IMG/VR virus record: IMGVR_UViG_3300006163_000001 | DNA length: 64,000 nucleotides | Strand: one strand, 5' to 3' | DNA from: a virus | In this document: piece by piece, positions 1 to 64,000 of the stretch | Position numbering within the stretch: the stretch's first letter is position 1 | Layout of the letters: every line of letters starts with the position of its first letter | Position numbers and translations under genes: made by a program | The notes under the pieces: generated by a model | What the model was told of the DNA's origin: nothing | Databases searched by the model: none | What the model saw: only the letters and a program-made list of their open reading frames with translations

Positions 1-113
1 ACGACGACCTCGTGCGCCGGCTGAACAAGCTCGCCAACGACCCCGAGTTCGCCTCGGTCCTTGAGCGCAAGGACGCGACGCTCCTCGAAGTGCTTGAGAG
101 CGGCACTCTCTGA
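1..113 (+). CDS. 3' end of an unknown plus-strand CDS (partial; ...DDLVRRLNKLANDPEFASVLERKDATLLEVLESGTL*)
   Basis: Open frame from the window edge to TGA at 111-113, with high GC3. It converges on the minus-strand operon. Confidence 0.4.
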   Translation, partial: DDLVRRLNKLANDPEFASVLERKDATLLEVLESGTL

Positions 114-139
114 CTCCACGCCCCTCCTCCCTTCCTCCT

Positions 140-160
140 GGGCCCCGCTGTGCGGGGCCC
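140..160. terminator. Bidirectional hairpin between convergent genes
   Basis: GGGCCCCGC-TGT-GCGGGGCCC, a perfect 9-bp stem between the stops at 113 and 171. Confidence 0.6.
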
Positions 161-170
161 TCGTCGTGTC

Positions 171-1043
171 CTAGGCGGCGAGCTCGGCGTCTGCCGGTTC
201 GTCGGCGGGCTGATGGCCGCGGCGTGCCTGGTGGGCCCTCTTGGCGCGTTCACGGAGCACGACGTTGAGCTGGTCGGTGGTGTACTTCTCGTTGGCGCCG
301 AGCTGCTTGGCGATGGACGGCACGGATTCACCGAGCAGGTAGAGGTGTTCGATCTCCGCTTTGCGCAGGGAGTCTCGGCCGTTCTTCGCGGCCGGCTTGT
401 AGGTGGGCAGCCGTTCGGGCTTCGCGGTGGGGTCGTCGATGTTTCCGTCCCAGGCGAAAGGGCCGCTCCAGCCGCGGCGGCGCGCGAGATAGGGGGCGCG
501 ACGGGAGGGGCCTGGCTGCCAGCGGAGCTTTTCGTAGAGGGCTGCCATGCCCTGGGCGACGGCGGCGCTGACGGTGGTCGGCTCGTGGTAGAGGATCCGG
601 CCGAGGTGGTTGGTCGCCATGGGCACGCCTTCGGCGATGGCGTAGATCGGGTAGCCGATGGCGTGGAGGGCTTGGCCGCGGCGGATGGTGCCGGTGCTGT
701 CTACGCGCGCGTTCATGGGGGTGCCGGTCGGGCCTGGTGAGCGCAGGATGCGGGCGGCGACGCGTGGTGCGATGGTGGGCTGCCCGCGGAGGAGCTTGGA
801 GATGTCGCCGGATTTCTTGCCGACGGCGTCTCCGATCTGCGTCTGGCTGTAGCCCTGGTCGACCCAGTCCTGCAGGCGGGCGCGGACGGGCGTTGCGTCG
901 ACGCGCACGGGCTGGCGGACGGTTCGCATTCGGTACTGCTTGCAGTAGCGCTTGTTGGCGTTGATGCAGGGCAGGCAGCGGCAGCCGCGCATGTAGCGGG
1001 GGCGCTTTCCATGCGGCGGCAGCGGCTTGGCGGCGGTGGTCAT
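171..1043 (-). CDS. DNA-binding protein (N-terminal Cys-rich motif, C-terminal HTH-like region)
   Basis: ATG at 1043 preceded by GGGGGAGAA. Contains CRCLPCINANKRYC and, near the C-terminus, IEHLYLLGESVPSIAKQLG (HTH-like). Confidence 0.6.
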   Translation of the reverse strand: MTTAAKPLPPHGKRPRYMRGCRCLPCINANKRYCKQYRMRTVRQPVRVDATPVRARLQDWVDQGYSQTQIGDAVGKKSGDISKLLRGQPTIAPRVAARILRSPGPTGTPMNARVDSTGTIRRGQALHAIGYPIYAIAEGVPMATNHLGRILYHEPTTVSAAVAQGMAALYEKLRWQPGPSRRAPYLARRRGWSGPFAWDGNIDDPTAKPERLPTYKPAAKNGRDSLRKAEIEHLYLLGESVPSIAKQLGANEKYTTDQLNVVLRERAKRAHQARRGHQPADEPADAELAA

Positions 1044-1342
1044 TTCTCCCCCGTTCGGTGTTGGTTGGTGGCGTTGAGGATTTGCAGGCAGGTGAGGAGG
1101 TCGTCGCTGTTGCTGCCGGGGGCGGTGTCGTGGGCGGGCGGCGCGTCGCACAGCAGCCGCCAGGCTTTGGCCCGGTCGCGGCGTTCCTGACGCCGGGCTT
1201 CGAGCCGCTGCCAGATCCGTCCAACACCCCAGAGGGCGGTGCCGCCGGCGACGGTGATGCCGATGCCGGGCCCGTAGGTGTCGATGGCATGTTGCAGGCC
1301 GGTGAGCCCGTTGGTGACGGCGTCGATCTGTTCGGGGGTCAC
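1040..1342 (-). CDS. Hypothetical membrane-associated protein
   Basis: 100-aa ORF with an ATGA overlap to the downstream gene and a hydrophobic central segment. Confidence 0.55.
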   Translation of the reverse strand: MTPEQIDAVTNGLTGLQHAIDTYGPGIGITVAGGTALWGVGRIWQRLEARRQERRDRAKAWRLLCDAPPAHDTAPGSNSDDLLTCLQILNATNQHRTGEK

Positions 1343-1443
1343 GTCCGCCTCCCGGTGCGTGCGGGGCGGACGATGAGGGCGAAGACGACGGCGGCGACGC
1401 CGATGGTGGCGGCGAAGCAGGCGAGGAAGAGGGCGGCGGTCAT
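1339..1443 (-). CDS. Small single-pass membrane protein (34 aa)
   Basis: MTAALFLACFAATIGVAAVVFALIVRP..., coupled on both sides to neighbouring ORFs. Confidence 0.4.
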   Translation of the reverse strand: MTAALFLACFAATIGVAAVVFALIVRPARTGRRT

Positions 1444-2192
1444 GCGGCGCCTCCGGCGAGCGTCAGCGGTATGGCGGCGAGCCGGAGGGCGGCGGCCTCG
1501 CAGTAGTCCTCGCGGGCTTCGATGCCGATGGCGCGTCGGCCCGCGGCTTGGGCGGCGTCGAGGGTGCTGCCGGATCCGGCGAACGGGTCGATGACGAGGC
1601 CGCCTTCGGGGCATGCGTAGCGGATCAGTTGGTCGAGGATCTCGACGGGTTTCTCGGTGGGGTGGCGCCGCTGGTAGCGGACGGATGCCGCCTGGATGAC
1701 GGAGCGGGCGAGGCGGGTTCCGTCGTCGACATAGGTGTGCGCGCCGATCTTCCCGGTGTGTGGGGTGCGGGAGTCGCGTCCGCGGGCGGATTTGTCGGGT
1801 CCCCTGTAGGCGGTGCGCGGGGTGTCGTGGTGGATGCCCCGCCAGTCGCCGCGGTACCAGTGGGTGACGTGTTCGTGGACGCGGCGGAAGCGGTCGCGGG
1901 CGAAGCCGGAGCCGTTGCGCTTCTCCCACACCACGTCTTGGCTGAGCTTCCAGTCGGTGAACTCGCCTGCCCGGTCGAGGAACATGCGCATGCTGCCGAA
2001 GCACCACATGCTGCTCGCGGCTGTGGCGGCCAGGGTGGGCCATCCGTCGGGCCAGACGTCCCAGCCGAGGCTGGTCGACTGGTACGGCGGGTCGGCGACG
2101 ATCAGGTCCGCGGTGATGCCGAGCGCGGGGAGTATCTCCCGCATGTCGCCGAGGTACAGCTGGACGGTGTCGTCCTCGTAGTAGGCCTCCAT
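1440..2192 (-). CDS. DNA methyltransferase (N6-A/N4-C class, orphan)
   Basis: DPPY motif (IVADPPYQ) and AdoMet motif (DPFAGSGST). No adjacent restriction endonuclease. Confidence 0.9.
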   Translation of the reverse strand: MEAYYEDDTVQLYLGDMREILPALGITADLIVADPPYQSTSLGWDVWPDGWPTLAATAASSMWCFGSMRMFLDRAGEFTDWKLSQDVVWEKRNGSGFARDRFRRVHEHVTHWYRGDWRGIHHDTPRTAYRGPDKSARGRDSRTPHTGKIGAHTYVDDGTRLARSVIQAASVRYQRRHPTEKPVEILDQLIRYACPEGGLVIDPFAGSGSTLDAAQAAGRRAIGIEAREDYCEAAALRLAAIPLTLAGGAA

Positions 2193-2600
2193 CTACGCGG
2201 CCCTCCGCTCGTCGGCGCGGGCTTGCCGCCGTGCGGCGCGTTCGTCGCGGCGTCGGGCGGCGACCATCTCCCGCATGGCGGGCGGTACGCCGATCCACAC
2301 GTGGACCAGGCTGTGGTGGGCGCGGACGCTGGTTCCGGCCGTGTGGTGGCGGATGATGCCCGCGTTCTGCAGGCGGATCGGCAAGCCGCCCCATTGGCTC
2401 TGCGGCTTCGGCGGATCGGGCAGCCGGTGCTTGCTAGAGATCTCGTCGATGGTGAAGGGCTGACGGGTGTCGGCGGCGGCCACGTAGTACGGCCAGACTT
2501 CGTCGACCCACGCCTCGTAGTCGTCGATGACGCGGCGGGTGGTAGCGGGGGCCGGGGCGGTGAGCTCGGTGCCGTCGAAGGCGGGCTGGATGTGGGTCAT
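2193..2600 (-). CDS. Hypothetical protein
   Basis: 135-aa ORF abutting the methyltransferase start, in the operon frame. Confidence 0.6.
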   Translation of the reverse strand: MTHIQPAFDGTELTAPAPATTRRVIDDYEAWVDEVWPYYVAAADTRQPFTIDEISSKHRLPDPPKPQSQWGGLPIRLQNAGIIRHHTAGTSVRAHHSLVHVWIGVPPAMREMVAARRRDERAARRQARADERRAA

Positions 2601-2929
2601 GACGCTGCCTCCTCGGGCGTGCCGTGCTGCTCGAGCTCGGCGTCGGTCATGAGCGGGTGCGGGATCCGGCCGGTACGCAGGACGTCGCGCAGGTCGGCGG
2701 CGGAGGTGCGGAGGGTGTGGTTGCGCTCGATCCGCGCGGACTCGGCGGGTGTGACCTCGTCGACGAACAGGCCCTCACTCGGGTCGGGCTTCGGGCCGGC
2801 GATCTGCTCCCAGCGGTCGGCGAGTGTGGTGAGCGTGGCGCGAAGGTCTGTCTCGGAGTGGGTGGGCAGGTCGTAGCCGGGCCCGGTGTGGGTAAGGCCC
2901 GCGAGGACGCGGCGCCAGACGTTGGTCAT
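2597..2929 (-). CDS. Hypothetical protein
   Basis: 110-aa ORF with an ATGA overlap to the downstream gene. Confidence 0.6.
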   Translation of the reverse strand: MTNVWRRVLAGLTHTGPGYDLPTHSETDLRATLTTLADRWEQIAGPKPDPSEGLFVDEVTPAESARIERNHTLRTSAADLRDVLRTGRIPHPLMTDAELEQHGTPEEAAS

Positions 2930-2989
2930 CTGTGGTCTCCTTGGAGTGGCCGGCCGCGCTGCCCGCGGCCGGCCGTTCGCGTGTGCGGG

Positions 2990-3925
2990 CTACTGCTCGG
3001 CGTCGACGAGTTCGGCGTCGTAGGCGCCGTCCTCGTCCGGTCCGACCGCCTCTGCCTTCTTGCGGTCGGCGATTTCCTTGAGGTCGGCGATGAGCTGGTC
3101 GTTGAGGTGGCCTGCGGCGAAAGCGCGGCGGTAGACGTCGCCGACGTCGTCCGGGGTCAGGGCGCCTTCGGCTTCGGCGAGGTAATCCGGGCGGGGCCCC
3201 TCGATCGCAGCCACGGCCCGGCTGCCGCTCGCCGGATCCAGGGCGACTGCGGCGGTCATCGGTCCGGCCAGCGCCTGCCGCGGGGTCACCCCGCGAAGCT
3301 CGACGACCACGACGGGGAACTTCTTCGTCTGGCCGTCGCGGACGACCTGCCGCGGCTCGATCCGCAGCGTCACCGGCACGAAGCCCTTGCCGTCGGTTCC
3401 GGCGAGGACCATGTCGACCATGCCGCCCCACTCCCCTGCGGCGTAGAAGGAGTGGGTCTCGGCCCGCCACATGCCCATGCCGGACAGATCCGGCAGCATC
3501 ACGTTGAGGCGGGACGTGGTGGAGCAGACGGTGCCCTTCTTCTGCTGGTGCCAGTCCTCGCCGAACCGGGCCGCGCAGATGCACGGCTGACGTGAGAGAA
3601 GCTCGGTGTCGCCGTCGCAGCGGCGCTGGCAGCCACCCGCGGACCACATCTCGTTGTACTGATTCAGCGGGTCCCCGGGGGTGATCAGCGCCTCAATCGA
3701 GGACGCCTTGGTGATGACCCGCCACTGGGTGATCGTCGAGTTGAGCGGCTGCCACTGCTCGGGTTCGCCGCCCCACAGTTCGGCCGCGGCGCGGACGTGC
3801 TCCTCGGAATGGGAGGTGACGACCCACGTGGCGGACCGCATGGGCCGCTTGCCCTGGGTGTAGCCGGTGCGGAGGCGGCCGTGCTCGGCGGCACGGGCCT
3901 GAATGTTGCGGAGTCGGGAGCCCAC
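2990..3925 (-). CDS. Hypothetical protein, possible recombination partner of the adjacent exonuclease
   Basis: GTG at 3925 after AAAGGTGG, 3 nt after the exonuclease stop. The function is inferred only from its position next to a RecB/lambda-Exo-like nuclease. Confidence 0.45.
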   Translation of the reverse strand: MGSRLRNIQARAAEHGRLRTGYTQGKRPMRSATWVVTSHSEEHVRAAAELWGGEPEQWQPLNSTITQWRVITKASSIEALITPGDPLNQYNEMWSAGGCQRRCDGDTELLSRQPCICAARFGEDWHQQKKGTVCSTTSRLNVMLPDLSGMGMWRAETHSFYAAGEWGGMVDMVLAGTDGKGFVPVTLRIEPRQVVRDGQTKKFPVVVVELRGVTPRQALAGPMTAAVALDPASGSRAVAAIEGPRPDYLAEAEGALTPDDVGDVYRRAFAAGHLNDQLIADLKEIADRKKAEAVGPDEDGAYDAELVDAEQ

Positions 3926-3927
3926 GG

Positions 3928-4773
3928 TCAGGCCACCTTTCGGAAGTTGCGCCACCGGGCCGGGACGGGCTGGTCCGGGGCGAGGAGGGCGGGATATGAG
4001 GAGGGGGCGGCGTGGTGCCACAGCGCGTTGACGAGGGCGCCGCGGAACGCCCTGTGGGCTTCACGTCCGGCGGGCATCTCGACGAGGGCGTGGGACTTGG
4101 CCCGCAGGTTGAGGACGCCGGTCCGTTGGATCTCCGGCATCGGTTGCTCGGTGTCGTCCGGAAGGAGGACGGTCTCGCAGTAGCGCAGTGCCGCCAGCTG
4201 CTGGGTGTTCTCCGGGTAGACGGCCTTCGCGGAGCGCGTGGCTGACGTCTTGAAGTCGATCAGCCACAGTTCGAGGGCGCGGCGCTTGCCGGTGGGCAGC
4301 CAGATCATGAGGTCGGCGGTGCCGGCGTAGCCGAGTCGGCGGTGCAGGCAGGTGATCTCGGCGGCTTCGACGTGCTTGTCGATGTCGACGCCCCAGAAGC
4401 CGAGGAAGGCTTCCAGTTGAGCGAGGTAGGGGGCGACTTCGCGGGCGACTGCGAATGGGGCGCCGAGGAGGCGCAGTTCGGCGGCCTTGTGGATGACGGT
4501 GCCGAGGTCTGCGGCCTGGTCGCGGGCGTCGATGTGGATCTGCTTGAGCTGCTTGGTGAGCGCTGCCCGGTCGGTGATCGCTCGGCGGGCGACTTCCATG
4601 CGGTGGTCGAGGATCCACTCGACGGTGAGCTTGACCGCCCACGGCATCAGTGACCGCGTCTTGTTGACCGAGGTGTCGAGGACGTTGGTGACGGAGACGA
4701 GGTCGGGTCCACCAGCTGGGTCGGTGTAGTAGCGGCCGTTTTCGGTTTCGCGGGCGTGGCGTGGCTCGGTCAC
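3928..4773 (-). CDS. PD-(D/E)XK exonuclease (RecB/Cas4/lambda-Exo-like)
   Basis: GTADL...LIDFKTS (D...D/ExK) and QQLAALRY (QxxxY) motifs. GTG start at 4773 in a GTGA overlap. Confidence 0.8.
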   Translation of the reverse strand: MTEPRHARETENGRYYTDPAGGPDLVSVTNVLDTSVNKTRSLMPWAVKLTVEWILDHRMEVARRAITDRAALTKQLKQIHIDARDQAADLGTVIHKAAELRLLGAPFAVAREVAPYLAQLEAFLGFWGVDIDKHVEAAEITCLHRRLGYAGTADLMIWLPTGKRRALELWLIDFKTSATRSAKAVYPENTQQLAALRYCETVLLPDDTEQPMPEIQRTGVLNLRAKSHALVEMPAGREAHRAFRGALVNALWHHAAPSSYPALLAPDQPVPARWRNFRKVA

Positions 4774-5105
4774 GCGACACCGTCCAGCGGCATCGGGCGG
4801 GCGCAGGCCTCGCACAGGCCGGACGGCACGAACGGCCCGTCGTTCTGCTTGCAGCGGGTGCAGCGCCCAGCCGCGATGTCCTGCAGCCGGTCCACGCCGT
4901 CGGGGTCGTAGTGGATGGCGGTGATCGCGGCCACGTACTCGGGGAACCCGGCGGCCAGCCGGTCGAGGTTGGACGGGTCGGCGGTCCCCATGGCGGTGAG
5001 GAGTGCGGTGGTGAAGGAGCCGGCCTGGTAGCCGCCCTCGCGGCCGTAGTGGAACAGGACGTGCGCTGCGACGTCCGGCGGAATGGTGGGGCTGCTGGTG
5101 CTCAT
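4770..5105 (-). CDS. Hypothetical protein with C-terminal CxxC...CxxC zinc ribbon
   Basis: 111-aa ORF containing RCTRCK...GLCEAC. Confidence 0.6.
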   Translation of the reverse strand: MSTSSPTIPPDVAAHVLFHYGREGGYQAGSFTTALLTAMGTADPSNLDRLAAGFPEYVAAITAIHYDPDGVDRLQDIAAGRCTRCKQNDGPFVPSGLCEACARPMPLDGVA

Positions 5106-5232
5106 GTGTCCTCGTTTCTGGGTGCACTAAGGGCGGGCCCGCTCCGCTGGGCGGGGGGTGCTCCGGCGGAGCGGGCCCTGGATGGCCGCGGCGCACAACG
5201 GGGGGAAAGCGCCAGGCGGCCGGTCTGTGTGG

Positions 5233-5778
5233 CTACTTGGCCTTGGCGGCGAGTGCGGCCCTGACTGCGGCGGTGATCTGGTCGCTGACCTTGTTGCCGA
5301 GCTCGCCGGCGACCATTTCGCGGGCCTGCTTGACGGCGTCGGCGATCTCCGCCCCGAACGCCTTGTGGACCTCGTCGCGCACCAGCTTCTGCAGGACGGT
5401 GCCGTCCTCGCGCCGGTACTTGTCGGCGGGCTCCTTCATGAACTTGCGGGCCTCGTCGACGATGACCTCGGACAGTGTGGTGACCTGCCCGGTGGGTTCG
5501 CCGTAGCCGTTGGTTTTCTTGATGGGCCGGGTTACGGCTTCGACGATGGCGGGGCGGATTGCGGCCCGGATCTCCTCGTCGCGGATCTCGGTGACCCGCT
5601 CTTTGAGGCGCGGGTAACGGTCGTCGCGGACGACGCTGGTGACGATCCGTTCAGCGACCAGGTCGGCGACGGTCTTCTCTCGGCCTGCGGGGACAAGGTC
5701 TCCGTCCTCGTCGTAGCTCATGACGTCTGCGACGACGGTCGAGAGGGTGATGTCGTCGACCTTGATTTCGATGTTCAC
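5233..5778 (-). CDS. Hypothetical protein
   Basis: 181-aa charged ORF with good GC3 in the operon frame. Confidence 0.6.
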   Translation of the reverse strand: MNIEIKVDDITLSTVVADVMSYDEDGDLVPAGREKTVADLVAERIVTSVVRDDRYPRLKERVTEIRDEEIRAAIRPAIVEAVTRPIKKTNGYGEPTGQVTTLSEVIVDEARKFMKEPADKYRREDGTVLQKLVRDEVHKAFGAEIADAVKQAREMVAGELGNKVSDQITAAVRAALAAKAK

Positions 5779-5842
5779 GCGTTCTCCTGGGATGCTTGTT
5801 CGGATCCCCGGGTGTCTGCCGCACTCGGGGATTTTGGGCGGG

Positions 5843-6484
5843 TCAAGCGGCGGTCGGCTCAGCGACCGGCTCGTCGCGCTTTGCGGCCTTCCACGCGTCG
5901 AGTTCGCGGCGGAGTTCGAGGTCGGCGCCTTCGCGACGGATCGGCATCTGCCCGCCGAGGAAGTCGGCGGCGACGATCAGCGACATGCGGCCCTCGCCCG
6001 TCGACCACATCTGGACGGGCTTCGGCAGGTTCTTCCAGGCGCCGAAGAACTTCGGGTCCATGGCCATCTGGGCATCGGCGGCGGGCTTCTCCAGGGCGGG
6101 CAGGAGCAGCTTCCGCCAGTCCAACGGGGCCTTGGTGTACGGGCTGAAGTCGACGGCGACCCGGTGCCCGCGCTTCCCCGAAAGGATCAGCTGGCTGTCG
6201 GTGCGCTCCAGTTGGACGGTGTCCGCGTCGAGGAGGCGCACAGCGGCGGCGAGCTCGGGAATCTGGGTGCGGTGGACGATGGCCGCCCACGGTTCGTCGT
6301 CTCCGCCGGTGACCTGCGTGCGGGCTACGGCGATCGTGTACCGGTTGGTGGCCATGGCGTACAGGTGGCGGCCGTCGTGGTCGAAGGTGATGCACTGGAC
6401 GGCTTCGGCGTCGACCAGGTTCCCGACGTGGGGGCGGGTTTGGGCGACGAGGCGACTGAGGGTGTGGTCGGCGATGGTGATCAC
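5843..6484 (-). CDS. Truncated sliding-clamp-like protein (DnaN paralog, 213 aa)
   Basis: AMATNRYTIAVAR parallels LWATDRYRMAERS in the adjacent DnaN. The C-terminal ...LIVAADFLGGQMPIR resembles the clamp C-terminus ...YRHLVMPVRL. Confidence 0.55.
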   Translation of the reverse strand: MITIADHTLSRLVAQTRPHVGNLVDAEAVQCITFDHDGRHLYAMATNRYTIAVARTQVTGGDDEPWAAIVHRTQIPELAAAVRLLDADTVQLERTDSQLILSGKRGHRVAVDFSPYTKAPLDWRKLLLPALEKPAADAQMAMDPKFFGAWKNLPKPVQMWSTGEGRMSLIVAADFLGGQMPIRREGADLELRRELDAWKAAKRDEPVAEPTAA

Positions 6485-6505
6485 AGCTGGGGTCTCCTGG
6501 GCGGG

Positions 6506-7615
6506 TCAGAGGCGGACGGGCATGACGAGGTGGCGGTAGTCGGTGGTGTCGTCGCCGTCTGCGTGGACGAGGGCCGGCTTGGTGGGCGCGGTGAGTCCGA
6601 TGCGGACCTGTTCGGTGCCGGCGACGGTCAGCGCGTCGAGGATCGGCGCGGGCTGGAAGGCGATCTGCAGCGGCGGCCCGTCGATGTGGCGGCCTTCGAT
6701 GTAGTCGAGGGCGACAGCGCCGGTGTCGTCGCCGGCGGCCCGCACGGAGATGTCGTCGGTGCCGAAGCCGATGAGGATTTTCGGCTTGCCGTCTCCGGCG
6801 ACCAGGCAGGCTCGTTTGATGGCGGTGACTAGGCCGTCGACGGGGATGATCGCCTCGGTGGTGAACTGCTCCGGGATGAACTGGTGCGGGTCGAGGCGTC
6901 CGGTCTCGTCGAGCCGGTCCACGGTCGAGTAGCGGATGCTGTCCGCGACCCCGACGGTCTTTCCGGTCAGGGCGAGGCCGATTGTTCCGGTGAGGCCGCG
7001 GACCGCATCGGCGAGGGACTTGCCTGCGATGAGCGCCCCGACCGGGCCCTGTTCCCGGGCCGGTGTCCACGGGATGGAGCGTTCGGCCATGCGGTAGCGG
7101 TCGGTTGCCCACAGCGTCAGCCGGTCGCCGACGGCGGTGAGTTGTACGCCGGCCCGCCACACCTGCAGGTCGTTGACCTTCGGGTCGGTTGCGGACACGG
7201 TCTGCCGGACGGCCTCGGCGAGTTCTGCGGCGTCGACGGTGCCGTCCGCCTCCAGCTGGTCGGCGACCTGCGGGTAGTCGGCGGCCTGCAGCAGCGACAG
7301 CCGGAACCGGTCCCGGCCTGCGGTGATCTCGGCCTGCTGGTGGTCTGTGGCCAGTTCGAGCAGCTCGGACCGGTAGGAGGCGACGACTTGGGCGGCCATG
7401 CGGCCGGGGACGACGATCCGGCCCGGCTCCAGGACGTCGGCGGGCAGGGTGGCCCGTGCGCCTCCGCCGTGGCTGGCGGCGCCGATGGTGACGGTGTCGT
7501 CGGCGGCGTCGATGAGCAGCCCGGCGAAGATGGGCATGGTGGGTTTGGCGTCCAGCTGGGTGGCGGCCCAGGCGAGGAGGTCGGCGAACTGGCGCCGTGT
7601 GACACGGGCCTTCAC
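6506..7615 (-). CDS. dnaN: DNA polymerase III beta sliding clamp
   Basis: GTG at 7615 after GGAGGAGG. 369 aa with clamp-like three-domain length, an ATDRYR motif and a MPVRL C-terminus. Confidence 0.85.
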   Translation of the reverse strand: MKARVTRRQFADLLAWAATQLDAKPTMPIFAGLLIDAADDTVTIGAASHGGGARATLPADVLEPGRIVVPGRMAAQVVASYRSELLELATDHQQAEITAGRDRFRLSLLQAADYPQVADQLEADGTVDAAELAEAVRQTVSATDPKVNDLQVWRAGVQLTAVGDRLTLWATDRYRMAERSIPWTPAREQGPVGALIAGKSLADAVRGLTGTIGLALTGKTVGVADSIRYSTVDRLDETGRLDPHQFIPEQFTTEAIIPVDGLVTAIKRACLVAGDGKPKILIGFGTDDISVRAAGDDTGAVALDYIEGRHIDGPPLQIAFQPAPILDALTVAGTEQVRIGLTAPTKPALVHADGDDTTDYRHLVMPVRL

Positions 7616-7773
7616 GCCGCCTCCTCCGCTCCGGTGTCGTCGAAGGCGAGCTGGTCGGGGTCGGCGGCTGGCGTCTCCGGCTCGGGCTCCGGGGCGGCGA
7701 CGGGCCAGGGCTGGGGCTGTCCGCTGCCGGTGACGGCGGTGTCGGGGAACAGGGCGAGCTGGGTGGCGTCCAT
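7612..7773 (-). CDS. 53-aa acidic protein with N-terminal QLALF clamp-binding-type motif
   Basis: ATG at 7773 after AGGAG. Sequence MDATQLALFPD...FDDTGAEEEAA. Its stop overlaps the dnaN GTG (GTGA). Confidence 0.55.
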   Translation of the reverse strand: MDATQLALFPDTAVTGSGQPQPWPVAAPEPEPETPAADPDQLAFDDTGAEEAA

Positions 7774-7791
7774 GGCGGTCTCCTGGCAGGG

Positions 7792-8457
7792 TCAGGCGGC
7801 CGTGGCCGCGGAAGGGATGGGGGCGCCGGCCTGTTCGGCGGGGACGTCGTCCATGGCGCGGATCAGCTCGCAGCCGGGGCATTCGCAGCGCCAGCCGTTC
7901 TCGCCACTGCCCTTCTGGCCGTGCTCGGCGTGCAGTCGCTGGCCCTGCTCGGCGACGAACTCGCGCAGCCGCCAGATCTCGTCGCGCTGCTTCTCGACGA
8001 GCTGGATTTCCTGGTTCTGGCGGCGAACATCGGCGAGCTGGCTTTCGCCGCCGCCGAACGCGCCAAGTGGCAGATGTCCGGCCTGATCGGCGGCGGCCTT
8101 CAGTTCACGGGTGAGCTCGACCGGCACCCGCCCGTCAGGCAGTTCGGCCGCGCGATGGATCAGTGCGTTGATTTCGCGGGCGGACTGGGAGACGAGGCTG
8201 TTCAGGTAGATTCCGGCCCAGGCCCGCCTGTCCTCGACGGCCGTGCGTCGGGCCGCGGTGCGGGTGGCGCGCTCGCTCTTCGCTCGGTCCTGCAGCAGGT
8301 TGCTGTAGTTGTTCTCGTGGCGGCGGGACTCCTTCCAGGAGCGGTCCACCTCGTTGAGGAGTACCTCGACGTCGCTCAGGCCGGTGACGTTGTCGCCGAG
8401 TCGGGCATGCTCTTCACGTAGGGCGGCGACACGCTCGGCGGCGGATGTGTTGGTCAT
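7792..8457 (-). CDS. Coiled-coil protein with C-terminal CxCxxC
   Basis: ATG at 8457 (the track ORF begins at a TTG at 8466), with GGAGG upstream. Confidence 0.6.
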   Translation of the reverse strand: MTNTSAAERVAALREEHARLGDNVTGLSDVEVLLNEVDRSWKESRRHENNYSNLLQDRAKSERATRTAARRTAVEDRRAWAGIYLNSLVSQSAREINALIHRAAELPDGRVPVELTRELKAAADQAGHLPLGAFGGGESQLADVRRQNQEIQLVEKQRDEIWRLREFVAEQGQRLHAEHGQKGSGENGWRCECPGCELIRAMDDVPAEQAGAPIPSAATAA

Positions 8458-8569
8458 TGCGGGCAACCTCCGTGGGATGCTGGTGGTGGATCCCCGTCGA
8501 CTTCACCTCGACGGGGGTTTCTTCTTGGGCGCCGCCTCGCCGACCGGTGGCATCCGGCGCGGCGGCTAG

Positions 8570-9025
8570 TCAGTGGGTGGCGATGTGCCCGGGGTCGGTG
8601 ACGGGCCCGAGGAGTCCGGCGTCGCGGGCTTCCCAGAGGGCGGTCACGTTGATCGGCCCGGTCGCCTGGTCTTCGATCGCGCTGGTGTCGCGGACCATGG
8701 GCGGCACGTCGACGCGGGCCGCGTTGGCTTCGGCGGCGAGCTGGGGTCCGAAGCGGGCCTGCAGTTGCAGGGCGCGGTCCCGCCACTCGTTGCGGTCGGT
8801 GGTGAGTTCGTCGATGTCGGCCTGCTGCTGCACGACGATGAGTTCGGCGTCGCCCTGCCTGGTCCGGGCTTCGTCGAGGTCTTGGCGAAGGAGTGCGACC
8901 TCGTCTCCCGCGGCGTGCAGGTTGCTGAGGAGGATGACGTTCTCCCGGCGGAGCTCGGCCACCTTGTCGACGGCGCGGCGGCTGCCGGATCCCCGCAGGC
9001 CGGGGATGAGTTCGGTGAGTGTCAC
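8570..9025 (-). CDS. Coiled-coil hypothetical protein
   Basis: 151-aa ORF with heptad-like charged repeats. Confidence 0.6.
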   Translation of the reverse strand: MTLTELIPGLRGSGSRRAVDKVAELRRENVILLSNLHAAGDEVALLRQDLDEARTRQGDAELIVVQQQADIDELTTDRNEWRDRALQLQARFGPQLAAEANAARVDVPPMVRDTSAIEDQATGPINVTALWEARDAGLLGPVTDPGHIATH

Positions 9026-9120
9026 TGCTGTCCCTTCCGGGCTTGGATGCGGGCGGCGATGTACTCGCCGAACAGGAGGAGGAAGACGGCCCCGGCGATC
9101 AGGAGCGCGTTGAGGATCAC
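9022..9120 (-). CDS. Small membrane peptide (32 aa)
   Basis: VILNALLIAGAVFLLLFGEYIAARIQ..., with GTGA coupling. Confidence 0.35.
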   Translation of the reverse strand: MILNALLIAGAVFLLLFGEYIAARIQARKGQQ

Positions 9121-9338
9121 GGCGCCTCCAGTCCGAGCGCGGCGAGGAGTTCGAGGACCCCGGCGGCCACTGCCGGGTCTTTGGCGATGAGCCGGCCGGA
9201 CAGGCGCGGCATGCAGTCGTCCAGCGGGTGCGGGTGTTCGGCGGCGACCCGGTCGGCGCAGTGCACGGCCGCGGCCCGGCGGACGGCTGCCGTGAGGTCG
9301 CCGACGACGAGGGCCTCCTGCTTCAGCTCGGAGCCCAT
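9117..9338 (-). CDS. Hypothetical protein (73 aa)
   Basis: ATG at 9338, in the operon frame. Confidence 0.5.
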   Translation of the reverse strand: MGSELKQEALVVGDLTAAVRRAAAVHCADRVAAEHPHPLDDCMPRLSGRLIAKDPAVAAGVLELLAALGLEAP

Positions 9339-9484
9339 CAGGCCTCCTGGCTGAGTCGTTCGAGGTAGGCCTCGTAGGAGTCGTCGGTGGTGTCGGGTTC
9401 CGGCGGCGTCTGGCCGAGCCAGGCGGCGAGGCCGGGGACGACGATCGTCGGAGGCAGGGCGGCCAGGTCGATGACGGCACTCAC
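9338..9484 (-). CDS. Hypothetical small protein (48 aa)
   Basis: GTG at 9484 after GGAGG, in a GTGA overlap with the upstream ORF. Confidence 0.4.
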   Translation of the reverse strand: MSAVIDLAALPPTIVVPGLAAWLGQTPPEPDTTDDSYEAYLERLSQEA

Positions 9485-9660
9485 GAGGCCTCCGCCCATC
9501 CGAATTCGGCGTGCACGGCGTTGATTTCGTCGAAGTAGTCGCGCCACTGTTGCGGCGTCCACAGGGCTTCGTCGCAGCCGAAGTCGGCGTGCAGGCGCTG
9601 GTCGACACGGGCCAGCTCGGACACCTCGGCGTCCGCAGGGCGGGGAAGGGCGGTCGCCAT
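9481..9660 (-). CDS. Hypothetical small protein (59 aa)
   Basis: ATG at 9660. MATALPRPADAEVSELARVDQRLHADFGCDEALW...; below the ORF-track length cutoff. Confidence 0.4.
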   Translation of the reverse strand: MATALPRPADAEVSELARVDQRLHADFGCDEALWTPQQWRDYFDEINAVHAEFGWAEAS

Positions 9661-9661
9661 C

Positions 9662-9913
9662 TCACGCCACCTCCGGGAGCTTCTTGATCTGCTCCTGCCG
9701 CTGCACCCACGCCTTGAGTTCGGCGACGGCGGTCTCCAGCTCTTCGAGCGCCTCGACGGGCGAGCGGGTGACGGAGATGGCGATGGACTGGGTGCCCTCG
9801 CCGAGGACGAGGCGGGCGTTCGGCTTGCCGTCGAAGTCGCTACGCGAGTACTGGGTGCGGATCGGCCCGTCGAGCAGGTCGAGGGCGATGCCGCCGTACA
9901 GCTGGGCAGTCAC
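9662..9913 (-). CDS. Hypothetical protein (83 aa)
   Basis: GTG at 9913 in a GTGA overlap with the upstream ORF. Confidence 0.5.
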   Translation of the reverse strand: MTAQLYGGIALDLLDGPIRTQYSRSDFDGKPNARLVLGEGTQSIAISVTRSPVEALEELETAVAELKAWVQRQEQIKKLPEVA

Positions 9914-10458
9914 GATGCCTCCTTGGGCGGGAAGATTTCGGGGTGGTCGGCCTTCCACTGCAGCCAGTTGGTCATCGGCTTGTCGGTGATGGTGTGGACG
10001 CGGTCCATGACCTGCTCCAGCGACAGTTGGCCGGTCGCCTCGCGGCTGGGGGATCCGGCCGGGCCGGGCACGAACGTCGGCCCGTAGATCCACGAGCAGC
10101 GGCGGTATCCCCAGTCGTCCACCCCGTACTTGATGAAGACGGTGGTGTTCCAGCCGGAGTCGATGTCGAGGGGCCGCTGGTCCATCTTTCGGGCGTAGCC
10201 CTCGTTGCCGAACCAGTAGTTGCGGTGCTCCAGCAGGAAGGAGACGAGCATCTGGGCCTCGGCGTCCGTGGGGCGCTCGGCGGATGCGAACGGCCACGGC
10301 GGGTCGAAGGTGTTGCCGGTGTCGGCGCTCGTCCCGAGGTAGGCGGCGACGTAGCGCCACGCCGGGTTGAAGCTGGTGACGACCGGGATTCGCAGCGCGG
10401 TCAGCGGGTCGTCCTGGATGGCGTCCGTGCCGAACGGCCACGCCTTGGTTGCGGTCAC
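9910..10458 (-). CDS. Hypothetical protein (182 aa, Trp-rich)
   Basis: Clean ORF with no recognisable motif. Confidence 0.6.
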   Translation of the reverse strand: MTATKAWPFGTDAIQDDPLTALRIPVVTSFNPAWRYVAAYLGTSADTGNTFDPPWPFASAERPTDAEAQMLVSFLLEHRNYWFGNEGYARKMDQRPLDIDSGWNTTVFIKYGVDDWGYRRCSWIYGPTFVPGPAGSPSREATGQLSLEQVMDRVHTITDKPMTNWLQWKADHPEIFPPKEAS

Positions 10459-10655
10459 TTCGTCGCCTCCTTGGGCGTGCAGGCACAGGTTTCGGGGTGG
10501 GCGCAGGCCATCTGGTCGAAGACCCGCTCGTACCAGTCCGCGGGCTGCTGGACCGGGGTGTGGCCGAACGGCGGTGCGGCCAGCAGGGACTGCAGGGCGG
10601 CGTCCGCCTCCACGGCGGGCAGCGGCACATCCAAGGCGGCGATCGGGAGGGTCAT
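10455..10655 (-). CDS. Hypothetical protein (66 aa)
   Basis: ATG at 10655, coupled on both sides. Confidence 0.45.
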   Translation of the reverse strand: MTLPIAALDVPLPAVEADAALQSLLAAPPFGHTPVQQPADWYERVFDQMACAHPETCACTPKEATK

Positions 10656-10933
10656 GACGTGGCCTCCTCGTCGAGGGGCGGACGGCCCGGGATGTCGATG
10701 CCCTCGCCGAGCGCGGGCAGGTTGTAGGAGGCGAGCACGGTCTGCCACTTGCGGCGGAACCGGGCGGCCCGCCACAGCGACCACGCTGTGGTGACCGCCT
10801 CCGACAGCAGCAGCGTCGTCATCAGCGACGGGACATCGCCCGTGGCCGCCAGCCAGACACCGTTCGCGACCAGACCGCCAGCAACGCCGGAGGCGGCAGC
10901 CTCGACGATCAGACGCAGGATCGGGCGCTTCAT
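10652..10933 (-). CDS. Membrane protein (2-3 predicted TM segments)
   Basis: 93 aa with hydrophobic stretches AAASGVAGGLVANGVWLAA and LMTTLLLSEAVTTAWSLW. Confidence 0.55.
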   Translation of the reverse strand: MKRPILRLIVEAAASGVAGGLVANGVWLAATGDVPSLMTTLLLSEAVTTAWSLWRAARFRRKWQTVLASYNLPALGEGIDIPGRPPLDEEATS

Positions 10934-11538
10934 GCGGCCACCGCCTTACGGGCGGCGTCCCACACGTCGATGCCGTGGCGGATCGCGTAGCAGGAGTGCA
11001 GGAAGCCTGGCGTGTAGTCGCTGAAGTCCCATTCCGGCAGATCGCCGAAGTCCCAGCCCTCGTGCCGGAAGTCCGCCAGGGCTGCGCGGGCACCAGCCTC
11101 GTGACTGATGTCGCCCATCTCGAAGATCTCGCGGGTGACCTCGGCGCCGATACCGCGCGGCGCCTCGCCCTCACGGATGGAGTGAACGACGTAACGCTTG
11201 ACTTGCTGCTCGAAGAGGTCGTCACTGAAGCCCTCGACCTCGTCGCGTCCAGCGCGGACCTTCTCCGACCAGTAGCCGGGGTTGATCTGGCCCGTCAGTG
11301 CGGTGCGGCGGAACAGGTCGAACATGTCCGGGGTGGCGTCGATGTCGAAGTGGAACGTCCAGCCCGTCTTGACGACGAGGTTGTACGGCCACGTGATGAG
11401 CTCGAACGCGCCGAACGAGCCGTGCTCCGGGTTCATGAACTTCAGGTGCCGGTAGAGGCCTTCGTCGTGCTTGACGGTCATCTCGTGGGCGGCCGTCTCC
11501 CGGGCGAACCGGGCAGCGATCTCCGGGTAGGCGGTCAT
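10930..11538 (-). CDS. Hypothetical protein (202 aa)
   Basis: Well-behaved ORF with an ATGA overlap to the downstream gene. Confidence 0.6.
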   Translation of the reverse strand: MTAYPEIAARFARETAAHEMTVKHDEGLYRHLKFMNPEHGSFGAFELITWPYNLVVKTGWTFHFDIDATPDMFDLFRRTALTGQINPGYWSEKVRAGRDEVEGFSDDLFEQQVKRYVVHSIREGEAPRGIGAEVTREIFEMGDISHEAGARAALADFRHEGWDFGDLPEWDFSDYTPGFLHSCYAIRHGIDVWDAARKAVAA

Positions 11539-11756
11539 GCCGCACCTCCGGCCGTGTCGGCGGGGTGGTATTCGATGCGGCCGTCGCCGTACACCGTCAC
11601 CGCGGCGACAGCACCCTCCATCGACGCGCCAGGACCGTGAGACCCGAACTGCGCCACCTTCAACAAGCCGCCGAACGACGGCGAGATGTGCAGGTACTCC
11701 GTGTCCGAGTCGATCCGCTCAACCAGCGGAGACTCACCAGGGACCGGGGCGGTCAT
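11535..11756 (-). CDS. Hypothetical protein (73 aa)
   Basis: Coupled ORF. Confidence 0.5.
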   Translation of the reverse strand: MTAPVPGESPLVERIDSDTEYLHISPSFGGLLKVAQFGSHGPGASMEGAVAAVTVYGDGRIEYHPADTAGGAA

Positions 11757-12277
11757 CGGACACCGCCCGACTCGCCGAGGCGGATCAGCGCGGACGGGTA
11801 GTGGCCGCCACCCTTCAGCGGGTCGATCTCGTCGGCCGCGTTACGCATGGTCGACGCGGTCTCGGTCATGGTCCCGAGCGCGCCATCCAGCTTGGCGGCC
11901 GTCATACGCAAGTCCTTCGCGGCTTCCTCGACGGCCCGGTTGCCAATGGCCCGCTGATAGTTCAAGTGCACGTCCTCTGCGAGGCGGGCGGCCAGGAAGC
12001 GGTGCACCTCGGACGGCGTGACGGAGAAGCGGGACAGGTACTGCGCCTCGCCGATGACGTTCTCGTCGATGGAGAGCAGCGAGAGGATCCGGTTCAGCTC
12101 GTACTGAGCGGCGAGCGCCTCGGTGCCCGGGTCGGCGGAGTCGTCCATGAAGTGCTGGAGCTGGACAGAGACGCGCTTCGCTGCGGCGGCCAGCTCGTCA
12201 CGCTCGATCGTGAGGCGCTCGATCTCGCGGGCCATCTCGTTGCCAGCCAGGGTGACGTTCGTCAGCTCGATACTCAT
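11753..12277 (-). CDS. Hypothetical coiled-coil protein (174 aa)
   Basis: Coupled ORF. Confidence 0.55.
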   Translation of the reverse strand: MSIELTNVTLAGNEMAREIERLTIERDELAAAAKRVSVQLQHFMDDSADPGTEALAAQYELNRILSLLSIDENVIGEAQYLSRFSVTPSEVHRFLAARLAEDVHLNYQRAIGNRAVEEAAKDLRMTAAKLDGALGTMTETASTMRNAADEIDPLKGGGHYPSALIRLGESGGVR

Positions 12278-12639
12278 GCGGCACCGTCCGAGCAGGTGCA
12301 GTTGGAGCTGATGCCGCCGACGTAGGCGCAGTCCGAGTCGTGGCCGCCGTTGGGCGGGAAGGGCTCCTCGGTGCGGGCCGCGTACAGGGCTTCGCGGTGG
12401 TCGTCCATCGCGGCGTCGCGGTTGCCCGCCTTCTTGGACGACCTGTTGATCACGTAGCCACCGAGGAGGAACCCGGCGTGCCTCTTGTCGTCGCTCTCGT
12501 CGAAGATGACGGTGTCGTAGTAGCCGCCGCCGATACGGACGGTCGACACGAGCAGGTCCTTGGTCCCGGACTTGACCGGCGTCTGCCGGACGATCTCGGG
12601 AAGTCGGTTACGGGATGAGACCATGTTCATCAGGTCCAC
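12274..12639 (-). CDS. Hypothetical protein (121 aa)
   Basis: GTG at 12639. First long gene after the switch region. Confidence 0.55.
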   Translation of the reverse strand: MDLMNMVSSRNRLPEIVRQTPVKSGTKDLLVSTVRIGGGYYDTVIFDESDDKRHAGFLLGGYVINRSSKKAGNRDAAMDDHREALYAARTEEPFPPNGGHDSDCAYVGGISSNCTCSDGAA

Positions 12640-12736
12640 TCCGGTTTCTCTCAGGGATGTGTGGGTGGATCGGTGCGGCCGAGGCCGCGACGCCCCTGCT
12701 GCCGGTGTGTGAAGGCCCGGCGTGGGGGCGTTTTGC

Positions 12737-12991
12737 CTAGGCGGCGGCGCGGGTGCGGCGCTGGCGGGGCACGGTGGGCCCTATGCGGCTGGCCTCGTAG
12801 TAGGCGGCAATGTCGGTGTCGCTAATGCGGATGACTCCGCCGGGAACTTCCTGGCTGTAGCCGAGGCGGCCGGCCTTCAGGAGGCGGTGCACTGTGCGGA
12901 CGCTGCACTTGAGGATCGCGGCGGTCTCGCGGACGCTGTGGTAGCGCAGGGCGGTCACAGTGGGGGTCTGGGGGGACTGGCTGGTAGCCAT
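12737..12991 (-). CDS. Excisionase/MerR-type HTH DNA-binding protein
   Basis: RETAAILKCSVRTVHRLLKAGRLGY...IRISDTDI, an HTH_17-like pattern. Confidence 0.7.
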   Translation of the reverse strand: MATSQSPQTPTVTALRYHSVRETAAILKCSVRTVHRLLKAGRLGYSQEVPGGVIRISDTDIAAYYEASRIGPTVPRQRRTRAAA

Positions 12992-12992
12992 T

Positions 12993-13238
12993 TCACTTCC
13001 TTTCTGGGGGGTCCGTGTGGGGGGCGAGGAGTTCGGTGTCGGTCGCGTTCAGGGCGGCTCGGAGTGCCTGGTAGGGGCCAGGTCTCATGCGGGTGCGGTC
13101 GCCGCGCTCTACCTTTCGGAGGTAGTTGGCGGTGATGCCGACCTTGTCGGCGAGCTGCTGGACGTCCATCCCCGCGTTCATGCGTCTGGTGCAGATAGCC
13201 GTCCCGTCCACCGTGAAGGTGGTTGGGGTTTGTGCCAT
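12993..13238 (-). CDS. Cro-like XRE-family HTH regulator
   Basis: DVQQLADKVGITANYLRKVERGDR. Divergent from the CI-like gene. Confidence 0.75.
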   Translation of the reverse strand: MAQTPTTFTVDGTAICTRRMNAGMDVQQLADKVGITANYLRKVERGDRTRMRPGPYQALRAALNATDTELLAPHTDPPERK

Positions 13239-13252
13239 GCGTAGAAGTTACC

Positions 13253-13327
13253 CACAGATGCCCACGCTGTCTAGCCATAGATGACCCTAGAGGGTCACCT
13301 GTTGCCACTAGATGGCCGTAGATGCCC
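13253..13327. promoter_or_regulatory. Cro/CI intergenic operator region
   Basis: Perfect 16-bp palindrome TGACCCTAGAGGGTCA (13282-13297) plus four AGATGNCC repeats (AGATG at 13256, 13279, 13309, 13320). Locally low GC. Confidence 0.55.
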
Positions 13328-13414
13328 TCTGAGCTGGGCAAATGGAGGGGCGAGTTTGGGTCTAAGTAGCCCCTAGTCCTGGCTGGTCCCCGCCAGTCCT
13401 GCCAAGATGAGGGC

Positions 13415-13849
13415 ATGCCCTCCGTTGTTGATCACGACTTCGACCGTCTGGCGCGACTCGCCCGCAGCCGTCGCGCCGATCTCGGCCTGGCCCTGAACGA
13501 CATCAACGCCAAAGCCGCCGGCATGTCCAAGCACACGTGGCAGCGCGTCGAGAAGGGCCTGCCTATCCGGGAGACCAACTACGTCAAGATCGATGGAGTC
13601 CTTCAGTGGGCACCTGGCAGCTGCCTGAACGTCCTGAAGGGGGGCGAGCCCACGCCCGTGGAGGAGCTGAAGGACCCGGATGCCGCCAGCGTCCAGAAGT
13701 CGCCTCTCCCTCGGGAGATTCTCGACCGGGAGGCCTTGGACGCCGTGCAGCTGGCGCTCATCGCGACAGCGAAGGGGACACCCGCGGAGGAGATCCGCGA
13801 GATGAGTGAGCGTGTAGTGCGCGACTTGCGTGAACGCGGCCTGATCTAG
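13415..13849 (+). CDS. CI-like XRE-family repressor
   Basis: N-terminal HTH (LNDINAKAAGMSKHTWQRVEKG) with a C-terminal extension. Divergent from the Cro-like gene. Confidence 0.7.
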   Translation: MPSVVDHDFDRLARLARSRRADLGLALNDINAKAAGMSKHTWQRVEKGLPIRETNYVKIDGVLQWAPGSCLNVLKGGEPTPVEELKDPDAASVQKSPLPREILDREALDAVQLALIATAKGTPAEEIREMSERVVRDLRERGLI

Positions 13850-13922
13850 GCGAAGTTCACTCATTCGACGTACAACTATTTGCATTTACCGTTTTGTTAC
13901 TTCAATTGCACAAGCCACTTCG

Positions 13923-13948
13923 GTCCCACATAGTCCCAACAGGTCCCA
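13923..13948 (+). repeat. Three 10-bp-phased GTCCCA direct repeats
   Basis: GTCCCA at 13923, 13933 and 13943, in an AT-richer spacer upstream of the small ORF and int. Confidence 0.6.
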
Positions 13949-14009
13949 AACGTGGCAGAGTCGTGACACGTCCTCGGAGGCTTCCCTACAGGCGACTTAA
14001 GGGGGAGCC

Positions 14010-14213
14010 ATGCTGCAAAACAGCGCGATCGTCGTCGACTACGGGCCAAAGTTTGACGGGACAGCGGTTCGGACCGGCGACGGAATCGTCTGCGTGGTTC
14101 CGAGCCAGATACGCCAGAGACCAGAAGTGCGGGCCTCGATGGCGGAACTGGTGAGGGACCTCGGTGGTGAATGCGGTCACTGTGCAGCCTGCCCCCTCGG
14201 GCAGGCAGGCTGA
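14010..14213 (+). CDS. Small Cys-containing protein (67 aa)
   Basis: ATG after GGGGGAG. GC3 is lower than in neighbours, so coding status is uncertain. Confidence 0.35.
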   Translation: MLQNSAIVVDYGPKFDGTAVRTGDGIVCVVPSQIRQRPEVRASMAELVRDLGGECGHCAACPLGQAG

Positions 14214-14290
14214 GCGACCATGATTGATGCGGAGTCCCGGCAGCAGGGGTGCCTGCCGGACTACCGCACCACCACGACAAGGGGGCGAGT

Positions 14291-15574
14291 ATGGCCAGAC
14301 GAGCGCGAGACGTCTACGTCGAATGGCGCGGCGGCACATGCCGCGTGAAGTGGTGGACCGGCGAGTACCACGACGACGGCCGCAAACGCTTCGAGTCCAA
14401 GGGCGGCTTCACCGACGAGGACGAAGCCTACGACTACGGCCTCGACAAGATGAGCGAGATCCGGCACGGCACTGGGGTCTCCAACCGCGACGGCGCCACC
14501 CTCATGACGGACTGGATCGAGGACTGGTTCGCGGCCACGGACCACACCTATACGACACACAAGAGCTACAAGGCCATCATCAACAAGCACATTCGCCCGT
14601 ACTTCCGCGGCAAGACCGTCGGCGAGGTCGACGTCATCGCCTACCGGGCCTTCCGGATGCACATCCAGAAGAAGCTGCCGGCGGCGGGAAGCGTGCGCAA
14701 CGTCATGATGGTGCTGAATATGATCCTCGACGATGCGGTTCCCCGACTCATCAAGGTTTCGCCCGTCGAGCGCAAGCGGCAGCGCGGCCGGTACGTCAAG
14801 AAGACGCAGCGGGAACGCAAGCGGGACATGGACATCGCCGCCGTCGACCAGCTGGCACGCAACGCCGAGGTCGTCTTCGGCTACCCGGGCTACGTCATGA
14901 TGTGGACGATGGCCGTGACCGGCATGCGGCCTGGCGAGCTCTTCGGCCTGCGCCGCGAGTACTGCTACCCCAACTGGCCGGCCAACGACCCCCGCCCGGA
15001 TCCGGATGAACAGGAACGGTACGAGGACGACGTGCTCCGCTACGGCAAGGGTGAAGGGCTCATGCCGGCCATTCGCGTGCAGCAGCAGGTGCAGCAGGAG
15101 AAGGGGCGACTGGCTGAAGTGCCGCCGAAGTACTTCTCCTACCGGACGCTGGTGGTACCTCAGTTCCTGGCGGACATGCTGGAGAAGCTGCTGGCCTCGC
15201 ACGACAGGCAGTGGGTCTTCCCTGCCATCGAGGGCGGATGCTTGGGGACGGCACGGTTCTCGGCCGACTACTGGCCGCCCATCTCGCAGGGCGCCGAGGA
15301 GCGCAAGAAGGTCCGCGGCGGACGGAATCAGCGGCCCGTGATTCCTGTCGTGCCCGACTTCGACGGCAAGCGCATGTACTTGCTCAGGCACGGCCACAAG
15401 GCATGGCTGGACGAGGACGGGCACAGCCGGTTCGCGGTGGAGTCCCGGATGGGCCACGAGGTGCCGGGAGTTGAGGGCACGTACAGCAGCGTGACCGTGC
15501 CGATGGAGCGTGCGATTATGGCGGCGCTGCAGGAGCGCTGGGAGAGGCACCAGGAGGACCGAGACGGCTCCTGA
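14291..15574 (+). CDS. int: Tyrosine integrase
   Basis: ATG at 14291 after AAGGGGG. C-terminal catalytic pattern LRHGHKAWL...MGHEVPGVEGTYSS (R..HxxR..Y) and an N-terminal SAM-like domain. Confidence 0.9.
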   Translation: MARRARDVYVEWRGGTCRVKWWTGEYHDDGRKRFESKGGFTDEDEAYDYGLDKMSEIRHGTGVSNRDGATLMTDWIEDWFAATDHTYTTHKSYKAIINKHIRPYFRGKTVGEVDVIAYRAFRMHIQKKLPAAGSVRNVMMVLNMILDDAVPRLIKVSPVERKRQRGRYVKKTQRERKRDMDIAAVDQLARNAEVVFGYPGYVMMWTMAVTGMRPGELFGLRREYCYPNWPANDPRPDPDEQERYEDDVLRYGKGEGLMPAIRVQQQVQQEKGRLAEVPPKYFSYRTLVVPQFLADMLEKLLASHDRQWVFPAIEGGCLGTARFSADYWPPISQGAEERKKVRGGRNQRPVIPVVPDFDGKRMYLLRHGHKAWLDEDGHSRFAVESRMGHEVPGVEGTYSSVTVPMERAIMAALQERWERHQEDRDGS

Positions 15575-15635
15575 TGCCGGGCCGATTTCCCAGTTCTTTC
15601 CCATTCCGGGTTGTTTGATCAAGGGAACCCGAGGT

Positions 15636-15821
15636 CAGTCCCCTCCAGTCCCTCACCCTTCGGTGTTCCTGCAGAACAACTGAGCTGATCCAATGGGATC
15701 TTTGCGGCCTGCATGATTGTCGGCCACCAGGCCTGTGAGCAGTACCTTTCCTGCTGCACACTTGCCATGTGTGGCCATGTATTGCCACGTGAAGCCATGA
15801 TCGTTTCCCACTCGTTTCCCA
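15636..15821 (+). repeat. Phased direct-repeat cluster (att arm-type sites or iterons)
   Basis: CAGTCCC x2 (15636, 15646), GCCA[TC]G[TA] x4 with an exact 10-bp period (15764-15800) and CGTTTCCCA x2 (15802, 15813). GC is lower than in flanking DNA. Confidence 0.6.
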
Positions 15822-15860
15822 GTGGCACACTGTGTCCTAGGCGACGCCCCCCACAGAGCG

Positions 15861-15914
15861 CCGGGCCCGACTCCCTGGGATGCCCTCGGAGGCAATGGCA
15901 GGAGTCGGGCCCGG
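15861..15914 (+). terminator. Long hairpin downstream of int
   Basis: CCGGGCCCGACTCC...GGAGTCGGGCCCGG, a 14-bp stem followed by CTTCTATTC. Confidence 0.4.
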
Positions 15915-16348
15915 CTTCTATTCAACGAGTGTCCCATGCGTCGATAACGACACAGGGGCTCCCGTCGAGGTTCACCACACGGCCGCAGACGGGCGCCCGC
16001 GCGGTGAACCTTCGGCGTCGCGGGACCTGAACCCCGCGGCGCCGAAGTCTTCAGTTGTCTCGCCGGCCTGTGTGGCCGCCGTTCCCATCGGATACCACCA
16101 ACATTCGTTGGTGATTCCTCGATTCACCCTTTCGAGCGAACACCAGTTCGACTGCGGACACTACCTGCCGCCCTGCGGCATATGCCAGTCCGCAGGGCTG
16201 CCAGTGGGGGGTTGGCAGTGGTGGTGCTGCGGGCCCGGTACGGGGCTCCGCATGTTCTACGGCGGCGGGCGGCTCGTCCGTCGCCGGGATTTCAAGAGCG
16301 ACAGTTTAGGTACTGACGCAAGATCGCTAGACGCTAACGCTTCGTCGG

Positions 16349-16591
16349 GTGCCAGCTCGCCGCAACCCACGACCCGACTGGGTCCGCATCCGCCAGATCG
16401 CCCTCGGTAAACGCATCGCCGACCTTCGCCGGGCCGCCGACCTCTCCCAGGAGGAGCTCGGCAACCGCATGGGTGTCGAGCGGCGAACCATCCAAAGGTA
16501 TGAGAACGCTGTGACTGATCCGCGCTATGCGGATCTGCTGCTCCTCGCTCGGGCGTTGCGTGTCCCGCTTGGTGATCTCATTGGCGGCTGA
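16349..16591 (+). CDS. XRE-family HTH regulator
   Basis: LSQEELGNRMGVERRTIQRYENAVTDP. Confidence 0.7.
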   Translation: MPARRNPRPDWVRIRQIALGKRIADLRRAADLSQEELGNRMGVERRTIQRYENAVTDPRYADLLLLARALRVPLGDLIGG

Positions 16592-16794
16592 GTTGCGGTG
16601 CGCGGCTACGGTTCCGAACCGCGCGCTGCTTTGATTTGTATTCAACGACACGTACCCGCCAAGTGACGGCGCTTTCTGCATATATCTGCGCGGGTCCTGT
16701 GGGCCGGATGTGAACGTCTCGCCGACCGTGATCCGTTGGCCAAACGTTCCGCCCGGTAACCCGTCCCGCCGCACCGCCCGCGACGGGGCGGGCG

Positions 16795-17040
16795 CTATGT
16801 CGTCCCGCGGTTGTACCGGCGGAGCGCCTCCCCGTCGGCCTTCTGGTAGGCGCTGTACAGGTCCTCGGCTTCGGTGCACTTCACGGCGTCGCGGCTGCGG
16901 CAGCTGGGGCAGTGGGTGGCGTGTTCGACGTAGGCACCCCAGGCTTCTTGTGGCGGGGTGAGGTGGGCGCCGGAGGCTATGAGACCGGATGGCGGCAGGC
17001 CGCTTTCGTACTCGGCGGGCGGGTCTCTACGATCGTCCAT
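16795..17040 (-). CDS. Hypothetical protein (81 aa, CPSC motif)
   Basis: ORF with high GC3. Confidence 0.45.
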   Translation of the reverse strand: MDDRRDPPAEYESGLPPSGLIASGAHLTPPQEAWGAYVEHATHCPSCRSRDAVKCTEAEDLYSAYQKADGEALRRYNRGTT

Positions 17041-17204
17041 GGCGGCGCTCCAGCGGTGTCGTCCACGCCCCTGGGCCGTTGTCGGCGGTCGCAGGGGTCT
17101 TTCTGTGAATTTGCAGGCTAGCCCGACTTGTATCGCTCTGTCTCGCGACGTCTCGATACGTAGCCCGAGATGCCGCCTTGTAGGTGGCTGCCTAGCTTCG
17201 GATC

Positions 17205-17468
17205 ATGACCGCTGATCCTGATGCCGAGATCGACCACGAAGGCCCGGTGACGCCATACCGGCAGCTCGCGGCCATCCTGAAGGCCAGGATCGCCCGCGGC
17301 GACTGGGCGGAAGGCAGGCCGATCGCGTCCGAGACGCGGCTGGTGCAGGAGTACGGGATCGCCCGGACGACCGTGCGGCGCGCCCTTGACGTCCTCGTCG
17401 ACGAGCGGGTCGTGTGGAAGGTGCAGGGGCGCGGCACCTACGTGGGACAGCCGCCCGCCGAGGGCTGA
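17205..17468 (+). CDS. GntR-family winged-HTH protein (DNA-binding domain only, 87 aa)
   Basis: YRQLAAILKARI...ETRLVQEYGIARTTVRRALDVLVDERVVWKVQGRGTYV. Confidence 0.8.
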   Translation: MTADPDAEIDHEGPVTPYRQLAAILKARIARGDWAEGRPIASETRLVQEYGIARTTVRRALDVLVDERVVWKVQGRGTYVGQPPAEG

Positions 17469-17504
17469 CGTGCCGAAGCCCCGCCGTAGCGGGGCTCGGG
17501 GGCA

Positions 17505-17696
17505 CTACGGTCGGGGTCCGAGGCGGTCGTCCCACGCCTTGGTGGGCAGGTCCTTCAGCCAGCGGGCGATGCATTCGCGGGCATAGTCGGCCTCGATGTC
17601 CTCGTCGTCCCACTGCTCGACCAGGCGCCCTGCGGCTTTGACGAGATGCTCGGCGACTTCGCGCTTCTGCCATGGCTTGCTCATCCCGACGGACAT
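17505..17696 (-). CDS. Hypothetical protein (63 aa)
   Basis: ATG at 17696 in a TGATG overlap with the upstream stop. Confidence 0.45.
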   Translation of the reverse strand: MSVGMSKPWQKREVAEHLVKAAGRLVEQWDDEDIEADYARECIARWLKDLPTKAWDDRLGPRP

Positions 17697-17908
17697 CAAC
17701 GAGTCTCCTTCTCGATCTCTTTGCATCTCCGGCAGGTGGGGAACTCGTTGAGCGCTTCCCAGCTGTTCACACGGCGCGGGAGCGGAGTGCCGCAGAGGGC
17801 GACGTTCTCCGCCCTGTCCTGCCACAGGCCACCCGCCACGAGGTGCTTGGTGCGCCCCCGGCGGGTCAGCCCCATGGACGGGTCCCAGTAGACGAGGTTC
17901 CGGCTCAT
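17696..17908 (-). CDS. Small zinc-ribbon-like protein (70 aa)
   Basis: ATGA coupling. Contains ...LCGTPLP...FPTCRRCKE. Confidence 0.5.
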   Translation of the reverse strand: MSRNLVYWDPSMGLTRRGRTKHLVAGGLWQDRAENVALCGTPLPRRVNSWEALNEFPTCRRCKEIEKETR

Positions 17909-18771
17909 CGGACGAAGTTGAGTTGGGCCGCCTTCGCGTCGGCTTCCTCGCGGCTCGTGCGCGTGCCGACGGCAAGGTCTGTCCGGGTGTCGCGGATCTC
18001 GAAGTAGTTCGGGCCCAGCTCCATCACCACGTAGCGCTTGTTCAGGCGCCCGCGAAGCCACGTGTGCGGGTCGACCAGGAAGCCGGTGTCCTTCGTCGCC
18101 TCCTCCACTTCTGGGCGCTTCCAGCCGCCGTGCTCGTTCTTCTCCGGCAGCTCGTAGCCCTCCGGCAGGCCGGGCTCCCACGGCTTCTCACCGGACCCCG
18201 GGCAGATGTCGCCGTCCGACTGCTGCGGCAGGCCGCCCGCGAGGGTGACGTGACCCATGTCGACGGACTCCCGGTGCTTGCGCATGGTGCCGTCCTTGCG
18301 GAGCTTGCCCGCCCACTTGCAGCGCGGGCAGGTGGCGTAGCTGTTGTCGGCGGTAGCGAAGTCGTCGGTCACTGCAACTTCCTGGTTGGTGTTGTCGTCG
18401 GTGGTAGGCGTCTCGGCAAGGTGCGGCTTCATGCAGTAGTGGCAGACGCAGACGCCGCCAGCCGTAATGTTCTGGCACGAGTTCCAAGGTTCGGTCTTGC
18501 AGCGGTCACAGGAGCAGACGCCCCCGGGGGCTGCAACATGCCCGATCTCGTTGAGCTCGTAGGTGCCGGGCTCGTACCAGCACTCGGCCCAGCGGCCCTC
18601 GAAGGGGCGGGAGTCGACGTCGTCGACGGTGCGCTTGGCCCACTCGATGACGTCCGCCTGGGTGCCGAGCCATTCGCCGCACTCGGTGCCGTTCACAGAG
18701 ATCCGCGACTTGCCGTAGGCCTTGCCCTTGACGGCCTTGAGCTGGCGGCCCTTGTAGGTCTCGCGGATCAT
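17905..18771 (-). CDS. Cys-rich hypothetical protein (288 aa)
   Basis: ATG at 18771 after GGGGAG. Several CxxC pairs (CSCDRC, CVCHYC, CPRC). Confidence 0.6.
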   Translation of the reverse strand: MIRETYKGRQLKAVKGKAYGKSRISVNGTECGEWLGTQADVIEWAKRTVDDVDSRPFEGRWAECWYEPGTYELNEIGHVAAPGGVCSCDRCKTEPWNSCQNITAGGVCVCHYCMKPHLAETPTTDDNTNQEVAVTDDFATADNSYATCPRCKWAGKLRKDGTMRKHRESVDMGHVTLAGGLPQQSDGDICPGSGEKPWEPGLPEGYELPEKNEHGGWKRPEVEEATKDTGFLVDPHTWLRGRLNKRYVVMELGPNYFEIRDTRTDLAVGTRTSREEADAKAAQLNFVR

Positions 18772-18798
18772 TTTGTCTCCCCTGTTCGGCGCTTGTTT

Positions 18799-18874
18799 CT
18801 GTTTAACAAGAATGACGCACACGGCACCCCTTGTCAACCCATCGCGCCAGATGGATGCTAGATTCTGTTAAACA
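18799..18874. promoter_or_regulatory. Divergent promoter region with two TGTT(T/A)AACA palindromes
   Basis: TGTTTAACA at 18799 and TGTTAAACA at 18866, between the divergent genes starting at 18771 and 18892. Confidence 0.45.
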
Positions 18875-18891
18875 CTTACCGAGGGGGAACG

Positions 18892-19074
18892 ATGGGACGA
18901 CCCGCCACCGGGCAGACCAAGGTCATGGGCTTCCGGCCGCCCAAGCCGCTACGCGACAGGTTCGAAGCGCTCGCCGAAGCCGAGGAGCGCACGCCCTCAG
19001 ACGCGCTCGTCGAGGCCATGCACGACTGGGTGAAGAAGAAGGAGCGCGAGCACCCCCAGCCGCCCGCCGACTGA
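18892..19074 (+). CDS. Ribbon-helix-helix (CopG/Arc-like) protein
   Basis: KVMGFRPPKPLRDRFEALAEAEERTPSDALVEAMHDWV. Confidence 0.65.
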   Translation: MGRPATGQTKVMGFRPPKPLRDRFEALAEAEERTPSDALVEAMHDWVKKKEREHPQPPAD

Positions 19075-19102
19075 ACGCTCTGACAGTGGCCGCGACTAGA
19101 CT

Positions 19103-19300
19103 TTGGCCATGCCCCCCACGCCCCAACCGTCTGGCCGTGTGCGCCCGTCTGACGTGGTGAACGCGGCGATCCGGGCACTGCTGCTACGCACCGGCGGCTG
19201 GCTGTACGGGGACACCCGCGCCGAGTACGAGCAGCTGCGGGACGAGTGGACGGTGGCTGTCGCGGCCGAGCGGCGGGTCGACGTCGTCGAAGCGGCGTGA
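19103..19300 (+). CDS. Hypothetical protein (65 aa)
   Basis: ORF immediately after the RHH gene. Confidence 0.45.
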   Translation: MAMPPTPQPSGRVRPSDVVNAAIRALLLRTGGWLYGDTRAEYEQLRDEWTVAVAAERRVDVVEAA

Positions 19301-19843
19301 TCAGATGTCGAGGATGATCCCGAGGCTCATCAGGCGGTAGCTCATCGCGGCGGAGCTCACCTCAAAGCGCGGGGCCAGCAAGTCGACCAGCTGCGCGGCC
19401 GTGTCGAAGTCCGCCTCTCGCGCCATACGCCGGACCGCCCCCTCTGGCATCAACAGGGCGCCAGCGAATCGGTTCGCCTCCGCCTCCTCGCGATCCGTCG
19501 GCATGCACAACAGGTTGCCGTGCCGATGTCGGGCCATTCCGTCGAGGATGAGTTCCCGGCGCCGATGAATCTTGAGGTGCCCCACGAGGTGAGCCAGGGC
19601 GAACCGCTCACCGGCAGTACCCAGGTTTGCGTTCAGGCCGATCACGAGTTGCCCGTCGCGTCGCAGCAGCATGCCCGATACATCGTTGTCGGTTGGATGC
19701 CGCGCGACTGTGGCGCCCAGTTCCCGGGCGACCTTCTCGGGGTCGACCGGTAGATCCGCCAGGGCGAACTCGGCTACGAACTCGCGGGCGGCGACGTCGG
19801 CTCTGGACACAGCCCCTCCCTCCCACGGCAACAACCCCAGCAT
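19301..19843 (-). CDS. ImmA/IrrE-family (M78) peptidase-like protein with HLVGH in place of HExxH
   Basis: GERFALAHLVGHLKIH...EEAEANRFAGALLMPEGAV. The family signature is present but the catalytic Glu is replaced by Leu. Confidence 0.7.
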   Translation of the reverse strand: MLGLLPWEGGAVSRADVAAREFVAEFALADLPVDPEKVARELGATVARHPTDNDVSGMLLRRDGQLVIGLNANLGTAGERFALAHLVGHLKIHRRRELILDGMARHRHGNLLCMPTDREEAEANRFAGALLMPEGAVRRMAREADFDTAAQLVDLLAPRFEVSSAAMSYRLMSLGIILDI

Positions 19844-19854
19844 AAGATCCCCCA

Positions 19855-20076
19855 GTGCCTCACACGTTCGAAGACCTCGTGACCCTGGAGCGGGCCGCGG
19901 TCGACGCCCTCGCCGCCATCGCCACCGCCGACGACCCCGACACGGCGCGGGCTGCGGCCGTCGACGCCGCAGCTGCGTTCCAGGCCGCCGTCACCCAATA
20001 CGCGGCAGACAAAAACGAGTCGCGGGTTGAGGTGGAGATGCGGGCCAAGCGGGCCGTGCGGCACGGGGAGGGTTAG
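19855..20076 (+). CDS. Hypothetical Ala-rich protein (73 aa)
   Basis: ORF with high GC3. Confidence 0.4.
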   Translation: MPHTFEDLVTLERAAVDALAAIATADDPDTARAAAVDAAAAFQAAVTQYAADKNESRVEVEMRAKRAVRHGEG

Positions 20077-20246
20077 CGGCGCCGTCCACCTTCAGCCTCG
20101 ACCTGGCGGGCGCGGTCGTACATGTCCCGGGCTGGCTTCGCCTCGACCGGAGCGAGGAGCCCATGCATGGCGAGCGTGTTCGACAGATAGAGGAGCGCAT
20201 CCTCCAGCTCCTTCACCCGCGCCCGCAGCGCGTCGACCTCGTCCAC
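20073..20246 (-). CDS. Hypothetical coiled-coil peptide (57 aa)
   Basis: GTG after GGAGGGG. VDEVDALRARVKELEDALLYL...; below the ORF-track cutoff. Confidence 0.3.
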   Translation of the reverse strand: MDEVDALRARVKELEDALLYLSNTLAMHGLLAPVEAKPARDMYDRARQVEAEGGRRR

Positions 20247-20638
20247 GGCCCCTCCAAGTTCGAGGCCCCGCCCGGCATCACTCGGGCGGGGCAGCGCGTG
20301 CAGCCATGCAGCGCGGATGTGATGGGGCCAGCCTACTGGCGGGGACCGACAGCTCCGGCTACAGCGTCACGAGTCGGATCCCGGCGAGGCCCGGCCCCAC
20401 GCGACGGAGGCCGTACTGCGGGCCAGTCCTCAATACCTCAGCCAGCTCACGCATGGCCTGGGCGGCGTCACGAATCTTCTCTGCGGTGGTCTTTTCCATG
20501 CCGCCAGCATGGCAGACGTCACCCGTCCTGCGGCCACTCGTCGAGGGTTTCGTCGGTCTCCTCGTCGACGAGCGTCACCCGGGCATCCGCCATGCTGCAC
20601 GGGGCGGCCGGCGGAGAAGAGGGTGACGTGGAAGTGGG

Positions 20639-20860
20639 TCACGTCAGCCGGATCCCTCGCGGCCGGCCGGGTTCGCGGACGATCGCGCCCTTGGTCTCCA
20701 GTTCCCGCAGCTGGTAGTGGACGCTGCCGACCGCCAGGCCCACGGCGGCGCAGATCTCCTTCACCGTCGGCGCCTCACCGTCATCGACGATCGCCCGGCG
20801 GATGACGTGCAGGATGCGCTCCTGGGTTTCGGTCAGGTAGTCGACCTTGTAGCGGACCAT
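20639..20860 (-). CDS. LexA N-terminal DNA-binding-domain-only protein (73 aa)
   Basis: LTETQERILHVIRRAIVDDGEAPTVKEICAAVGLAVGSVHYQLRELETKGAIVRE. No S24 peptidase domain. Confidence 0.7.
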   Translation of the reverse strand: MVRYKVDYLTETQERILHVIRRAIVDDGEAPTVKEICAAVGLAVGSVHYQLRELETKGAIVREPGRPRGIRLT

Positions 20861-20868
20861 GCAGGCAT

Positions 20869-20884
20869 TAGAGCGCGTGTTCGA
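20869..20884. promoter_or_regulatory. SOS-box-like imperfect palindrome
   Basis: TAGAGC-GCGT-GTTCGA compared with the actinobacterial TCGAAC-N4-GTTCGA. It lies 9 nt upstream of the LexA-like start codon. Confidence 0.4.
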
Positions 20885-20972
20885 ATTATGGGGCAAGTCG
20901 GCAGGCAGCAGAACGCCCGGTCCGACGGGGGTGACAGACCGGGCGCACGGTCAGCATGGCAGAAGGAGACGA

Positions 20973-21989
20973 CTACAGGCCGATGTCCTCGGATGCGGCG
21001 TCGGTCCATTTGTCGGCTTCGCGGATGTAGCCCCAGAAGGCGGGGCTGTTGGCGGCATGCCCGGACTGAGCGCGGATCTTCTCCTCGCGCTTCCCGGCTC
21101 GGCGGCTGGTGGTGATGAACCCGGCTCGCATGCTGTGCCCGGTCAGCCGTACCGACAGGCCGGCGCGTTCGGCGTTGCGGGCGATGATCTCGCGGACGGC
21201 TTCCGGGGAGAGCGCGCGGTCGCCGATCCGACCGTGGACAGTGATGGGCAGGAAGGCGGGCCCGCCGGTGATTCCGGCGGCCGCGCGCCAGGTCGACCAG
21301 GCGCGGACGGGGCAAGTGTCGGGGTCCTTGCCGTAGGCGACGACGACGTCCCGGGGCGGCCGCCCTTTCACCGCGGGGACGTGGACGTCGAGTCCTTGGC
21401 TGACGAGGCTGATGCCGTCGGCGGTTAGGGCGGCGACTTCGGCGGAGCGTCCGGCGATGCCGAAGGCCATGAGCCAGAGCGCCCGGTCGCGGAGTCCGGT
21501 GAGTCCGGCGGCCGCGGCCGCGCTCATCTTGCGGAGTTGGTCTGGGGTGGCGGCGGCCGCCGGTCCGCGGCCGCGGGCTTGGCGTTCGGGGTTGGCCTTC
21601 ATCGGCTTGAGGGCCTGCCGCGCTGCAACGGTCACGGCCTTGGGGACTTCGATGCCGCGGCCGCGAAGGGTGACGGTGACGCCGGTGATGCGCCGGTCGA
21701 TCGAGTTGGGCGCGGCCGCCTTGATGGTGTCGAGCCAGACGACGAACCCAACGAGGGTGCCCTTGGTGACGGCGGTCAACGGCAACGGCTGCCCGGTACG
21801 TTCGGCGAGCCAGTCGTGGAACTCCTCCCAGAGCGCCCAGTCGTTGGCGTAGCTGCGTTTGGTGTTGTGGGGGCGGATGGCGTCGAGGTGCTTCTCGGCT
21901 GCCTCTTCCATGGCGGCCAGGACAGCGAGTGTCGCAGCGTCGTAGGCGGCGGGGGTGGCGTCCGGCTGGCGGGGGACGAGGTCGGTCAT
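20973..21989 (-). CDS. Tyrosine recombinase (Cre/XerD-like, 338 aa)
   Basis: ATG at 21989 (ATGA overlap). Contains RSYANDWALWEEF (core-binding domain), GRSAEV, GHSMRAGF and FWGYI (Tyr). Confidence 0.85.
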   Translation of the reverse strand: MTDLVPRQPDATPAAYDAATLAVLAAMEEAAEKHLDAIRPHNTKRSYANDWALWEEFHDWLAERTGQPLPLTAVTKGTLVGFVVWLDTIKAAAPNSIDRRITGVTVTLRGRGIEVPKAVTVAARQALKPMKANPERQARGRGPAAAATPDQLRKMSAAAAAGLTGLRDRALWLMAFGIAGRSAEVAALTADGISLVSQGLDVHVPAVKGRPPRDVVVAYGKDPDTCPVRAWSTWRAAAGITGGPAFLPITVHGRIGDRALSPEAVREIIARNAERAGLSVRLTGHSMRAGFITTSRRAGKREEKIRAQSGHAANSPAFWGYIREADKWTDAASEDIGL

Positions 21990-22369
21990 GCCGACGCCTC
22001 GTTTTCGGAAGCCTCGTCGGCCATGCGGCGCAGCAGGTCGGCGGCGTCCATGACTCCGCCGTTCCATGCGTCGCGGTAGGTGTCGTAGCCGTAGTCGTTG
22101 CAGTCGGTGTCGTAGTCCATGCGACCGAGCTGGTCGGCAGCCTCGCGCAGCACGGCAGCCCGCCCGTCACTCGCGGGTAGCAGGCCCAGCCGCCGAGCCA
22201 CGGGGTCCTGGTCGAGAGGCGGAAGCGCCGGGTCTCGACCGGCCAGCGCCCTCACGATCTCGAACTGCCCCTCGATCGCCTCCCGCTGCTCCGGCGGCAA
22301 ACTCGACAGGTCCGGCTCGGGGCCGAGGCCGCGCAGGAACCGCAGGTACTCCTCGATCAGGTCAAGCAT
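21986..22369 (-). CDS. Hypothetical protein (127 aa)
   Basis: Coupled to the recombinase. Confidence 0.55.
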   Translation of the reverse strand: MLDLIEEYLRFLRGLGPEPDLSSLPPEQREAIEGQFEIVRALAGRDPALPPLDQDPVARRLGLLPASDGRAAVLREAADQLGRMDYDTDCNDYGYDTYRDAWNGGVMDAADLLRRMADEASENEASA

Positions 22370-22427
22370 CGGATGCTCCTTCGGGAGGCCGACTGCCCCG
22401 CGAACAGGACAGCCGGGGGTGGGGTGG

Positions 22428-23165
22428 TCAGCGGGCTGGTGGTGCGATGTGGTCGTCCATCAACTGGACGGTGACGGTGCCGTCTGCCTCGGCCAGGTAC
22501 TCGTCGAGGAGGCCGCGGTGATGACGGCGGCAGCCGAACCGAAGCCGCCAACGGCCCTCGACCTGAAAGCGGTAGCGGTAGTCCCCGTCATGGCCGCCCC
22601 CGCCAAGCACGCCCGCGCTGCCGCCGCCGCAGGGCCGGTAGGTGCCTACCGGGTAGCGGGCGAGAGTGCGGCGCTGCACGAAGTTGTGGCCGTCCTCGTA
22701 CAGGGCGCAGTCCCCGTCGTGGGCCAGGCAGACGATCGCGTACTCGGGTAGCCACTCATCGACGGTCAGCCGGTCACCGAGCGGCATACGGCCGGGCTGG
22801 ACGAACTCGTTGAGGACACGCACGGCCCGCTCCCACGAACCCGACATCTCGCGCACCCCGGCCGGTTCGCCGACGATCCCCTGCTGGACGGTCCATTCCG
22901 AGCTGAGGCGACCGGGCGCTGCAACCCACAGGGCGTGCCGGGTGTCGCCGTGCTGGTAGGAGATCCGCAGGGCGTGACCGCGCATGGCGTGGAGTTGGGC
23001 GCCGGTGAGCGTGGGCCCGAGGTGGCGGCTGGTGATCGGCCAGCCGGTAGGCGGCTGGGGTGCAGGGCGCGGGGTGTTGCATGCGGCGAGTGCGGCGCGG
23101 GCGCCCTCAATGAACGCGGCGGCCTCGGGATCCACGGTCACGAGACTCTGCGGGCTGAGGGTCAC
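22428..23165 (-). CDS. Hypothetical protein (245 aa)
   Basis: GTG in a GTGA overlap with the upstream ORF. No motif recognised. Confidence 0.6.
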   Translation of the reverse strand: MTLSPQSLVTVDPEAAAFIEGARAALAACNTPRPAPQPPTGWPITSRHLGPTLTGAQLHAMRGHALRISYQHGDTRHALWVAAPGRLSSEWTVQQGIVGEPAGVREMSGSWERAVRVLNEFVQPGRMPLGDRLTVDEWLPEYAIVCLAHDGDCALYEDGHNFVQRRTLARYPVGTYRPCGGGSAGVLGGGGHDGDYRYRFQVEGRWRLRFGCRRHHRGLLDEYLAEADGTVTVQLMDDHIAPPAR

Positions 23166-23368
23166 GTGGAGTCTCCTTCGCGGACGACCTCTGGCTTGTA
23201 CAGGAACTGGTAGAGGGCTTGTTGGAGGTTGAGGAAGTCCAGCCCGTTGGTGATCTCCGGGTAGCCGTGGGCTTGCAGGACGTCGGCAACGTCCTTGGCG
23301 AGGCCGAACGTGAACCGCAGGTCGTCGTCGGGAGCGGGGCTGATGGGGTACTGGCGCAGGGCGGTCAT
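23162..23368 (-). CDS. Hypothetical protein (68 aa)
   Basis: First gene of the leftward operon from the divergent promoter hub. Confidence 0.5.
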   Translation of the reverse strand: MTALRQYPISPAPDDDLRFTFGLAKDVADVLQAHGYPEITNGLDFLNLQQALYQFLYKPEVVREGDST

Positions 23369-23402
23369 TGAGGTCTCCGTTCAGGGCCAGTTGCCGAATC
23401 GT

Positions 23403-23452
23403 GGTGGCTTGCCACCATGATTGCGCACACCTTTGACCGGTGGCAAGCCACC
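23403..23452. promoter_or_regulatory. Operator pair: GGTGGCTTGCCACC / GGTGGCAAGCCACC
   Basis: Two copies of the 14-bp palindrome at 23403 and 23439, each followed by CATGATT(G)CGCACA. They lie between divergent genes. Confidence 0.65.
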
Positions 23453-23467
23453 TGCCATGATTCGCAC

Positions 23468-23701
23468 ATGACCAGCGAAGAGGAACGCCGCCGACAGCAC
23501 CGCCACCGGCACAAGCAGCGCGTGCTGCGCGGAATCGACGACGACCTGGTCAACGACTTCGACGCCGCCGCCCACGCAGCAGGCAGCGACCGCAGCCGCA
23601 TCACGCGACAGTTGTGGGAATGGTTTGCCAGACGGCCCGGAGCGGAGCTACCTGAGCGGCCGGAGCAACCTCAGGCCGAGTCGGACAATCCCCCCAAATA
23701 A
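23468..23701 (+). CDS. Ribbon-helix-helix regulator (paralog 1)
   Basis: KQRVLRGIDDDLVNDFDAAAHAAGSDRSRITRQLWEWFARRPGAELPERP. About 55% identical to the 63188..63391 product. Confidence 0.7.
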   Translation: MTSEEERRRQHRHRHKQRVLRGIDDDLVNDFDAAAHAAGSDRSRITRQLWEWFARRPGAELPERPEQPQAESDNPPK

Positions 23702-23799
23702 TGCCCGCGATATGGCATGTTATCGAGAGCCGTTCCGCACGATCGGGGTCAGCCGGCGCAGGGCTGGGCTACCGTGAACCCAGCGCGCTTCCCAGCGGC

Positions 23800-23839
23800 A
23801 CGACGCCCCGCCCCTACCTCGACAGGAGCGGGGCGTCGT
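23800..23839 (+). terminator. Hairpin terminator after RHH paralog 1
   Basis: CGACGCCCCGC...GCGGGGCGTCG, an 11-bp stem. Confidence 0.55.
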
Positions 23840-23894
23840 CGCGTCTGCGGGCAGGGCGCACCCAAGGGAACGTTATGCGCTAGCCACACCCTTG

Positions 23895-23930
23895 CATGTC
23901 CATCACTGGACATGTACCGTACTGGACATG
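23895..23930 (+). promoter_or_regulatory. TGGACATG operator-like repeats
   Basis: CATGTCCA-TCAC-TGGACATG inverted repeat plus a third TGGACATG that overlaps the start codon at 23928. Confidence 0.5.
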
Positions 23931-24521
23931 ACGCGACAGACCAGTGCACCCCTCGAACACCTGAGCCTGAACGCGGCCGACCGCCAAGCCCGCGAGATCG
24001 CCCGCTCGTTCACCGAGTTCGGCCTCGACCTCAACCCGCCCTACCAGCGCGGCCGAGTCTGGACCGAGGACCAGCAGATCGCCCTCATCCGGTCGTGGCT
24101 CACCGGCACCCCCACCGGAGTAGTCATCTTCAACGACCGCTGCACGCCCGAGTGGAAGGACGCCAACGGCTACGACCCTGCCGAGCGCGACGAGGCTATC
24201 TACGCGTGCATCGACGGCCAGCAGCGCATCAGCGCCGCCCGCGCCTGGTTCGGTGATGAGCTCGCGGTGCCCGTCTCGTGGTTCGCCCCCGAGGACGTCG
24301 CGCAGACCGAAGACACCGACGACGGCCCCTACGTCCGGTGGAGCGGACTCACCCTCCCCCGGCAGCGGCACTTCGCCAACCGGGCGCACCTCACCGTCGC
24401 GACCGCCCGCGTCGCCACGGTGCAGGACGAGGCCGCGATCTACCTCCTCGTCAACGGCGGCGGTACCCCGCAGACCGATGCCGACATGCAGAACGCGGCC
24501 GACGTGGCGGCGCAGCGATGA
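23928..24521 (+). CDS. DUF262/ParB-like nuclease-superfamily protein (standalone, 197 aa)
   Basis: PPYQRGRVWTEDQQIALIRSW and CIDGQQRISA (DGQQR signature). No DUF1524/HNH partner domain. Confidence 0.7.
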   Translation: MTRQTSAPLEHLSLNAADRQAREIARSFTEFGLDLNPPYQRGRVWTEDQQIALIRSWLTGTPTGVVIFNDRCTPEWKDANGYDPAERDEAIYACIDGQQRISAARAWFGDELAVPVSWFAPEDVAQTEDTDDGPYVRWSGLTLPRQRHFANRAHLTVATARVATVQDEAAIYLLVNGGGTPQTDADMQNAADVAAQR

Positions 24522-24736
24522 GCGAACAGCGCGACAAGCTGACCCACCGCGCCGAGGAACTGCGAGACCAGTACGCCTCGATCCCGTTGCAGTTGAAGGA
24601 TGTGGCGGCCGAGTTGTGGCGAGACGGCCTGGAGAACGTCCGTGAACTCAGGCGGCTCACCGGGTTGTCCCGCACCACCCTGTACGCCGCCCTCCGTGAA
24701 CGCGGCATCGAGCCCACCGACCGCACCGACAAGTAG
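24518..24736 (+). CDS. Small HTH protein (72 aa)
   Basis: ATGA coupling. Contains RELRRLTGLSRTTLYAALRERGI. Confidence 0.6.
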   Translation: MSEQRDKLTHRAEELRDQYASIPLQLKDVAAELWRDGLENVRELRRLTGLSRTTLYAALRERGIEPTDRTDK

Positions 24737-24836
24737 GAGGCTGGGAGGAGTGCCCGCGTGGCTGCGGCTACGTCGGCGCCCCCGCCAGCGTCACCAACCA
24801 CATCCGCAAGCACCATCCGACCAAGGAGAGTTGAGC

Positions 24837-25079
24837 ATGACCGATGTTCTGGCCCGGCGGATGGCGGACAATCAGGTCCGCCTGTTCGCCGAGTCTCTGG
24901 CCCGGGACGCTGACCGGCTCGCCCAGTCAGCCCGGCAGTACGCCGACGACACGGCGGACGGCAAGCCGGAGTCTGGCGGCGCCTATCGGCTCGCCCAGGC
25001 TGCCGCCGACCTACTTCGGCAGGCATCCCGCCTCGACGGCATGCGCGACATCGCCGCACTCATCGACAAGGAGGCCTGA
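24837..25079 (+). CDS. Hypothetical protein (80 aa)
   Basis: ATG after AAGGAGAG. Confidence 0.55.
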   Translation: MTDVLARRMADNQVRLFAESLARDADRLAQSARQYADDTADGKPESGGAYRLAQAAADLLRQASRLDGMRDIAALIDKEA

Positions 25080-25081
25080 CC

Positions 25082-25288
25082 GTGCAGACGAAGCCCCGTA
25101 AGCCGTGGCGGGTGATCCTCACCCAGAACGGCGTCCAGCTCGTCGAGATCGACCACAGCAGCGAGGCCAAGGCCTTCGAGCACGTGCGGACGGCGCTCAA
25201 GGCTGGCGCCGACACCGCGAAGGTCATGCAGTGGGAAGACGGACGCTGGTGGCACTTCGAGACCATGCACGCCGAGGAGGTGCAATGA
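25082..25288 (+). CDS. Hypothetical protein (68 aa)
   Basis: GTG start 3 nt after the previous stop. Confidence 0.5.
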   Translation: MQTKPRKPWRVILTQNGVQLVEIDHSSEAKAFEHVRTALKAGADTAKVMQWEDGRWWHFETMHAEEVQ

Positions 25289-25467
25289 CCCGCGAGGAGT
25301 ACGAGGCCCAACTCCGCCGCCTCGACAACGACATCGAAGCCGCCTACGCCACATTCAACCGCGCCCGCGACCACTGGGACGCACTCAGCAAGGAACGCCG
25401 CGAACTCCACTGGCAGTGGCGACGCCAGCAGCAAGCCGACGCCCTGGATGCCGCCGCCGAGACGTGA
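25285..25467 (+). CDS. Hypothetical coiled-coil protein (60 aa)
   Basis: ATGA coupling. Confidence 0.5.
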   Translation: MTREEYEAQLRRLDNDIEAAYATFNRARDHWDALSKERRELHWQWRRQQQADALDAAAET

Positions 25468-25469
25468 GC

Positions 25470-25500
25470 GGTCCCCGCCTGCCGTTAACAGGCGGGGACC
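25470..25500. terminator. Bidirectional terminator hairpin
   Basis: GGTCCCCGCCTG-CCGTTAA-CAGGCGGGGACC, a perfect 12-bp stem between convergent operons. Confidence 0.7.
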
Positions 25501-25585
25501 ACCCCGAAGCGTAGCCGCACAACGAAGCCGCCCCCGCTCCCCCGCCGCCATCGGCAGCGAGAGGAACGAGGGCGGCTCTGTTCGG

Positions 25586-27214
25586 TCAGGCGGCCTGGTT
25601 CTCCCACGGCCAGGCGGCGTCGCGCCCGCGCGAGAGCAGGTCGACCATGGTGAACAGCTTGTCGGAGAAGCCGGCCACCTCGTACCGGTTGGGCTTGCTG
25701 CTGTCGATGGTGGCCTGCGCGTAGCCGGTGGTGTTGATGCCGAACATGGGGACGTGCGCCGGGATCGCGTCGGACACAGATACGTCGGAACGTCGGCCGT
25801 AGCCCCAGCCCAGACCACGTGTTCCGTAGCCGGGGTGAGCAAATGCCTGCATGTCGGAGATGATGACGACCCGGTCGTGGCCCCTGAACGACGCCTGCAG
25901 TGCGACCACCGTCTCGGTTCCATGGCCGACTTCGCCGATCCGGTTGCAGAACGCCTCAGCCTGACGGAGGACGGTGCCGCCCTTGGTGAGCGAGTGCTGG
26001 AAGGCGCCGTCTGCGTAGCCGACGAGGTCTACATCGCAGCCGCGCGCGGCGAGAGCGACACCGAAGAGGGAGCCTACGTCGACGTGCCGGATCTGACTCT
26101 TGCCGGACACGCTGTTCCGCATCGACGCCGACGTGTCGACGAGCACGAGGGTGCGGCCCGTCAGGGCGGGGATGTTTGCCGTCGACTCGGACAGCGCCTG
26201 CTCGAGCGCATGCCCCCAGCGCAGCGACGGCGCGGCGCGGTAGGCGGACAGGAACCGGTACGGGAACTGCCGCGAGCGGCGGACCTCTTCCCGGTCAGCC
26301 AGCCGTGCACACACCTGGGCTGCGACCTCATCCGGGACGCCGGCCTCGTCGAAGTTCCTGAGATTCCTCGTCAAGGCCATCAGCCCCATCTGCGGGATGA
26401 TCGCCGACCAGGCGGCAGCATCCATCTTCCCGAGGGACGACAGTTGCTCCCACGTCATGCCGGCGTCGCCGAGCCGCGCCGGATCGGCGAGGAACCAGGC
26501 GCGCCGCTCCGCCTCGGGCATCTCCATGGCGGCCCGGTAGGCGGACAGGATCGGGAGCCGATCGGTGACGCGGACCGTGCCGCGGTTCCAGCGCCGGTCG
26601 GCCAGGTAGTCGAACAGGTCGGCCTGCCACTGTCCGCGGGGCTCCGGCTTGGCCAGGGCCACGATGTCCGCCATCCGCCACTGCGACGCGGCGCCGTCGT
26701 ACTTGAGCGCCGACTTCTCCGTGTACAGGCGCGCCACCGCATCCGCGACACCCCGCTGCACACCGCCGGGCAGCGTCTTCTTGCCGGTGCGCTGCTTCCA
26801 GTAGGCGAGGAACTCGGCGGGCTCGTCGGCCCGCAGCATGGCGTCGGCGACCATCTTCCGCACCGGGATGGTTGGTTCGCGGTCGCAGCCCGTCTTGCGG
26901 GCGAGCGCGGACTCTGCGGCCATGACGATGGCCGCGGACCGCATGTTCATCTGGCCGCGCAGATACGGGACGAACGCGGCGACCCAGTCGGGGTCCTGCT
27001 TGGTGGCCGCGTGGACGAGGTTCCGGAAGCGCTGGTCGCGGTCGCCGGCCTTCTCGTAGAAGGTGTCCTCGCCGACCATGTTGGTGGCGGCGAAGATGAA
27101 CAGGTCGCTCTTCACGTCGCGGGTGAAGGCGGCGCCGCCCTCAAAGGTGGCCGTCGTCCCGGTCGTAGTCACGGGGCTGGAGGGTGCGGTGCGGGTGCGG
27201 GCGAACTTCGCCAT
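25586..27214 (-). CDS. rsr: Ro60 ortholog (TROVE domain + vWA/MIDAS domain)
   Basis: ATG at 27214 after GAGGAG. N-terminal TROVE-like region (FAATNMVGEDTFYEKAGDRDQRF...DPDWVAAFVPYLRGQMNMRSAAIV) and C-terminal vWA with LVLVDTSASM (DxSxS). Confidence 0.88.
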   Translation of the reverse strand: MAKFARTRTAPSSPVTTTGTTATFEGGAAFTRDVKSDLFIFAATNMVGEDTFYEKAGDRDQRFRNLVHAATKQDPDWVAAFVPYLRGQMNMRSAAIVMAAESALARKTGCDREPTIPVRKMVADAMLRADEPAEFLAYWKQRTGKKTLPGGVQRGVADAVARLYTEKSALKYDGAASQWRMADIVALAKPEPRGQWQADLFDYLADRRWNRGTVRVTDRLPILSAYRAAMEMPEAERRAWFLADPARLGDAGMTWEQLSSLGKMDAAAWSAIIPQMGLMALTRNLRNFDEAGVPDEVAAQVCARLADREEVRRSRQFPYRFLSAYRAAPSLRWGHALEQALSESTANIPALTGRTLVLVDTSASMRNSVSGKSQIRHVDVGSLFGVALAARGCDVDLVGYADGAFQHSLTKGGTVLRQAEAFCNRIGEVGHGTETVVALQASFRGHDRVVIISDMQAFAHPGYGTRGLGWGYGRRSDVSVSDAIPAHVPMFGINTTGYAQATIDSSKPNRYEVAGFSDKLFTMVDLLSRGRDAAWPWENQAA

Positions 27215-27243
27215 GCGTCGGTCTCCTCGGCAAGTTGAGGGTT

Positions 27244-27422
27244 CCGGGCCGACGGTCAACTGCTGGGCGCCGCGAGTACCTGTCGCGTGAGCTACATAGC
27301 GTGCTGCCGTTACACCACAGCCAGGATCACCTGGCCACCAGGATTCGAACCTGGACTACTCGAACCAGAATCGAAGTATGCCCCTGCTGCGCTTCGCGGC
27401 GCCTATGCAGTTGTCGGCCCGG
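27244..27422 (-). ncRNA. Y-RNA-like RNA B (YrlA-type: long terminal stem plus circularly permuted tRNA-Gln-like core)
   Basis: The 5' CCGGGCCGA/CAACTGC/GGCGCCGCG pairs with the 3' CGCGGCGCC/GCAGTTG/TCGGCCCGG. Core at 27300-27376: hairpin with a UUCUGGU loop, T arm CCAGG-TTCGAAT-CCTGG, 7-bp acceptor stem closed by GTGATC, then a D arm GTGT-AACGGCA-GCAC. It ends 30 nt upstream of the Ro ATG. Confidence 0.7.
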
Positions 27423-27445
27423 CCGCGAGGCGACCAGAACGAGGG

Positions 27446-27625
27446 CGGCGACTGAACACGGGAGGCTGGCGAGTACCAGGCGCGCGAGCTACGTAAGCGC
27501 TCTAGCCAACTGAGCTACACCGACCGAGGTCGGCGACAGGACTCGAACCTGCGACCTCTCGCTTAACAGGCGAAGTAGGCCCGCACTGCGCTTCGTCAGC
27601 CACCCGTATCCAGTTGTCGTCCCCG
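27446..27625 (-). ncRNA. Y-RNA-like RNA A (YrlA-type: terminal stem plus circularly permuted tRNA-Asn-like core)
   Basis: Terminal stem in the same register as unit B but with a different sequence (GGCTGACG/CGCCAGCC, ATAC/GTGT, CAACTGG/TCAGTCG). Core at 27498-27575: hairpin with a CUGUUAA loop, T arm GCAGG-TTCGAGT-CCTGT, acceptor CGCCGAC/GTCGGTG closed by CTCG, and a D arm GCTC-AGTTGGCTA-GAGC. Confidence 0.7.
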
Positions 27626-27782
27626 AAGGGTGCTGCGAGTACCTGGCGCCTGAGGAACTGATTCCAGAGCAGGGAAGTAACCCCAGGCTTCGCTTCGCGG
27701 CGATCGCCACCGTAGCAACAGGGCACGCCAGACGTCTCCACCTTTTGCCCTTTTCGCAACATGACTTGCCGAACGTGCGAAT

Positions 27783-27814
27783 CGCCCCGCCCTCCCCGAT
27801 GGGAGAGCGGGGCG
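27783..27814 (-). terminator. Hairpin terminator ending the late operon upstream of the Y-RNA/Ro unit
   Basis: CGCCCCGC(C)CTCCCC-GAT-GGGAG(A)GCGGGGCG, followed on the minus strand by an AT-richer spacer. Confidence 0.55.
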
Positions 27815-27827
27815 AACACCTGTCGGT

Positions 27828-27884
27828 TCAGAGGCCGAGTGCGACGGACAGGCTGACGTAGAGATGGACGAGAACGGACAGCAT
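27828..27884 (-). CDS. Tiny hydrophobic ORF (18 aa, MLSVLVHLYVSLSVALGL)
   Basis: ATG 5 nt after GAGGGGGTG. Speculative. Confidence 0.2.
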   Translation of the reverse strand: MLSVLVHLYVSLSVALGL

Positions 27885-27946
27885 CGGTTCACCCCCTCTC
27901 CCGGCTGGTGGGGCAGTCGGGCTGCGGCCGGTGGGGCGGCCGACGG

Positions 27947-28264
27947 TCACAGGGTGGGCGCGGGCGTGAGTCCGTGTTCGGCGGCGATCGCGAGACCCTG
28001 CTTGGCCAGGGCGACGCAGCGGCGCGGGATCGCCGACACGTCCCGGCCTGCCAGGATGGCGTCTATCGAGGCGTGAACATCGCCATGACATGACGGGCAG
28101 ATCGCGACGATAGGCGTGGCCACCGGCACTCCGGCCGCCTCCCACCAGCTGAGCGGGGCGACATGGTGCCGGTTCAGCACCGCACAGCCGTGCCCCTTAT
28201 ATAGGGAGCAGGCCTGCAGTAGGACGCGGCCGTCGGCGACGACCAGCTCCCGCGGCGTGCTCAC
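27947..28264 (-). CDS. Small HNH endonuclease
   Basis: NRHHVAPLSWW...CPSCHGDVH. Confidence 0.7.
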   Translation of the reverse strand: MSTPRELVVADGRVLLQACSLYKGHGCAVLNRHHVAPLSWWEAAGVPVATPIVAICPSCHGDVHASIDAILAGRDVSAIPRRCVALAKQGLAIAAEHGLTPAPTL

Positions 28265-28428
28265 TCCGCCTCCGCCGTGTCGAAGGGCGGCAGGTCGGGT
28301 TCGAGGAACGGCTGGATCGATGGCGCCGGCAGGGGCTGCGGGTCGAGGCGGCCGAGGCGTTCCAGCGAGCTGGCATCGGCGGCCGTGGTGTCGCGGCGCG
28401 GTGTGCGGGCGACGGGCGGTTCAGGCAT
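28261..28428 (-). CDS. Hypothetical Pro-rich protein (55 aa)
   Basis: GTGA coupling to the HNH gene. Below the ORF-track cutoff. Confidence 0.4.
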   Translation of the reverse strand: MPEPPVARTPRRDTTAADASSLERLGRLDPQPLPAPSIQPFLEPDLPPFDTAEAE

Positions 28429-29182
28429 CGGCACTCCTATCGGTCTGAGCTACCGGTGTCGCCAGCCGGGGAACGCGGGCAGCCTGTTGGACGCGCCGGT
28501 ACGAGGCGGTCGCCGTGAACATGGCCGCGCCCAGCAGTCCCTGCGGTGACGGCGACGGATTCGGCGTCGAGGAGCCGGTCTCAGGGCAGTCGTACTGCGG
28601 CGCGCTGTCCGGCGAATCCGCGGTGCGCTGGCAGGTGTAGGTGTGGGTGACCCCGGCCGCATCCGTCCACTGCCACGTCCAGCCGGCGGGCGGATGCCCG
28701 TCTGTTCCGTCCTGGCCGTCGACGCCGGCCGGTCCCGGCACGCCTTGCGGTCCGGGAGGCCCGGGGCTGCCTTGGGCTCCGTCGGCGCCGTTGGCTCCGG
28801 CGGCCCCTGACGCGCCGGGGGACGGCGTAATCGTGGGTGCGGCCTTGCCGGGATCCCCCTTGTCGCCCTTCGGTCCGGGAGGCCCAGGAATTGGTACGGG
28901 CACTGCGGCCCGGTCAGGCAGATTTTTGACGGCCTTCGTCGGATCCGGTGCGACCGGCGTCGAGCCCGCGGACTTGATCTGCTGCCGCAGTGATCGGACG
29001 TCGCCAGCGAGGACGCTGACTGCATTGCCGCGCAGGTTCGCCTCAGACTCGAGGCCATCGGCGCGATGCGACTCCTGGGCGATCAGTAGCAGTGCGACTG
29101 TTACGCCGCCGCCCACGAACAGCAGGCCTGCGGTGAGAAGTCCCAGCCAGCGGCGGCGCCATAGCTGTTCGCCGCGCGTCAT
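28421..29182 (-). CDS. Membrane-anchored collagen-like repeat protein
   Basis: N-terminal TM (LGLLTAGLLFVGGGVTVALLLIA), a coiled coil, then G-x-y tracts (GPPGPKGDKGDPG; GAAGANGADGAQGSPGPPGPQGVPGPAGVDGQDGTDG). Confidence 0.8.
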   Translation of the reverse strand: MTRGEQLWRRRWLGLLTAGLLFVGGGVTVALLLIAQESHRADGLESEANLRGNAVSVLAGDVRSLRQQIKSAGSTPVAPDPTKAVKNLPDRAAVPVPIPGPPGPKGDKGDPGKAAPTITPSPGASGAAGANGADGAQGSPGPPGPQGVPGPAGVDGQDGTDGHPPAGWTWQWTDAAGVTHTYTCQRTADSPDSAPQYDCPETGSSTPNPSPSPQGLLGAAMFTATASYRRVQQAARVPRLATPVAQTDRSADA

Positions 29183-29466
29183 GGCGTGCCCCCGAGTTGC
29201 GTCACCAGCAGCCTCAGGCGGGCGATCTCAAGTTCTGCGGCGGCGAACCGCTGCTCTGCGGCCAGGGCTCGTTGTTCCGCTTTCTGCTCGTCGGCTTCGG
29301 CTTTGTCGCGTTCGGCGACGAGCTTCTGTGTCAGGTTGTCGTACCCGGTCAACGCTCCGCCTTCCCGCTGCACGCGAGACGCGCCCCGGGTGCTGTACAC
29401 GGTTGCCGCCGCGGCCACGGGGCCGCCGATGAAGGCGGCTAGCGCCGTGACCATCGCGGCATCCAT
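29179..29466 (-). CDS. Membrane/coiled-coil lysis-cassette protein (95 aa)
   Basis: N-terminal TM followed by a charged coiled coil. ATGA coupling. Confidence 0.55.
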   Translation of the reverse strand: MDAAMVTALAAFIGGPVAAAATVYSTRGASRVQREGGALTGYDNLTQKLVAERDKAEADEQKAEQRALAAEQRFAAAELEIARLRLLVTQLGGTP

Positions 29467-29496
29467 GCCGCCTCCAAGACGCTTGCAAGGGGCAGG

Positions 29497-29817
29497 TCAG
29501 GCGCCCTGCGGCGTGCGGGCGGTGACCAGCGTGTCTTGCGCCTTGCCGGAGATTCCGGTGGGCTTCAGGAGCCCGAAGTGGACGGCGACGGCGGTGACGA
29601 AGCTGACGGCCGCATAGAAGACGCCGTTGGCGACGTTGTAGCCGGGGCCCGCGCTGCCGAGTTCTACGAGGAAGCCGTTCGCCGCGGTGAGGAGCAGGAG
29701 GAGGACGGCCTTGGTTCCGGCCGAGGTGACGCGGGTCGTGACCAGGCCGACGAGGACCGGCAGGACCAGGGTGACGAGCAGGCCGATGATCTGGGCCTTG
29801 GAAATGTCGAGGTTCAT
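29497..29817 (-). CDS. Holin-like membrane protein (106 aa, about 3 TM)
   Basis: ATG at 29817. MNLDISKAQIIGLLVTLVLPVLVGLVTT... and two further hydrophobic segments. Confidence 0.6.
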   Translation of the reverse strand: MNLDISKAQIIGLLVTLVLPVLVGLVTTRVTSAGTKAVLLLLLTAANGFLVELGSAGPGYNVANGVFYAAVSFVTAVAVHFGLLKPTGISGKAQDTLVTARTPQGA

Positions 29818-29830
29818 GGGTGTTCTCGTT

Positions 29831-30172
29831 TCAGACGGGCTGCGCGAGCTGTCTGCAGCCGATGACTGTGCCGGTGCTGTTGCGCACCTCGCGGTAGGGG
29901 ACGAGCAGGTCGCTGCGCCGGTCGGCGAGCGCCAGCGCGACGACCAGGGAGACGATGTGCTGGACGCCATCCCGCTTCGGCGGGAGGTTCTGGGCGTGCC
30001 CGAACTCGACCAGCACGGGCCACATGCCGCTACTGACTTCGAACGTGGCCAGCCGGGCGGGCGTCTCCTCGGGCGGAATGACCTCGCGCAGGCCCGGTTC
30101 GAGGTCGTCGATGCCGTCGGGCCGGTCGCTGCTGTACAGGCGGATCGGGTGCGGGGTCAGGTTGAGGATCAC
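29831..30172 (-). CDS. Hypothetical protein (113 aa)
   Basis: ORF in the lysis region. No motif recognised. Confidence 0.55.
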   Translation of the reverse strand: MILNLTPHPIRLYSSDRPDGIDDLEPGLREVIPPEETPARLATFEVSSGMWPVLVEFGHAQNLPPKRDGVQHIVSLVVALALADRRSDLLVPYREVRNSTGTVIGCRQLAQPV

Positions 30173-30561
30173 GTTGCCTCCCGCTGCCGCACGGGCTCGA
30201 TGTCGACAGCGGTGAGCGCGTCGGGCCAGTTGGTGAACCGCACGGCGCGGTCGTCGATGTACGCGATCGCGGCCAGCTTCCGGTCCGTGACCAGCAGGAC
30301 GCCCTGCTCATTCCAGAACCCGGAGCGCGGCACGCGGGTGGTGCACTCGAAGGCGTAGCCGGACTTCTGCTCGATCCACCGCGCGACCTGCTTGGCATCG
30401 CGGGTGGTGTGGATGAACACGGCGTACCGCTGCATGAGCTGCGACAGGGCGACAACTGCGCCGGGCTTCCAGTCGCCGTAGATCGTGCCGTCGTGCCAGC
30501 CCTTGTCGTAGCTGTGCAGGACGCCATCGAAGTCCACGGCGACCGTCTGGACAGCGGTCAC
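30169..30561 (-). CDS. HAD-superfamily phosphatase/nucleotidase-like protein
   Basis: GTG at 30561 (GTGA). VAVDFDGVLH (DxDG motif I), then IHTTR and YIDDR. Confidence 0.6.
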   Translation of the reverse strand: MTAVQTVAVDFDGVLHSYDKGWHDGTIYGDWKPGAVVALSQLMQRYAVFIHTTRDAKQVARWIEQKSGYAFECTTRVPRSGFWNEQGVLLVTDRKLAAIAYIDDRAVRFTNWPDALTAVDIEPVRQREAT

Positions 30562-31436
30562 TCGACCACCGTGAACCCGTGCTTCGCGCCGAGCTTCGAC
30601 AGGCTGGTCTGGCCCGGGATGCCGTCGGCTGCACTTCCGGTGTAGTTGAGGCGCTGCTGCCACGCCTTGTAGGCGGAGACCGTCTTCGATCCGAAACTGC
30701 CGTCGACATACTGGCTGGCCAGCAGGCCCTCCGCCTGCAGCGCCTTCTCGACGAGAAGGACTTCGGCCTTGTAGCTGGCGTGTCCCTGCGCGGCGGCCGG
30801 GTCGTGCTCCGCGGCGTACACGGCGTGCGCGAGGCTGACCTTGGGCTTCGTCGTCGGAGTGACCGGCGTGGGGCCGACGGCGAACAGGTCCGGCATCGGT
30901 CCCGGATCGACATGACTGTTCCCAGGGATCTGGTGGTGCCCGTAGTGCCCGCCGTGGTTCAGCCAGGTGTCCAGCGGGACGGTGTCGCGGGCGAACGCGG
31001 TCGGCGCACCGCCGGGCCAGGTGTCGGCGATACCCAGCGACCGCAGCCACGCCATGATGCCGTCGAGGCCCTTACATGGGGTGTCGCGGACAGTGGCGTA
31101 CTTCTTGCCGTTCACGGTCTCGCCCGCGGTGAACACGGTCTCGATCTGGATGCAGTAGGCGCCCGTGCGGTTCGTCCGCACCGTGCCGTCGTTCTGCAGC
31201 GACAGGCTGCGGCTGTCAGCCGGGAACATCTGCGCGATCTCGCCGGTGAACGGCTCCCACAGCAGGTGGGGGGCCATGTCGGCGCCGCCTCCGGTGAACC
31301 AGCCGAGCTCGTTCTTGAACGACCAGTCCTTGTCGTTGCTGGTGATGTGCCAGACGGCCCGCGCCGGGCCGCCGTCCATCGCACCGGTGTTGCCGAGCGA
31401 GTGCCGGGCCGCGCCGGGCATCCACAGGTCGACCAT
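30558..31436 (-). CDS. Endolysin: N-acetylmuramoyl-L-alanine amidase plus C-terminal peptidoglycan-binding domain
   Basis: GHHQIPGNSHVDPG (amidase_2/PGRP signature). C-terminal LVEKALQAEGLL...VDGSFGSKTVSAYKAWQ (PG_binding_1-like). Confidence 0.88.
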   Translation of the reverse strand: MVDLWMPGAARHSLGNTGAMDGGPARAVWHITSNDKDWSFKNELGWFTGGGADMAPHLLWEPFTGEIAQMFPADSRSLSLQNDGTVRTNRTGAYCIQIETVFTAGETVNGKKYATVRDTPCKGLDGIMAWLRSLGIADTWPGGAPTAFARDTVPLDTWLNHGGHYGHHQIPGNSHVDPGPMPDLFAVGPTPVTPTTKPKVSLAHAVYAAEHDPAAAQGHASYKAEVLLVEKALQAEGLLASQYVDGSFGSKTVSAYKAWQQRLNYTGSAADGIPGQTSLSKLGAKHGFTVVE

Positions 31437-31705
31437 CAGACACGCTCCCAGTCGTCAGCGAGTGCGTCGCTCTGGCTGATGACCCACGGGACAAAGTCGT
31501 CCTGCGCGGTCTTCATCATCAGATACGGCCGGAAGATGCAGACGGTGCCCTGCGGGATGCCCGTCGCCTCGGCCGTGTTGGCGTTGATCGGGATACCGTC
31601 GGGGTAGCCCTTCTGGTGCACCACGAACATGCCCGTGCCGTTCCAGCCGGACCGGGAGATACGGGCGCCGTCCTTGGCCGCCCTGAGCGCTTCACCGAAA
31701 TCCAT
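31436..31705 (-). CDS. DUF2829-family protein (Tad2-like candidate anti-Thoeris sponge)
   Basis: ATG at 31705 after GGGAG. MDFGEALRAAKDGARISRSGWNGTGMFVV...PYLMMKTAQDDFVPWVISQSDALADDWERV. Confidence 0.7.
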   Translation of the reverse strand: MDFGEALRAAKDGARISRSGWNGTGMFVVHQKGYPDGIPINANTAEATGIPQGTVCIFRPYLMMKTAQDDFVPWVISQSDALADDWERV

Positions 31706-31707
31706 GG

Positions 31708-32658
31708 TCAGGCTCCCGTCACGTTGTTGTCGTGCGCCCACGCCTTCATCGCCTGCCACGCCTGAACCAGGTGAGGATCCAGGACAGGAGCCGGAGAAGG
31801 AGCGGGCGACGGAGGAGGGGAAGGCGCCGGGGCCGGCTGCGGCGGGGCGACGACCGGGAACGGCTTGCCGTTGGTCAGCACCGCGTAGTCCGCGGCCATC
31901 GCGGCCAGGTCGATGCCCTCCTGGAACGCAGGGTGCTTGAGGTGCTCGTCGAAGATGGCGACCCAGGCCTCTTCGACCTTCCGCGACCAGTACTGGTCGG
32001 TGAACGAGGTCTCCTGCGCCCAGGTGATGAAGCGTTCGTCACCGCCGAGCGGGCCTGCGCCCGGGGCACCGTAGCCGCCGGTGATGACGGAGTGGCCGCC
32101 GTCGTCCGGCGACGAGCGGTGGTAGTCCCAGGGCTTCCCGTCGTTGAAGTCCTGCATGTTGGCGTTCTGGACGATGAGGCCGGTCCAGACGAAACCGAAG
32201 ATACTGATGGCGGCCTTGACCTCGTCCGGGCTGGAGGGATCGACCTTGGCGAAGGCGAGGACCTTCTTGCCGTCCGGGCCGCCGTGCTTGTGGAGGTATT
32301 CCAGCAGGGTCTGGATGTCCATGCCGTTGTCGTGCGACGAGCCGGGCCCGTTGGTGTCGGCGGTGCCGTTCGGGTCGAAGCCCGAGTTCTGCGTCTTGTA
32401 GACGGTCCACACCTCGTCCTGCGAGGGGTAGTCCTCGACGCCGGCAACGTAGCTGACGAGGCGGCGGACGTTGGCCCATGTGACCGCCACGCAGTCCCCG
32501 GCGACGTCGTTGCCAAGCATGTCCCACGCGGAGAGCCGGGCCAGGTAGTCGGCCGCGACCGGGTGTGCCGGAATCTTCCCCGTGAAGATGCGGGAGAACT
32601 TCAAGGCCGGCGTGTTCTTCGGCGCGCGGCGGCCGTACTGCAGAGAGGAGGTGGGCAT
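31708..32658 (-). CDS. Papain-fold cysteine peptidase-like protein (possible second lytic enzyme)
   Basis: ATG at 32658 after AGGAG. GNDVAGDCVAV (Cys), GGHSVITGGYG (His), a Pro-rich linker and a small C-terminal domain. Confidence 0.55.
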   Translation of the reverse strand: MPTSSLQYGRRAPKNTPALKFSRIFTGKIPAHPVAADYLARLSAWDMLGNDVAGDCVAVTWANVRRLVSYVAGVEDYPSQDEVWTVYKTQNSGFDPNGTADTNGPGSSHDNGMDIQTLLEYLHKHGGPDGKKVLAFAKVDPSSPDEVKAAISIFGFVWTGLIVQNANMQDFNDGKPWDYHRSSPDDGGHSVITGGYGAPGAGPLGGDERFITWAQETSFTDQYWSRKVEEAWVAIFDEHLKHPAFQEGIDLAAMAADYAVLTNGKPFPVVAPPQPAPAPSPPPSPAPSPAPVLDPHLVQAWQAMKAWAHDNNVTGA

Positions 32659-32722
32659 GGTGCTCCTGGGCATGGGAAAGGCCCCGTTGCGGGGCCTTGG
32701 GGTGGAAGGTTGCGCCGGAAGT

Positions 32723-32932
32723 TCAGGAGACTTCGGGCTGCGGGTCGAGGAGGGTGGCGGTGAGGATTTCCATGTGCTGGCCGCACTTCCCGCACTGCAC
32801 GAAGCAGTTGGTGCCCGCGTTGGAGTAGAACTGCGGGACGTCGAAGACCTGCTCGTAGTTCACACAGTCCGGGTTCGTGTCCTGTGCGGTCACGTCGTAG
32901 TACAGGGCAGGCTGGAACGTCACATCGCTCAT
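32723..32932 (-). CDS. Small Cys-containing protein (69 aa)
   Basis: ATGA overlap with the upstream tail gene. Contains FVQCGKCGQH. Confidence 0.5.
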   Translation of the reverse strand: MSDVTFQPALYYDVTAQDTNPDCVNYEQVFDVPQFYSNAGTNCFVQCGKCGQHMEILTATLLDPQPEVS

Positions 32933-33741
32933 AGGCCGATCACCATCCAATTGCAGGTGGTTGTGGTCGTGTTGGTGCGGGTCAGCCACACAGTGAGGCC
33001 GCTCGACGTCAAGTTGTTGAAGGAGACGCCGGTGACTTGCGTGCCGGGCACGCTCGTATTCGGTGCGACGAGGGCCATGAAGGTGCTGCCGGCGACGCTC
33101 AGGCCCGTCACGGCGCCCGACGTGGGCGTGTTCGCAGCGCTGGGGGTGATGTTGATGGTGCCCCACGCGAAGTTGCTCGTCGTGAAGACGCCTTGCACGT
33201 TCATGTTGCAGTTGCCGCTTGCCCCGGCGCCGCCCACCTCGCGGAAGCCGCTCACGCCCACGTTGGGTGTGCTTCCGCTGGTCGAGCCGATGTCGACCAC
33301 GGCGCGCCAGTCCGTTGCCCCGATCGCCCCGGATTCGATGGTCAGGTCGCTGGAGGTGCCCTCGATCTCGTCGTAGGAGATGCTGGCAGGGACTCCAACC
33401 AGGCCGTCTTGGACAGGCCTGAAGCTGAGTTCGCCGCTGCTCAGGTACGAGGAGATGTTGTCTGGGTCCTGCCTGCCGCGCGTCCACAGGCCGCCGCCTC
33501 CGCTGGCGTCCGGGCCGAGTTCCGCCAGCAGGGTGACGCCGTCGTCGCCGTATACCTGCAGCGACTGGGAGGACTGCTGCAGGAGGACGCGGGCGCCGGA
33601 CGGGGCGGTCTGTACGAGGCCGATCGTCGCCGAGGTCAGTCGGCGTGCCGCCCGCAGTTCTTTGAGTTCGCGTTCCAGGCTTTGCACCCGTCGGGCGAGG
33701 CTGGTCATGTCGGGCGGCAGCTGGTCGAGTTGGCGGGGCAT
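32929..33741 (-). CDS. Minor tail/tail fibre-like protein
   Basis: N-terminal coiled coil (RRVQSLERELKELRAARR) and a Gly/Ser/Thr-rich beta-type C-terminus. Confidence 0.6.
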   Translation of the reverse strand: MPRQLDQLPPDMTSLARRVQSLERELKELRAARRLTSATIGLVQTAPSGARVLLQQSSQSLQVYGDDGVTLLAELGPDASGGGGLWTRGRQDPDNISSYLSSGELSFRPVQDGLVGVPASISYDEIEGTSSDLTIESGAIGATDWRAVVDIGSTSGSTPNVGVSGFREVGGAGASGNCNMNVQGVFTTSNFAWGTINITPSAANTPTSGAVTGLSVAGSTFMALVAPNTSVPGTQVTGVSFNNLTSSGLTVWLTRTNTTTTTCNWMVIGL

Positions 33742-34826
33742 CAGGTCTCCTCGACGATGATCGGCCGAATCTTGTCGGAGCCCGGGTCGAGCTCCCAGGA
33801 CCAGCAGCGGGCGACCACGTCGGCGCCCTGTGGGTGCCTAGGTGAGCGTTCCACGGCGAGGTGGACGCTGTCGCCGAGGAACCAGTCGCTGCCCAGCCGG
33901 GGGGCTTTGGAGGCGACGGCTTCGATCGACCACACCTGCGCGCCCTGCGCCATCAGGGTGAGGGTTTTTGCCGCGCTGCCGTCGAGTTTGTCGGGGTCGG
34001 TGACGCCGGTGGCGGGGGTGTAGCGGTATTCCCACACTGGCCAGCCGTTCGCGACGAGCGCGTTGGCGTCGTGCACGCCCGAGGTGAGCCGCGATGTGCC
34101 TTCGCCTTCGCCGCGGGCGATGACACGGGTGGCCCCTTTGCCGGACTCATACGATTCGGCGAGCGAGTAGCTGTTGACGCAGCCGGGGAAATCGAAGGTT
34201 CCCTCGGGGGTGCTGCTCTGTGTGCCGATCGCGGGGCGCACTCGCAGCGGGAACTGGAAGCCGCTGTGGGACGAGTTCCAGGCGACGTCGATGGTCCACT
34301 CGGGGCCGCCGTCCAACCCCATGATCTCTTTGAGGCAGGACAGGATCGACTTGTCGTCGCCGTTGTCGGTCAGGTAGTTCATGGTGACGCCCGTGCTGGG
34401 GGCGTCGATGACGATCGGCGGCCCTGCCGTCAGTGCGGGTGTGACCAGCGCGGAGACGACTGCGGCCTGGTCGGTGCCGATGAGGGTCTGGGTGCCGGGA
34501 AACCGGGCGTCGAGGTAGGCCTCCAGGGTGGCCGCGCCGAGGGAGACGGTCTGTGTGCTGCCGCCGGTGCGGGGCAGGATGACTCCGGCCCAGATGGGTG
34601 TGTCGGTGGTGGTGTCGACGGCGACGAGCATGCTGCGTCCGGGTGCGGTGGCGCCGTCCCAGCCGCTGGGGGCGCCGGGCAGGTTGAGGTCGAACTGCAG
34701 TGTTGTCGCGTCGCCGAGTTTCCTGGTCAGGGCCCCGGTGGGTTTGATCGACGGGAGGTCTTCGACGATGCCGCCGGTGAGCATGTCGCAGCCGTACCAG
34801 GCCAGCCGGTAGGGGCCGAGGGTCAC
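33741..34826 (-). CDS. Minor tail protein (361 aa)
   Basis: GTG at 34826 in a GTGA overlap. Positioned after the Dit-like and other minor tail genes. Confidence 0.6.
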   Translation of the reverse strand: MTLGPYRLAWYGCDMLTGGIVEDLPSIKPTGALTRKLGDATTLQFDLNLPGAPSGWDGATAPGRSMLVAVDTTTDTPIWAGVILPRTGGSTQTVSLGAATLEAYLDARFPGTQTLIGTDQAAVVSALVTPALTAGPPIVIDAPSTGVTMNYLTDNGDDKSILSCLKEIMGLDGGPEWTIDVAWNSSHSGFQFPLRVRPAIGTQSSTPEGTFDFPGCVNSYSLAESYESGKGATRVIARGEGEGTSRLTSGVHDANALVANGWPVWEYRYTPATGVTDPDKLDGSAAKTLTLMAQGAQVWSIEAVASKAPRLGSDWFLGDSVHLAVERSPRHPQGADVVARCWSWELDPGSDKIRPIIVEET

Positions 34827-35887
34827 GAGGTGGCCTCGTACTGGCCGGTGACCAGGAGCCTGCTGCCGGAGGCCCACACCCATGGGGAGACGCTGTCGAC
34901 GTTGCCGCTGGCGGCTGCCGCACCGCCCACGGTCGCCGAGTCGATGGTGAGCTGCAAGTTGAGGCCGGCAGCGTCCGTCTGCGCAGTTCCGGATACGCCC
35001 CGACTGGTGCCCGGCTCGTAGGCCGCTTTGCCTATCGGGAAGGTCCCGACCGCTGCAGTGACCGGCAACGTGAACTGCCAGTTGTCGCTTGAGACTGCAC
35101 CGCTGCCGAAGTTCGTGGTGCTGCCGAACGTGATGTTCATCGAGAACAGGACCAGGCGGCCGAGCTTGAAATATCTGCAGTCCACGGTTGCATTGCCGAA
35201 GCTTGGCGAGTGCAGGCCGGTGCTGGTGGACCAGGTCGGGGTCCACGGCGTGGAGGCGCCCGGGGTTTTGAGGTAGGTGTCCCAGGTGGTGCCGTTCCAG
35301 CGGCGCAGGTTTGTGCCGTCGTCCCAGTACTGGCCGACGAACATGGCCGTCGGGGTTGCCGTCTGCGGCAGGATGCCGCCCGGGGCGACCGCCACCGGCT
35401 TCACCGCTGTCGACACCGAGGCGGTGCTGCCGTTGGACACCGACAGTACGGTGATCGTGGCCAGCGGCATGTAGATCTGGGTGCCGGCTGGTGTGGGGGC
35501 GACGGGTGTCGATGACGGCGTTCCGGCGAGGTAGACGATGTCGGCCTTGTTCAGGCCGGAGGCGTCGACGCTGTTGTCCCACACTCGCAGGTAGACGAGG
35601 TCGATTCGGTTGAGGGTGGCGTGCGGCGCCGTGTACGTGCCGGGCGACACCGACGACGGGAACGCGCACCGGTAGACGCCCTGTCCGGCGTAGGCGACGG
35701 TGGCGACACCGGCCGAGCAGTTGATGGTCGTGCCTGCGAGGGTGACGGTGAGGCCCGGGTCGCCGGGGCGGACTCCCGAGGTCGACCCCAAGGCGCTGCC
35801 GTTGCCCATGGCGAACGCGGAGTCTGCGTTGCGTGCCTGCAGTCCGGTGAAGGCGAGTGTGTCGATGGCCCACGGGTTTACCGGCAT
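34823..35887 (-). CDS. Minor tail protein (354 aa)
   Basis: Gly/Thr/Ser-rich ORF in the tail module. Confidence 0.6.
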   Translation of the reverse strand: MPVNPWAIDTLAFTGLQARNADSAFAMGNGSALGSTSGVRPGDPGLTVTLAGTTINCSAGVATVAYAGQGVYRCAFPSSVSPGTYTAPHATLNRIDLVYLRVWDNSVDASGLNKADIVYLAGTPSSTPVAPTPAGTQIYMPLATITVLSVSNGSTASVSTAVKPVAVAPGGILPQTATPTAMFVGQYWDDGTNLRRWNGTTWDTYLKTPGASTPWTPTWSTSTGLHSPSFGNATVDCRYFKLGRLVLFSMNITFGSTTNFGSGAVSSDNWQFTLPVTAAVGTFPIGKAAYEPGTSRGVSGTAQTDAAGLNLQLTIDSATVGGAAAASGNVDSVSPWVWASGSRLLVTGQYEATS

Positions 35888-35897
35888 GGAGGTCTCC

Positions 35898-36770
35898 TCA
35901 CATCCAGGCCGAGCGCCACGTGGCGGTCAGCGTCGCGCTTGAGTTGTAGGTGGAGCTCTGGAACTGGTAGGTGACGGAGGCGCCGGCCGGGACGGTGGGC
36001 CAGCCGGAGGCGACGGTCATGAACCGGCGGCGGGAGACGCCGCCGTTGAGGATGACAGTGTGGGCGTCGGTGTCGATGGTGAGAACGTCCCCGGTTTGCA
36101 GATCGAGCGAGTAGATGAGCTGTTTGACGGTGCCGTCCGGGTAGAGGGCGGCCACGCTGGGGGCGGTGACCGGCCCGGCGATCGTCAGAACGGGCCGGGT
36201 CTCGATAGTTCCGCTGTTCAAGGCGTTGATGACGCCGGACACGGTCGTCGCCGAAAACGTGACGGGGAACGTGACCGGCCAGGTCAGGCCGCCTGTCGTC
36301 GACGGGAGCATCGCCGTCCCGGACTGCAGGGTGCTGCTGTAGCGGCGCGGGTCGGCGGCCGTCACCATCACGCTGTACGTAGCAATCCGGTCCGTGACAT
36401 AGGCCATCAGCGGCTTCCCCGAGCGGCGCACGGTCGCCTGCTTCGCCCCGGCCAGCTCGTACACCACCAGCGTCGTATCAGACAGGGCTGCCGCACTGCG
36501 CAGCTGCTCCAGCGCACCCTCGAGGGTGACGCGGTCCGGGGCGGTGATGGTGCCGGCGAGGGTGATGGGCCGGGCGCCGAGATACACCGGGGACGCCCAC
36601 GCCCCATGATCAGCTTCCCGGTCGGTGTACTCCGCGCGGACTTCGGCACCGTCCCAGCCGTCGAGGGTCTGGAGTGCCCAGGCGACTCCGAGACTGTCGA
36701 CCCTTCCAAGCTGCACTGTCCCAAGGTCGGCCCACAGGCCGCCGAGATCCTGGCCCGCTGTGAACGGCAC
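35898..36770 (-). CDS. Distal tail (Dit)-like minor tail protein (290 aa)
   Basis: GTG at 36770, directly downstream of the tape measure gene. Confidence 0.55.
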   Translation of the reverse strand: MPFTAGQDLGGLWADLGTVQLGRVDSLGVAWALQTLDGWDGAEVRAEYTDREADHGAWASPVYLGARPITLAGTITAPDRVTLEGALEQLRSAAALSDTTLVVYELAGAKQATVRRSGKPLMAYVTDRIATYSVMVTAADPRRYSSTLQSGTAMLPSTTGGLTWPVTFPVTFSATTVSGVINALNSGTIETRPVLTIAGPVTAPSVAALYPDGTVKQLIYSLDLQTGDVLTIDTDAHTVILNGGVSRRRFMTVASGWPTVPAGASVTYQFQSSTYNSSATLTATWRSAWM

Positions 36771-36784
36771 CGCGGCCCCCTTCC

Positions 36785-39700
36785 TCAGCCGACGAACGTC
36801 ATGTGGCGTGCGATGTCGGCGGCCTGCTCGGCACTGGTCTGCTTGGCGCCGTTGAGGGTGATATTGGTAATGCGGTCGCCTCCCCGTCCCGCCGCGCTGT
36901 CCCCGTAGCTGTGGCTGGCGTACCGGCTGGCCGGCACGAGGTGATAGCCGAGTGCTGCGGCAGACGCGGCTAGCAGCGCACGCGAGCGGGCCGTGCTGGT
37001 GAGCGGGATGAACGCCTCCGCCACGCCCGCCTCGCCGGCCAGTACCGCGGTGGGCCTGGTGAGGATCCCTCCGGCTGCCATCGCTTTGCCGCCCTGCGAC
37101 ACCCACTGCCTGACGAACACGTCTTTGTTCGCATGGGGCAGTGCGGCGATCTGGGCGGTCATCTTGGGGACGATCGACTTGATGACGTCGGGGCCGAGTC
37201 CGGCGGCGATCAGGTCGGCGTAGCCGCGTCCGGGTCCGCCTCGCAGGGTGGACAGCAGGATCAGGCTGTTGGTGAGGTCGTCTCCGGTGAGCGTGGCCTG
37301 TGCTTTGCCGACCGTCTTGTTGGCGGTCGCTGCGGCTTTGCTGTCGCCTGCAGCCTGGTGGGCGAGCGCCTGCGCGTTGGAGTCGCCCTGCGCGGCCAGA
37401 GCCTGCGCCAGATCGCCGTAGCCCTCGGCAGCCAGTTTTTGCAGGTCGGCGGCAAACTGCTGGTTCGTCTTGGTCGACGCGTTCAGCTGCTTGTCGAAGT
37501 CCGCCAGGGTCGCTTTGGCGACGTCGCCGGTCTTCTGCAGCTTGGCGACGATGTCCTTGAACTGCTTCGCCGACGCCCCGGCGAGGGAGTTGACGAGGGC
37601 GTAGCCGTCCTGGCCCATGTTCTCCAGGAGGGATTCGACCTCCGCCCCACCCCGCTTGGAGATCTTCGCGAGGTTGCCGCGCCACTTCTCCGTCGCCGCC
37701 ACCGACGCGTTGAGCTGCTTCTCGTAGGCCTTCAGGTCGAACCCGGTCGGCGGCTTCGCGCCCCGCCTCACCCCGAGGGCCTTGTCGGCGTCGTAGACAT
37801 GCTGCCGGTCCTTGGCGACCGTCTTGTCGGCGGCCCTCTTCGCCCCCTCCGCCTTCCCGACCCGCTGCTCCGCGGCCCGCAACTGGGCGGCGGTGTGATG
37901 GTGATGGCGGACGTAGGACAGGTTCTTTTCGGCAGCCGACAGGGCGTCGGCAGCCTTCCTCTGCTCCTTCACCGCCGAGGTCAGCGTGTTCCAGGCGTCC
38001 TTGAGGGCCTGGACCGCATTGTCGTAGCGGGTCTTCGCATCCGACGGGCCGCCTAGGACGGGCTGCCCTGTCGGCGCGTAGGTGAAGCCGGCGAGACCGC
38101 CCGATGCATACCGTCCGGCGTTGAGCCGGTCGAACATGCCCACGCCGTACTTGGCGACGGCCGCCGCCTTGATGACGTACTCGCCGTTGGAGATGAGTGC
38201 CGGGATGCTGTCAGATGTGCCCGTGCCGGGGCCTGCGACGGGGCCTCCGTAGGGGATGTATTGGACGATGCCGCCGTCGGCGCGGTGGATGAGGCCGCCG
38301 TCCTTGTGGGGGCCCTGGCTGTAGTACTTGGACGGGTCGACGCCTGTTGCCACACCGTTGATCTGCACGGTGACGGTCTTGCCGTGCACGCTGTTGATCG
38401 CACCCTGGATCGCGCTAGCCGCCGCGATCGGCCCGCCGGCTGGCAGGGTGATGGTGACCTGCTTGCCGTGGGTGCGGGAGATGTGGAAGCCGAGCGCGGA
38501 CAGGGCAGCCTCTGCGCCCCTGGTGAGGGCGCTGACGGTGACGCTTTTGCCGTGCGTGGCGGCGACCTTGCGCTGTACCGCCTGCAGTTCTGCGATCGTT
38601 GCCGCCACATCGGCACCCACCACGACCGTCTTGCCCGGCATCTTCTTGGCGATCAGCGCATCAAGGGCCGCGGCTGCCTTACCCGTCGGCGCGGTGATCT
38701 CCATCTGTCGGCCGCCCGGCAGCGTCTTGACCTTGAAGCCGACCGATTCGATCGCCTTGAGGGCGTCGCCGGTCAGCGCCGACACCTTGATCGTGGAGCC
38801 CTTCGGCATGTGCCCGGCCAGGCCCTGCACGTACAGCAGCTGCTTCTGGGTGTCCGAGAGGCCAGGCGTGGACATGGTGATGGCCAGGCTGCTCGGGATG
38901 AACCCCATCTGATTCGCGAGCACCTTCGCTTGGTCGGCGGACAGGCCGAACGCCCCGCCCGCCTTGACCGCCGCAGACCAGGCCGTCTGCATGTGCTTTT
39001 CGGCCTGCTGCAAGGCCGGGACCGTGCCGACGTTGTTGGCGCGCGCGAAATCGTAGGTGGCCTGCGCCGCGCTTGCGGTCTGCTCGTTCAGCGCCTGCAG
39101 CTTCGTCCACAGGCTCTGCCCGTTCTGGCTGGTCGTGTTGAGGCTGCCGTCGACCTGCAGAAGAGCCTTGCCGTAGCCCTGCGAATGGTTGACGCCGTCC
39201 TTCCATGAGGAGTTGAGGTCAAGGATCGCGGCGTTCATGTTCGCAACCGCCGCCTGGACGTCCAGCTCGCCGCCCGAGAGCAGATCGAGGGCAGTGTGCA
39301 GGGCCGTCGCCTTCGTGTCCGCGTCCGACGCCGAGTCGCCGAGGGTCTTGATGGCGTTCTGTAGCCGCCCCGTCGGGTCGGTGGCGTCCAGGGCGGCAGC
39401 CCCCGAGCCCTTGGTGGCGTCGGCGAGATCCTTCTGCCTGTTCCGGGCCGTCTCGAACTCGCCGGACAGGCTGCCGAGCGCGTCCCCCGCCTTCTTGTAC
39501 GTCTCCCCCAGCGGCGTGTACACCTTCTGCGTGGTGCGGCCGTTGGAGACGAACCTGACGTTCTCCTCGGCGGCCGAAGCGAGCCGCTTCCGCAGGGCGT
39601 CGATGCTGGTGCCCTGTCCGAGGTAGGCGTTCGTGAGTTCGGTCGTGCCGACGTGAGCCTGCTGCATCACGGTCAGCAGCTGAGTTTTGCCGTCCCTCAG

Positions 39701-42064
39701 CTTTGCGTCCGCCAGGGTCTGCACGGCGGCGGCGCGGACGCTGCCGTCTGCCACGCCGGCGGACTGCTGGAGTGCCTGGGTGAGGCTGGAGATCCGCTGC
39801 TGGTGCGCGGCTGCCGCTGCGGCGGCTTCCTGCTGTTTCCGGGCCAGCATGTCGAGGCCGATCATGGCGCCGGCGATGGCGACGCCCCACGGGCCGCCGA
39901 GGAATCCCCACAGGCCGCGGGCCGCGCCCATCAGGCCGCGCCCGGCGCCCGTGCCGATGGCGGCCACCGCGCCGCCGGCCGCCGACCGGAATCCGACCAG
40001 CCGACCACCCGCCTCCTGAATGCCAGCGGAGGCGCTGCGGAAGCTCGTGCCCATGGCGGCGATCGTCGGAGAGCGGGCTTCCAGGGCCGCGAGTCCCGAC
40101 CCCCAGCGGCCCAGCGACACCCCGGCCTGCGAGGCAAGGATGGCCTGCGTCTGCATGGCGCCGCGCACACCGTTGAACGACGCCACAGCCGAACGGCCGT
40201 AGCCGGCGACGGCGTCACGCATGCCCTGGATCTGCCCGCGGAACGGCCGCATCGCCAGCATCGACAGGACGGTCAGCTGGATCGGGCCCGGCAGGGCTCC
40301 GAAGGCGTGGGCGATGCCGCCCACCAACTCCCCGATCGGCCGCAGAATGCCGGACATGTCACCGATCAGGCCGACGCCGACCTGCAGTCGCCCTGTGGCC
40401 ACGCCAAGGGCGCCCGCCCCCGAAGAGACGGACGTGAGCAGATCGTGCATGCCGCCCACCAGGGGGGCGGCTGCCGCGCCGGCGTTGCCGAGCACCTTCT
40501 CCAGCGACTGCACGGACGTGATGGCCAGCGGCACCGCGGCGACAAGCGCCCCCGACAGCGCCGCCTTCACCGGGGTTGCCAGACCGGCTACGGCTCGCCC
40601 GATGCCGCCCTCCGCAGCATGCAGCTTCGCCTCGACGGCGGGCCCGTAGATGTCCCACAGGTCCCCGGCGATACGGATCCCCGACTTGATGTACGGGATT
40701 GCGTCCGAGACGCCCTTCGACATGCCGCGCGTAATCTTCTCCAGGCCGGGTGCGACCCCGAGGTACACCTGCAGGAATGCCGACTGGAGTTGCTTGCCCA
40801 GGCCGCGCATCGCGCCGCCCAGCCCCTTCGACTCCGCCGCGGCCAGGGCTGCGGCGCCGCCCACACGGCCCACCTGGATCCCGAACTGCTGGAAAGCCGT
40901 CCCGCCCTGGTGCGCGAGCGCCACCATGCCAGCGAGCGCCGGCTTGCCGAACGCCATCGCGGCGGCGGCCGTGAACTGCTGCGTCGACAGGTGCTCGGAT
41001 GCGGTGCCGAGCTGGGTGATGACGTAGCCGAGGCCCTTGAACTTGCCGTTCGAGTCGAACGCCTGGATGCCGAGTTCGTGCAGGCCTTTCTGGGCGAGCT
41101 TGGTCGGCTTGGCCATGTTGACCAGCGCAGACCGAAGGGCGGTGCCCGCGGTTTCGCCGATGATTCCGGACTTGCCGAGCAGGCCGACTGCGGTGGCCGT
41201 GTCCTTGATGGAGATGCCCATGGTGTGGGCGATGGGGCCCACGTATTTCATGGCGTAGTAGATGTCCATGAGTTCGCCGGACGCCGAGTTGGCCGTGTTG
41301 GCGAGGACGTCCGCTACATGGGTGGCCTCGGTCGACTTGAGGGCGAACTGGTCCATGACGTCGCCCTCGATCTTCGCCGCCGTAGCGACGTCGGTTCGGG
41401 CGGCGGCAGAGAGCTGGATGGTGCCCCGCGCGGCCTTGATGGCGTCCTGTGCGCTGAGACCAGCCTTCGCCAGCTCCACCATCGCGTCCGCGGCCTCCGC
41501 CGCGTTCGCCGACGGAAGCTTCATGTCCGCGCCGAGGGCCTGCGCCTCCCGGCCCGCCGACGACATCTGCGCCCCCGAGGCCCTGGTGACCTCGAGGAAC
41601 TTGTTCATCGCGTCGGTGTACTCATTGCCCGCATGCACGATGTCGTGCAGGCCGAACAGGATCGCGCCGCCCGCCAGGAGCGCGCCAAGGTGCTTGACCG
41701 GGCCCAGAACCGACTCGACGCCGGAGCGCACCGAACCCATTCCTGTACGGGCTGCGGCGCCCATGCGCCCGAACGCAGGCGTGGCAAGTGCGGTCTCGTC
41801 TCGCACGGCCCGCGCGCCGCGGCTGGCGGCCAATGCTGCGGCCTCGGCTTCGCCGACGCCAGCCGCGCCGCCGCGCGCTCCCGCGCCCATGGCCATCAGC
41901 CCTGTGCGGGCCGCTGCCCCGTCGACGCCGAGGGCCCGAATGCCGCGTCCGGCGACGAGGGAGGCTTCCCCGAGGGCGAGGAGTTCGCCGGTGCCGGTGC
42001 GCACGACGGTGCCGAAGCCGGGCATCTCGGCGATGACGCGAACCCGCACGGTACGGTCGGTCAC
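36785..42064 (-). CDS. Tape measure protein (1759 aa)
   Basis: Very long Ala/Gly-rich helical ORF in the canonical position, with internal hydrophobic segments. Confidence 0.95.
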   Translation of the reverse strand: MTDRTVRVRVIAEMPGFGTVVRTGTGELLALGEASLVAGRGIRALGVDGAAARTGLMAMGAGARGGAAGVGEAEAAALAASRGARAVRDETALATPAFGRMGAAARTGMGSVRSGVESVLGPVKHLGALLAGGAILFGLHDIVHAGNEYTDAMNKFLEVTRASGAQMSSAGREAQALGADMKLPSANAAEAADAMVELAKAGLSAQDAIKAARGTIQLSAAARTDVATAAKIEGDVMDQFALKSTEATHVADVLANTANSASGELMDIYYAMKYVGPIAHTMGISIKDTATAVGLLGKSGIIGETAGTALRSALVNMAKPTKLAQKGLHELGIQAFDSNGKFKGLGYVITQLGTASEHLSTQQFTAAAAMAFGKPALAGMVALAHQGGTAFQQFGIQVGRVGGAAALAAAESKGLGGAMRGLGKQLQSAFLQVYLGVAPGLEKITRGMSKGVSDAIPYIKSGIRIAGDLWDIYGPAVEAKLHAAEGGIGRAVAGLATPVKAALSGALVAAVPLAITSVQSLEKVLGNAGAAAAPLVGGMHDLLTSVSSGAGALGVATGRLQVGVGLIGDMSGILRPIGELVGGIAHAFGALPGPIQLTVLSMLAMRPFRGQIQGMRDAVAGYGRSAVASFNGVRGAMQTQAILASQAGVSLGRWGSGLAALEARSPTIAAMGTSFRSASAGIQEAGGRLVGFRSAAGGAVAAIGTGAGRGLMGAARGLWGFLGGPWGVAIAGAMIGLDMLARKQQEAAAAAAAHQQRISSLTQALQQSAGVADGSVRAAAVQTLADAKLRDGKTQLLTVMQQAHVGTTELTNAYLGQGTSIDALRKRLASAAEENVRFVSNGRTTQKVYTPLGETYKKAGDALGSLSGEFETARNRQKDLADATKGSGAAALDATDPTGRLQNAIKTLGDSASDADTKATALHTALDLLSGGELDVQAAVANMNAAILDLNSSWKDGVNHSQGYGKALLQVDGSLNTTSQNGQSLWTKLQALNEQTASAAQATYDFARANNVGTVPALQQAEKHMQTAWSAAVKAGGAFGLSADQAKVLANQMGFIPSSLAITMSTPGLSDTQKQLLYVQGLAGHMPKGSTIKVSALTGDALKAIESVGFKVKTLPGGRQMEITAPTGKAAAALDALIAKKMPGKTVVVGADVAATIAELQAVQRKVAATHGKSVTVSALTRGAEAALSALGFHISRTHGKQVTITLPAGGPIAAASAIQGAINSVHGKTVTVQINGVATGVDPSKYYSQGPHKDGGLIHRADGGIVQYIPYGGPVAGPGTGTSDSIPALISNGEYVIKAAAVAKYGVGMFDRLNAGRYASGGLAGFTYAPTGQPVLGGPSDAKTRYDNAVQALKDAWNTLTSAVKEQRKAADALSAAEKNLSYVRHHHHTAAQLRAAEQRVGKAEGAKRAADKTVAKDRQHVYDADKALGVRRGAKPPTGFDLKAYEKQLNASVAATEKWRGNLAKISKRGGAEVESLLENMGQDGYALVNSLAGASAKQFKDIVAKLQKTGDVAKATLADFDKQLNASTKTNQQFAADLQKLAAEGYGDLAQALAAQGDSNAQALAHQAAGDSKAAATANKTVGKAQATLTGDDLTNSLILLSTLRGGPGRGYADLIAAGLGPDVIKSIVPKMTAQIAALPHANKDVFVRQWVSQGGKAMAAGGILTRPTAVLAGEAGVAEAFIPLTSTARSRALLAASAAALGYHLVPASRYASHSYGDSAAGRGGDRITNITLNGAKQTSAEQAADIARHMTFVG

Positions 42065-42129
42065 GGCAGCCCCCGATCTTCAGTTATGGAGGCGTGCACG
42101 CGCGCGGCGTCGGGCGGGAGAATGTCGGC

Positions 42130-42528
42130 ATGGACGATCTGGTGCAGTGGCTCGGCGAGCAACTCGACATCGATACGGCCCGCGCCACGGCTGCGGCCGA
42201 GGAGGACGGCCCCGACTGGCATTACGACGGACATGCCGTCATCACGCGCCGCGAGGGTGACCTCGTGGCGGTCGGATCTCAGGACTACATGGACCCGGAG
42301 CGCGGGGCGTACATCGCGGAGCATGATCCGGCCCGGGTGCTGCGTGAGATCGACGCCGACCGAAAGCTGCTCGCCCTGTTCATCGAGGTAGGCGCCCGCG
42401 AGGTCGACCTCGACGACGCCGTCGAGTACGCGCACGGATGGGTGAACGCACTCGGCATGGCGGTACGCCTGCGCGCGTCAGCGTTCAGCGACCGGCCCGG
42501 CTTCCGCGAGGAATGGCGCCCGAACTGA
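42130..42528 (+). CDS. DUF6221-like protein encoded opposite to the tail operon
   Basis: MDDLVQWLGEQLDIDTARATAA...AYIAEHDPARVLREIDADRKLL...DRPGFREEWRPN. The overlapping minus-strand ORF looks like a shadow ORF. Confidence 0.65.
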   Translation: MDDLVQWLGEQLDIDTARATAAAEEDGPDWHYDGHAVITRREGDLVAVGSQDYMDPERGAYIAEHDPARVLREIDADRKLLALFIEVGAREVDLDDAVEYAHGWVNALGMAVRLRASAFSDRPGFREEWRPN

Positions 42529-42546
42529 CCCATCTGGAACTTCAGG

Positions 42547-43149
42547 TCAGCCGGTGGCCATCCCGAAGGAGCGCAGGATGTCGGCGGCGGCCTGCGAGGG
42601 CGGCCCGAGCTCGCCGGTCTGGAACTGGATGGCGATGGCGGCTTGCCACAACTGCCCGAGCTGGCCGTCGGAAAGATCGTCCCAGAACGCGGCGAACTCT
42701 TCCGGCGTCTCCGGCTTCGGCTCGACGAGTTGGGCTTCGACGAGGGCAGGGGCGAACGCGTCCGGATCGAAGGCCGGTTCCTCACTGCCACCGCGGCCTG
42801 CCGCCGTCTCGATCTGTTCCTTCGTCGGCGGATTTTCTGCCCGGAGTCCCTGGTAGGCGCGGTGCGTGATCGCTTCCAGGGTGAACCGCACCCGCGAGGC
42901 CTCGGCTTGCACCTCCGCCTCTTGAAGGCGTTTGGCGACATCCCGGGCTGTCTCTGTGCCGTTCGCCGCGTCGTGCCGCTGCGCCCGTTCCAGGAGCTGT
43001 TCCAGGGCGCCGATCTCGGCGGCGGCCTCGGCGTCCAGCACCATGTCGACGATCTGCCGGGGCCGCTGAATCTTGGCCCGCACGGCGGCGAACGTCAGCG
43101 CGGGCTTCGCCGCCCGGCGCGCGGGCGGCTTCCTGCTCGAAGTGGTCAT
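42547..43149 (-). CDS. Tail-module protein of unknown function (200 aa)
   Basis: Clean ORF between the gp10-like gene and the tape measure. Possibly chaperone-like. Confidence 0.5.
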   Translation of the reverse strand: MTTSSRKPPARRAAKPALTFAAVRAKIQRPRQIVDMVLDAEAAAEIGALEQLLERAQRHDAANGTETARDVAKRLQEAEVQAEASRVRFTLEAITHRAYQGLRAENPPTKEQIETAAGRGGSEEPAFDPDAFAPALVEAQLVEPKPETPEEFAAFWDDLSDGQLGQLWQAAIAIQFQTGELGPPSQAAADILRSFGMATG

Positions 43150-43174
43150 GGGGATCCCTGTCCGTCAATTGCTT

Positions 43175-43552
43175 CTACATGGCCTGATGCACGGCGATTT
43201 CGATTCCGGTGACCAGGTCGTCGGCGTTCGCATCCAGCGCGGGGCCAAGGTGTGGCAGCGGTGCGTTCTTGCTGGTGCCGTACTCGATGATGTTTCCGAG
43301 CGGCCCCTGCGCCCGACCCTTGTCCGGGCCGATCTCGCCCTCGACGCCTACAGGCGTGACCTTGACGTCGTAGGTGATGGAGTTCGGGTAGGCGGGCAGG
43401 TACTTGTGGCCCCTGATGCGACTACGGGCGTCGTCCCGCACCTTCTGGCTGGTGACCTTCACAGCCTTCGCGGCATTCGCCCTCAGCCGCTCCGCGAAGG
43501 CCCCAAGGTCGTCCACGACCACGGTGAGTCCAATCACGTCAACGCCCGCCAT
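43175..43552 (-). CDS. HK97 gp10-like tail-completion/head-tail joining protein
   Basis: ATG at 43552 (TAATG overlap). Contains PLGNIIEYGTSKNAPLPHLGPAL. Confidence 0.55.
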   Translation of the reverse strand: MAGVDVIGLTVVVDDLGAFAERLRANAAKAVKVTSQKVRDDARSRIRGHKYLPAYPNSITYDVKVTPVGVEGEIGPDKGRAQGPLGNIIEYGTSKNAPLPHLGPALDANADDLVTGIEIAVHQAM

Positions 43553-43812
43553 TACGACTCCCTCCGGAACACACTGACCTTCAGGCCGTCGGTTTTGCCA
43601 CCGTCCTCCTGGTGCGCCGCCACCCGCCGGGCCCCGGCGAGGCAGGCATGGCATTTCGTGATCGACGCGTCGTAGGCGTACTCGTTGTCCGCATGCGTCG
43701 TCTCGGCCAGCGGATGCCCGCAGTCCCCACACAGCCCCGACTCGGCCTCCATCAGCGCCATCGCCCACCAGCGATCCTCCGGCAGCCACAACGGCTCACC
43801 AGGAACAGGCAT
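43552..43812 (-). CDS. T segment of the tail assembly chaperone (reached by -1 frameshift), with CxxC...CxxC
   Basis: In the -1 frame relative to 43905..44381, open all the way back to the slippery site, and with no RBS before its own ATG. Confidence 0.55.
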   Translation of the reverse strand: MPVPGEPLWLPEDRWWAMALMEAESGLCGDCGHPLAETTHADNEYAYDASITKCHACLAGARRVAAHQEDGGKTDGLKVSVFRRES

Positions 43813-43904
43813 CGGACGACCGAGAAGGATGCTGCGCGGAATCCCCCAGGCTCGCGCCGCCTCAACCTCCCGCCGGTACGGGAGCCGCGAATCCCGCAGG
43901 CGGG

Positions 43905-44381
43905 CTACGAGAAAGGGACCGGCGACGGCTCCTCGTTCACCGCCAGCGCCGCAGCGAACAGCATCCGCGCCGTCCCGTCGTTCACCACATCCAGCAGCCG
44001 GTCCACCTGCGCCGGCGTCAGCGACGGCTCGATGCAGCAGGTGGCCAGCACCGCTGGCAGGAACGTCCCCGCGTCATACGGCTCTTTCGAGCCCTCAGGT
44101 GCGGGATGGGCGGCGATCAGGTTGCTGTAGCCGCGGTGGCCCAGTGCCCGGAATCGGAACTCGACGGACTCCTCGCGCACCCGCTTCCGGGCCGCGTCGA
44201 TGCGCTCCTGCAGTTCGAACGCAGGGTTTGCCTCGCCAAGCGACGTGGGCTGCCACTCCCCCAACTGCCCCAACTCTTCTTCCAGCGCCTCCAGTTCGGC
44301 GCCCGCGTCGCCCGCAAGACACACCTTGACGGTGACCTCACGAGGCGACGCCCCTGCCAAGAGCTCCGAAATATCCGGCAT
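43905..44381 (-). CDS. Tail assembly chaperone (G form)
   Basis: Acidic 158-aa ORF immediately after the tail tube gene. A slippery heptamer sits 2 codons before its stop. Confidence 0.7.
   Translation of the reverse strand: MPDISELLAGASPREVTVKVCLAGDAGAELEALEEELGQLGEWQPTSLGEANPAFELQERIDAARKRVREESVEFRFRALGHRGYSNLIAAHPAPEGSKEPYDAGTFLPAVLATCCIEPSLTPAQVDRLLDVVNDGTARMLFAAALAVNEEPSPVPFS
43911..43917 (-). other. Programmed -1 frameshift slippery heptamer C_CCU_UUC
   Basis: Zero-frame codons are GTC CCT TTC TCG TAG. The -1 frame runs 33 sense codons into the ORF at 43552..43812. Confidence 0.6.
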
Positions 44382-44860
44382 CAGGCGACGACAGCCCGCG
44401 TCGCCGGGTCGCTGGTGACCTTCATCGGCGACATGAACTTGTTGACCTCATTCGCCGCCGGGGCGATGTTCTGCGCCTCGCCCGCGGTCACCGGGTAGAC
44501 CTCGCACTTGTCGCCGGTGGCGTAGGCGGTCGTGTACGCGGTACCGCGGCGCACCACCAGGTAGCCGGACGCCCCGTACACCAGCGTCGTGAACGGCTGA
44601 TCCTCGATCGTCGTCGAGCCGCGCTTGAACGTCAGCTCGACGGTGTAGGCGCGGCGGCCGGGCTGGTTGGTCGTGAACGTCGAACCGAGCGAACTGGTGT
44701 CGACATCCGCGGTGGACGGGTCGGTCTTCAACCCGTCGGGGGTGATCCGCAGCGTCCAGTCGGAGCCACCGTTGAGCTCCGTCGCCGTAGGCGCGTTGAT
44801 GTTCGCGATGGAACCCACCCAGCTCACCTTGGTGTTGCCATCGCTGATCAGGTCAGACAT
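44381..44860 (-). CDS. Major tail (tail tube) protein
   Basis: 159 aa, upstream of the chaperone pair, with beta-rich composition and a strong RBS (GAGGAGGG). Confidence 0.65.
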   Translation of the reverse strand: MSDLISDGNTKVSWVGSIANINAPTATELNGGSDWTLRITPDGLKTDPSTADVDTSSLGSTFTTNQPGRRAYTVELTFKRGSTTIEDQPFTTLVYGASGYLVVRRGTAYTTAYATGDKCEVYPVTAGEAQNIAPAANEVNKFMSPMKVTSDPATRAVVA

Positions 44861-44878
44861 GAACCCTCCTCAGGGCAC

Positions 44879-44902
44879 AAAAAAAGCCCCGAGCAGCGGG
44901 GC
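44879..44902 (-). terminator. Canonical intrinsic terminator (GCCCCG-CUGCU-CGGGGC-U7) on the coding strand
   Basis: The only 7-nt T run noticed in the late operon. It lies between the 44924 stop and the 44860 start. Confidence 0.6.
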
Positions 44903-44923
44903 GGACGAGAGACGGGGCGGAGG

Positions 44924-45253
44924 TCAGATGCGCACGGCGGCGACGGTCACCGACGTCGTCGACGAGTAGGTGACGGCAGCCAGGCCGTCCGAGACGCCGG
45001 CGAACAGATCCTGCGTGATCGGACCGATCATCATGTCGCCGTTGGTCGCGGGGACGGTGACGACGACGTCGGCGGCGGCCTGCCCGCGGACCTTCGCCGT
45101 CGAGGACAGGGTGACGGTCATCGAACTGCCCGCCGTGTTCTTCACGTGGAGGAAGGTCCGCTCACCACACACGATCTTCGTGGATGCGGCGGCGGCACCG
45201 TAGGTCACGCCGAGGCCGGCGAGATTGATGACCTGCGTCGTCAGGGTTGCCAT
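44924..45253 (-). CDS. Structural-module protein of unknown function (109 aa)
   Basis: Clean ORF. Confidence 0.55.
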   Translation of the reverse strand: MATLTTQVINLAGLGVTYGAAAASTKIVCGERTFLHVKNTAGSSMTVTLSSTAKVRGQAAADVVVTVPATNGDMMIGPITQDLFAGVSDGLAAVTYSSTTSVTVAAVRI

Positions 45254-45264
45254 CGGGGAACTCC

Positions 45265-45675
45265 TTACTGGGGGATGGAGCGCAGCCGGTACCGGGCTAC
45301 GGCGTAGTAGTTGGGGGGAGTTACATCGTCGTCGCGCTGTACCGGCTGCCCGTCGAGGAACTCCGGCTTCCAGGACACGCGCCCAGCAACGGAGAGCCTC
45401 ACAGCGAGTGCCGCCATGGCCCGGTCCGATACGGATGCCGCCTGCTCGGCGGTGAGACCGACACAGGTGAGCTGCACCTCGCCGGCGAAGTCGACGAGGT
45501 CATCGCCGAGCGAAGCGGCCACCGCCCTGCCCGGGGTCGGATACAGCACCGCATACGGCTGGGTGGCCGTAGGCGCGATGCCCGGAGGCGCCCCGCCGAA
45601 GTAGACGGTCAGCCCTGCATCCGTAAGGGCGCCGGTGACCGCATCAATGTGCGGCAGAACCGCGGGAATCGTCAC
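45265..45675 (-). CDS. Tail terminator/tail completion-like protein
   Basis: 136 aa. Its position and pattern are typical of siphovirus tail terminators. Confidence 0.5.
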   Translation of the reverse strand: MTIPAVLPHIDAVTGALTDAGLTVYFGGAPPGIAPTATQPYAVLYPTPGRAVAASLGDDLVDFAGEVQLTCVGLTAEQAASVSDRAMAALAVRLSVAGRVSWKPEFLDGQPVQRDDDVTPPNYYAVARYRLRSIPQ

Positions 45676-45688
45676 AGGCGCACCCCCG

Positions 45689-46099
45689 TCACGTGATGCC
45701 TTCGACGGTGATCCGCCACGCCGTCGCCGTACTGCTGAAGTCGACGGCCATCACCGCGAACAGCTGATTTACGAGCCGGGTGTCGCCGGACGCGGTGATA
45801 GTGACCGTGTCGCCGACCTGCAAGTCATCCGTGGCCAGGGAGGCAAACGGCAGCGCCAACTCGTAGCGGGCCACCACTGTCAGCCGCTCCCCCGCCTCCT
45901 GGTTCCTGGGGACGCGCTGAGTCTTCAACCGGCAGGCACCCGAATACAGCACCGTCGAAGTCCCCGGCGTGAGAACGCTGGTGGTGCGGTTGAGGGTCGG
46001 CGTCCCGGGCCGGCTGATGGTGCACGAGTCCACCATCAACTGTTCGTGCGCGAGGCGACCCGCGGCGAGCAGCGGCTGGATGTCGATGGCCGTCATCAC
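45689..46099 (-). CDS. Head closure / head-tail joining protein
   Basis: 136 aa, positioned after the connector. Confidence 0.5.
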   Translation of the reverse strand: MMTAIDIQPLLAAGRLAHEQLMVDSCTISRPGTPTLNRTTSVLTPGTSTVLYSGACRLKTQRVPRNQEAGERLTVVARYELALPFASLATDDLQVGDTVTITASGDTRLVNQLFAVMAVDFSSTATAWRITVEGIT

Positions 46100-46725
46100 G
46101 TCACCGGGGCCACAGAGAATGAGCCGCCGCGATACTGCCGCAGCGCTTCCTTGTGCTCTGCGGTCAGCAGTGCGCCGCCGATGGTCTCGGAGGCGAACAC
46201 GCGCTGATAGTCGTCGATCGACTCGCTGCGCAAGCCCTGCGGGTTCGTCATGTTCATCTGCGCCAGATCCAGCACGATGTCGACGACATCGTCCGGGACT
46301 TCGGTGTAGCCATGGCTATAGGTGACCCGGACCCGCTGTGCCCAGATGCCCTGCGGGCGCAGCCACGGCCAGCCCATCAGCCGGGTCGGAGCCCACCACT
46401 GCTCCCCGCGGGTCAGCTCGGTGCCGAGCCGCGTGAAGTCCCGGCCCTCCAAGGCCGTGTACTCCTCGTTGCTGATCCCGAACAGCTCGACGATCGTCAG
46501 CGGATGCATGCCGTCGACGACGACAGGCCGCTGCGGCAGCCGGAGAATCCGGCTGCCGCCAGGAAGAGTGACCGTCTCGTTCTCCACCAGCGTGAACTGC
46601 TGGCGGCAGTGCTTGCGGACCCGCGCGGACGCCCGGCGAATCGCCATCGCCGCCTGCGCAGGGTCCAGCGTCCGCTGCAAGGCCGCCTCAAGGTCCGCCT
46701 GAGTGGCCAGAGGGGTCGGGGACAT
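46096..46725 (-). CDS. Head-tail connector (adaptor) protein
   Basis: 209 aa with an ATGA overlap, downstream of the capsid gene. Confidence 0.55.
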   Translation of the reverse strand: MSPTPLATQADLEAALQRTLDPAQAAMAIRRASARVRKHCRQQFTLVENETVTLPGGSRILRLPQRPVVVDGMHPLTIVELFGISNEEYTALEGRDFTRLGTELTRGEQWWAPTRLMGWPWLRPQGIWAQRVRVTYSHGYTEVPDDVVDIVLDLAQMNMTNPQGLRSESIDDYQRVFASETIGGALLTAEHKEALRQYRGGSFSVAPVT

Positions 46726-46735
46726 GCGGGCCCCC

Positions 46736-47107
46736 TTACTTCTCGGCGCCGGCTATCGCCGTCAGCCGCTTCACGACCGTCGAACGCGGCTTGTCCTTCG
46801 CCTGCTCCGCCTGCAGCGCCGCGGCGGCGCGGGCCGGGTCGTCGTTCACCCACGCCATGAGGTCGTCGATGGTGCCGTCCACCGGCGGCTCGTCGCCGTC
46901 GCCCGGGGACTCCGGCCTAGGGGCTTCGGCGGGCGCCTCCGGCTCCGGCTCGAGTTCCGGGTCAGCCTCCAGCACCTCCACCGTGCCCTCGGGCGTGTTG
47001 TCGGTGAGGTGGCGGGCGAGGTCGCCGAAGAACTCCTCACCCTCCTTGAACTCCTGCACGGCGTAGTTCCAGTAGCCCTTCGCCGCCTTCAGCATGCGCA
47101 CGCGCAT
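46736..47107 (-). CDS. Acidic capsid-associated protein (123 aa)
   Basis: ATG at 47107 after AAGGAGGAG, with an acidic Pro/Glu-rich centre. Confidence 0.55.
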   Translation of the reverse strand: MRVRMLKAAKGYWNYAVQEFKEGEEFFGDLARHLTDNTPEGTVEVLEADPELEPEPEAPAEAPRPESPGDGDEPPVDGTIDDLMAWVNDDPARAAAALQAEQAKDKPRSTVVKRLTAIAGAEK

Positions 47108-47126
47108 GTGCTCCTCCTTCAGAAGG

Positions 47127-47166
47127 CCCGTCGGCGCGGGCGGACAGGGTTGCCCGCACCGACGGG
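47127..47166 (-). terminator. Long hairpin after the major capsid gene
   Basis: CCCGTCGG(C)GCGGGC...GCCCGC(A)CCGACGGG. Confidence 0.5.
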
Positions 47167-47174
47167 AGACGGTG

Positions 47175-48509
47175 TCAGGCGTGCTCGATGACGCAGCCGC
47201 GCTTGAACAGCGCCGCATCGCCAGAGCCCGCATCGGACGGAACACCGAAGTCGCCCACCCACGACCAGGTCGTGGAGATGACCTGCTGCAGACGGTCCTG
47301 CGGCGGACGCACCAGCAGGGTGACGTCCACGCCAGGCGCGGCATTGATGGTGCGGATCTCCGGCACGTCCTCGACGCCGGTACCGGCGATGAGGTTGCCG
47401 GTGCCCTCCAGCGGCGAGTTCATCAGCGCGTTCGCACCGAGCACGATCGGCCGGTGAACCGTCAGCGTGCCCGCCGAGCCGCCCAGGATGGTCGGCGCCT
47501 CGATGTTGCGGACCCAGTCGATGCCGCCGAACCGGCCGATCGACAGATCCCGGAAGATCGGGGAATCGACACGGCCCTGCAGAGCCTGCTTGAAGTCGGC
47601 GTCCGAGAACAGCTCGGCCTCCGTGTCCGCATCGATGTGCGCCACGTAGTAGCCGCCCGGCAGAGTCGGAACGTTCATCTTCCGCAGCCGCGCCACCGCG
47701 CTACGGAAGTTCGCGAACGTCACTGTGTTCGACGACGACAGGTCGTAGGCCGAGTTGCCGGTCGCCCGGATCGAGGTGGGAGCGTTCGCCGCCACCACGG
47801 AGTCGCCGACCACGTCCGCGCGGGCCGTACCCAGCGTCAGCGTGCCCGGCGTACCCGGGGTGACACCGACCACAGTGTTCGCCGAGCCGGCAATGCTGAC
47901 GGTGAGCGGGTTCGCACCCGACACCGGCGTCGGAACGCCGTTGACCAGCACGTTCTCGAAGCCGTTCGTCGACTGCACGATGATCGAGGTGTCCGAGGAT
48001 CCGGCCGTGGTGCACCAGGTCCGGCCACCCGCGTAGGCGGTGTACAGCTTGTTCCGCGCCACCTGGTTGACGGTCTGGCCCGCGTTGATGCCCAGCGTCG
48101 CCGCATCCGACAGGAACTTGTTCGCCAGCGCCAGCGCGCTGCCCAGCATGTTCGTGTCCATGCTGTTGCTGTACTGGTCCATCACGACAGACCACTGCTC
48201 GAGACTGTAGGTCGCCGCCGACGGATCCGAGCCGGTCACCGGCGTGGTCACCGGCGCCAGCAGCCCCTTGCGGGTGAACGTCTTCTTATCGCCCAGCCCG
48301 CCCATCCAGGGCTCGCTGTCGGCGATCTGCGGGAACAGGAACTGCGGCACGAGCGCGTCACGGAAGACACGGTCGAGCATGCCGTTCTGCAGCATCGCCT
48401 GGAGCGCTGCAGGAAGGGACGACCGGACACCAGCGTGCCGGTCGAGGTGGAACCACGGCCGCGGGGCGCGGTTGAGCCGCGGGCGAACCGCGGACATGGT
48501 GGGGGTCAT
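47175..48509 (-). CDS. Major capsid protein (444 aa)
   Basis: Position after the scaffold/Prp genes, size, a strong RBS (AGGAG) and a hairpin downstream. Confidence 0.85.
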   Translation of the reverse strand: MTPTMSAVRPRLNRAPRPWFHLDRHAGVRSSLPAALQAMLQNGMLDRVFRDALVPQFLFPQIADSEPWMGGLGDKKTFTRKGLLAPVTTPVTGSDPSAATYSLEQWSVVMDQYSNSMDTNMLGSALALANKFLSDAATLGINAGQTVNQVARNKLYTAYAGGRTWCTTAGSSDTSIIVQSTNGFENVLVNGVPTPVSGANPLTVSIAGSANTVVGVTPGTPGTLTLGTARADVVGDSVVAANAPTSIRATGNSAYDLSSSNTVTFANFRSAVARLRKMNVPTLPGGYYVAHIDADTEAELFSDADFKQALQGRVDSPIFRDLSIGRFGGIDWVRNIEAPTILGGSAGTLTVHRPIVLGANALMNSPLEGTGNLIAGTGVEDVPEIRTINAAPGVDVTLLVRPPQDRLQQVISTTWSWVGDFGVPSDAGSGDAALFKRGCVIEHA

Positions 48510-48512
48510 TCG

Positions 48513-48701
48513 TCACTCCTCAGTGATCTCTACGGACACGTCGTCCGGGAATTGCTGCGCGACCTGCTCCAGGCCCAGCAGCGCGGTTTGGGTGATGGCC
48601 GACACGGCAGCGCAGACGCGACCCCCAGCGGCAAGCTCGTCGTGACCAGTCACCTCAATCGAGGTGCGCCCGTCGCCCAACCGGGCGCGAATCCTGATCA
48701 C
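48513..48701 (-). CDS. Minimal Prp-like cysteine protease (62 aa)
   Basis: VTGHDELAAGGRVCAAVSAITQTALLGL...FPDDVSVEI matches the Prp GH...VCAxxSA His/Cys dyad region. It lacks the middle roughly 45 aa of canonical Prp. Confidence 0.6.
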   Translation of the reverse strand: MIRIRARLGDGRTSIEVTGHDELAAGGRVCAAVSAITQTALLGLEQVAQQFPDDVSVEITEE

Positions 48702-49474
48702 TAGAAGCGCTTCCGGAAGCCGATCTTCGCCAGCTCGGCCTGCACGTCCTCCTCCGACGCAGTGCGGAAGTCGACCTTGGCGCTCCCGCCACGCGAGCCC
48801 TGGCCCGGATCGGGCTTCAGCTTCTGCTTCTTCACCTCGGGCTCCACCTCAGCCACCGGCTCCGGCATCGCCCAGTGCGGCTTGCGCTCCAGCAGATCCG
48901 CAAGGTCGGCCTCAATCGCGTCGGTGTCGATCTCGCCGTCGGCGTCGACGTACTTGCTGGGGTCGCGCATCAGCACGTCGATGGCGTCCGAGGTGTCGGC
49001 GAACGTGTCGCTCGCCGCGACCTTGATCTCGGACCGCACCGAGCGGGCGACCGCGCTGGCCGCCTGCTTCTCTGAGCGCTCGGCCTTCGCCTGAGCCTTC
49101 TCCAGCTCCGATTTGTCGCGATCCTCGAACTCAGCCACCTTGCGGGCCAGTTCAGCGGCCTTCCGGCGCTCCTCCGCAGCCGACTTCTTCGCCGCAGCAG
49201 CTTCCTTCTTTGCCGCAGCACGCTCGGCCTTCATGCGGTCGAGAGCCCGCTTGCCCTCATCGCCGAGCTTGTCGGCGCCCTCCGGATCGGCGTCGGCGTC
49301 GTCTTCTTCGACGGCGTCGGCCAGGAGCTCCTCGGCCTCAGAGTCCTCGTCTGCGCCCTCGGTCGACTCATCGACCTCGGGGGCTCCGTCGCCGTCGCCC
49401 TCTTCGCCGTCGTGGCGGTGCAGGTTGAACCAGGTGGCTCCGATTGCCGGAACCTTCATCTCGTTGGTGGACAT
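48701..49474 (-). CDS. Scaffolding protein
   Basis: ATG at 49474. Highly charged Ala/Glu/Lys helical protein between the MuF and capsid genes. Confidence 0.75.
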   Translation of the reverse strand: MSTNEMKVPAIGATWFNLHRHDGEEGDGDGAPEVDESTEGADEDSEAEELLADAVEEDDADADPEGADKLGDEGKRALDRMKAERAAAKKEAAAAKKSAAEERRKAAELARKVAEFEDRDKSELEKAQAKAERSEKQAASAVARSVRSEIKVAASDTFADTSDAIDVLMRDPSKYVDADGEIDTDAIEADLADLLERKPHWAMPEPVAEVEPEVKKQKLKPDPGQGSRGGSAKVDFRTASEEDVQAELAKIGFRKRF

Positions 49475-49544
49475 TGCGTCCGCCCCTTCGTGTGCATGCG
49501 AAAGGGGCCCCATTGCGAGGCCCCTGCGAGTTCTTCGATCTCGG

Positions 49545-49814
49545 TCAGCCCTTCAGAGAGCCGTCCGCGTTCCAGGAGTCAGGCACGGCATCCAGGGCGC
49601 CCAGCGCCTTCGCCCGCGCCAGGATGAACCGGCGCACCTTGGCGCGCGCCTCCTCAGTGTTGGGGCGCACGCGTCCAACCGCGAGGATTGCCCGATCCAA
49701 GTCGGCCCGGTTTTCGATCTGGAAGCGCCCCGGCCGGTCCTGCCCGGGGGCGGGCATCGCCTTGCCCTGCTTCACCAGCTGCCGCATCTGCTTGGCCGGC
49801 ACGGACTGCGCCAT
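49545..49814 (-). CDS. Hypothetical head-module protein (89 aa)
   Basis: Clean ORF. Confidence 0.55.
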   Translation of the reverse strand: MAQSVPAKQMRQLVKQGKAMPAPGQDRPGRFQIENRADLDRAILAVGRVRPNTEEARAKVRRFILARAKALGALDAVPDSWNADGSLKG

Positions 49815-49825
49815 GTGTTCCTCCC

Positions 49826-50863
49826 CTACGACAAGTACCCAAAGCGCTTGAGCAAGCGGAGCAACTCGTCACGGTCCTCGGACAGGCGCAGGATCTCGCC
49901 CGGCGTCAGGCGCGGCGTCCGCAGATGAAAACGGGGCAGACCCTGCTCGACGTCGGCGCCCGTGCGGGCAAACCGCTGCCCGGTGCGCTGCTCCGCCTCA
50001 CGGCGCATCTGCTGGTAGAACTCGCCGCGCCGCGTGGTGCCTTCGAGCGTGGCGGCGACCTTCTGCCCGTAGGCGTCCAGCGTCTGCACGCCACGACTCG
50101 CGTTCACGACCTTGTAGATGTCCGCGCCGTTCCGGATCGCCTCCGCGCCACCGATCGTGAACCGGCGATCCTGCTCCGCGCGCGAGAGGTTGCTGAAGAA
50201 CGACATCGGGCTCAGGTGTCGGCCTGGATTGGCCTCCGTCGCGGGCCGGCCATAACACTGGCAGCGTTTATGACGTTGGAAGTCGGCGTTGTACCGATAC
50301 CAGCGCCCGGCGAGGATCACGCACCTCGAGCACGCGCCCGCCCGGACCACCCTCACGTAGCCGGTCACCTTACGGTTCGCGACCATCGCCACCCCAGCCG
50401 CGCCCCGGCCCGCATCGGCGACCTCCGACACCGCCATCCGCAGCAGATCCGCCTGCCCGGCAAGCATCGCCTCCTGCAACGTCAGACCATTGCCGATCAA
50501 CGTCTTCGTGCGGATCACCGGCAGATACAGCAGGCTGTCCAACGGTCGGCCATCCGAAGCCACCCCGGAAAACTCCCGCGGGCTGACCCGCGTGGCGCCC
50601 TCGCTGTAGTCGTTATGGAGCCCATCCGCGCGCACCATCGCCTCGATGTACGGCTGCCCGGTGCTCGCAGCCGCAAGCTGACCGGCCGCTACCGCCCGCA
50701 CCATCGCCGACCCCAGACCATGCAGCCACGACCGCGACAGATCCTGACCCTGAAGCCGCTTCCACAGCTTCTCCAACGTCACCGTCGTCTGGATGACGGC
50801 CCGCTGCTGAGCCCGCCCGTAGGCGTCCACAACGTCCTGGTGCGCCTGCGTCTGGACGGCCAC
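49826..50863 (-). CDS. MuF/SPP1 gp7-like head morphogenesis protein
   Basis: 345 aa after the portal gene, with a CSRC...HKRCQC Zn-type motif typical of actinophage MuF-like proteins. Confidence 0.75.
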   Translation of the reverse strand: MAVQTQAHQDVVDAYGRAQQRAVIQTTVTLEKLWKRLQGQDLSRSWLHGLGSAMVRAVAAGQLAAASTGQPYIEAMVRADGLHNDYSEGATRVSPREFSGVASDGRPLDSLLYLPVIRTKTLIGNGLTLQEAMLAGQADLLRMAVSEVADAGRGAAGVAMVANRKVTGYVRVVRAGACSRCVILAGRWYRYNADFQRHKRCQCYGRPATEANPGRHLSPMSFFSNLSRAEQDRRFTIGGAEAIRNGADIYKVVNASRGVQTLDAYGQKVAATLEGTTRRGEFYQQMRREAEQRTGQRFARTGADVEQGLPRFHLRTPRLTPGEILRLSEDRDELLRLLKRFGYLS

Positions 50864-50865
50864 GA

Positions 50866-52254
50866 TCAGCCACCGACAGGAGGCGCCTCGACGGGCTGCG
50901 GCTCAGGCTGCACCGTCGACAGCTGATGCAGGTCCATCGCTGTCATCCGGGTCAGGGCATCGTCCTGCATGCCCCGCATCCGGTCCCGCTGCACCGCCGA
51001 GTAGCCGAGGTCTTCCCACGCCTGCTCCGTCGGCAGAATCCCCGACGCGTGCAGCTTCACCACCGCGTCGGCCTTCTGCGCGAACGTCGGCGTCGACGGA
51101 TCCCGCCACACCGTCTCCAGCTTCCGGGTCCGAGGATCCAACTCGCCGTCCCGCACCAGGAGAACGAGCCGCATCACCCGCTCCCACGCCTCACCGAACG
51201 CCCGCTGACGCCGCTCCGCACGCTTCACCAAACGGGCCTCCGACGCACGGATCGCATCCGCAGACGGCGGCTGATCCGTCGCCAGACCGAGGAACGCCGG
51301 CGGCAGACCCGTCAGGGCGGCCACCAGACGCGCCAACACGTTGATCGTCTCGTGGAAGTTGGAGAGCTGAGCCTCAGGGAACTGCCCGAACTTCACCTCG
51401 GTGCTCTCGTTCGCCCACAAGCGGCCCGCCAGCGACGACATGGCACCCAGCGGCTGCCCGTTCTCGTCGGCAAAATCGTCCCGGGACATGCCCGTCGCCC
51501 ACCGGCGCGGCATCGCGTGAAACTCCGCACTGACCATCATGTCCGAGGCGATCTTGCAGGCGGCATCCGAAATCGGAATCACCGACCGCAACTCCGACGT
51601 GCCATCCAGATGCCGCAGCCGCGGCCGATTCGCCAACGGCACCACCAGCACCTGACCCAGATCGTGCTCATCCCGGTCAACCTCGACCCAAGCACCCTTC
51701 TGCTGCTCGAACGTGCACCGCATGGCGGGCAGATAAAGCTGCGCCCACTTCACCGGCGCCACCCCGGCCGCGGCCGGCTCATCCCAGCGCTTCACCGCAG
51801 CCGTCACCTGACGCGTCCGCGGATCCCGCTCAGCGAACACCTCCAGGGCGGATTCCGCAGTGACGATTGGAGTCGACTCGTCGTCCTCGTTCGCTCCGAC
51901 GATCACATACGACCGCTTCAACGCCAGCGCGTCTACGTGGGCCTGCTGGGAGCCCTCATCCATGTCCGAGGCCTGCCACACCGACCACAAGTCGTCAGCC
52001 GTCGTCTCCGAGTCCGCGTACCGGAACCCCTCCACATCCAGCCGCTCATCCAGAGCATCCACGACCAGCTGCGGCCAGTTGATGACCAACTGCCGCATCC
52101 GATCCGACAACTCCGACTGAATCTCCGGCGCCAGATACGACAGCGGCTGCGTGCCCTCGTAGTACGAATCCATCAACCTGAGCTGCGGCAAATCGGAGTC
52201 ATGCGCCGCAATCAGCCGCTTCAACCAGCCTTCGGGCTCCAAATCGAGGGCCAC
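50866..52254 (-). CDS. Portal protein
   Basis: 462 aa between TerL and MuF, in SPP1-type portal order. Confidence 0.88.
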   Translation of the reverse strand: MALDLEPEGWLKRLIAAHDSDLPQLRLMDSYYEGTQPLSYLAPEIQSELSDRMRQLVINWPQLVVDALDERLDVEGFRYADSETTADDLWSVWQASDMDEGSQQAHVDALALKRSYVIVGANEDDESTPIVTAESALEVFAERDPRTRQVTAAVKRWDEPAAAGVAPVKWAQLYLPAMRCTFEQQKGAWVEVDRDEHDLGQVLVVPLANRPRLRHLDGTSELRSVIPISDAACKIASDMMVSAEFHAMPRRWATGMSRDDFADENGQPLGAMSSLAGRLWANESTEVKFGQFPEAQLSNFHETINVLARLVAALTGLPPAFLGLATDQPPSADAIRASEARLVKRAERRQRAFGEAWERVMRLVLLVRDGELDPRTRKLETVWRDPSTPTFAQKADAVVKLHASGILPTEQAWEDLGYSAVQRDRMRGMQDDALTRMTAMDLHQLSTVQPEPQPVEAPPVGG

Positions 52255-52269
52255 AAGTCACCCCCGTCA

Positions 52270-53889
52270 TCAGCGCATCACAGTCGTCTTCCGGGAGCGC
52301 GGCGGCTCATTGCCGCCCGCCTTGATCGCGTCCCGCCGGGCTTCCCAGGACAGGCACCCCGCCATGGAGAGGTCGATCTTCCGAGGGGAGTCGTGGCGAT
52401 CCTTCTGAATCGTCCACATCGGCTTGCCCTCGTCGTCCTTCACGCCGGCATTCCGCTTCACCGCATTCGCGATATGCCGGGCGAAGACGTCACTGCCGTC
52501 ATGCGACAACTCGCCGCCCGTCATCGCTGTCTTGTACGCGCGCAAGGCGAATGCCATCTGCCTGCGCCGATGCGTCCACCACTCCGTGACGACCTTCGGG
52601 CCGTACTTGCCGGCCCAACCCGCGATCGTCTCCTCGTAGTACGCCGGGTCCGCGTAGAGGCGCACGACCCGCCACGTCCGCATCGTCTCGTCCAGAACCG
52701 CGTTCACCTCGGCTTCGGGAACCTCCCACGCCTCGGCTTCCTGCTTATTCGCCGGGCACTCCCACACACCGAGCACCCACTGGTGGCCCGTCTCCAGGTG
52801 GGTTGCGACGAAGCCCGTCGAGTCGCTCCACTTCGAGCCGTCGAAGCCGACCGCGATCGCTTCCTTCGCCGGGACGACGAAACGCGAGTCCGCCAACTCC
52901 CGCCAACGGCCCGGGTCGAACGCCTTCGCCGAGGCGGTTCCGGGCTGGTTGAGGAAGTACCTGCGGGCGTCTGCCGGATCGGTGTCCGGCTCGCGCATGT
53001 CGCTGGCGATGCGCTCCAGGTCCATCCACTTCGCGGCGTCGCCGTACACGAACTCCAGCGCAGGCAGCAGCTGGTCGTCGTCGTGCAGGTCTTCCACGTG
53101 CGGGGCTTCGCGGTGGTCGAAGAGCAGGCCGCCATCGCGCACCCGGCCCGCAGCGACCGCCTTGTGGTACTCGTGCGTGGCCTCCGCGACTGAGTTCTCG
53201 CCGACCGCGTACATCGTCGACGTCTCCAGTGACCACGGCTCCGCCGCACGGCGCTTCACCAGATTGCGGCGCACCGTCTTGTGCATCGCCCGCAGCTCGG
53301 GCAGGACGTACAGGTGCGTCTCGTCGAAGACGCTGAACGTCTCCTTGCCGCCGTCCTTCGCGGCGCCGGACGACGTCGACGGGACGATCTCGCCGCCGCC
53401 CTCGATGAAGATGCGGCTCGACGTCTGCGCCGAACGCCCCAGGTCGATTCCCGGGAACTCGTCGCCGGCGTATTCGACGAGGTGCTCGAGCATCGCCGTG
53501 ACGTTGTCGTAGGTGTTGCCGGACTGGTTCTCCTCCGTCGCCAGGCAGCGAATGAAGGGGTACACCTGCGCGCGGCCCACCGGATCACCGGCAGCGTCCC
53601 AGCCGTCGAACCTGCACGGCCCCAGCGCCTCGAAGCACACCAGCGCGCCGGCGAGCTCGCTCTTCGCCCTGCCCTTCGGCCGGGACAGGAACGCGCGGTT
53701 GACCTTCCGGCGGCCCGTCACCGGGTCGAGCTGGTAGGCCTTCACGATGAAGGCGGCCATCTCGTCGTCGATGAGCAGGGGCTCGCCCTGCACGTCGCCG
53801 GGGCCGTGACAGAGGTAGTGCTCGATCCAGTCGATGGCCTCGAAGCCGAGCGAGACGAAGCGGTCCGGGTCAGCTATCCGCCTGGCCAT
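52270..53889 (-). CDS. terL: Terminase large subunit
   Basis: 539 aa with an ATPase N-terminal half (LSRPKGRAKSELAG, Walker A-like; VFDETH, Walker B-like) and a nuclease C-terminal half. Confidence 0.93.
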   Translation of the reverse strand: MARRIADPDRFVSLGFEAIDWIEHYLCHGPGDVQGEPLLIDDEMAAFIVKAYQLDPVTGRRKVNRAFLSRPKGRAKSELAGALVCFEALGPCRFDGWDAAGDPVGRAQVYPFIRCLATEENQSGNTYDNVTAMLEHLVEYAGDEFPGIDLGRSAQTSSRIFIEGGGEIVPSTSSGAAKDGGKETFSVFDETHLYVLPELRAMHKTVRRNLVKRRAAEPWSLETSTMYAVGENSVAEATHEYHKAVAAGRVRDGGLLFDHREAPHVEDLHDDDQLLPALEFVYGDAAKWMDLERIASDMREPDTDPADARRYFLNQPGTASAKAFDPGRWRELADSRFVVPAKEAIAVGFDGSKWSDSTGFVATHLETGHQWVLGVWECPANKQEAEAWEVPEAEVNAVLDETMRTWRVVRLYADPAYYEETIAGWAGKYGPKVVTEWWTHRRRQMAFALRAYKTAMTGGELSHDGSDVFARHIANAVKRNAGVKDDEGKPMWTIQKDRHDSPRKIDLSMAGCLSWEARRDAIKAGGNEPPRSRKTTVMR

Positions 53890-54334
53890 CGACGACCTTC
53901 AAAACCCGGTCCCTGCGTGATGCCCCGCCGCGGGCGCCGCCGGAGCGCCGGACCGTCGGTTCGATCTCCGGCTCGGCAACCGTCCAACGCAGTCGGATCC
54001 GGTCCGCCGCCGTACCGCCGATCGACGCCTCGTTCAATCGGATCTCCGCCAGCAGATCCTTCTTGGGCTCTTCCCAGTACTGCTGCACCAGCTCGGCCAG
54101 CATGTGCAGGCGCTGCCAGTCCGTCGGCAGGAACGTTGCCGCCTGCGGGCTCGACCGCCACGTCTCGTACCAGGCGAGCGTGCGACTGTCGTAGTCGTGT
54201 CCGCCGGGCAGTTCCGGCGTGGGTCCATCCGGTCCGTTCGCCGGGAGGATGGTCGTCGTGACCGCGTCGGCGTTGCGCCGGCGCCGCTGAGACGGATCCT
54301 TCGGCAGGGGGCCGTTTCCGGGCATTGTGATCAC
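53870..54334 (-). CDS. terS: Terminase small subunit
   Basis: 154 aa overlapping the terL start. Contains WYETWRSSPQAATFLPTDW, typical of actinophage TerS. Confidence 0.75.
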   Translation of the reverse strand: MITMPGNGPLPKDPSQRRRRNADAVTTTILPANGPDGPTPELPGGHDYDSRTLAWYETWRSSPQAATFLPTDWQRLHMLAELVQQYWEEPKKDLLAEIRLNEASIGGTAADRIRLRWTVAEPEIEPTVRRSGGARGGASRRDRVLKVVDGQADS

Positions 54335-54526
54335 CTCTGTTGGTGCCGTTGCGGCATCAGATCGGCGGCCATTGCGGCACGCCGGTAACTACACAGGGTT
54401 ATGTGGTGAAGATCGACTTCCGGGACCCAAGATCCCGAGTCCCGTACAGAATTCGACAGCCCTCCCCGTAGGTCCGGATTGTGACCCCGGGGGGAGGGTA
54501 ACGGCCCTGGGGTAGCTGGCGCGTCG
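54335..54526. other. Candidate cos/packaging-initiation region
   Basis: 192-bp non-coding, lower-GC gap between the HNH and terS genes, with the inverted repeat CCCTCCCC...GGGGGGAGGG. Confidence 0.4.
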
Positions 54527-55051
54527 TCACGCTGCGTGGTCCTGCTTGGCGCTGTTGCATCCCAGGCAGCAGCAGCGGACGTTGGTCAGGCTGTGCTCTC
54601 CGCCTTTCGACAGCGGCACGACGTGGTCGACGGTCGGGCTCATCACGTCGAACGGGGAGGCGTCCGGGTCGGTCGGCTGCTCGCACCGATAGCAGACCCA
54701 GGCGTCACGCTCGAAGACCTGGAGCCGGTCGAACCGGTCGATGACCGTCGCGCCGGCAAGCTCTGCTCGCTTCGCAGCGTCCGTGCTCCAGTCGTAGCTG
54801 CCTGTCCGTGCGGCTGCTGGTCCGAACTGCACGATGCGACGGCAGGCTATGGAGCAGGTGGGTCGGCGGTCGGCCTTGCGTGGCCGACGGATCGGGGTGG
54901 CGCATGCGGTACACGCGGTGGGCACGGCGGCGTGCCGGTTGGGCTGGTGCTTGCGGTTGTAGTGGGTCGAGCAGAGGCCGAGAGCGCGATGCTTGTTCGG
55001 ACATCCGGGTTCGGTGCAGGTCTTGGTGCGTGGGGCGGCGAGCGTCGTCAT
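54527..55051 (-). CDS. HNH endonuclease (174 aa)
   Basis: ATG at 55051. Contains VDHVVPLSKGGEHSLTNVRCCCLGCNSAK and N-terminal Cys clusters. Confidence 0.85.
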   Translation of the reverse strand: MTTLAAPRTKTCTEPGCPNKHRALGLCSTHYNRKHQPNRHAAVPTACTACATPIRRPRKADRRPTCSIACRRIVQFGPAAARTGSYDWSTDAAKRAELAGATVIDRFDRLQVFERDAWVCYRCEQPTDPDASPFDVMSPTVDHVVPLSKGGEHSLTNVRCCCLGCNSAKQDHAA

Positions 55052-55140
55052 GGTGGTCTCCGGGTATGGCGAAGCCCCCAACGCCCGGAGCGTCGGGGGC
55101 TTCTGCTCGCCGGGATCAGGGGCGAGTACTGGTGGGTTGG

Positions 55141-55536
55141 TCAGCGGATGCCGAAGTCTCCGGGCATCTCGTTGGCGGTGCTGCTCGCATGGCAGAGCCC
55201 GCACAAGCCGCGTCCGCGCGCCGGGTCGTTGTGGTCGAGTCCGCGCAGGATCAGCTCGCGCTTGCTCAGCGGCCAGTGGTCGGCGTGCTCGCTGTCGCGA
55301 CCGCATGCGGAGTCCGCGTCGCTACACATCGGGCAACCAGGGCAGACACAGATGGGATCGCGGGCTAGGACACCGGGCCGGAACCGCGTCTCGTGCCCAC
55401 CGCCGTACCCGCGTTGCCGTGCCGTACCGCGCCGCTGCTCTGCCTCACGACGGTGGTCGTCGCACTTCCCGCCGCGGTCGCTGAACTCAGGACATCCCGG
55501 CGTTGAACAGACGCGCCAGCCGGTTCGTCTGGGCAT
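55141..55536 (-). CDS. HNH endonuclease (131 aa)
   Basis: CPGCP...ADHWPLSKRELILRGLDHNDP...LCGLCH. Confidence 0.8.
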   Translation of the reverse strand: MPRRTGWRVCSTPGCPEFSDRGGKCDDHRREAEQRRGTARQRGYGGGHETRFRPGVLARDPICVCPGCPMCSDADSACGRDSEHADHWPLSKRELILRGLDHNDPARGRGLCGLCHASSTANEMPGDFGIR

Positions 55537-55583
55537 GGCGGCCTCCGTCCTGGGTCGCCCTTGTGTGCTGCGAGAATCAGGGC

Positions 55584-55862
55584 ATGACGTCTGACTATCC
55601 GCGCTATGCCAGTCCGGTCATGCGGATCGTGCGCCCGGAGCTTGGCTCGCTGCCGCTCAGCAATCCGCGCATCGCGCACAACTCGTGGCTGGCTATCAAC
55701 TTCATGCCTCCCGAGTATCACGACGAGCTGTCGCGGCGGCTGGATGAGATCCAGCGGCAAGCCCTGCACATGGCTGCGGTGCAGCTGCGCGAGGCGGGCA
55801 TGGGCGAGGCTGCCGACCTCATCGATCCCGGAGACGGAAGCGGTGGCGAGGCAGGAGCCTAG
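55584..55862 (+). CDS. Hypothetical plus-strand protein (92 aa)
   Basis: ATG at 55584. Reasonable GC3, opposite to the surrounding operon. Confidence 0.4.
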   Translation: MTSDYPRYASPVMRIVRPELGSLPLSNPRIAHNSWLAINFMPPEYHDELSRRLDEIQRQALHMAAVQLREAGMGEAADLIDPGDGSGGEAGA

Positions 55863-55864
55863 CC

Positions 55865-56158
55865 TCAGTCTGGCCAGGACCGCGTCGTGCACGGGCATCC
55901 GGCGGCGGGGTGTGCGGGGACGTGGGCGACGAGGTCGCATGGGCATTCGTCGTACTGGTGCCAGCAGGCGCAGGCGTGGATGTTGTGGGTCCACCACGGG
56001 TCGTTGCTGACTTCCGGGTACAGGTTGGGTCCGCATGGCGGGGGTGCGGCGTGTGCCGGTCGTGGGAGTGTGGCGCGTGGCCCGCGCGGCTGCCGATGCG
56101 GCGGCTTGTGCTTCTTCACGTCAGTTCGTGGCCTGGCAGGTGGCCGCAGTGTTCGCAC
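55865..56158 (-). CDS. Cys/His-rich small protein
   Basis: The C-terminal half has good codon usage (HACACWHQYDECPCD...GCPC). The start is uncertain. Confidence 0.4.
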   Translation of the reverse strand: MRTLRPPARPRTDVKKHKPPHRQPRGPRATLPRPAHAAPPPCGPNLYPEVSNDPWWTHNIHACACWHQYDECPCDLVAHVPAHPAAGCPCTTRSWPD

Positions 56159-56370
56159 CGCGCTGGCGCGAGGCGCCGCATCGCTTCCCAGAACCGGGTG
56201 GCTGCTTCGTCGGGCGTGTAGCCGGGCCCGTAGTCGAGCGTCCCGTTGGGGTGGATGGTGACGAGGGGGGTGTTGTCCGCGCCCATGATGGTGATCGTCG
56301 GCGGGGGTGGTGCGGCGACGAGGTGCCCGCCGTCGAGCAGGTAGGTGATCGCGTTCGTATCGTTCATCAC
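56116..56370 (-). CDS. Hypothetical protein (84 aa)
   Basis: Clean ORF, coupled upstream. Confidence 0.5.
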   Translation of the reverse strand: MMNDTNAITYLLDGGHLVAAPPPPTITIMGADNTPLVTIHPNGTLDYGPGYTPDEAATRFWEAMRRLAPARCEHCGHLPGHELT

Positions 56371-56969
56371 GGCTTCACCGTCGGCTCGTTGCGCGGACGT
56401 AGGGCTGACTTCGCGGCGAGGACACCGATCTCGTAGCCGTGCAGCCAGATGTCGGCACGCTCCTGATCGGCGTTCATGACCTCCGGCGTGGTCGACACGG
56501 CACGCACGCGGGCGATGGTCTCATCCAACTCCGCAGCGCGCTTCAGGTGTTCACAGGAGTCGAAGTGCGGCGGCCAGCCTTCGGTGAGCCACGCGGGTGC
56601 GACGCCGTGGTCGGTCCAGTCGCAGTGGCGTTGCCCGATCTCGTAGCCGTGGCGCGCCCATTGACGGGCCTCGTCGGGGTCCGTGAAGTCGCCGACGCGC
56701 AGCAGGGGTTCTGTATGCGCGCCAGCCTCGCTCGCGGGGATGTCGACGGTCTCTCGGAAGGCGAGGACGGCTCGGGCGCCGATCTGTTCGGCGAGGGTCA
56801 GGCTGGCGAGTCTGGCGATCGCGGTCTCGTAGGGGCTGCCGCCTGCTTCCGGGGCGCTGAGCGTGTCGATCGTCTCCTCGCCAGCCTGATCGATGATGAG
56901 GACAAAGGGCGTGACCGTGTCGTCGCCGTGGTGCTCGGCCGGGAGTTGGAGGATCTGCAAGCGGGCCAT
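56367..56969 (-). CDS. Hypothetical protein (200 aa)
   Basis: Clean ORF preceded by two hairpins. Confidence 0.55.
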   Translation of the reverse strand: MARLQILQLPAEHHGDDTVTPFVLIIDQAGEETIDTLSAPEAGGSPYETAIARLASLTLAEQIGARAVLAFRETVDIPASEAGAHTEPLLRVGDFTDPDEARQWARHGYEIGQRHCDWTDHGVAPAWLTEGWPPHFDSCEHLKRAAELDETIARVRAVSTTPEVMNADQERADIWLHGYEIGVLAAKSALRPRNEPTVKP

Positions 56970-57071
56970 GTTCTTCTCCTGGGGGTGCGGGAGCCCCGGC
57001 GCCAGGAACGCCGGGGCTTCCTTCCTGCGGTAGCTGGCCGCAGGCGTATGGGGGGGGTGGGTTGTCGCCTG

Positions 57072-57356
57072 CTACTCGGCGCGTTCGGGCCAGTGCCAGG
57101 TGCCGCCCGGGTGGTTGAGTGCGCCGCCGCTGGGGGTCTGGTCGTGGGTCTCTGCGGCTTCGTGATGCACGCATCCGCGGTTGAAGAAGAAACCTGTGGG
57201 GTTCAGGACGGCTAGGCCTACGATCTCCTGGCCCTCGCCCTTCGACTCCGGCGAGATCTCCGTGACGATGGCGGCGCGGCGCTCCTTGCTGTATTCGCCG
57301 CCCGGGGTGCCGTAGCTGACGTAGTGGACGACGCGTCCGACGCTTGGGGTAGCCAC
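57072..57356 (-). CDS. Hypothetical protein (94 aa)
   Basis: GTG start, clean ORF. Confidence 0.5.
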   Translation of the reverse strand: MATPSVGRVVHYVSYGTPGGEYSKERRAAIVTEISPESKGEGQEIVGLAVLNPTGFFFNRGCVHHEAAETHDQTPSGGALNHPGGTWHWPERAE

Positions 57357-57371
57357 GGTTCTGGTCTCCGT

Positions 57372-57680
57372 TCAGGTGATGCTGAGGTATCCGGACAGCC
57401 TCACGATGTTCTCGCTGCCGGGCGGGTCGAAGGAGACGTAGACGCGGTAGTCGCCTGCGGTGAGGGTGATGGCTCCGCCGTCGGGTCCGACGAGCAGTAG
57501 CGCTTCCGGTCCGCTGGCCCATGTTCCGGTCATCCAGTCGCCTGCGGCCGGGTTGTTCCGGTTGGAGACGGGCAGGATGGCGAGCTTGGGCGGGGTGCCG
57601 GTGATGTCGACTCCGGTGGGCGGGGTGACGGTGACGTGGATGTATTCGGTGGTGGTGGCGGGGAGTTCCATGGTCGCCAC
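57372..57680 (-). CDS. Hypothetical beta-rich protein (102 aa)
   Basis: Immediately downstream of the LamG-like gene. Confidence 0.5.
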   Translation of the reverse strand: MATMELPATTTEYIHVTVTPPTGVDITGTPPKLAILPVSNRNNPAAGDWMTGTWASGPEALLLVGPDGGAITLTAGDYRVYVSFDPPGSENIVRLSGYLSIT

Positions 57681-57683
57681 CTC

Positions 57684-58994
57684 TCACTGGGGCTGGCCGA
57701 CGAGCCAGGGCTCGGCTTGCGGCGCACTCGTGGGCCAGGTGTCGCCGTGCGGAGGGCCTGCCGTCCACGGGCTGTACGGTGCGCCAACGGCGACGTCGAT
57801 GTCGTCGTGTGCGGACTGGATTGTGCCGCTGGCCGTGAGCGTGGCTGTGGCGGCGAGGCCTGCCGTGCCGGCGAGTGCTGTGGCGCCTGCCGCGGTGAGC
57901 GTGGCGGTCGCAGTGAGGCTGGCCGCTGCGGAGGCTGTTCGGACGCCGGCTGCGGTCAGGTCTGCCGTGGCCGAGAGGGCCGCGTCGGCCGTGGTGCTGC
58001 GGGTGCCGGTTGCGGACAGGGCGGCGGCGGCGGCAAGGCCTGCATCAGCAGTGGTGGAACGCTGCCCGTCCGCCGTGAGCGTTGCGGTGGCAGCGAGCGC
58101 AGCATCGCTGGTGGTGGTCCGTTGCCCGTCAGCGGTCAGGGTGACCGTTGCAGCGAGGGCCGCGCCGGTAGAGGTTGTGCGGGTGCCGTCAGCGGTGAGA
58201 GTCGCCGTGGCGGTCAGCGCGCTGTCGCCGCTGGTGGAGCGCACCCCGGACGCGGTGAGACTGGCGGTGGCCGCGAGTGCCGTATCGCCTGCCGTGGTGC
58301 GGGTACCGGAGGCGGTCAGGGTGGCGGTTGTGTTGAGAGCTGCGTCGCCGGTGGTGGACCGCACGCCCGCCGCGGTGAAGGCTGCGGTGGAGGCGAGGGC
58401 CGCGTCACCACTGGTGGAGCGGACGCCGCCGGCGGTGAGGGTGGCGGTGGCAGACAGTGCCGCGTCACCCGAGACGCCGGAGGTGACGTCGGCGCCAGTG
58501 AAGTCATCGAAGCGGAGCAGGCTCGACGATTCGGCGCGGAGGCCGACGCTGGTTCCGGTTGTGACGGCCGTGTTGGTGACCGTGACGCGGGCTACGCCGC
58601 CGACGAAGCCCTTGATCGTGCTGCCTATGGCCTGCACTTTCGCCACGTCGCCTGCGACGGCGGCCCCGGAGAACGAGCCGAGCGACGTGAACGATCCGCC
58701 CACGTTGCTGAAGAGGTTCCAGCTGGTGCCGTCGTTGCGCCACAGATAGCCGCTGGTGAAGGTGGAGTTGCCGCGGCACCATACGCCGTGGCTGACGGCT
58801 CCGGTGGCGGCGATCGTGATCTGGGCGCTGTTGTCGTTGGTGGCCATCGTCGTGGCGGCCCGGATGATGATTGTGCCGCCCGCGCTCCCTGATGAGAGCT
58901 GGTTGGAGACGATCGTCCAGAGGCCGGATGAGTCAACCCAGTTGGCTCCCGGAGCGCCGTTCGACCTGTTGAAGTCGTCGGTGAAGGTCGTCAC
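57684..58994 (-). CDS. LamG/concanavalin-like N-terminal domain protein with about 11-13 tandem 20-aa repeats
   Basis: N-terminus FTDDFNRSNG...WVDSSGLWTIVSNQL...GVWCRG...GYLWRNDGTSWNLF, then repeats of the form GDAALxATATLTAxGxRSTS. Confidence 0.7.
   Translation of the reverse strand: MTTFTDDFNRSNGAPGANWVDSSGLWTIVSNQLSSGSAGGTIIIRAATTMATNDNSAQITIAATGAVSHGVWCRGNSTFTSGYLWRNDGTSWNLFSNVGGSFTSLGSFSGAAVAGDVAKVQAIGSTIKGFVGGVARVTVTNTAVTTGTSVGLRAESSSLLRFDDFTGADVTSGVSGDAALSATATLTAGGVRSTSGDAALASTAAFTAAGVRSTTGDAALNTTATLTASGTRTTAGDTALAATASLTASGVRSTSGDSALTATATLTADGTRTTSTGAALAATVTLTADGQRTTTSDAALAATATLTADGQRSTTADAGLAAAAALSATGTRSTTADAALSATADLTAAGVRTASAAASLTATATLTAAGATALAGTAGLAATATLTASGTIQSAHDDIDVAVGAPYSPWTAGPPHGDTWPTSAPQAEPWLVGQPQ
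57830..58490. repeat. Imperfect 60-bp tandem repeat, about 11 copies, in-frame inside the CDS
   Basis: The period equals the 60-nt line length, so columns such as GTGGCGGT.. / ..GCGGTGAG. align from 57841 to 58441. Confidence 0.85.
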
Positions 58995-59042
58995 GGCGAC
59001 GCCTCCGATCAGCCGCTACGCCGCCGCAGGGGTAGCCCGGGC

Positions 59043-60296
59043 CTACGGCACCAGAGGGGCGGCGGCCACGTTGTGCGATCCGCAGTCCAGGCAGGCGAGC
59101 CGAACGCCCTTGCCGTGATTGCCGTTACGAAGCTGCAAGTTCTCCAGGCGGTTGTCCCGCTTTTCGCCGTTGATGTGGTGAACCGTCTCTTGACGCGTCA
59201 GCGGACGCCCGAGGGACCTCGCCATTACCAGCCGATGCTCAAGTACGTAACCGGTCACGAAGGCCATGGGCGCCGCGATCGGATCATCGGGGTCGGCTGC
59301 GACTGCCGTGTAGCCACCCGACGCGGCAACTCGACCGCCGCGCCACGCCTTGTCGCGAAACTCGACTCCGGCCGCTTTGAGGATCGACCAAATCAACTGC
59401 GGCTGGGCATCGAAGACCTTTGCGATCTTGTAGATGGAGTCGCCTGATTCGTAGCGGGACGCCATCTCTCGCTTCTGATCCATGGTGTAGCGGGCGCCGA
59501 CTCGCTCAAACCCCTTCGGGGAGATCCATACGCCTAGTCTCTGCAGCATCCGATCGATCGTGGACTGACTACACCGGAAGTCTCGGGCAAGCTGCGAGGG
59601 CTTGGAGCCCGCCTGGTAGCGGGCAACAATCTCGTCACGCTCCTCGGGGGTAAATCCCTGGAACCGCTTCGATTGGTAGACGCCATGCCGCGTCAGCACG
59701 GTGACGACCGGTCCCCGATTGCAGCCATAACTCCGGCGCAGGCTCTCCACTGACTCCCGCGCCTGGTAGCGGGTCACCATGTCGGCTTCCTGCTCCGCCG
59801 TGAAGCCGTCGAACTCGCGAGGCTGATAGCTGCCGTGCGTTTTGAGGACTCGCTCGACAGCGCTACCCGTCCTTAGGCCGAAGGACAGGGCGATCGCGCG
59901 CGCCGACTCCCCGTTCTCGTACCGCTTGGCCGCTTCCTGCTCCTGGCCGGGCGTCAGGCCTCTAAGGCGCTTCCTGCCCTGATAGATGCCACGCTCCCGC
60001 AGCACTCGATGCACAACGTCTCTACTGCACTCGTAGCTCCTGCTGATCGCGTTGGCGTCTTCACCCGATGCATAGCGGCTGACGATGTCTGCCACCTGCG
60101 AGCCAGAGAAACGGAGTCGCGGGCCGCCACTCCAAGGCTTGGGGTTGTACACCTCGCGCCGCTTCAAGACTCTGATGATCGGCCCGTTACTGCAGCCGTA
60201 TACCTTGCCGATGGACTCTGCGCTCTCGCCGGATTGATACCTGCGGACCACGTCCGCTTCCTGGTCCTCGGTGAACGTGACCTGCGTTCTTCCCAT
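59043..60296 (-). CDS. Six tandem HTH modules fused to a C-terminal HNH endonuclease
   Basis: Six repeats of the form xxRYxxGESxxxIxxxYGCSxxxVxRVLxxxGVY, then HHINGEKRDNRLENLQLRNGNHGKG. Confidence 0.75.
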   Translation of the reverse strand: MGRTQVTFTEDQEADVVRRYQSGESAESIGKVYGCSNGPIIRVLKRREVYNPKPWSGGPRLRFSGSQVADIVSRYASGEDANAISRSYECSRDVVHRVLRERGIYQGRKRLRGLTPGQEQEAAKRYENGESARAIALSFGLRTGSAVERVLKTHGSYQPREFDGFTAEQEADMVTRYQARESVESLRRSYGCNRGPVVTVLTRHGVYQSKRFQGFTPEERDEIVARYQAGSKPSQLARDFRCSQSTIDRMLQRLGVWISPKGFERVGARYTMDQKREMASRYESGDSIYKIAKVFDAQPQLIWSILKAAGVEFRDKAWRGGRVAASGGYTAVAADPDDPIAAPMAFVTGYVLEHRLVMARSLGRPLTRQETVHHINGEKRDNRLENLQLRNGNHGKGVRLACLDCGSHNVAAAPLVP

Positions 60297-60327
60297 AACG
60301 CCATGATAGATCAGGACGCTTGAGAAA

Positions 60328-60726
60328 CTATGACCCTTGCGGAGATAGGCTTACGCCCAAAGACTGCAATGTGAATGTGTCGCCCGACGCCCACGCCTTG
60401 CTCGCCGTGAGTGCCACCGAGAACAGGAACGTGCCGCCGGTCACGGCGGTCCACACGGAGATGTCCGTGATGGTTTCCGAGGTGCCGCCGTTGGTCCACG
60501 CGGGGTTGGTGCCGGTGAGGGCGAGCGCGGAACCTGCGGACGATGCGGCGTGCGTGAAGATGACCCGGGTCGCGGAGCCGGCAGAGATGGCGGTCGTGCC
60601 GGCCGCGCCCGGGTTGGCGGTGTGGAGCTGCGCGTACTCGGCTGCGACCGGGCCGAAGGCCGCACCCGCCGCGCGCAGGGTGTTGAGCCAGTTGGAAACC
60701 AGGGTGGTGGACAGGCCTTCAGCCAT
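60328..60726 (-). CDS. Hypothetical phage protein (132 aa, Ala/Thr/Gly-rich beta type)
   Basis: Clean ORF. Resembles widespread small phage structural-like proteins, but the family was not identified. Confidence 0.5.
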   Translation of the reverse strand: MAEGLSTTLVSNWLNTLRAAGAAFGPVAAEYAQLHTANPGAAGTTAISAGSATRVIFTHAASSAGSALALTGTNPAWTNGGTSETITDISVWTAVTGGTFLFSVALTASKAWASGDTFTLQSLGVSLSPQGS

Positions 60727-60850
60727 CGGTCAGTTCCTCGTCTTCTGCGGGAGGCTGGGCCTCGTCTGTCTGCTCCGGTTCGGCGGCGGCTGCGGGGGTG
60801 ACTTCGCCGGAGGCTTCGAGGCTGAGGGCGAAGACGTGTTCGTCGGCCAC
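60719..60850 (-). CDS. Acidic peptide (43 aa)
   Basis: GTG after AAGGAGG. Confidence 0.4.
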   Translation of the reverse strand: MADEHVFALSLEASGEVTPAAAAEPEQTDEAQPPAEDEELTDG

Positions 60851-60928
60851 GGGGCCTCCTTTGGCGGGCTGTTCACGATGTGTGCGTTGGCGTGTACGCC
60901 GCGCGTCTGGCCTGTCATGATTCGGCGC

Positions 60929-61426
60929 ATGTCTGAGCTGACTGATGCGTCTGCTGTTCCGCCGGCGCCGGGGAATCCGCCTGCCGCACCGCGCCGTTGG
61001 CCTCACCCGCTGATAACGGGGCTGGCCGGTCTCGTCGTTGGGGCGGGCGCCGTGGGGCTGGCGTGGGGCCTGTCTGGCGGCGGCTCGGCTGCTCCGAAGT
61101 CGTTCACGCTGACCGGCTCGATGACGTTGACGGGCGACAGCGTTCCGTCCGGCGATACGAGCGAGGACTGCACCGGCTATCAGGGGTACGACGACATCGC
61201 GGCGGGTGCCGGGGTGACGGTGTACGACTCGGCGGGGAAGGTCGTCGCGTCCGGGTCGCTGGGCACGGGCAAGCCGAAGGGGGCTGCCTGCGTGTTCCCG
61301 GTGCGGGTTCCTGGCGTGCCGGAGGGCTCGAAGTTCTACCGGGTCGAGGTGAGCCACCGGGGCCAGATCACCGTGTCGGCGGCCGAGGCGAAGGCCGGGG
61401 AGTTCGCAGCGTCGCTCGGTAGCTGA
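60929..61426 (+). CDS. Single-pass membrane-anchored extracytoplasmic protein (165 aa)
   Basis: ATG at 60929. TM segment LITGLAGLVVGAGAVGLAW followed by a beta-rich ectodomain. Opposite strand to its neighbours. Confidence 0.6.
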   Translation: MSELTDASAVPPAPGNPPAAPRRWPHPLITGLAGLVVGAGAVGLAWGLSGGGSAAPKSFTLTGSMTLTGDSVPSGDTSEDCTGYQGYDDIAAGAGVTVYDSAGKVVASGSLGTGKPKGAACVFPVRVPGVPEGSKFYRVEVSHRGQITVSAAEAKAGEFAASLGS

Positions 61427-61430
61427 GGCG

Positions 61431-61583
61431 TCAGTGCGCCTGCAGCGTGTGCACGGTCGTGGGCAGCAGCCACAGGGCGAGTCCGGCGTAGGCCATGCGG
61501 TCGCGGTGGGGGACGGCCGCCGGGAGGACCGCGGCGAGCAGCAGCAGGGCGAAGGCGATCGTGTAGCAGAACACTTCCAGCAC
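61431..61583 (-). CDS. Small two-TM membrane peptide (50 aa)
   Basis: GTG 3 nt after the upstream stop. VLEVFCYTIAFALLLLAAVLPAAV...LALWLLPTTV. Confidence 0.35.
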   Translation of the reverse strand: MLEVFCYTIAFALLLLAAVLPAAVPHRDRMAYAGLALWLLPTTVHTLQAH

Positions 61584-61586
61584 GGC

Positions 61587-61787
61587 TCAGCTCCGTTCGG
61601 CGAGGGTGCGGGCGACGGCGATCCACGAGTCGGCGAGATGTTCCAACCGCTCCATGAGCGGCAGGTTCGTCTCCAGCTCGGCGTTGTGGAGGAGCCGGGC
61701 CGCGTTGGTGAGGGCGATGTCGACGGTGAGCGGCGGTTCCTGGGTCGTCGGCTGTGTGCCTTCGTCGTCCGGTCCGTTCGGCTCCAT
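61587..61787 (-). CDS. Hypothetical protein (66 aa)
   Basis: ATG after GGGAGG. Confidence 0.5.
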   Translation of the reverse strand: MEPNGPDDEGTQPTTQEPPLTVDIALTNAARLLHNAELETNLPLMERLEHLADSWIAVARTLAERS

Positions 61788-61799
61788 GGCCGCCTCCCG

Positions 61800-62048
61800 C
61801 TAGGACGTCCCGGAGGCGGCCGTGCTGCTCGGTGTCGGCTCGCTTGGGGTCGGCTCGGGTGATGTGGGCGCGATGGTCGGCGTGGCCGAAGTGCGGGACG
61901 GGCTCGGCGAACTCGGCGGCACCGTGGGCGTCTTGCTGGGCGTCGGCCTTGCGGTGGTAGGCGCCGGCGTCGGTGCGCTGTGGCTGCAGGCGACGGGCCC
62001 GATCATCCATGCGGCGACGAACACGGCGACAAGGGCGGGTCGGCGCAT
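61800..62048 (-). CDS. Secreted Pro/Thr/Ser-rich protein, possible lipoprotein
   Basis: MRRPALVAVFVAAWMIGPVAC-S signal-peptide-like N-terminus (imperfect lipobox). RBS GAGGAG. Confidence 0.55.
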   Translation of the reverse strand: MRRPALVAVFVAAWMIGPVACSHSAPTPAPTTARPTPSKTPTVPPSSPSPSRTSATPTIAPTSPEPTPSEPTPSSTAASGTS

Positions 62049-62184
62049 GCTGCTCCTCGATGTCGGCCCGCAGTCCGGGGCGTAGGTTCCGGACTGCGGG
62101 TGCTTGGCGGTCCCGCCGCCTGCGTCGGGGTTGGCGCAGACGGCGGGACGTTCGGGGCCCGGGTTGAGCGGCCAGCCCCGGGCT

Positions 62185-62445
62185 TCAGGCGGTTTCCATG
62201 AGGTGCCAGACGAGTTGTCCGCCGGGTGCTAGCGCGGTGCCGACGTACTGCAGGTTGTCCGGGAGCGGCTGGCCGGTGCCGTACACGCGGAAGCTGCGCA
62301 CCTGCGCGGGCCGGTCGGTGTGGCGGGCCCAGACTTCGACGACGTGCATGTTGCGGCAGTCGACGTGCAGGATCTCGCCGGAGAGCTGCAGGGGATGCCA
62401 TTGGTCGTCGACGGGGACCTCGTAGCGGTAGATCGCGTCCGGCAC
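62185..62445 (-). CDS. Hypothetical protein (86 aa)
   Basis: GTG at 62445 after GGAG. Confidence 0.5.
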   Translation of the reverse strand: MPDAIYRYEVPVDDQWHPLQLSGEILHVDCRNMHVVEVWARHTDRPAQVRSFRVYGTGQPLPDNLQYVGTALAPGGQLVWHLMETA

Positions 62446-62453
62446 GGCAGCTC

Positions 62454-62711
62454 CTACTCGGTGATGTCGTGGCGCCGCAATGTCAGGGCGTAGTCGAGGA
62501 GACCCATCACCCGGTGGTACGGGACAGCGTCGCCGCCACCGGGAAGCCACTGCCCGATCTGTACGAGCTGTTCGCCGTCGTCGGCATAGCGCTGGTGCGA
62601 GGTGACCACGACCCATTCGGTGAGGACGCCCTCGGCTCCTTCGAGGCTGGCTACCTCGGTGATGGCTTCTGCGAGTCGCGCGTAGGCCGCCTTCAGCTCC
62701 TGGTCGCTCAC
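62454..62711 (-). CDS. Hypothetical protein (85 aa)
   Basis: GTG after GGAGGGG. Confidence 0.5.
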   Translation of the reverse strand: MSDQELKAAYARLAEAITEVASLEGAEGVLTEWVVVTSHQRYADDGEQLVQIGQWLPGGGDAVPYHRVMGLLDYALTLRRHDITE

Positions 62712-62822
62712 TGCAGGCCCCTCCGTCGGATTGTGGTCCGCCCGGCCCTGGAGGGGGCCGGGCGGACGGGGCCCGAGCGCGTGGCGCTACGAGGGCCCGG
62801 CCTGCGCACCGCCGCGCAGGAG

Positions 62823-63068
62823 TCAGGCGGCCAGCGGGAGTGACGCCCCGATGACAGGCGGCGTATTGCCGGGTTCGATCAGCTTGAGGGTGTCCTTGTC
62901 GCGCTTGGCCTCGGGGATCTGGTCGATGTCGTAGAGGACACCGTTCTTGCGGCGGGACGAGTCCGGGTAGCGGGTGAGGCGCCCTTCGCAGGCCCATCGC
63001 CTGATGGTGGCTTGGGGGTGTCCGGCGACGTGTGCTGCGAGGTCGACGGGGATGAGGAGTCCGGGCAT
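62823..63068 (-). CDS. Excisionase/MerR-type HTH protein
   Basis: LAAHVAGHPQATIRRWACEGRLTRY. Confidence 0.6.
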   Translation of the reverse strand: MPGLLIPVDLAAHVAGHPQATIRRWACEGRLTRYPDSSRRKNGVLYDIDQIPEAKRDKDTLKLIEPGNTPPVIGASLPLAA

Positions 63069-63092
63069 TCGGTCACCCCCCGGGCACGCGAA

Positions 63093-63117
63093 AGGGGCCG
63101 CTGTGGTGGCGGCCCCT
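63093..63117 (-). terminator. Hairpin terminator after RHH paralog 2
   Basis: On the minus strand, AGGGGCCGC-CACCACA-GCGGCCCCT followed by TTCGCG. An AT-richer promoter-like spacer lies on its upstream (RHH-proximal) side. Confidence 0.55.
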
Positions 63118-63187
63118 CAAGACAGTTAGATCAAGTTGAGCACAGAATAAGCTCGCTGCACGTCAGGACACAAGTGACTCCTGAATC

Positions 63188-63391
63188 TCACCTGTCGCGG
63201 CCTGATTCCCCGGCCGACCCGGGTCGCTCGGGAAGTTCGGCGCCAGGCTGACCCGAGAACCATGCCCACAACTGCCGGGTGATTGCGGATCGGTCGCCGC
63301 CACCCCTGCGTGCGGCCTTGTCGAACGCGTCGACTTCCTCATCTGGGACGCCTCGGATTACTCGCTGCCTGTGCTTGTGGACGTTGGCCAT
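63188..63391 (-). CDS. Ribbon-helix-helix regulator (paralog 2)
   Basis: ATG at 63391. HRQRVIRGVPDEEVDAFDKAARRGGGDRSAITRQLWAWFSGQPGAELPERP. Confidence 0.7.
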   Translation of the reverse strand: MANVHKHRQRVIRGVPDEEVDAFDKAARRGGGDRSAITRQLWAWFSGQPGAELPERPGSAGESGRDR

Positions 63392-63406
63392 GGAGGGATC
63401 ATCCCA

Positions 63407-63458
63407 GGTGGCTTGCCACCCGTCAAACGGTGTGCCATAGTGGAGGTGGCAAGCCACC
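63407..63458. promoter_or_regulatory. Operator pair identical to the 23.4-kb locus
   Basis: GGTGGCTTGCCACC at 63407 and GGTGGCAAGCCACC at 63445. The 15-nt gap from the proximal site to the RHH start codon is the same as at 23452/23468. Confidence 0.65.
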
Positions 63459-63493
63459 CGTGAACAGGGCGAACGACGATAGAGGAGCAGGGC

Positions 63494-64000
63494 ATGGACG
63501 TCGACGACAGGGCGCACCTCCGCTGCATGGTCTTCGAGGCCACCTCCGTCGTCGCCCGCGAGGCCTTCGGCTCCCAGGAAGACAACATGTGGGACACCCA
63601 GGCGGAGGCGGAGCGCGGCATCACCGACGTCACCCCGTTCGGCTACTGCACCATCTGGGATCAGTTGGAATCCGAGGAGTACGAGTCCAGGGCCGCTGGT
63701 TGGGACATGGACCCGGAAGAGATCCGCGCCGCCTACAAGCTGGTCGGTGAACTGGACGACGCCACCCTGGACGCCTGGGACCACAAGGAGGCCGACGAAC
63801 TGGTCCCCTCCATCAAGGAGAAGGCCGCCGCCATCGCCAAGGCGCAGCGGGAGGACGGAGATCAGGACGACCAGGAGTACGTCACCTGCCCCAAGTGCAA
63901 CGGCAAGCAGGGGTTCGCCAACTTCCGCCACGTTCCCCACAAGCACGTCGGCGGCCTCTGCTTCGAGTGCGACGGCTACGGAGTCATCCCGGTCGCCAAC
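63494..64000 (+). CDS. Partial CDS with DnaJ-type CxxCxGxG zinc-finger repeats (5' part; runs off the window)
   Basis: ATG at 63494, open to the window end with very high GC3. Contains CPKCNGKQG and CFECDGYG. Confidence 0.6.
   Translation, partial: MDVDDRAHLRCMVFEATSVVAREAFGSQEDNMWDTQAEAERGITDVTPFGYCTIWDQLESEEYESRAAGWDMDPEEIRAAYKLVGELDDATLDAWDHKEADELVPSIKEKAAAIAKAQREDGDQDDQEYVTCPKCNGKQGFANFRHVPHKHVGGLCFECDGYGVIPVAN

What the first reader, a model, noticed from the sequence alone, without database searches (positions are those of the whole stretch)
5843..7773. Sliding-clamp module: phage dnaN, a truncated clamp-like paralog, and a coupled 53-aa QLALF peptide
Seen: a 369-aa DnaN (GTG at 7615 after GGAGGAGG) is followed by a 213-aa ORF that repeats clamp hallmarks (ATNRYTIAV compared with ATDRYRMAE; a C-terminal ...MPIR compared with ...MPVRL). 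Immediately upstream is a 53-aa acidic ORF that begins MDATQLALFPD and whose stop overlaps the dnaN start (GTGA). Established: QL[SD]LF / QLxLF is the consensus beta-clamp-binding motif, and some phages make small proteins that target the host clamp. Inference: the peptide could occupy the hydrophobic cleft of the host or phage clamp. That would let it act as an inhibitor of host replication, a selectivity factor, or a loader or adaptor. The half-size paralog could form hetero-rings or act as a decoy.
Basis: partly seen in the sequence, partly recalled or inferred. Interest (0 to 1): 0.65.

Follow-up and report, generated by a model that had tools for sequence, protein, structure and literature searches.

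The report
Clamp-binding micro-protein coupled to phage dnaN
A Streptomyces temperate phage carries its own DNA sliding clamp gene, and directly in front of it a conserved 53-residue acidic peptide whose first residues are a textbook clamp-docking motif; this gene pairing recurs across many related prophages and appears undescribed, while the neighbouring "half clamp" belongs to a separate, already noted phage family.

Summary
All three ORFs exist as described. The 369-aa ORF is a true three-domain DnaN. The 213-aa ORF has a beta-clamp fold: a full domain II-like domain plus a reduced domain III-like part. The 53-aa ORF starts MDATQLALF, has its own Shine-Dalgarno site, and its stop overlaps the dnaN start.

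The new result is comparative. In 25 of 32 actinobacterial viral contigs with a related dnaN, the ORF abutting the dnaN start carries a Qxx[L]F motif. Usually this is a 38-72 aa, strongly acidic peptide with the motif in its first 11 residues. Across 57 distinct peptides Q is 93% and L 96% conserved, followed by a second shared segment (P-x3-hydrophobic-x3-G-x3-P-x-P). Synonymous codon changes show selection on the protein. The dnaN genes are only 30-50% identical, and peptide subtype does not follow dnaN lineage.

The 213-aa protein is not part of this unit. Most of its relatives lie in loci without dnaN, and short domain II+III clamp homologues in phages were reported in 2011.

Best reading: a disordered clamp-cleft ligand, probably a competitor or adaptor acting on a conserved host-side partner. 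Binding itself is untested; a fused AlphaFold2 model was inconclusive.

The parts
7612..7773 (-). 53-aa acidic micro-protein (net charge about -11.5) with an N-terminal clamp-binding motif. Its stop TGA (7614-7612) overlaps the dnaN start.
   Evidence: GC3 0.94. 22 close homologues and 36 clusters at 50% identity in 1.84 billion proteins, almost all 45-79 aa. No Pfam, PHROGs or NCBIfam family.
7779..7784 (-). Shine-Dalgarno-like AGGAGA, 5 nt upstream of the peptide's ATG.
   Evidence: Read from the sequence. Comparable purine-rich sites precede the peptide ATG in related loci.
7747..7761 (-). Motif 1: QLALF (residues 5-9), the canonical beta-clamp-binding pentapeptide.
   Evidence: Invariant in 22 close homologues. 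Q 93% and L 96% conserved over 57 distinct peptides. Synonymous codon variation: CAG/CAA, CTG/CTC/TTG, TTC/TTT. Consensus Q1L2(S/D)3L4F5 from PMC6204406.
7702..7743 (-). Motif 2: DTAVTGSGQPQPWP (residues 11-24), a second conserved segment shared by both peptide subtypes (type B: LSALQTEGYAQPEPR).
   Evidence: V14-G18 and P22-P24 are invariant in close homologues. Relative to the F of motif 1: hydrophobic at +5 in 94%, G at +9 in 95%, P at +13 in 81%, P at +15 in 70% of 57 peptides.
7636..7656 (-). Motif 3: DQLAFDD (residues 40-46), an acidic [DE][QE]L[AP]F[DE] element of type A peptides. It may be a weaker second clamp motif or a mimic of the SSB tail.
   Evidence: Q41, A43 and F44 are at least 90% conserved. 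It recurs as ELPFDE, QLPFDS or QLTFDE in distant type A peptides. Two full motifs are present in L058 and L050.
6506..7615 (-). Phage-encoded DnaN beta sliding clamp, 369 aa, starting at GTG after GGAGGAGG (7620-7627).
   Evidence: The cleft-forming strands ATDRYRM and LVMPVRL are retained.
5843..6484 (-). 213-aa short clamp-fold protein: a domain II-like domain, a reduced domain III-like part ending in the conserved DFxGxQMPxR, and a C-terminal helix. It belongs to a separate family and is only adjacent here.
   Evidence: AF2 pLDDT 84, pTM 0.79. Foldseek top hits are beta clamps in the PDB (TMq up to 0.67, E about 1e-8) and short phage 'sliding clamp' proteins in BFVD (TMq 0.73-0.74). Pfam PF02767 is weak here (E 7.5e-4) but 8e-11 in a long-form relative.

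Best explanation
The 53-aa ORF encodes a real, intrinsically disordered, strongly acidic micro-protein that binds the hydrophobic cleft of beta sliding clamps. It docks through its N-terminal Q-L-A-L-F motif. A second conserved segment (residues 11-24) and, in this subtype, an acidic QLAF element provide further contacts.

It travels with a phage-borne dnaN as a two-gene unit. Peptide subtype does not track dnaN lineage, and the phage clamps have diverged to about 30% identity while the peptide core is kept. The partner of the conserved core is therefore most likely invariant across these phages. That would be the generic clamp cleft plus a conserved host-side surface, either the host's own clamp or another host replisome protein.

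The most likely action is competitive occupation of clamp clefts. This would displace host clients while the phage supplies its own clamp for replication by host Pol III; no polymerase gene was found among the window proteins that were scanned.

Shown: the ORF, the motif, its protein-level conservation and its linkage to dnaN. Inferred: clamp binding, the host-side partner and the competitive effect.

The 213-aa protein is a separate short clamp-fold protein. It keeps both strands that wall the clamp's peptide pocket and usually lies near recombination genes.
For: - **ORF and motif.**
- **Linkage to dnaN.** A small ORF overlapping the dnaN start (GTGA, ATGA or TGATG) and carrying N-terminal Qxx[L]F was found in all 9 dnaN-bearing loci recovered through the 213-aa protein. 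It was found in 25 of 32 viral contigs recovered through dnaN, and in two further genomic contexts.
- **Background rate.** About 1e-4 per residue.
- **Conservation across 57 peptides.** Q 93%, L 96%, then P, a hydrophobic residue, G, P, P at fixed spacing. Median length 51 aa, median charge -8.5.
- **Protein-level selection.** Synonymous changes occur inside conserved codons. dN/dS is about 0.2-0.3 in the core of close pairs, against about 1 or more in the tail.
- **No tracking of dnaN lineage.** The dnaN lineages are 30-50% identical. The L073 peptide is 72% identical to the window's, but its dnaN is 33% identical to the window's and 83% identical to a dnaN paired with a type B peptide.
- **Clamp client at this position.** In L053 and L055 the same position holds a MazG-like protein ending in QLTLF, which fits a clamp client encoded 5' of dnaN.
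- **Cleft kept.** Phage DnaNs retain the cleft strands.
- **Precedents.** The motif and pocket between domains II and III (PMC6204406). Twort gp168 and G1 gp240 target DnaN (PMC3594737). MuC uses two clamp motifs (PMC12867686).
Against: - No binding data exist.
- An AlphaFold2 model of the peptide fused to DnaN left residues 1-18 below pLDDT 50 and also modelled domain I poorly, so it neither supports nor refutes docking.
- The phage clamp keeps canonical cleft strands. A generic motif should bind it as well as the host clamp, and nothing found here would make the phage clamp immune.
- Seven of 32 dnaN loci, and the Arthrobacter and Mycobacterium phage dnaN loci, lack such a peptide.
- All peptide-bearing loci are high-G+C actinobacterial prophages. 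The 25 loci are therefore not independent observations.
- Gene overlap is common throughout this operon, so coupling says little about interaction.
Confidence: 0.55

Rival explanations
1. Adaptor or client of the phage's own clamp. The peptide docks on the cognate phage DnaN and uses motifs 2 and 3 to tether or regulate another factor at phage replication forks, or it masks the phage clamp's cleft until the clamp is loaded.
For: - Strict adjacency to, and overlap with, dnaN.
- The same position is sometimes filled by larger proteins with a C-terminal motif: MazG-like in L053 and L055, zinc-finger-like in L051.
- Three conserved short motifs suggest more than one partner.
Against: - Peptide subtype does not co-vary with dnaN lineage.
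- No conserved phage-encoded third partner was found. The 213-aa gene is present in only 7 of 32 dnaN loci, and upstream neighbours vary.
- The fused AlphaFold2 model gave no confident docking.
Confidence: 0.22
2. Clamp-dependent transcription co-activator. Like T4 gp33 or Mu MuC, the small acidic protein would link DNA-loaded clamps to RNA polymerase, so that late genes are transcribed only from replicating phage DNA.
For: - MuC uses an N-terminal and a C-terminal clamp motif, and T4 gp33/gp55 use gp45 (PMC12867686).
- This peptide is small and acidic and, in type A, carries two motif-like elements.
Against: - No DNA-binding or RNAP-binding domain fits in 40-60 disordered residues.
- Type B peptides lack the second motif.
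- No family match was found.
- It would not explain why the peptide is tied to a phage-borne dnaN and absent from related phages that lack one.
Confidence: 0.1
3. Leader ORF only. The small ORF would exist to couple or tune translation of dnaN, and its amino-acid sequence would have no function of its own.
For: - The stop and start overlap in every case.
- The last residues (E/A-A-A) are dictated by the dnaN ribosome-binding site.
- The tail evolves nearly neutrally.
Against: - The N-terminal 20 residues, far from the dnaN start, are the conserved part.
- Conservation is at the amino-acid level, with synonymous changes.
- The conserved residues match a known binding motif exactly.
Confidence: 0.06

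Closest known systems
Canonical beta-clamp-binding motif clients (Pol III alpha, Pol II/IV/V, Hda, MutS/L, delta): Q1-L2-(S/D)3-L4-F5
   Same: QLALF fits the pentapeptide. It sits in a terminal, disordered stretch, as does Hda's N-terminal motif (own knowledge for Hda). L4-F5 and Q1 are the most conserved positions, which matches the subsite 1 and subsite 2 contacts described in PMC6204406.
   Different: Known clients are enzymes or regulators with folded domains. This protein is 40-60 disordered residues with no domain, is encoded by a phage, and is always placed just 5' of a phage dnaN.
Staphylococcus phage Twort gp168 and G1 gp240 (host DnaN-targeting replication shut-off proteins)
   Same: They are small phage proteins that act on the sliding clamp (PMC3594737).
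   Different: No sequence relationship was detected: PHROGs gave no hit. Those phages are lytic. The proteins are not reported to be coupled to a phage-borne dnaN (own knowledge).
Phage Mu MuC and T4 gp33/gp55 (clamp-dependent late transcription)
   Same: MuC has two clamp-binding motifs, one at each end, and overproducing it is toxic through interference with the clamp (PMC12867686). The type A peptide has QLALF plus QLAF.
   Different: MuC is a DNA-binding activator and gp33 binds the RNAP flap. No such domain is present here.
Clamp inhibitor plus second dnaN copy in antibiotic gene clusters (griselimycin/griR, mycoplanecin/mypR)
   Same: A peptide ligand of the clamp cleft is encoded next to an extra, divergent dnaN (PMC10817943).
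   Different: Those ligands are non-ribosomal cyclic peptides, and the extra DnaN is a resistance determinant. Here the ligand is a ribosomal micro-protein, and resistance of the phage clamp has not been shown.
Short phage polIII-beta homologues covering domains II and III (Kazlauskas & Venclovas 2011); Gordonia phage Lamberg gp43, Horus, Rhodococcus phage REQ2
   Same: The 213-aa ORF has this architecture and fold. Like Lamberg gp43, it lies near RecE/RecT-type genes.
   Different: It is only 24% identical to the cultured-phage examples. The Streptomyces family also has 330-400 aa forms with a helical C-terminal extension.

Membership tests
Beta sliding clamp DnaN (TIGR00663; Pfam PF00712 + PF02767 + PF02768) | Three clamp domains in order, over the full length | tested here: met
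   All three Pfam domains are above their cut-offs. phrog_947 matches residues 1-369.
Beta sliding clamp DnaN (TIGR00663; Pfam PF00712 + PF02767 + PF02768) | Score above the curated equivalog cut-off | tested here: met
   143.7 bits against a cut-off of 137.65.
Beta sliding clamp DnaN (TIGR00663; Pfam PF00712 + PF02767 + PF02768) | Peptide-binding cleft strands (E. coli T172-L177 and V360-L366) retained | tested here: met
   TDRYRM and LVMPVRL align to these positions.
Beta sliding clamp DnaN (TIGR00663; Pfam PF00712 + PF02767 + PF02768) | Head-to-tail dimeric ring loaded by a clamp loader | not testable with these tools
   No multimer modelling or biochemistry was available.
Clamp-binding-motif ligands (QL[SD]LF / QxxLF) | Pentapeptide with Q1, L4 and F5 | tested here: met
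   QLALF at residues 5-9. Consensus from PMC6204406.
Clamp-binding-motif ligands (QL[SD]LF / QxxLF) | Motif conserved in homologues while flanking sequence drifts | tested here: met
Clamp-binding-motif ligands (QL[SD]LF / QxxLF) | Motif lies in an exposed, flexible terminal region | tested here: met
   It is within the first 6-15 residues. The peptide has no predicted secondary structure and low pLDDT in the fused model.
Clamp-binding-motif ligands (QL[SD]LF / QxxLF) | Physical binding in the cleft between domains II and III | tested here: inconclusive
   In the fused peptide-DnaN AlphaFold2 model, residues 1-18 have pLDDT below 50 and domain I is poorly modelled. No coordinates or multimer tool were available.
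Short phage polIII-beta homologues (domains II+III) | N-terminal domain homologous to beta domain II (PF02767) | tested here: met
   E 7.5e-4 for the window protein. Family profile against PDB clamps: residues 2-93 match 135-225, E 1.6e-4. E 8e-11, above the cut-off, for a long-form relative.
Short phage polIII-beta homologues (domains II+III) | Clamp fold without domain I | tested here: met
   AF2 pLDDT 84. Foldseek best hits are beta clamps and 200-270 aa phage 'sliding clamp' proteins. The second domain is reduced to three strands and two short helices.
Short phage polIII-beta homologues (domains II+III) | Ring formation or processivity function | not testable with these tools
   Oligomeric state is unknown. 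pI 6.3 and net charge -2 give no sign of a strongly basic DNA-binding face.
Twort gp168 / G1 gp240 host-clamp inhibitors | Sequence homology | tested here: not met
   No PHROGs family matches the peptide at E up to 0.01. A direct pairwise comparison was not possible because those sequences were not at hand.
Twort gp168 / G1 gp240 host-clamp inhibitors | Arrest of host replication on expression | not testable with these tools
   Needs an experiment.
MuC / gp33-type clamp-dependent transcription activators | A domain that binds DNA or RNA polymerase in addition to clamp motifs | tested here: not met
   The protein is 53 aa with no domain hit in Pfam, PHROGs or NCBIfam.

The most novel reading that the evidence does not exclude
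The peptide and the phage dnaN form a 'block and replace' pair for taking over the replisome. The multi-motif peptide would clamp onto both clefts of the conserved host beta ring (QLALF plus QLAF/QLALF) and, through motif 2, onto an adjacent host-specific surface. This would shut host clients such as Pol III, repair polymerases and NucS out of the host clamp. The highly divergent phage clamp would escape the extra contacts and carry phage replication. This would be a ribosomally made, phage-borne counterpart of the griselimycin/GriR logic.
Probability: 0.22. Interest if true: 0.8.

Novelty: new variant of a known kind. Interest (0 to 1): 0.58.

Why it matters
**Open question addressed.** Many temperate actinophages carry a dnaN but no polymerase, and the reason is unknown. 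A conserved clamp-docking micro-protein welded to that dnaN gives a concrete, testable handle on how such phages re-wire the host replisome.

**Practical value.** The beta-clamp cleft is a validated antibiotic target in mycobacteria (griselimycin, mycoplanecin). A natural family of more than 50 diverse ribosomal cleft ligands could inform peptide inhibitor design. This is especially so for motif 2, an extension conserved beyond the pentapeptide.

**Annotation.** The peptide belongs to no Pfam, PHROGs or NCBIfam family, and where sources name it at all it is 'hypothetical protein'. The PHROGs label 'RusA-like resolvase' for the short clamp family should be corrected.

Tried and rejected
- **DNA search (blastn).** Searching 5000-9000 against 50,697 phage records found nothing. 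No close cultured relative exists.
- **dnaN alone as a query.** It found no confirmed relatives in viral contigs and only three distant cellular clamps in the genome collection. Alignments as queries were needed.
- **Arthrobacter and Mycobacterium phage dnaN loci.** I checked them for an equivalent peptide. None is present; the upstream genes are HTH or unrelated proteins.
- **Profile comparison of the 213-aa family with the adjacent DnaN.** The result was marginal (probability 5.5%). The idea of a recent truncated paralogue was rejected, and fold evidence was used instead.
- **PHROGs label 'RusA-like Holliday junction resolvase' for the 213-aa family.** Rejected as an annotation artefact. The same Gordonia phage genes are called 'DNA polymerase III sliding clamp' in GenBank and 'RusA-like' only in the RefSeq copies.
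- **A dedicated motif-bearing partner for the 213-aa protein.** I searched the loci without dnaN. Motif frequency was at background.
- **Fused peptide-DnaN AlphaFold2 model.** Inconclusive.
- **Programmed -1 frameshift fusing the peptide to DnaN.** Considered, but no slippery site is evident, and the overlaps vary (GTGA, ATGA, TGATG), which fits simple coupling.
- **Other scans.** A promoter and terminator scan of 5000-9200 showed nothing above shuffled expectation. The literature searches found no description of this peptide family.
Full report
**1. What is in the sequence**

The window is 68.5% G+C and carries the genes of a temperate siphovirus-type actinophage.
- A large terminase at 52270-53889, related to more than 2,000 actinophage terminases.
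- A 1,759-aa ORF at 36785-42064; I read it as a tape-measure gene from its size and position, without a family search.
- An integrase at 14291-15574.
- A minus-strand early operon running from about 13238 down to 171.

Close homologues of the three proteins come from Streptomyces genomes and soil metagenomes.

- **53-aa ORF (7612-7773):** MDATQLALFPDTAVTGSGQPQPWPVAAPEPEPETPAADPDQLAFDDTGAEEAA. AGGAGA lies 5 nt before its ATG. Its TGA overlaps the GTG of the next gene.
- **369-aa ORF (6506-7615):** preceded by GGAGGAGG.
- **213-aa ORF (5843-6484).**

No sigma-70-type promoter or convincing terminator separates them.

**2. The 369-aa protein is a genuine DnaN**

- It matches all three Pfam clamp domains.
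- It passes the TIGR00663 equivalog cut-off.
- It matches the phage processivity-factor PHROG end to end.
- Its best solved relatives are actinobacterial clamps (8dj6, E 8e-47).
- The two strands that wall the peptide-binding pocket (E. coli T172-L177 and V360-L366) are present as TDRYRM and LVMPVRL.

None of the window proteins I scanned matched a DNA polymerase, primase or helicase family; the scans covered most of the early operon and some other ORFs, not the whole window. The phage therefore presumably uses host Pol III. This is an inference.

**3. The 213-aa protein has a clamp fold but belongs to a separate family**

*Fold*
- With 49 homologues, AlphaFold2 gives pLDDT 84 and pTM 0.79.
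- Residues 1-113 form a complete clamp domain with two helices and eight strands.
- Residues 120-185 form a reduced second domain, followed by a helix.
- Foldseek puts bacterial beta clamps on top in the PDB (E about 1e-8, TMq up to 0.67).
- In BFVD the best hits are short phage proteins annotated as sliding clamps: Rhodococcus phage REQ2 (266 aa) and Gordonia phage Horus (238 aa), with TMq 0.73-0.74.

*Sequence*
- The N-terminal domain is a beta domain II homologue. In a 336-aa relative it passes Pfam's cut-off (E 8e-11).
- The family keeps AT[ND]R[YF]T and an invariant DFxGxQMPxR across forms of 190-400 aa.
- These two elements correspond to the two pocket-lining strands of real clamps. The pocket lies between domains II and III (PMC6204406). 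The family may therefore retain a peptide-binding cleft; this is an inference.

*Prior description and labelling*
- Kazlauskas and Venclovas reported in 2011 that 5 of 12 phage polIII-beta homologues cover only domains II and III (PMC3201878).
- The PHROGs label 'RusA-like resolvase' is an artefact. The same Gordonia phage genes are 'DNA polymerase III sliding clamp' in GenBank.

*Independence from dnaN*
- 30 of 39 viral-contig loci encoding a relative have no dnaN within 4 kb.
- Only 7 of 32 dnaN loci have it downstream.
- Its usual company is recombination genes: YqaJ/RecT, DUF3799, Cas4-like exonuclease, RecE/RecT.

So the three genes are not one module.

**4. The peptide-dnaN pair is the conserved unit**

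*Close homologues.* Twenty-two close homologues of the peptide exist, each called as a gene by other pipelines. In them M1, QLALF, VTGSG and PWP are invariant, and DQLAF is nearly so, while the linker varies.

*Distant loci*
- All nine dnaN-bearing loci recovered through the 213-aa protein have a 40-62 aa ORF overlapping the dnaN start and carrying N-terminal QLALF, QLNLF, QPALF, QDALF, QPLF or DQLF.
- A survey seeded with an alignment of those dnaN genes returned 32 usable viral contigs. In 25 of them the abutting upstream ORF carries the motif.
- In 22 of the 25 it is a 38-72 aa peptide with the motif in the first 11 residues.
- In the other three the motif ends a larger protein: MazG-like with ...QLTLF in L053 and L055, and zinc-finger-like with ...RLTLFP in L051.
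- Two more genomic contexts fetched through peptide homologues show the same arrangement.
- An exhaustive profile search of 1.84 billion representative proteins found 36 clusters, almost all stand-alone proteins of 45-79 aa.

*Consensus over 57 distinct peptides*
- Q at -4 from the F in 93%, L at -1 in 96%, P at +1 in 72%.
- A hydrophobic residue at +5 in 94%, G at +9 in 95%, P at +13 in 81%, W or E at +14, P at +15 in 70%.
- The F itself was the anchor of the alignment, so its 100% is by construction.
- Two subtypes share this core. Type A reads ...AVTG[ST]G.P.PWP and has a C-terminal [DE][QE]L[AP]F[DE]. Type B reads ...LSALQTEGYAQPEPR.
- All are strongly acidic, with a median charge of -8.5.
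- The last residues (E/A-A-A) are fixed by the dnaN ribosome-binding site.

*Controls*
- The motif occurs at about 1e-4 per residue elsewhere.
- Conserved codons carry synonymous changes: CAG/CAA, CTG/CTC/TTG, TTC/TTT.
- dN/dS in the core of close pairs is about 0.2-0.3, against about 1 or more in the tail. These estimates come from very short sequences and are noisy.
- dnaN loci of Arthrobacter and Mycobacterium phages lack the peptide.

**5. What the pattern says about mechanism**

- The motif is the canonical clamp-binding pentapeptide. L4-F5 enter subsite 1 and Q1-L2 enter subsite 2 of the pocket (PMC6204406). The conserved positions are exactly those residues.
- The partner dnaN genes fall into several lineages only 30-50% identical to each other.
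- Peptide subtypes have been exchanged between these lineages at least three times:
  - The window (type A) and L049 (type B) have dnaN genes 59% identical.
  - L073 (type A) and L080 (type B) have dnaN genes 83% identical.
  - L070 (type A-like) and L069 (type B) fall in the same dnaN cluster (at least 55% identity); the same two contigs gave 68%.
- A conserved 20-residue core facing clamps this divergent argues that whatever reads motif 2 is constant across these phages. That means the generic cleft plus a host-side surface. Streptomyces chromosomal DnaN is highly conserved (own knowledge).
- A peptide with no folded domain can only occupy or bridge.
- Several members carry two motifs: QLALF plus QLAF here, QPALF plus QLALF in L058, and QLELF plus QLELP in L050. 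This would suit the two clefts of a dimeric ring.

I therefore favour a competitive cleft ligand that acts on clamp traffic while the phage brings its own clamp.

Precedents:
- Twort gp168 and G1 gp240 target DnaN (PMC3594737).
- MuC uses two clamp motifs, and its overproduction is lethal (PMC12867686).
- Clamp-inhibitor gene clusters carry a second dnaN (PMC10817943).

Rival readings are an adaptor for the phage clamp, a gp33/MuC-like transcription co-activator, and a functionless leader ORF. The first two remain open. The third is contradicted by protein-level conservation far from the dnaN start.

**6. Limits**

- Binding was not shown. A fused peptide-DnaN AlphaFold2 model left the motif below pLDDT 50 and modelled domain I poorly, so it is uninformative.
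- The phage clamp keeps a canonical cleft, so selectivity between host and phage clamps is unexplained.
- The loci are phylogenetically related. The counts overstate independent support, although the dnaN divergence shows the association is old.
- The role of the 213-aa protein is open: ring, decoy or adaptor. One speculative link is to clamp-dependent NucS mismatch repair in Actinobacteria (PMC6159515, listed), given the neighbouring recombination genes.

**7. Verdict**

- Observation: confirmed.
- Interpretation: partly supported.
- The peptide-dnaN pairing is a real, conserved and apparently undescribed variant of clamp-targeting by phages.
- The 'half clamp' is a member of a known but uncharacterised phage family.

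Noticed in passing
window 25586-27214 (-) and 27496-27600 (-): A 542-aa TROVE/Ro60-like protein (PF05731, E 5e-17) lies inside the phage. Just 5' of it is a sub-threshold Y RNA-like YrlA match (27496-27559, 36.4 bits against a gathering score of 69, E 2.3e-5), overlapping a tRNA-like match at 27528-27600. Together these look like a phage-borne Ro60 / Y RNA-like module.
   Followed up: partly
window 2990-3925 (-) and 14291-15574 (+): A Gp3-like recombination directionality factor (PF18897, E 2e-38) is present, a family known from phiC31-type serine-integrase phages (own knowledge). The integrase here looks tyrosine-type (Phage_int_SAM_3, phrog_1). The Gp3-like protein may therefore have another primary role in the early, replication-related operon.
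   Followed up: no
window 19301-24521: The region between the integrase and the structural genes holds an IrrE/M78 peptidase (19301-19843), a second tyrosine-recombinase-like ORF (20973-21989, just below the Pfam cut-off) and a GmrSD_N-like ORF (23928-24521). This may be a defence or moron island.
   Followed up: no
L053 and L055 (ORF ending at about 2504); L051: In some related prophages the gene abutting dnaN is a protein of about 126 aa that looks MazG-like by eye and ends in ...QLTLF. In L051 it is a zinc-finger-like protein ending in ...RLTLFP. Clamp-docking motifs can thus be appended to larger clients at the same position.
   Followed up: partly
window 8570-9025 (-); L009, L016, L018, L013 upstream of the short clamp gene: A coiled-coil protein family of 125-157 aa with a conserved C-terminal ...FGPQLAAEANA.RV.VPPMVRDTSA.EDQATGPI recurs just upstream of the short clamp gene, or of the peptide-dnaN pair. 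It has no family match. In L009 the peptide-dnaN pair sits exactly between this gene and the short clamp gene, as if inserted as a cassette.
   Followed up: partly
PHROG phrog_12598; Gordonia phages Lamberg, Bjanes7, Ebert (H49-H65): The short clamp family is labelled 'RusA-like Holliday junction resolvase' in PHROGs and in RefSeq copies. The same genes are labelled 'DNA polymerase III sliding clamp' in the GenBank records. This is likely propagated mis-annotation.
   Followed up: yes
L043 4726-5112; L017, L032, L035 (ORFs of about 70 aa): A few loci without dnaN encode proteins with clamp-motif-like sequences near the short clamp gene...PPGQLTLFPRDG in a 128-aa protein, and ...Q[IL]ELFANDPDNHRKE near the C-terminus of proteins of about 70 aa. 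Overall the motif frequency in these loci is at background.
   Followed up: partly

What the first reader, a model, noticed from the sequence alone, without database searches (positions are those of the whole stretch)
25586..27720. Phage-borne Ro60 (TROVE+vWA) gene with two ~180-nt Y-RNA-like genes directly upstream
Seen: a 542-aa TROVE+vWA ORF (DTSAS MIDAS motif) on the minus strand. Immediately 5' of it lie two tandem ~180-nt units (27446-27625 and 27244-27422). Each has a long stem formed by its own 5' and 3' ends enclosing a tRNA-like core. The module is bracketed by strong hairpins (27783-27814 upstream, 25470-25500 downstream), so it looks like a separate transcription unit attached to the end of the late/lysis operon. 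Established: bacterial Ro orthologs (Rsr) bind Y RNAs, and the YrlA class has a tRNA-mimicking module and is usually encoded next to rsr. Inference: this element makes its own Ro ribonucleoprotein. Its role in a temperate actinophage is not known. Possibilities include RNA quality control or decay during infection, stress or induction sensing, or countering tRNA/RNA-targeting host defences.
Basis: partly seen in the sequence, partly recalled or inferred. Interest (0 to 1): 0.85.

Follow-up and report, generated by a model that had tools for sequence, protein, structure and literature searches.

The report
Phage Ro60 gene with three Y RNAs
A temperate Streptomyces-type phage carries a self-contained cassette encoding a Ro60 RNA-binding ring protein and three small partner "Y RNAs" (two with a tRNA-shaped head); the call is correct, but phage Ro60 with its own Y RNAs is already a published kind of system.

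Summary
The minus-strand ORF 27214-25586 (542 aa) is a Ro60/Rsr ortholog. It scores TROVE 5e-17 and PHROG 850 8.5e-55. It aligns along its length to the solved TROVE protein 9l5y/9kop (5.5e-30), probably Thermus phage phiLo Ro60. The MIDAS motif is complete.

Both ~180-nt upstream units are real YrlA-type Y RNAs. Each has a long terminal stem with a CGAAG motif, then V arm, T arm, closed acceptor-like stem and D arm. Across 19 related sequences 91% of cells pair, against 70% in shuffles, and 26 of 35 pairs show compensatory change.

It sits just downstream of a conserved TANNNT -10-like box.

Strong hairpins bracket the cassette. The window is a temperate phage (integrase, terminase, capsid, tails, lysis).

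None of this is a new kind. Chen et al. 2014 reported YrlA next to Ro60 in 22 phages. Hu et al. 2025 showed a phage Ro60 binding two upstream Y-like RNAs and host PNPase. Actinophage records routinely annotate "Ro-like RNA binding protein".

Verdict: new member of a known kind, modest interest. Side notes: the V arm often mimics an anticodon arm, and two deposited phage "tRNAs" overlap YrlA-type matches.

The parts
27782..27815 (-). Strong GC-rich hairpin after the last late-operon genes; terminator-like but without a U tract
   Evidence: The inverted repeat has 15-nt arms, 93% complementary. It folds at -37.5 kcal/mol, z -7.0. L001 has a hairpin of different sequence at the same place. The consensus terminator scan did not call it, because it has no T run.
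27709..27714 (-). -10-like hexamer TACGGT, putative promoter of the cassette (inferred)
   Evidence: A TANNNT hexamer aligns at this position in most close relatives (TACGCT, TAGGCT, TACATT, TATGCT), 7-8 nt before the first paired base of unit 0. The sigma-70 consensus scan found nothing. No -35 element is evident.
27632..27701 (-). Unit 0: short Y-RNA-like gene. It has the CGAAG 5' strand, GGUUACUUC, a short apical hairpin and the GGUACUCGC 3' strand, but no tRNA-like head.
   Evidence: It is conserved in L001 and L034-L040, with a U-A to C-G swap at 27685/27651. In a family alignment of 15 short units, 12 of 16 pairs show compensatory change. The fold energy alone is not significant, z -0.6.
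27446..27625 (-). Unit 1: YrlA-type Y RNA (model-matched stretch 27604-27460). It has a long terminal stem with GACGAAG, a V arm UUCGC-CUGUUAA-GCGAG, a T arm, a closed 7-bp acceptor-like stem, and the D arm GUAGCUCAGUUGGCUAGAGC.
   Evidence: Rfam YrlA scores 36.4 bits, E 3.5e-6, on the T/AS/D core. R1 scores 115 bits (this sequence was in R1's training set). Covariation is shown, and outer-stem compensatory changes in close relatives. Fold z is -2.5.
27244..27422 (-). Unit 2: second YrlA-type Y RNA (model-matched stretch 27405-27263). It has a ~35-bp terminal stem, CGCGAAG, a V arm UUCGA-UUCUGGU-UCGAG, a T arm, an acceptor-like stem GGCCAGG/CCUGGCU, and the variant D arm GUGUAACGGCAGCAC.
   Evidence: R1 scores 93 bits (this sequence was in R1's training set). 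Fold z is -5.0. Outer-stem compensatory changes occur at 27422/27244, 27418/27248, 27417/27249, 27399/27270 and 27397/27272. The Rfam tRNA model sees only the T arm, 16.9 bits.
27223..27228 (-). Ribosome-binding site GAGGAG, 8 nt before the ATG
   Evidence: Read directly from the sequence.
25586..27214 (-). Ro60/Rsr ortholog, 542 aa: TROVE (HEAT-repeat) region plus a vWA domain with MIDAS residues DTSAS (aa 360), GHGTET (aa 430) and IISDMQ (aa 451)
   Evidence: Pfam TROVE 5.3e-17. PHROG 850 'RNA-binding protein' 8.5e-55 over aa 3-539. PDB 9l5y/9kop 5.5e-30 in two stretches covering aa 17-205 and 251-532; Xenopus Ro60 1yvp 1.4e-3. 98 phage records match, many annotated 'Ro-like RNA binding protein'.
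25470..25500 (.). Perfect 12-bp-arm hairpin between the Ro stop (25586) and the end of the convergent plus-strand genes (25467); likely a bidirectional terminator
   Evidence: It folds at -38.3 kcal/mol on the minus strand (z -6.9) and -29.3 kcal/mol on the plus strand (z -4.8).

Best explanation
This is a phage-encoded Ro ribonucleoprotein cassette.

Layout: it lies at the distal end of the late (minus-strand) gene block of a temperate Streptomyces-type siphophage. Downstream of a strong hairpin there is a -10-like box, then three tandem Y-RNA genes, then a ribosome-binding site and a Ro60/Rsr ortholog. A hairpin shared with the convergent genes closes the unit. One Y RNA is short (YrlB-like in function); two are YrlA-type with a tRNA-shaped head.

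Shown here: the protein is a Ro60 homolog with an intact MIDAS motif. The RNAs have the conserved, covarying architecture of YrlA-class Y RNAs. The same array accompanies Ro genes in dozens of actinobacterial and viral loci.

Inferred: one transcript starts near 27701 and carries all three RNAs and the Ro mRNA. The RNAs are cut out and stabilised by Ro. The Ro ring binds the CGAAG-bearing helix at the base of each RNA. The tRNA-like heads of units 1 and 2 dock a host partner, most probably polynucleotide phosphorylase as in the Deinococcus, Salmonella and Thermus-phage systems. The phage or prophage would thereby redirect or damp host 3'-5' decay of structured RNA.

Whether this acts during lytic growth or in the lysogen is not known.
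For: Protein: searches give the TROVE hit, PHROG 850, a full-length alignment to a solved TROVE-domain protein (probably phage phiLo Ro60) and 98 phage homologs.

RNA structure: RNAalifold finds 24 of 30 pairs with compensatory change. For the named 35-pair structure, 91.1% of cells pair against 69.7% in shuffles (0 of 500 shuffles reach the observed value), and slid controls give 36-47%.

RNA distribution: model R1 finds 1-5 tandem copies beside Ro in nearly all of 33 viral loci and in the genomic loci sampled. The short-unit family also covaries. Close relatives keep the same u0-u1-u2 order, the -10-like box and covarying outer stems.

tRNA-like features, read from the sequence: U8, A14, G18G19 and A21; T loop GGUUCGAnUCC; Levitt pair G15:C48 in unit 1 and A15:U48 in unit 2.

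Phage context.

Mechanistic precedent: Chen et al. 2014 (PMC4201824) and Hu et al. 2025 (PMC12135203). In the latter, phage Ro60 binds two upstream CGAA-bearing Yrl RNAs and host PNPase, and attenuates PNPase.
Against: No expression, processing or binding data exist for this element. Rfam's YrlA model stays below its gathering score (36.4 against 69) and matches only the T/AS/D core. That says little, because none of 15 viral and 19 actinobacterial rsr loci scanned reaches the threshold either. Units 0 and 2 have CGCGAAG rather than the published GNCGAAG. Neither a consensus promoter nor a U-tract terminator was called. Unit 0 is not thermodynamically distinctive. The PNPase link is borrowed from distant systems (about 25% identity to phiLo Ro60).
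Confidence: 0.82

Rival explanations
1. The three structured units are not free small RNAs. They form a cis-acting 5' leader of the Ro mRNA, and Ro binds its own leader to autoregulate translation or stability.
For: No terminator-like hairpin separates unit 2 from the Ro start. The 3' strand of unit 2's stem ends only about 15 nt before the ribosome-binding site. Only one promoter-like box is conserved, upstream of unit 0.
Against: In the characterised systems the homologous RNAs accumulate as discrete stable RNAs bound by Ro (PMC4201824). In some relatives the YrlA copies lie about 1 kb upstream of Ro, or downstream of it (L021, L023, L024), which does not fit a leader. The two roles are not mutually exclusive.
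Confidence: 0.1
2. The tRNA-like heads, whose V arm looks like an anticodon stem-loop, act mainly as decoys or sponges for host tRNA-targeting defences or tRNA enzymes. Ro serves to stabilise them. On this view the cassette is an anti-defence module.
For: 38 of 75 distinct YrlA-type RNAs have a 5-bp stem and 7-nt loop directly after the YUAC motif. The loop has U at position 2 in 34 of 38, a purine at position 6 in 33 of 38 and A at position 7 in 34 of 38, which is the anticodon-loop signature. Unit 1 has CUGUUAA. ARAGORN calls two such RNAs in isolated phages as tRNAs. Many Ro-encoding phages also carry large tRNA arrays next to Ro.
Against: The same RNAs sit beside chromosomal rsr genes in non-phage contexts, for example S. 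radicis L040 with RHS, hydrolase and halogenase neighbours. The anticodon-like triplet is not conserved. There is no free acceptor end. No functional data exist.
Confidence: 0.07
3. The units are decayed or permuted tRNA genes, or attachment-site relics, with no function of their own, and lie next to the Ro gene by chance.
For: The Rfam tRNA model gives a weak full-length alignment to 27600-27528 (26 bits; cut-off 29) and a T-arm match in unit 2.
Against: ARAGORN finds no tRNA in the window. The order T arm - closed stem - D arm is permuted relative to tRNA. The closed acceptor-like stem covaries in 6 of 7 pairs, and the terminal stems covary. The arrangement recurs beside Ro in dozens of loci. 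The integrase is 11 kb away.
Confidence: 0.02

Closest known systems
Bacterial Rsr (Ro60) with YrlA/YrlB Y RNAs (Salmonella Typhimurium, Mycobacterium smegmatis; Chen et al. 2013, 2014, PMC4201824)
   Same: A Ro60 ortholog has Y RNA genes on the same strand within a few hundred bases. The RNAs carry a 5' CGAA(G) motif. The order is V arm, T arm, closed acceptor-like stem, D arm. The tRNA tertiary-pair nucleotides are present, including the G15:C48 or A15:U48 alternation. A tRNA-like RNA is paired with a shorter one lacking that head.
   Different: Here there are three RNAs. The terminal stems are very long (about 35 bp), and both strands are conserved (3' GGUACUCGC). Rfam's YrlA threshold is not met. 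There are no rtcBA repair genes nearby. The host element is a temperate phage.
Thermus phage phiLo Ro60 with Yrl1 and Yrl2 (Hu et al. 2025, PMC12135203; probably PDB 9l5y/9kop, whose entries are named only 'TROVE domain-containing protein')
   Same: It is a phage-encoded Ro60 with two Y-like RNAs directly upstream that bear the CGAA motif. The 9l5y/9kop protein is the best solved homolog of this protein (5.5e-30), with the MIDAS residues aligned.
   Different: Identity to the phiLo Ro60 gene is only about 25%. phiLo is a large (178 kb) phage of Thermus. Its Yrl RNAs are described as stem-bulge-stem RNAs, and the sections read here do not describe a tRNA-like head. Binding to Ro60 and to host PNPase was shown there and not here.
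Mycobacteriophage Ro60 and YrlA (Pedulla et al. 2003, cited in PMC4201824; phage ET08 in Chen et al. 2014), and 'Ro-like RNA binding protein' genes of Streptomyces, Gordonia and Arthrobacter phages
   Same: These are actinophage Ro genes with YrlA-type RNAs. My model finds such RNAs upstream of Ro in Streptomyces phages GiJojo and Frankenweenie.
   Different: The best identity to any deposited phage is 42%, and there is no nucleotide-level match. The Streptomyces phages listed have genomes of 112-200 kb. In GiJojo, Ro is embedded in a tRNA array. This window has no tRNA gene, and the cassette sits after the lysis genes of an integrase-carrying phage.
Deinococcus radiodurans Rsr-Yrn1-PNPase (RYPER) machine
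   Same: It is the functional template: Y RNA tethers the Ro ring to an exoribonuclease.
   Different: Chen et al. 2014 consider Yrn1 to have evolved independently of YrlA, with a different arm order. No sequence match to Deinococcus Rsr appeared at E <= 0.01 in the PDB search.
Chromosomal rsr/Y-RNA loci of Streptomyces and Streptosporangiales
   Same: The Ro proteins are 75-84% identical. The u0-u1(-u2) array and the -10-like box are the same.
   Different: At least one of them (S. radicis, L040) lies among ordinary chromosomal genes and lacks unit 2. The window's copy is inside a phage genome.

Membership tests
Ro60 / Rsr (TROVE + vWA ring protein) | TROVE (HEAT-repeat) domain above the curated threshold | tested here: met
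   PF05731 scores 62.6 bits against a cut-off of 23, E 5.3e-17. The Pfam match covers only aa 268-342. PHROG 850 covers aa 3-539, E 8.5e-55.
Ro60 / Rsr (TROVE + vWA ring protein) | C-terminal von Willebrand A domain recognised by a profile | tested here: inconclusive
   Pfam VWA_2 scores 17.9 bits, below its cut-off of 27. However, aa 251-532 align to the C-terminal part (residues 219-487, which contains the MIDAS motif) of solved 9l5y, i-Evalue 6e-11.
Ro60 / Rsr (TROVE + vWA ring protein) | MIDAS metal-site residues (DxSxS ... T ... D) | tested here: met
   DTSAS is at aa 360, GHGTET at aa 430 and IISDMQ at aa 451. DTSAS aligns with DVSGS of 9l5y.
Ro60 / Rsr (TROVE + vWA ring protein) | Homology to experimentally characterised Ro60 proteins | tested here: met
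   9l5y/9kop 5.5e-30; Xenopus Ro60 1yvp 1.4e-3; human RO60 9nen 4.4e-3.
Ro60 / Rsr (TROVE + vWA ring protein) | Closed ring (toroid) three-dimensional structure | not tested
   No structure prediction was run, because the sequence evidence was judged sufficient.
Ro60 / Rsr (TROVE + vWA ring protein) | Binds Y RNA in vivo or in vitro | not testable with these tools
   Needs RIP, CLIP or EMSA.
YrlA-class Y RNA (Chen et al. 2014; Rfam RF02553) | Encoded within 4 kb of the Ro60 ortholog on the same strand | tested here: met
   Units 1 and 2 end 232 and 30 nt upstream of the Ro ATG, on the same strand.
YrlA-class Y RNA (Chen et al. 2014; Rfam RF02553) | GNCGAAN0-1G motif near the 5' end | tested here: met
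   Unit 1 has GACGAAG, an exact match. Unit 2 (and unit 0) have CGCGAAG: the CGAAG core is kept but the first G is a C.
YrlA-class Y RNA (Chen et al. 2014; Rfam RF02553) | Conserved T arm and D arm separated by a closed acceptor-like stem-loop, preceded by a V arm | tested here: met
   All helices are present in both units. Across 19 sequences the T arm pairs in 100% of cells, the AS stem in 93.8% (6 of 7 pairs compensatory) and the D arm in 100%.
YrlA-class Y RNA (Chen et al. 2014; Rfam RF02553) | tRNA tertiary-interaction nucleotides, including the Levitt pair 15:48 | tested here: met
   Read from the sequence: U8, A14, G18G19, A21 and GUUCGAnUC. The Levitt pair is G15:C48 in unit 1 and A15:U48 in unit 2.
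YrlA-class Y RNA (Chen et al. 2014; Rfam RF02553) | Score at or above Rfam's gathering threshold | tested here: not met
   Unit 1 scores 36.4 bits against 69, and unit 2 gives no YrlA hit. The same failure occurs in all 15 viral and 19 actinobacterial rsr loci scanned, although my model scores YrlA-type sites at above 100 bits in many of those loci. This is an operational cut-off of one model, not a biological feature.
YrlA-class Y RNA (Chen et al. 2014; Rfam RF02553) | Stable RNA bound by Ro, carrying tRNA-type modifications | not testable with these tools
   Needs Northern blots, RIP and modification mapping.
Short Y RNA without tRNA-like head (works like Salmonella YrlB) | Ro-binding stem with the CGAA motif, no T/D arms, encoded beside YrlA and Ro | tested here: met
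   Unit 0, 27701-27632. In a family of 15 related short units, 12 of 16 pairs are compensatory. Sequence homology to Salmonella YrlB itself was not tested; Chen et al. found YrlB orthologs only in S. enterica.
tRNA genes | Cloverleaf with free acceptor ends, detected by tRNA finders | tested here: not met
   ARAGORN finds none in the window. The Rfam tRNA model gives 26 and 16.9 bits against a cut-off of 29. The acceptor-like stem is closed by a loop.
Ro-Y RNA-PNPase (RYPER-like) complex | Y RNA tethers Ro to polynucleotide phosphorylase | not testable with these tools
   This is inferred only from PMC4201824 and PMC12135203.

The most novel reading that the evidence does not exclude
The V arm of these actinobacterial and actinophage YrlA RNAs would be a deliberate anticodon stem-loop mimic: a 5-bp stem and a 7-nt loop reading Y-U-NNN-R-A, followed by a normal 4-5-nt variable loop and T arm. 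The RNA would then be a complete, closed tRNA body mounted on a Ro-binding handle. A temperate phage would deploy it from a self-contained, moron-like cassette to bait, titrate or sense anticodon-directed host enzymes such as defence nucleases or modification enzymes, rather than only to tether PNPase.
Probability: 0.08. Interest if true: 0.65.

Novelty: new member of a known kind. Interest (0 to 1): 0.3.

Why it matters
It adds a well-delimited example of a Ro ribonucleoprotein cassette to the known set. The example sits in a mid-sized, integrase-carrying Streptomyces-type phage and has a predicted promoter, three RNAs, the protein gene and a terminator. The nearest relatives of the Ro gene sit in ordinary Streptomyces chromosomes.

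That makes it a convenient system for a question that is still open: what does a phage gain from Ro and Y RNAs, and in which phase, lysogeny or lytic growth?

There are two practical by-products. Rfam's YrlA threshold missed every actinobacterial and actinophage locus scanned. At least two 'tRNA' features in deposited Streptomyces phage genomes overlap YrlA-type matches.

Tried and rejected
- Rfam at gathering thresholds found nothing in the window. Only the permissive search showed the YrlA core.
- Megablast of the locus against 50,697 phage records gave no match.
- The consensus promoter and terminator scan gave no calls. Both hairpins lack a T run, and no sigma-70 consensus is present.
- NCBIfam gave no family for Ro or for the upstream 105-aa ORF. 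Pfam and PHROGs gave nothing for that ORF either, although it looks HNH-like by eye.
- The supplementary tables of Chen et al. 2014 listing the 22 phages are not held.
- The full-tRNA reading of 27600-27528 (anticodon GUU, 26 bits) was rejected. It needs the Ro-binding 5' strand to pair with the acceptor-like strand (5 of 7 pairs), whereas the closed stem-loop is the one that covaries.
- The RNAfold pairs of unit 0 with upstream sequence (27720-27706 with 27631-27647) were rejected as not conserved.
- A fourth CGAAGCG...GGTACTCGC pair at 14393-14361 was considered. It lies antisense inside the integrase gene and was judged chance.
- The MAFFT register of unit 1's inner stem in alignment A3 is one column off. 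By hand, close relatives give an 8-bp helix with compensatory changes.
- The large protein-homolog search and the structure prediction were deliberately not run, because the protein's identity was not in doubt.
Full report
**What is in the sequence.** On the minus strand an ORF runs from ATG 27214 to the stop at 25586, 542 aa. The mechanical ORF begins at TTG 27259, but the MAKF/MGKF start aligns in every relative. A GAGGAG ribosome-binding site lies 8 nt upstream of the ATG.

The protein hits Pfam TROVE at 62.6 bits (cut-off 23, E 5.3e-17). It hits VWA_2 only weakly, at 17.9 bits against a cut-off of 27. PHROG 850 'RNA-binding protein' matches at 8.5e-55 over aa 3-539.

Among solved structures the best match is the TROVE-domain protein 9l5y/9kop (5.5e-30). 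This is most likely the Thermus phage phiLo Ro60 of Hu et al. 2025, because the same protein matches the phiLo genome, although the PDB entry carries only the generic name. The match comes in two stretches covering aa 17-205 and 251-532. Xenopus Ro60 (1yvp, 1.4e-3) and human RO60 (4.4e-3) follow.

The MIDAS residues are complete: DTSAS at aa 360, GHGTET at aa 430 and IISDMQ at aa 451. DTSAS aligns to DVSGS of the solved protein.

**The RNA units.** Unit 1 (27625-27446) folds at -85.4 kcal/mol, z -2.5. Unit 2 (27422-27244) folds at -93.6 kcal/mol, z -5.0. In each, a long stem made by the two ends encloses several hairpins.

Rfam finds nothing at gathering thresholds. A permissive scan matches YrlA (RF02553) at 27559-27496 with 36.4 bits, E 3.5e-6. 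The match covers exactly the T arm, a closed stem-loop and the D arm. ARAGORN finds no tRNA in the window.

Read 5' to 3', each unit has these parts:
- a terminal stem whose 5' strand carries CGAAG (GACGAAG in unit 1, CGCGAAG in unit 2) and whose 3' strand is GGUACUCGC;
- an inner helix, followed by YUAC;
- a V arm;
- a T arm (GGUUCGAnUCC);
- a 7-bp closed acceptor-like stem;
- a D arm with A14, G18G19 and A21.

The Levitt pair would be G15:C48 in unit 1 and A15:U48 in unit 2. Chen et al. 2014 describe this same alternation.

**A third unit.** Alignment with the closest viral relative (L001, Ro 80% identical) shows a third conserved unit upstream, at 27701-27632. It has the same CGAAG 5' strand, the GGUUACUUC box and the GGUACUCGC 3' strand. 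It carries only a short apical hairpin instead of a tRNA-like head.

Its fold energy is unremarkable (z -0.6). It nevertheless belongs to a family of short units found beside Ro in many viral loci, in which 12 of 16 predicted pairs show compensatory change. Functionally it resembles Salmonella YrlB.

**Comparative support.** Scans with the Ro protein retrieved 33 viral loci and 80 genomic loci. An alignment of 19 YrlA-type sequences, including both window units, gives a consensus structure in which 24 of 30 pairs have compensatory changes.

For the full 35-pair structure, 91.1% of cells pair against 69.7% in column shuffles. None of 500 shuffles reaches the observed value. Slid controls give 36-47%, and 26 pairs show double changes.

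A covariance model built from this alignment (R1) matches only the two units in the whole 64-kb window, at 115 and 93 bits. Both units were in its training set, so the informative result is the absence of other sites. The model finds 1-5 tandem copies next to Ro in almost every viral and genomic locus examined.

In the closest relatives (Ro 75-84% identical: Streptomyces spp. and a Streptosporangiaceae MAG) the same u0-u1-u2 order is kept, and two species lack unit 2. The long outer stems of units 1 and 2 carry compensatory changes, for example at 27611/27454, 27610/27455, 27598/27467, 27418/27248 and 27399/27270.

**Transcription unit.** The hairpin at 27782-27815 (-37.5 kcal/mol, z -7.0) follows the last late genes. 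L001 has a hairpin of different sequence at the same place.

Between this hairpin and unit 0, a TANNNT hexamer aligns in most close relatives: TACGGT at 27714-27709 in the window, and TACGCT, TAGGCT, TACATT or TATGCT elsewhere. It lies 7-8 nt before the first paired base of unit 0. I read this as a -10 element that would start transcription at about 27701. This is an inference, and the consensus scan called nothing.

The perfect hairpin at 25470-25500 lies between the Ro stop and the convergent plus-strand genes, and it is stable on both strands. No hairpin separates unit 2 from the Ro start. One transcript carrying all three RNAs and the mRNA is therefore the simplest reading.

**Context.** The window is a temperate phage. 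On the minus strand, in order, it carries the terminase large subunit (52270-53889), major head protein (47175-48509), tape-measure-sized and minor tail genes, an endolysin (30558-31436), a holin (29497-29970) and a collagen-like minor tail protein (28421-29182). The cassette follows these. An integrase lies at 14249-15574 on the plus strand, and a second integrase-like gene at 20973-22067.

No deposited phage matches at the DNA level. The best deposited phage Ro is 42% identical (Streptomyces phage GiJojo).

The nearest Ro genes are in Streptomyces genomes. At least one of them, in S. radicis, lies among RHS, dienelactone hydrolase and halogenase-like genes, which is not a prophage context. 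The cassette therefore looks like a cellular rsr/Y-RNA module that moves between chromosomes and phages.

**How it most likely works.** Shown here: homology of the protein, structure and covariation of the RNAs, and their recurrent linkage to Ro. Inferred from established work:
- the Ro ring binds the CGAA-bearing helix (Chen et al. 2014, PMC4201824; Hu et al. 2025, PMC12135203);
- the other end of the Y RNA tethers an effector, which is PNPase in Deinococcus, Salmonella and Thermus phage phiLo;
- phiLo Ro60 plus its two upstream Yrl RNAs forms complexes with host PNPase and attenuates its activity.

I therefore expect this phage to make its own Ro RNP and use it to retune host decay of structured RNA. 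The layout, with its own promoter-like box and flanking hairpins at the end of the late operon, resembles a moron in the sense used for temperate phages (my own knowledge). Expression in the lysogen is as plausible as expression late in infection. The data here cannot decide between them.

**Comparison with what is known, and novelty.** Ro60 genes in mycobacteriophages have been noted since 2003. Chen et al. 2014 reported YrlA RNAs next to Ro60 in 254 bacteria and 22 phages, often with more than one per locus. A phage Ro60 with two upstream Y-like RNAs has been characterised structurally and biochemically. 'Ro-like RNA binding protein' is a standard annotation in actinophage genomes.

The finding is therefore a correct call of a known kind. 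What is specific here is a new lineage, a three-gene RNA array, and a compact cassette in an integrase-carrying phage.

Failure to reach Rfam's gathering score is recorded as a membership feature that was not met. None of 34 related loci scanned reaches it either, so it reflects the model rather than the RNA.

**Things noticed.** In 38 of 75 distinct YrlA-type RNAs the V arm is a 5-bp stem with a 7-nt loop. The loop has U at position 2 in 34 of 38 cases, a purine at position 6 in 33 of 38, and A at position 7 in 34 of 38. A 4-5-nt linker such as AGGUC follows, before the T arm. This is an anticodon-arm look-alike. Unit 1 has CUGUUAA.

Consistent with this, the features annotated tRNA-Arg(cct) in Streptomyces phage GiJojo and tRNA-Pro(tgg, 91 nt) in phage Frankenweenie lie directly upstream of Ro. 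ARAGORN also calls both. Each overlaps a full-length YrlA-type match of about 70 bits, so they are probably Y RNAs rather than tRNAs.

Noticed in passing
window 27572-27556 (unit 1 V arm) and 27374-27358 (unit 2 V arm); alignment A6 of related loci: The 'V arm' of YrlA-type RNAs often looks like an anticodon stem-loop. 38 of 75 distinct sequences have a 5-bp stem and 7-nt loop right after the YUAC motif. The loop has U at position 2 (34/38), a purine at position 6 (33/38) and A at position 7 (34/38). A 4-5-nt AGGUC-like linker follows, before the T arm. The central triplet varies (GUU, GCU, CAU, UCU, CCU and others).
   Followed up: partly
L114 1769-1843 (PP725410.1 9796-9870) and L115 1745-1835 (OQ921725.1 92530-92620): The features annotated tRNA-Arg(cct) in Streptomyces phage GiJojo and tRNA-Pro(tgg, 91 nt) in phage Frankenweenie lie immediately upstream of the Ro gene. 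ARAGORN also calls both. Each overlaps a full-length YrlA-type match of my model (70.1 and 68.8 bits). They are probably Y RNAs mis-called as tRNAs. GiJojo has a second, unannotated copy at L114 1409-1562.
   Followed up: partly
Rfam RF02553 across L001-L019 and 19 actinobacterial loci: No YrlA match reaches Rfam's gathering score (69 bits) in any of 15 viral and 19 chromosomal actinobacterial Ro loci scanned. A clade-specific model nevertheless scores YrlA-type sites at above 100 bits in many of those loci. Routine Rfam annotation would miss this whole group.
   Followed up: yes
L040 (Streptomyces radicis NZ_RBDY01000004.1) and L039: A Ro gene 75% identical to the window's, with units 0 and 1 but no unit 2, lies among RHS-repeat, dienelactone hydrolase and halogenase-like genes. 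This is a non-phage chromosomal context, so the module appears to move between chromosomes and phages.
   Followed up: partly
window 14393-14361, minus strand: A fourth CGAAGCG ... GGTACTCGC pair, only 17 nt apart, lies antisense inside the integrase gene (14249-15574, plus strand). GGTACTCGC otherwise occurs only in the three Y units. It was judged a chance match but not tested.
   Followed up: no
window 23892-24521, plus strand: A 209-aa gene convergent with Ro has a GmrSD N-terminal (DUF262-type) domain (PF03235, 7e-13). No C-terminal nuclease domain was detected. It may be a prophage-borne defence-related gene lying in the same region between the integrase and the lysis genes as the Ro cassette.
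   Followed up: no
window 14249-15574 (+) and 20973-22067 (-): There are two integrase-like genes in one phage genome: PHROG 1 at 2.7e-33, and PHROG 216 at 2e-10.
   Followed up: no
window 27631-27618, minus strand: A small hairpin CCC-UUCG-GGG sits between unit 0 and unit 1. It is conserved in L001/L035 and L034, and nearly so in L038, but not in L036, L037, L039 or L040. It may be a processing or boundary element.
   Followed up: no
L008 1-3450, L028 and L114: In several larger Ro-encoding phages the Ro/Y-RNA array lies directly next to, or inside, a long tRNA gene array; L008 has more than 20 tRNAs. The window has none.
   Followed up: no
L023 5885-6324, L024 5993-6253, L021 2606-2996: In some viral loci the YrlA-type copies lie downstream of Ro or about 1 kb upstream of it, rather than directly upstream. 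The RNAs are therefore not obligatorily part of the Ro leader.
   Followed up: no
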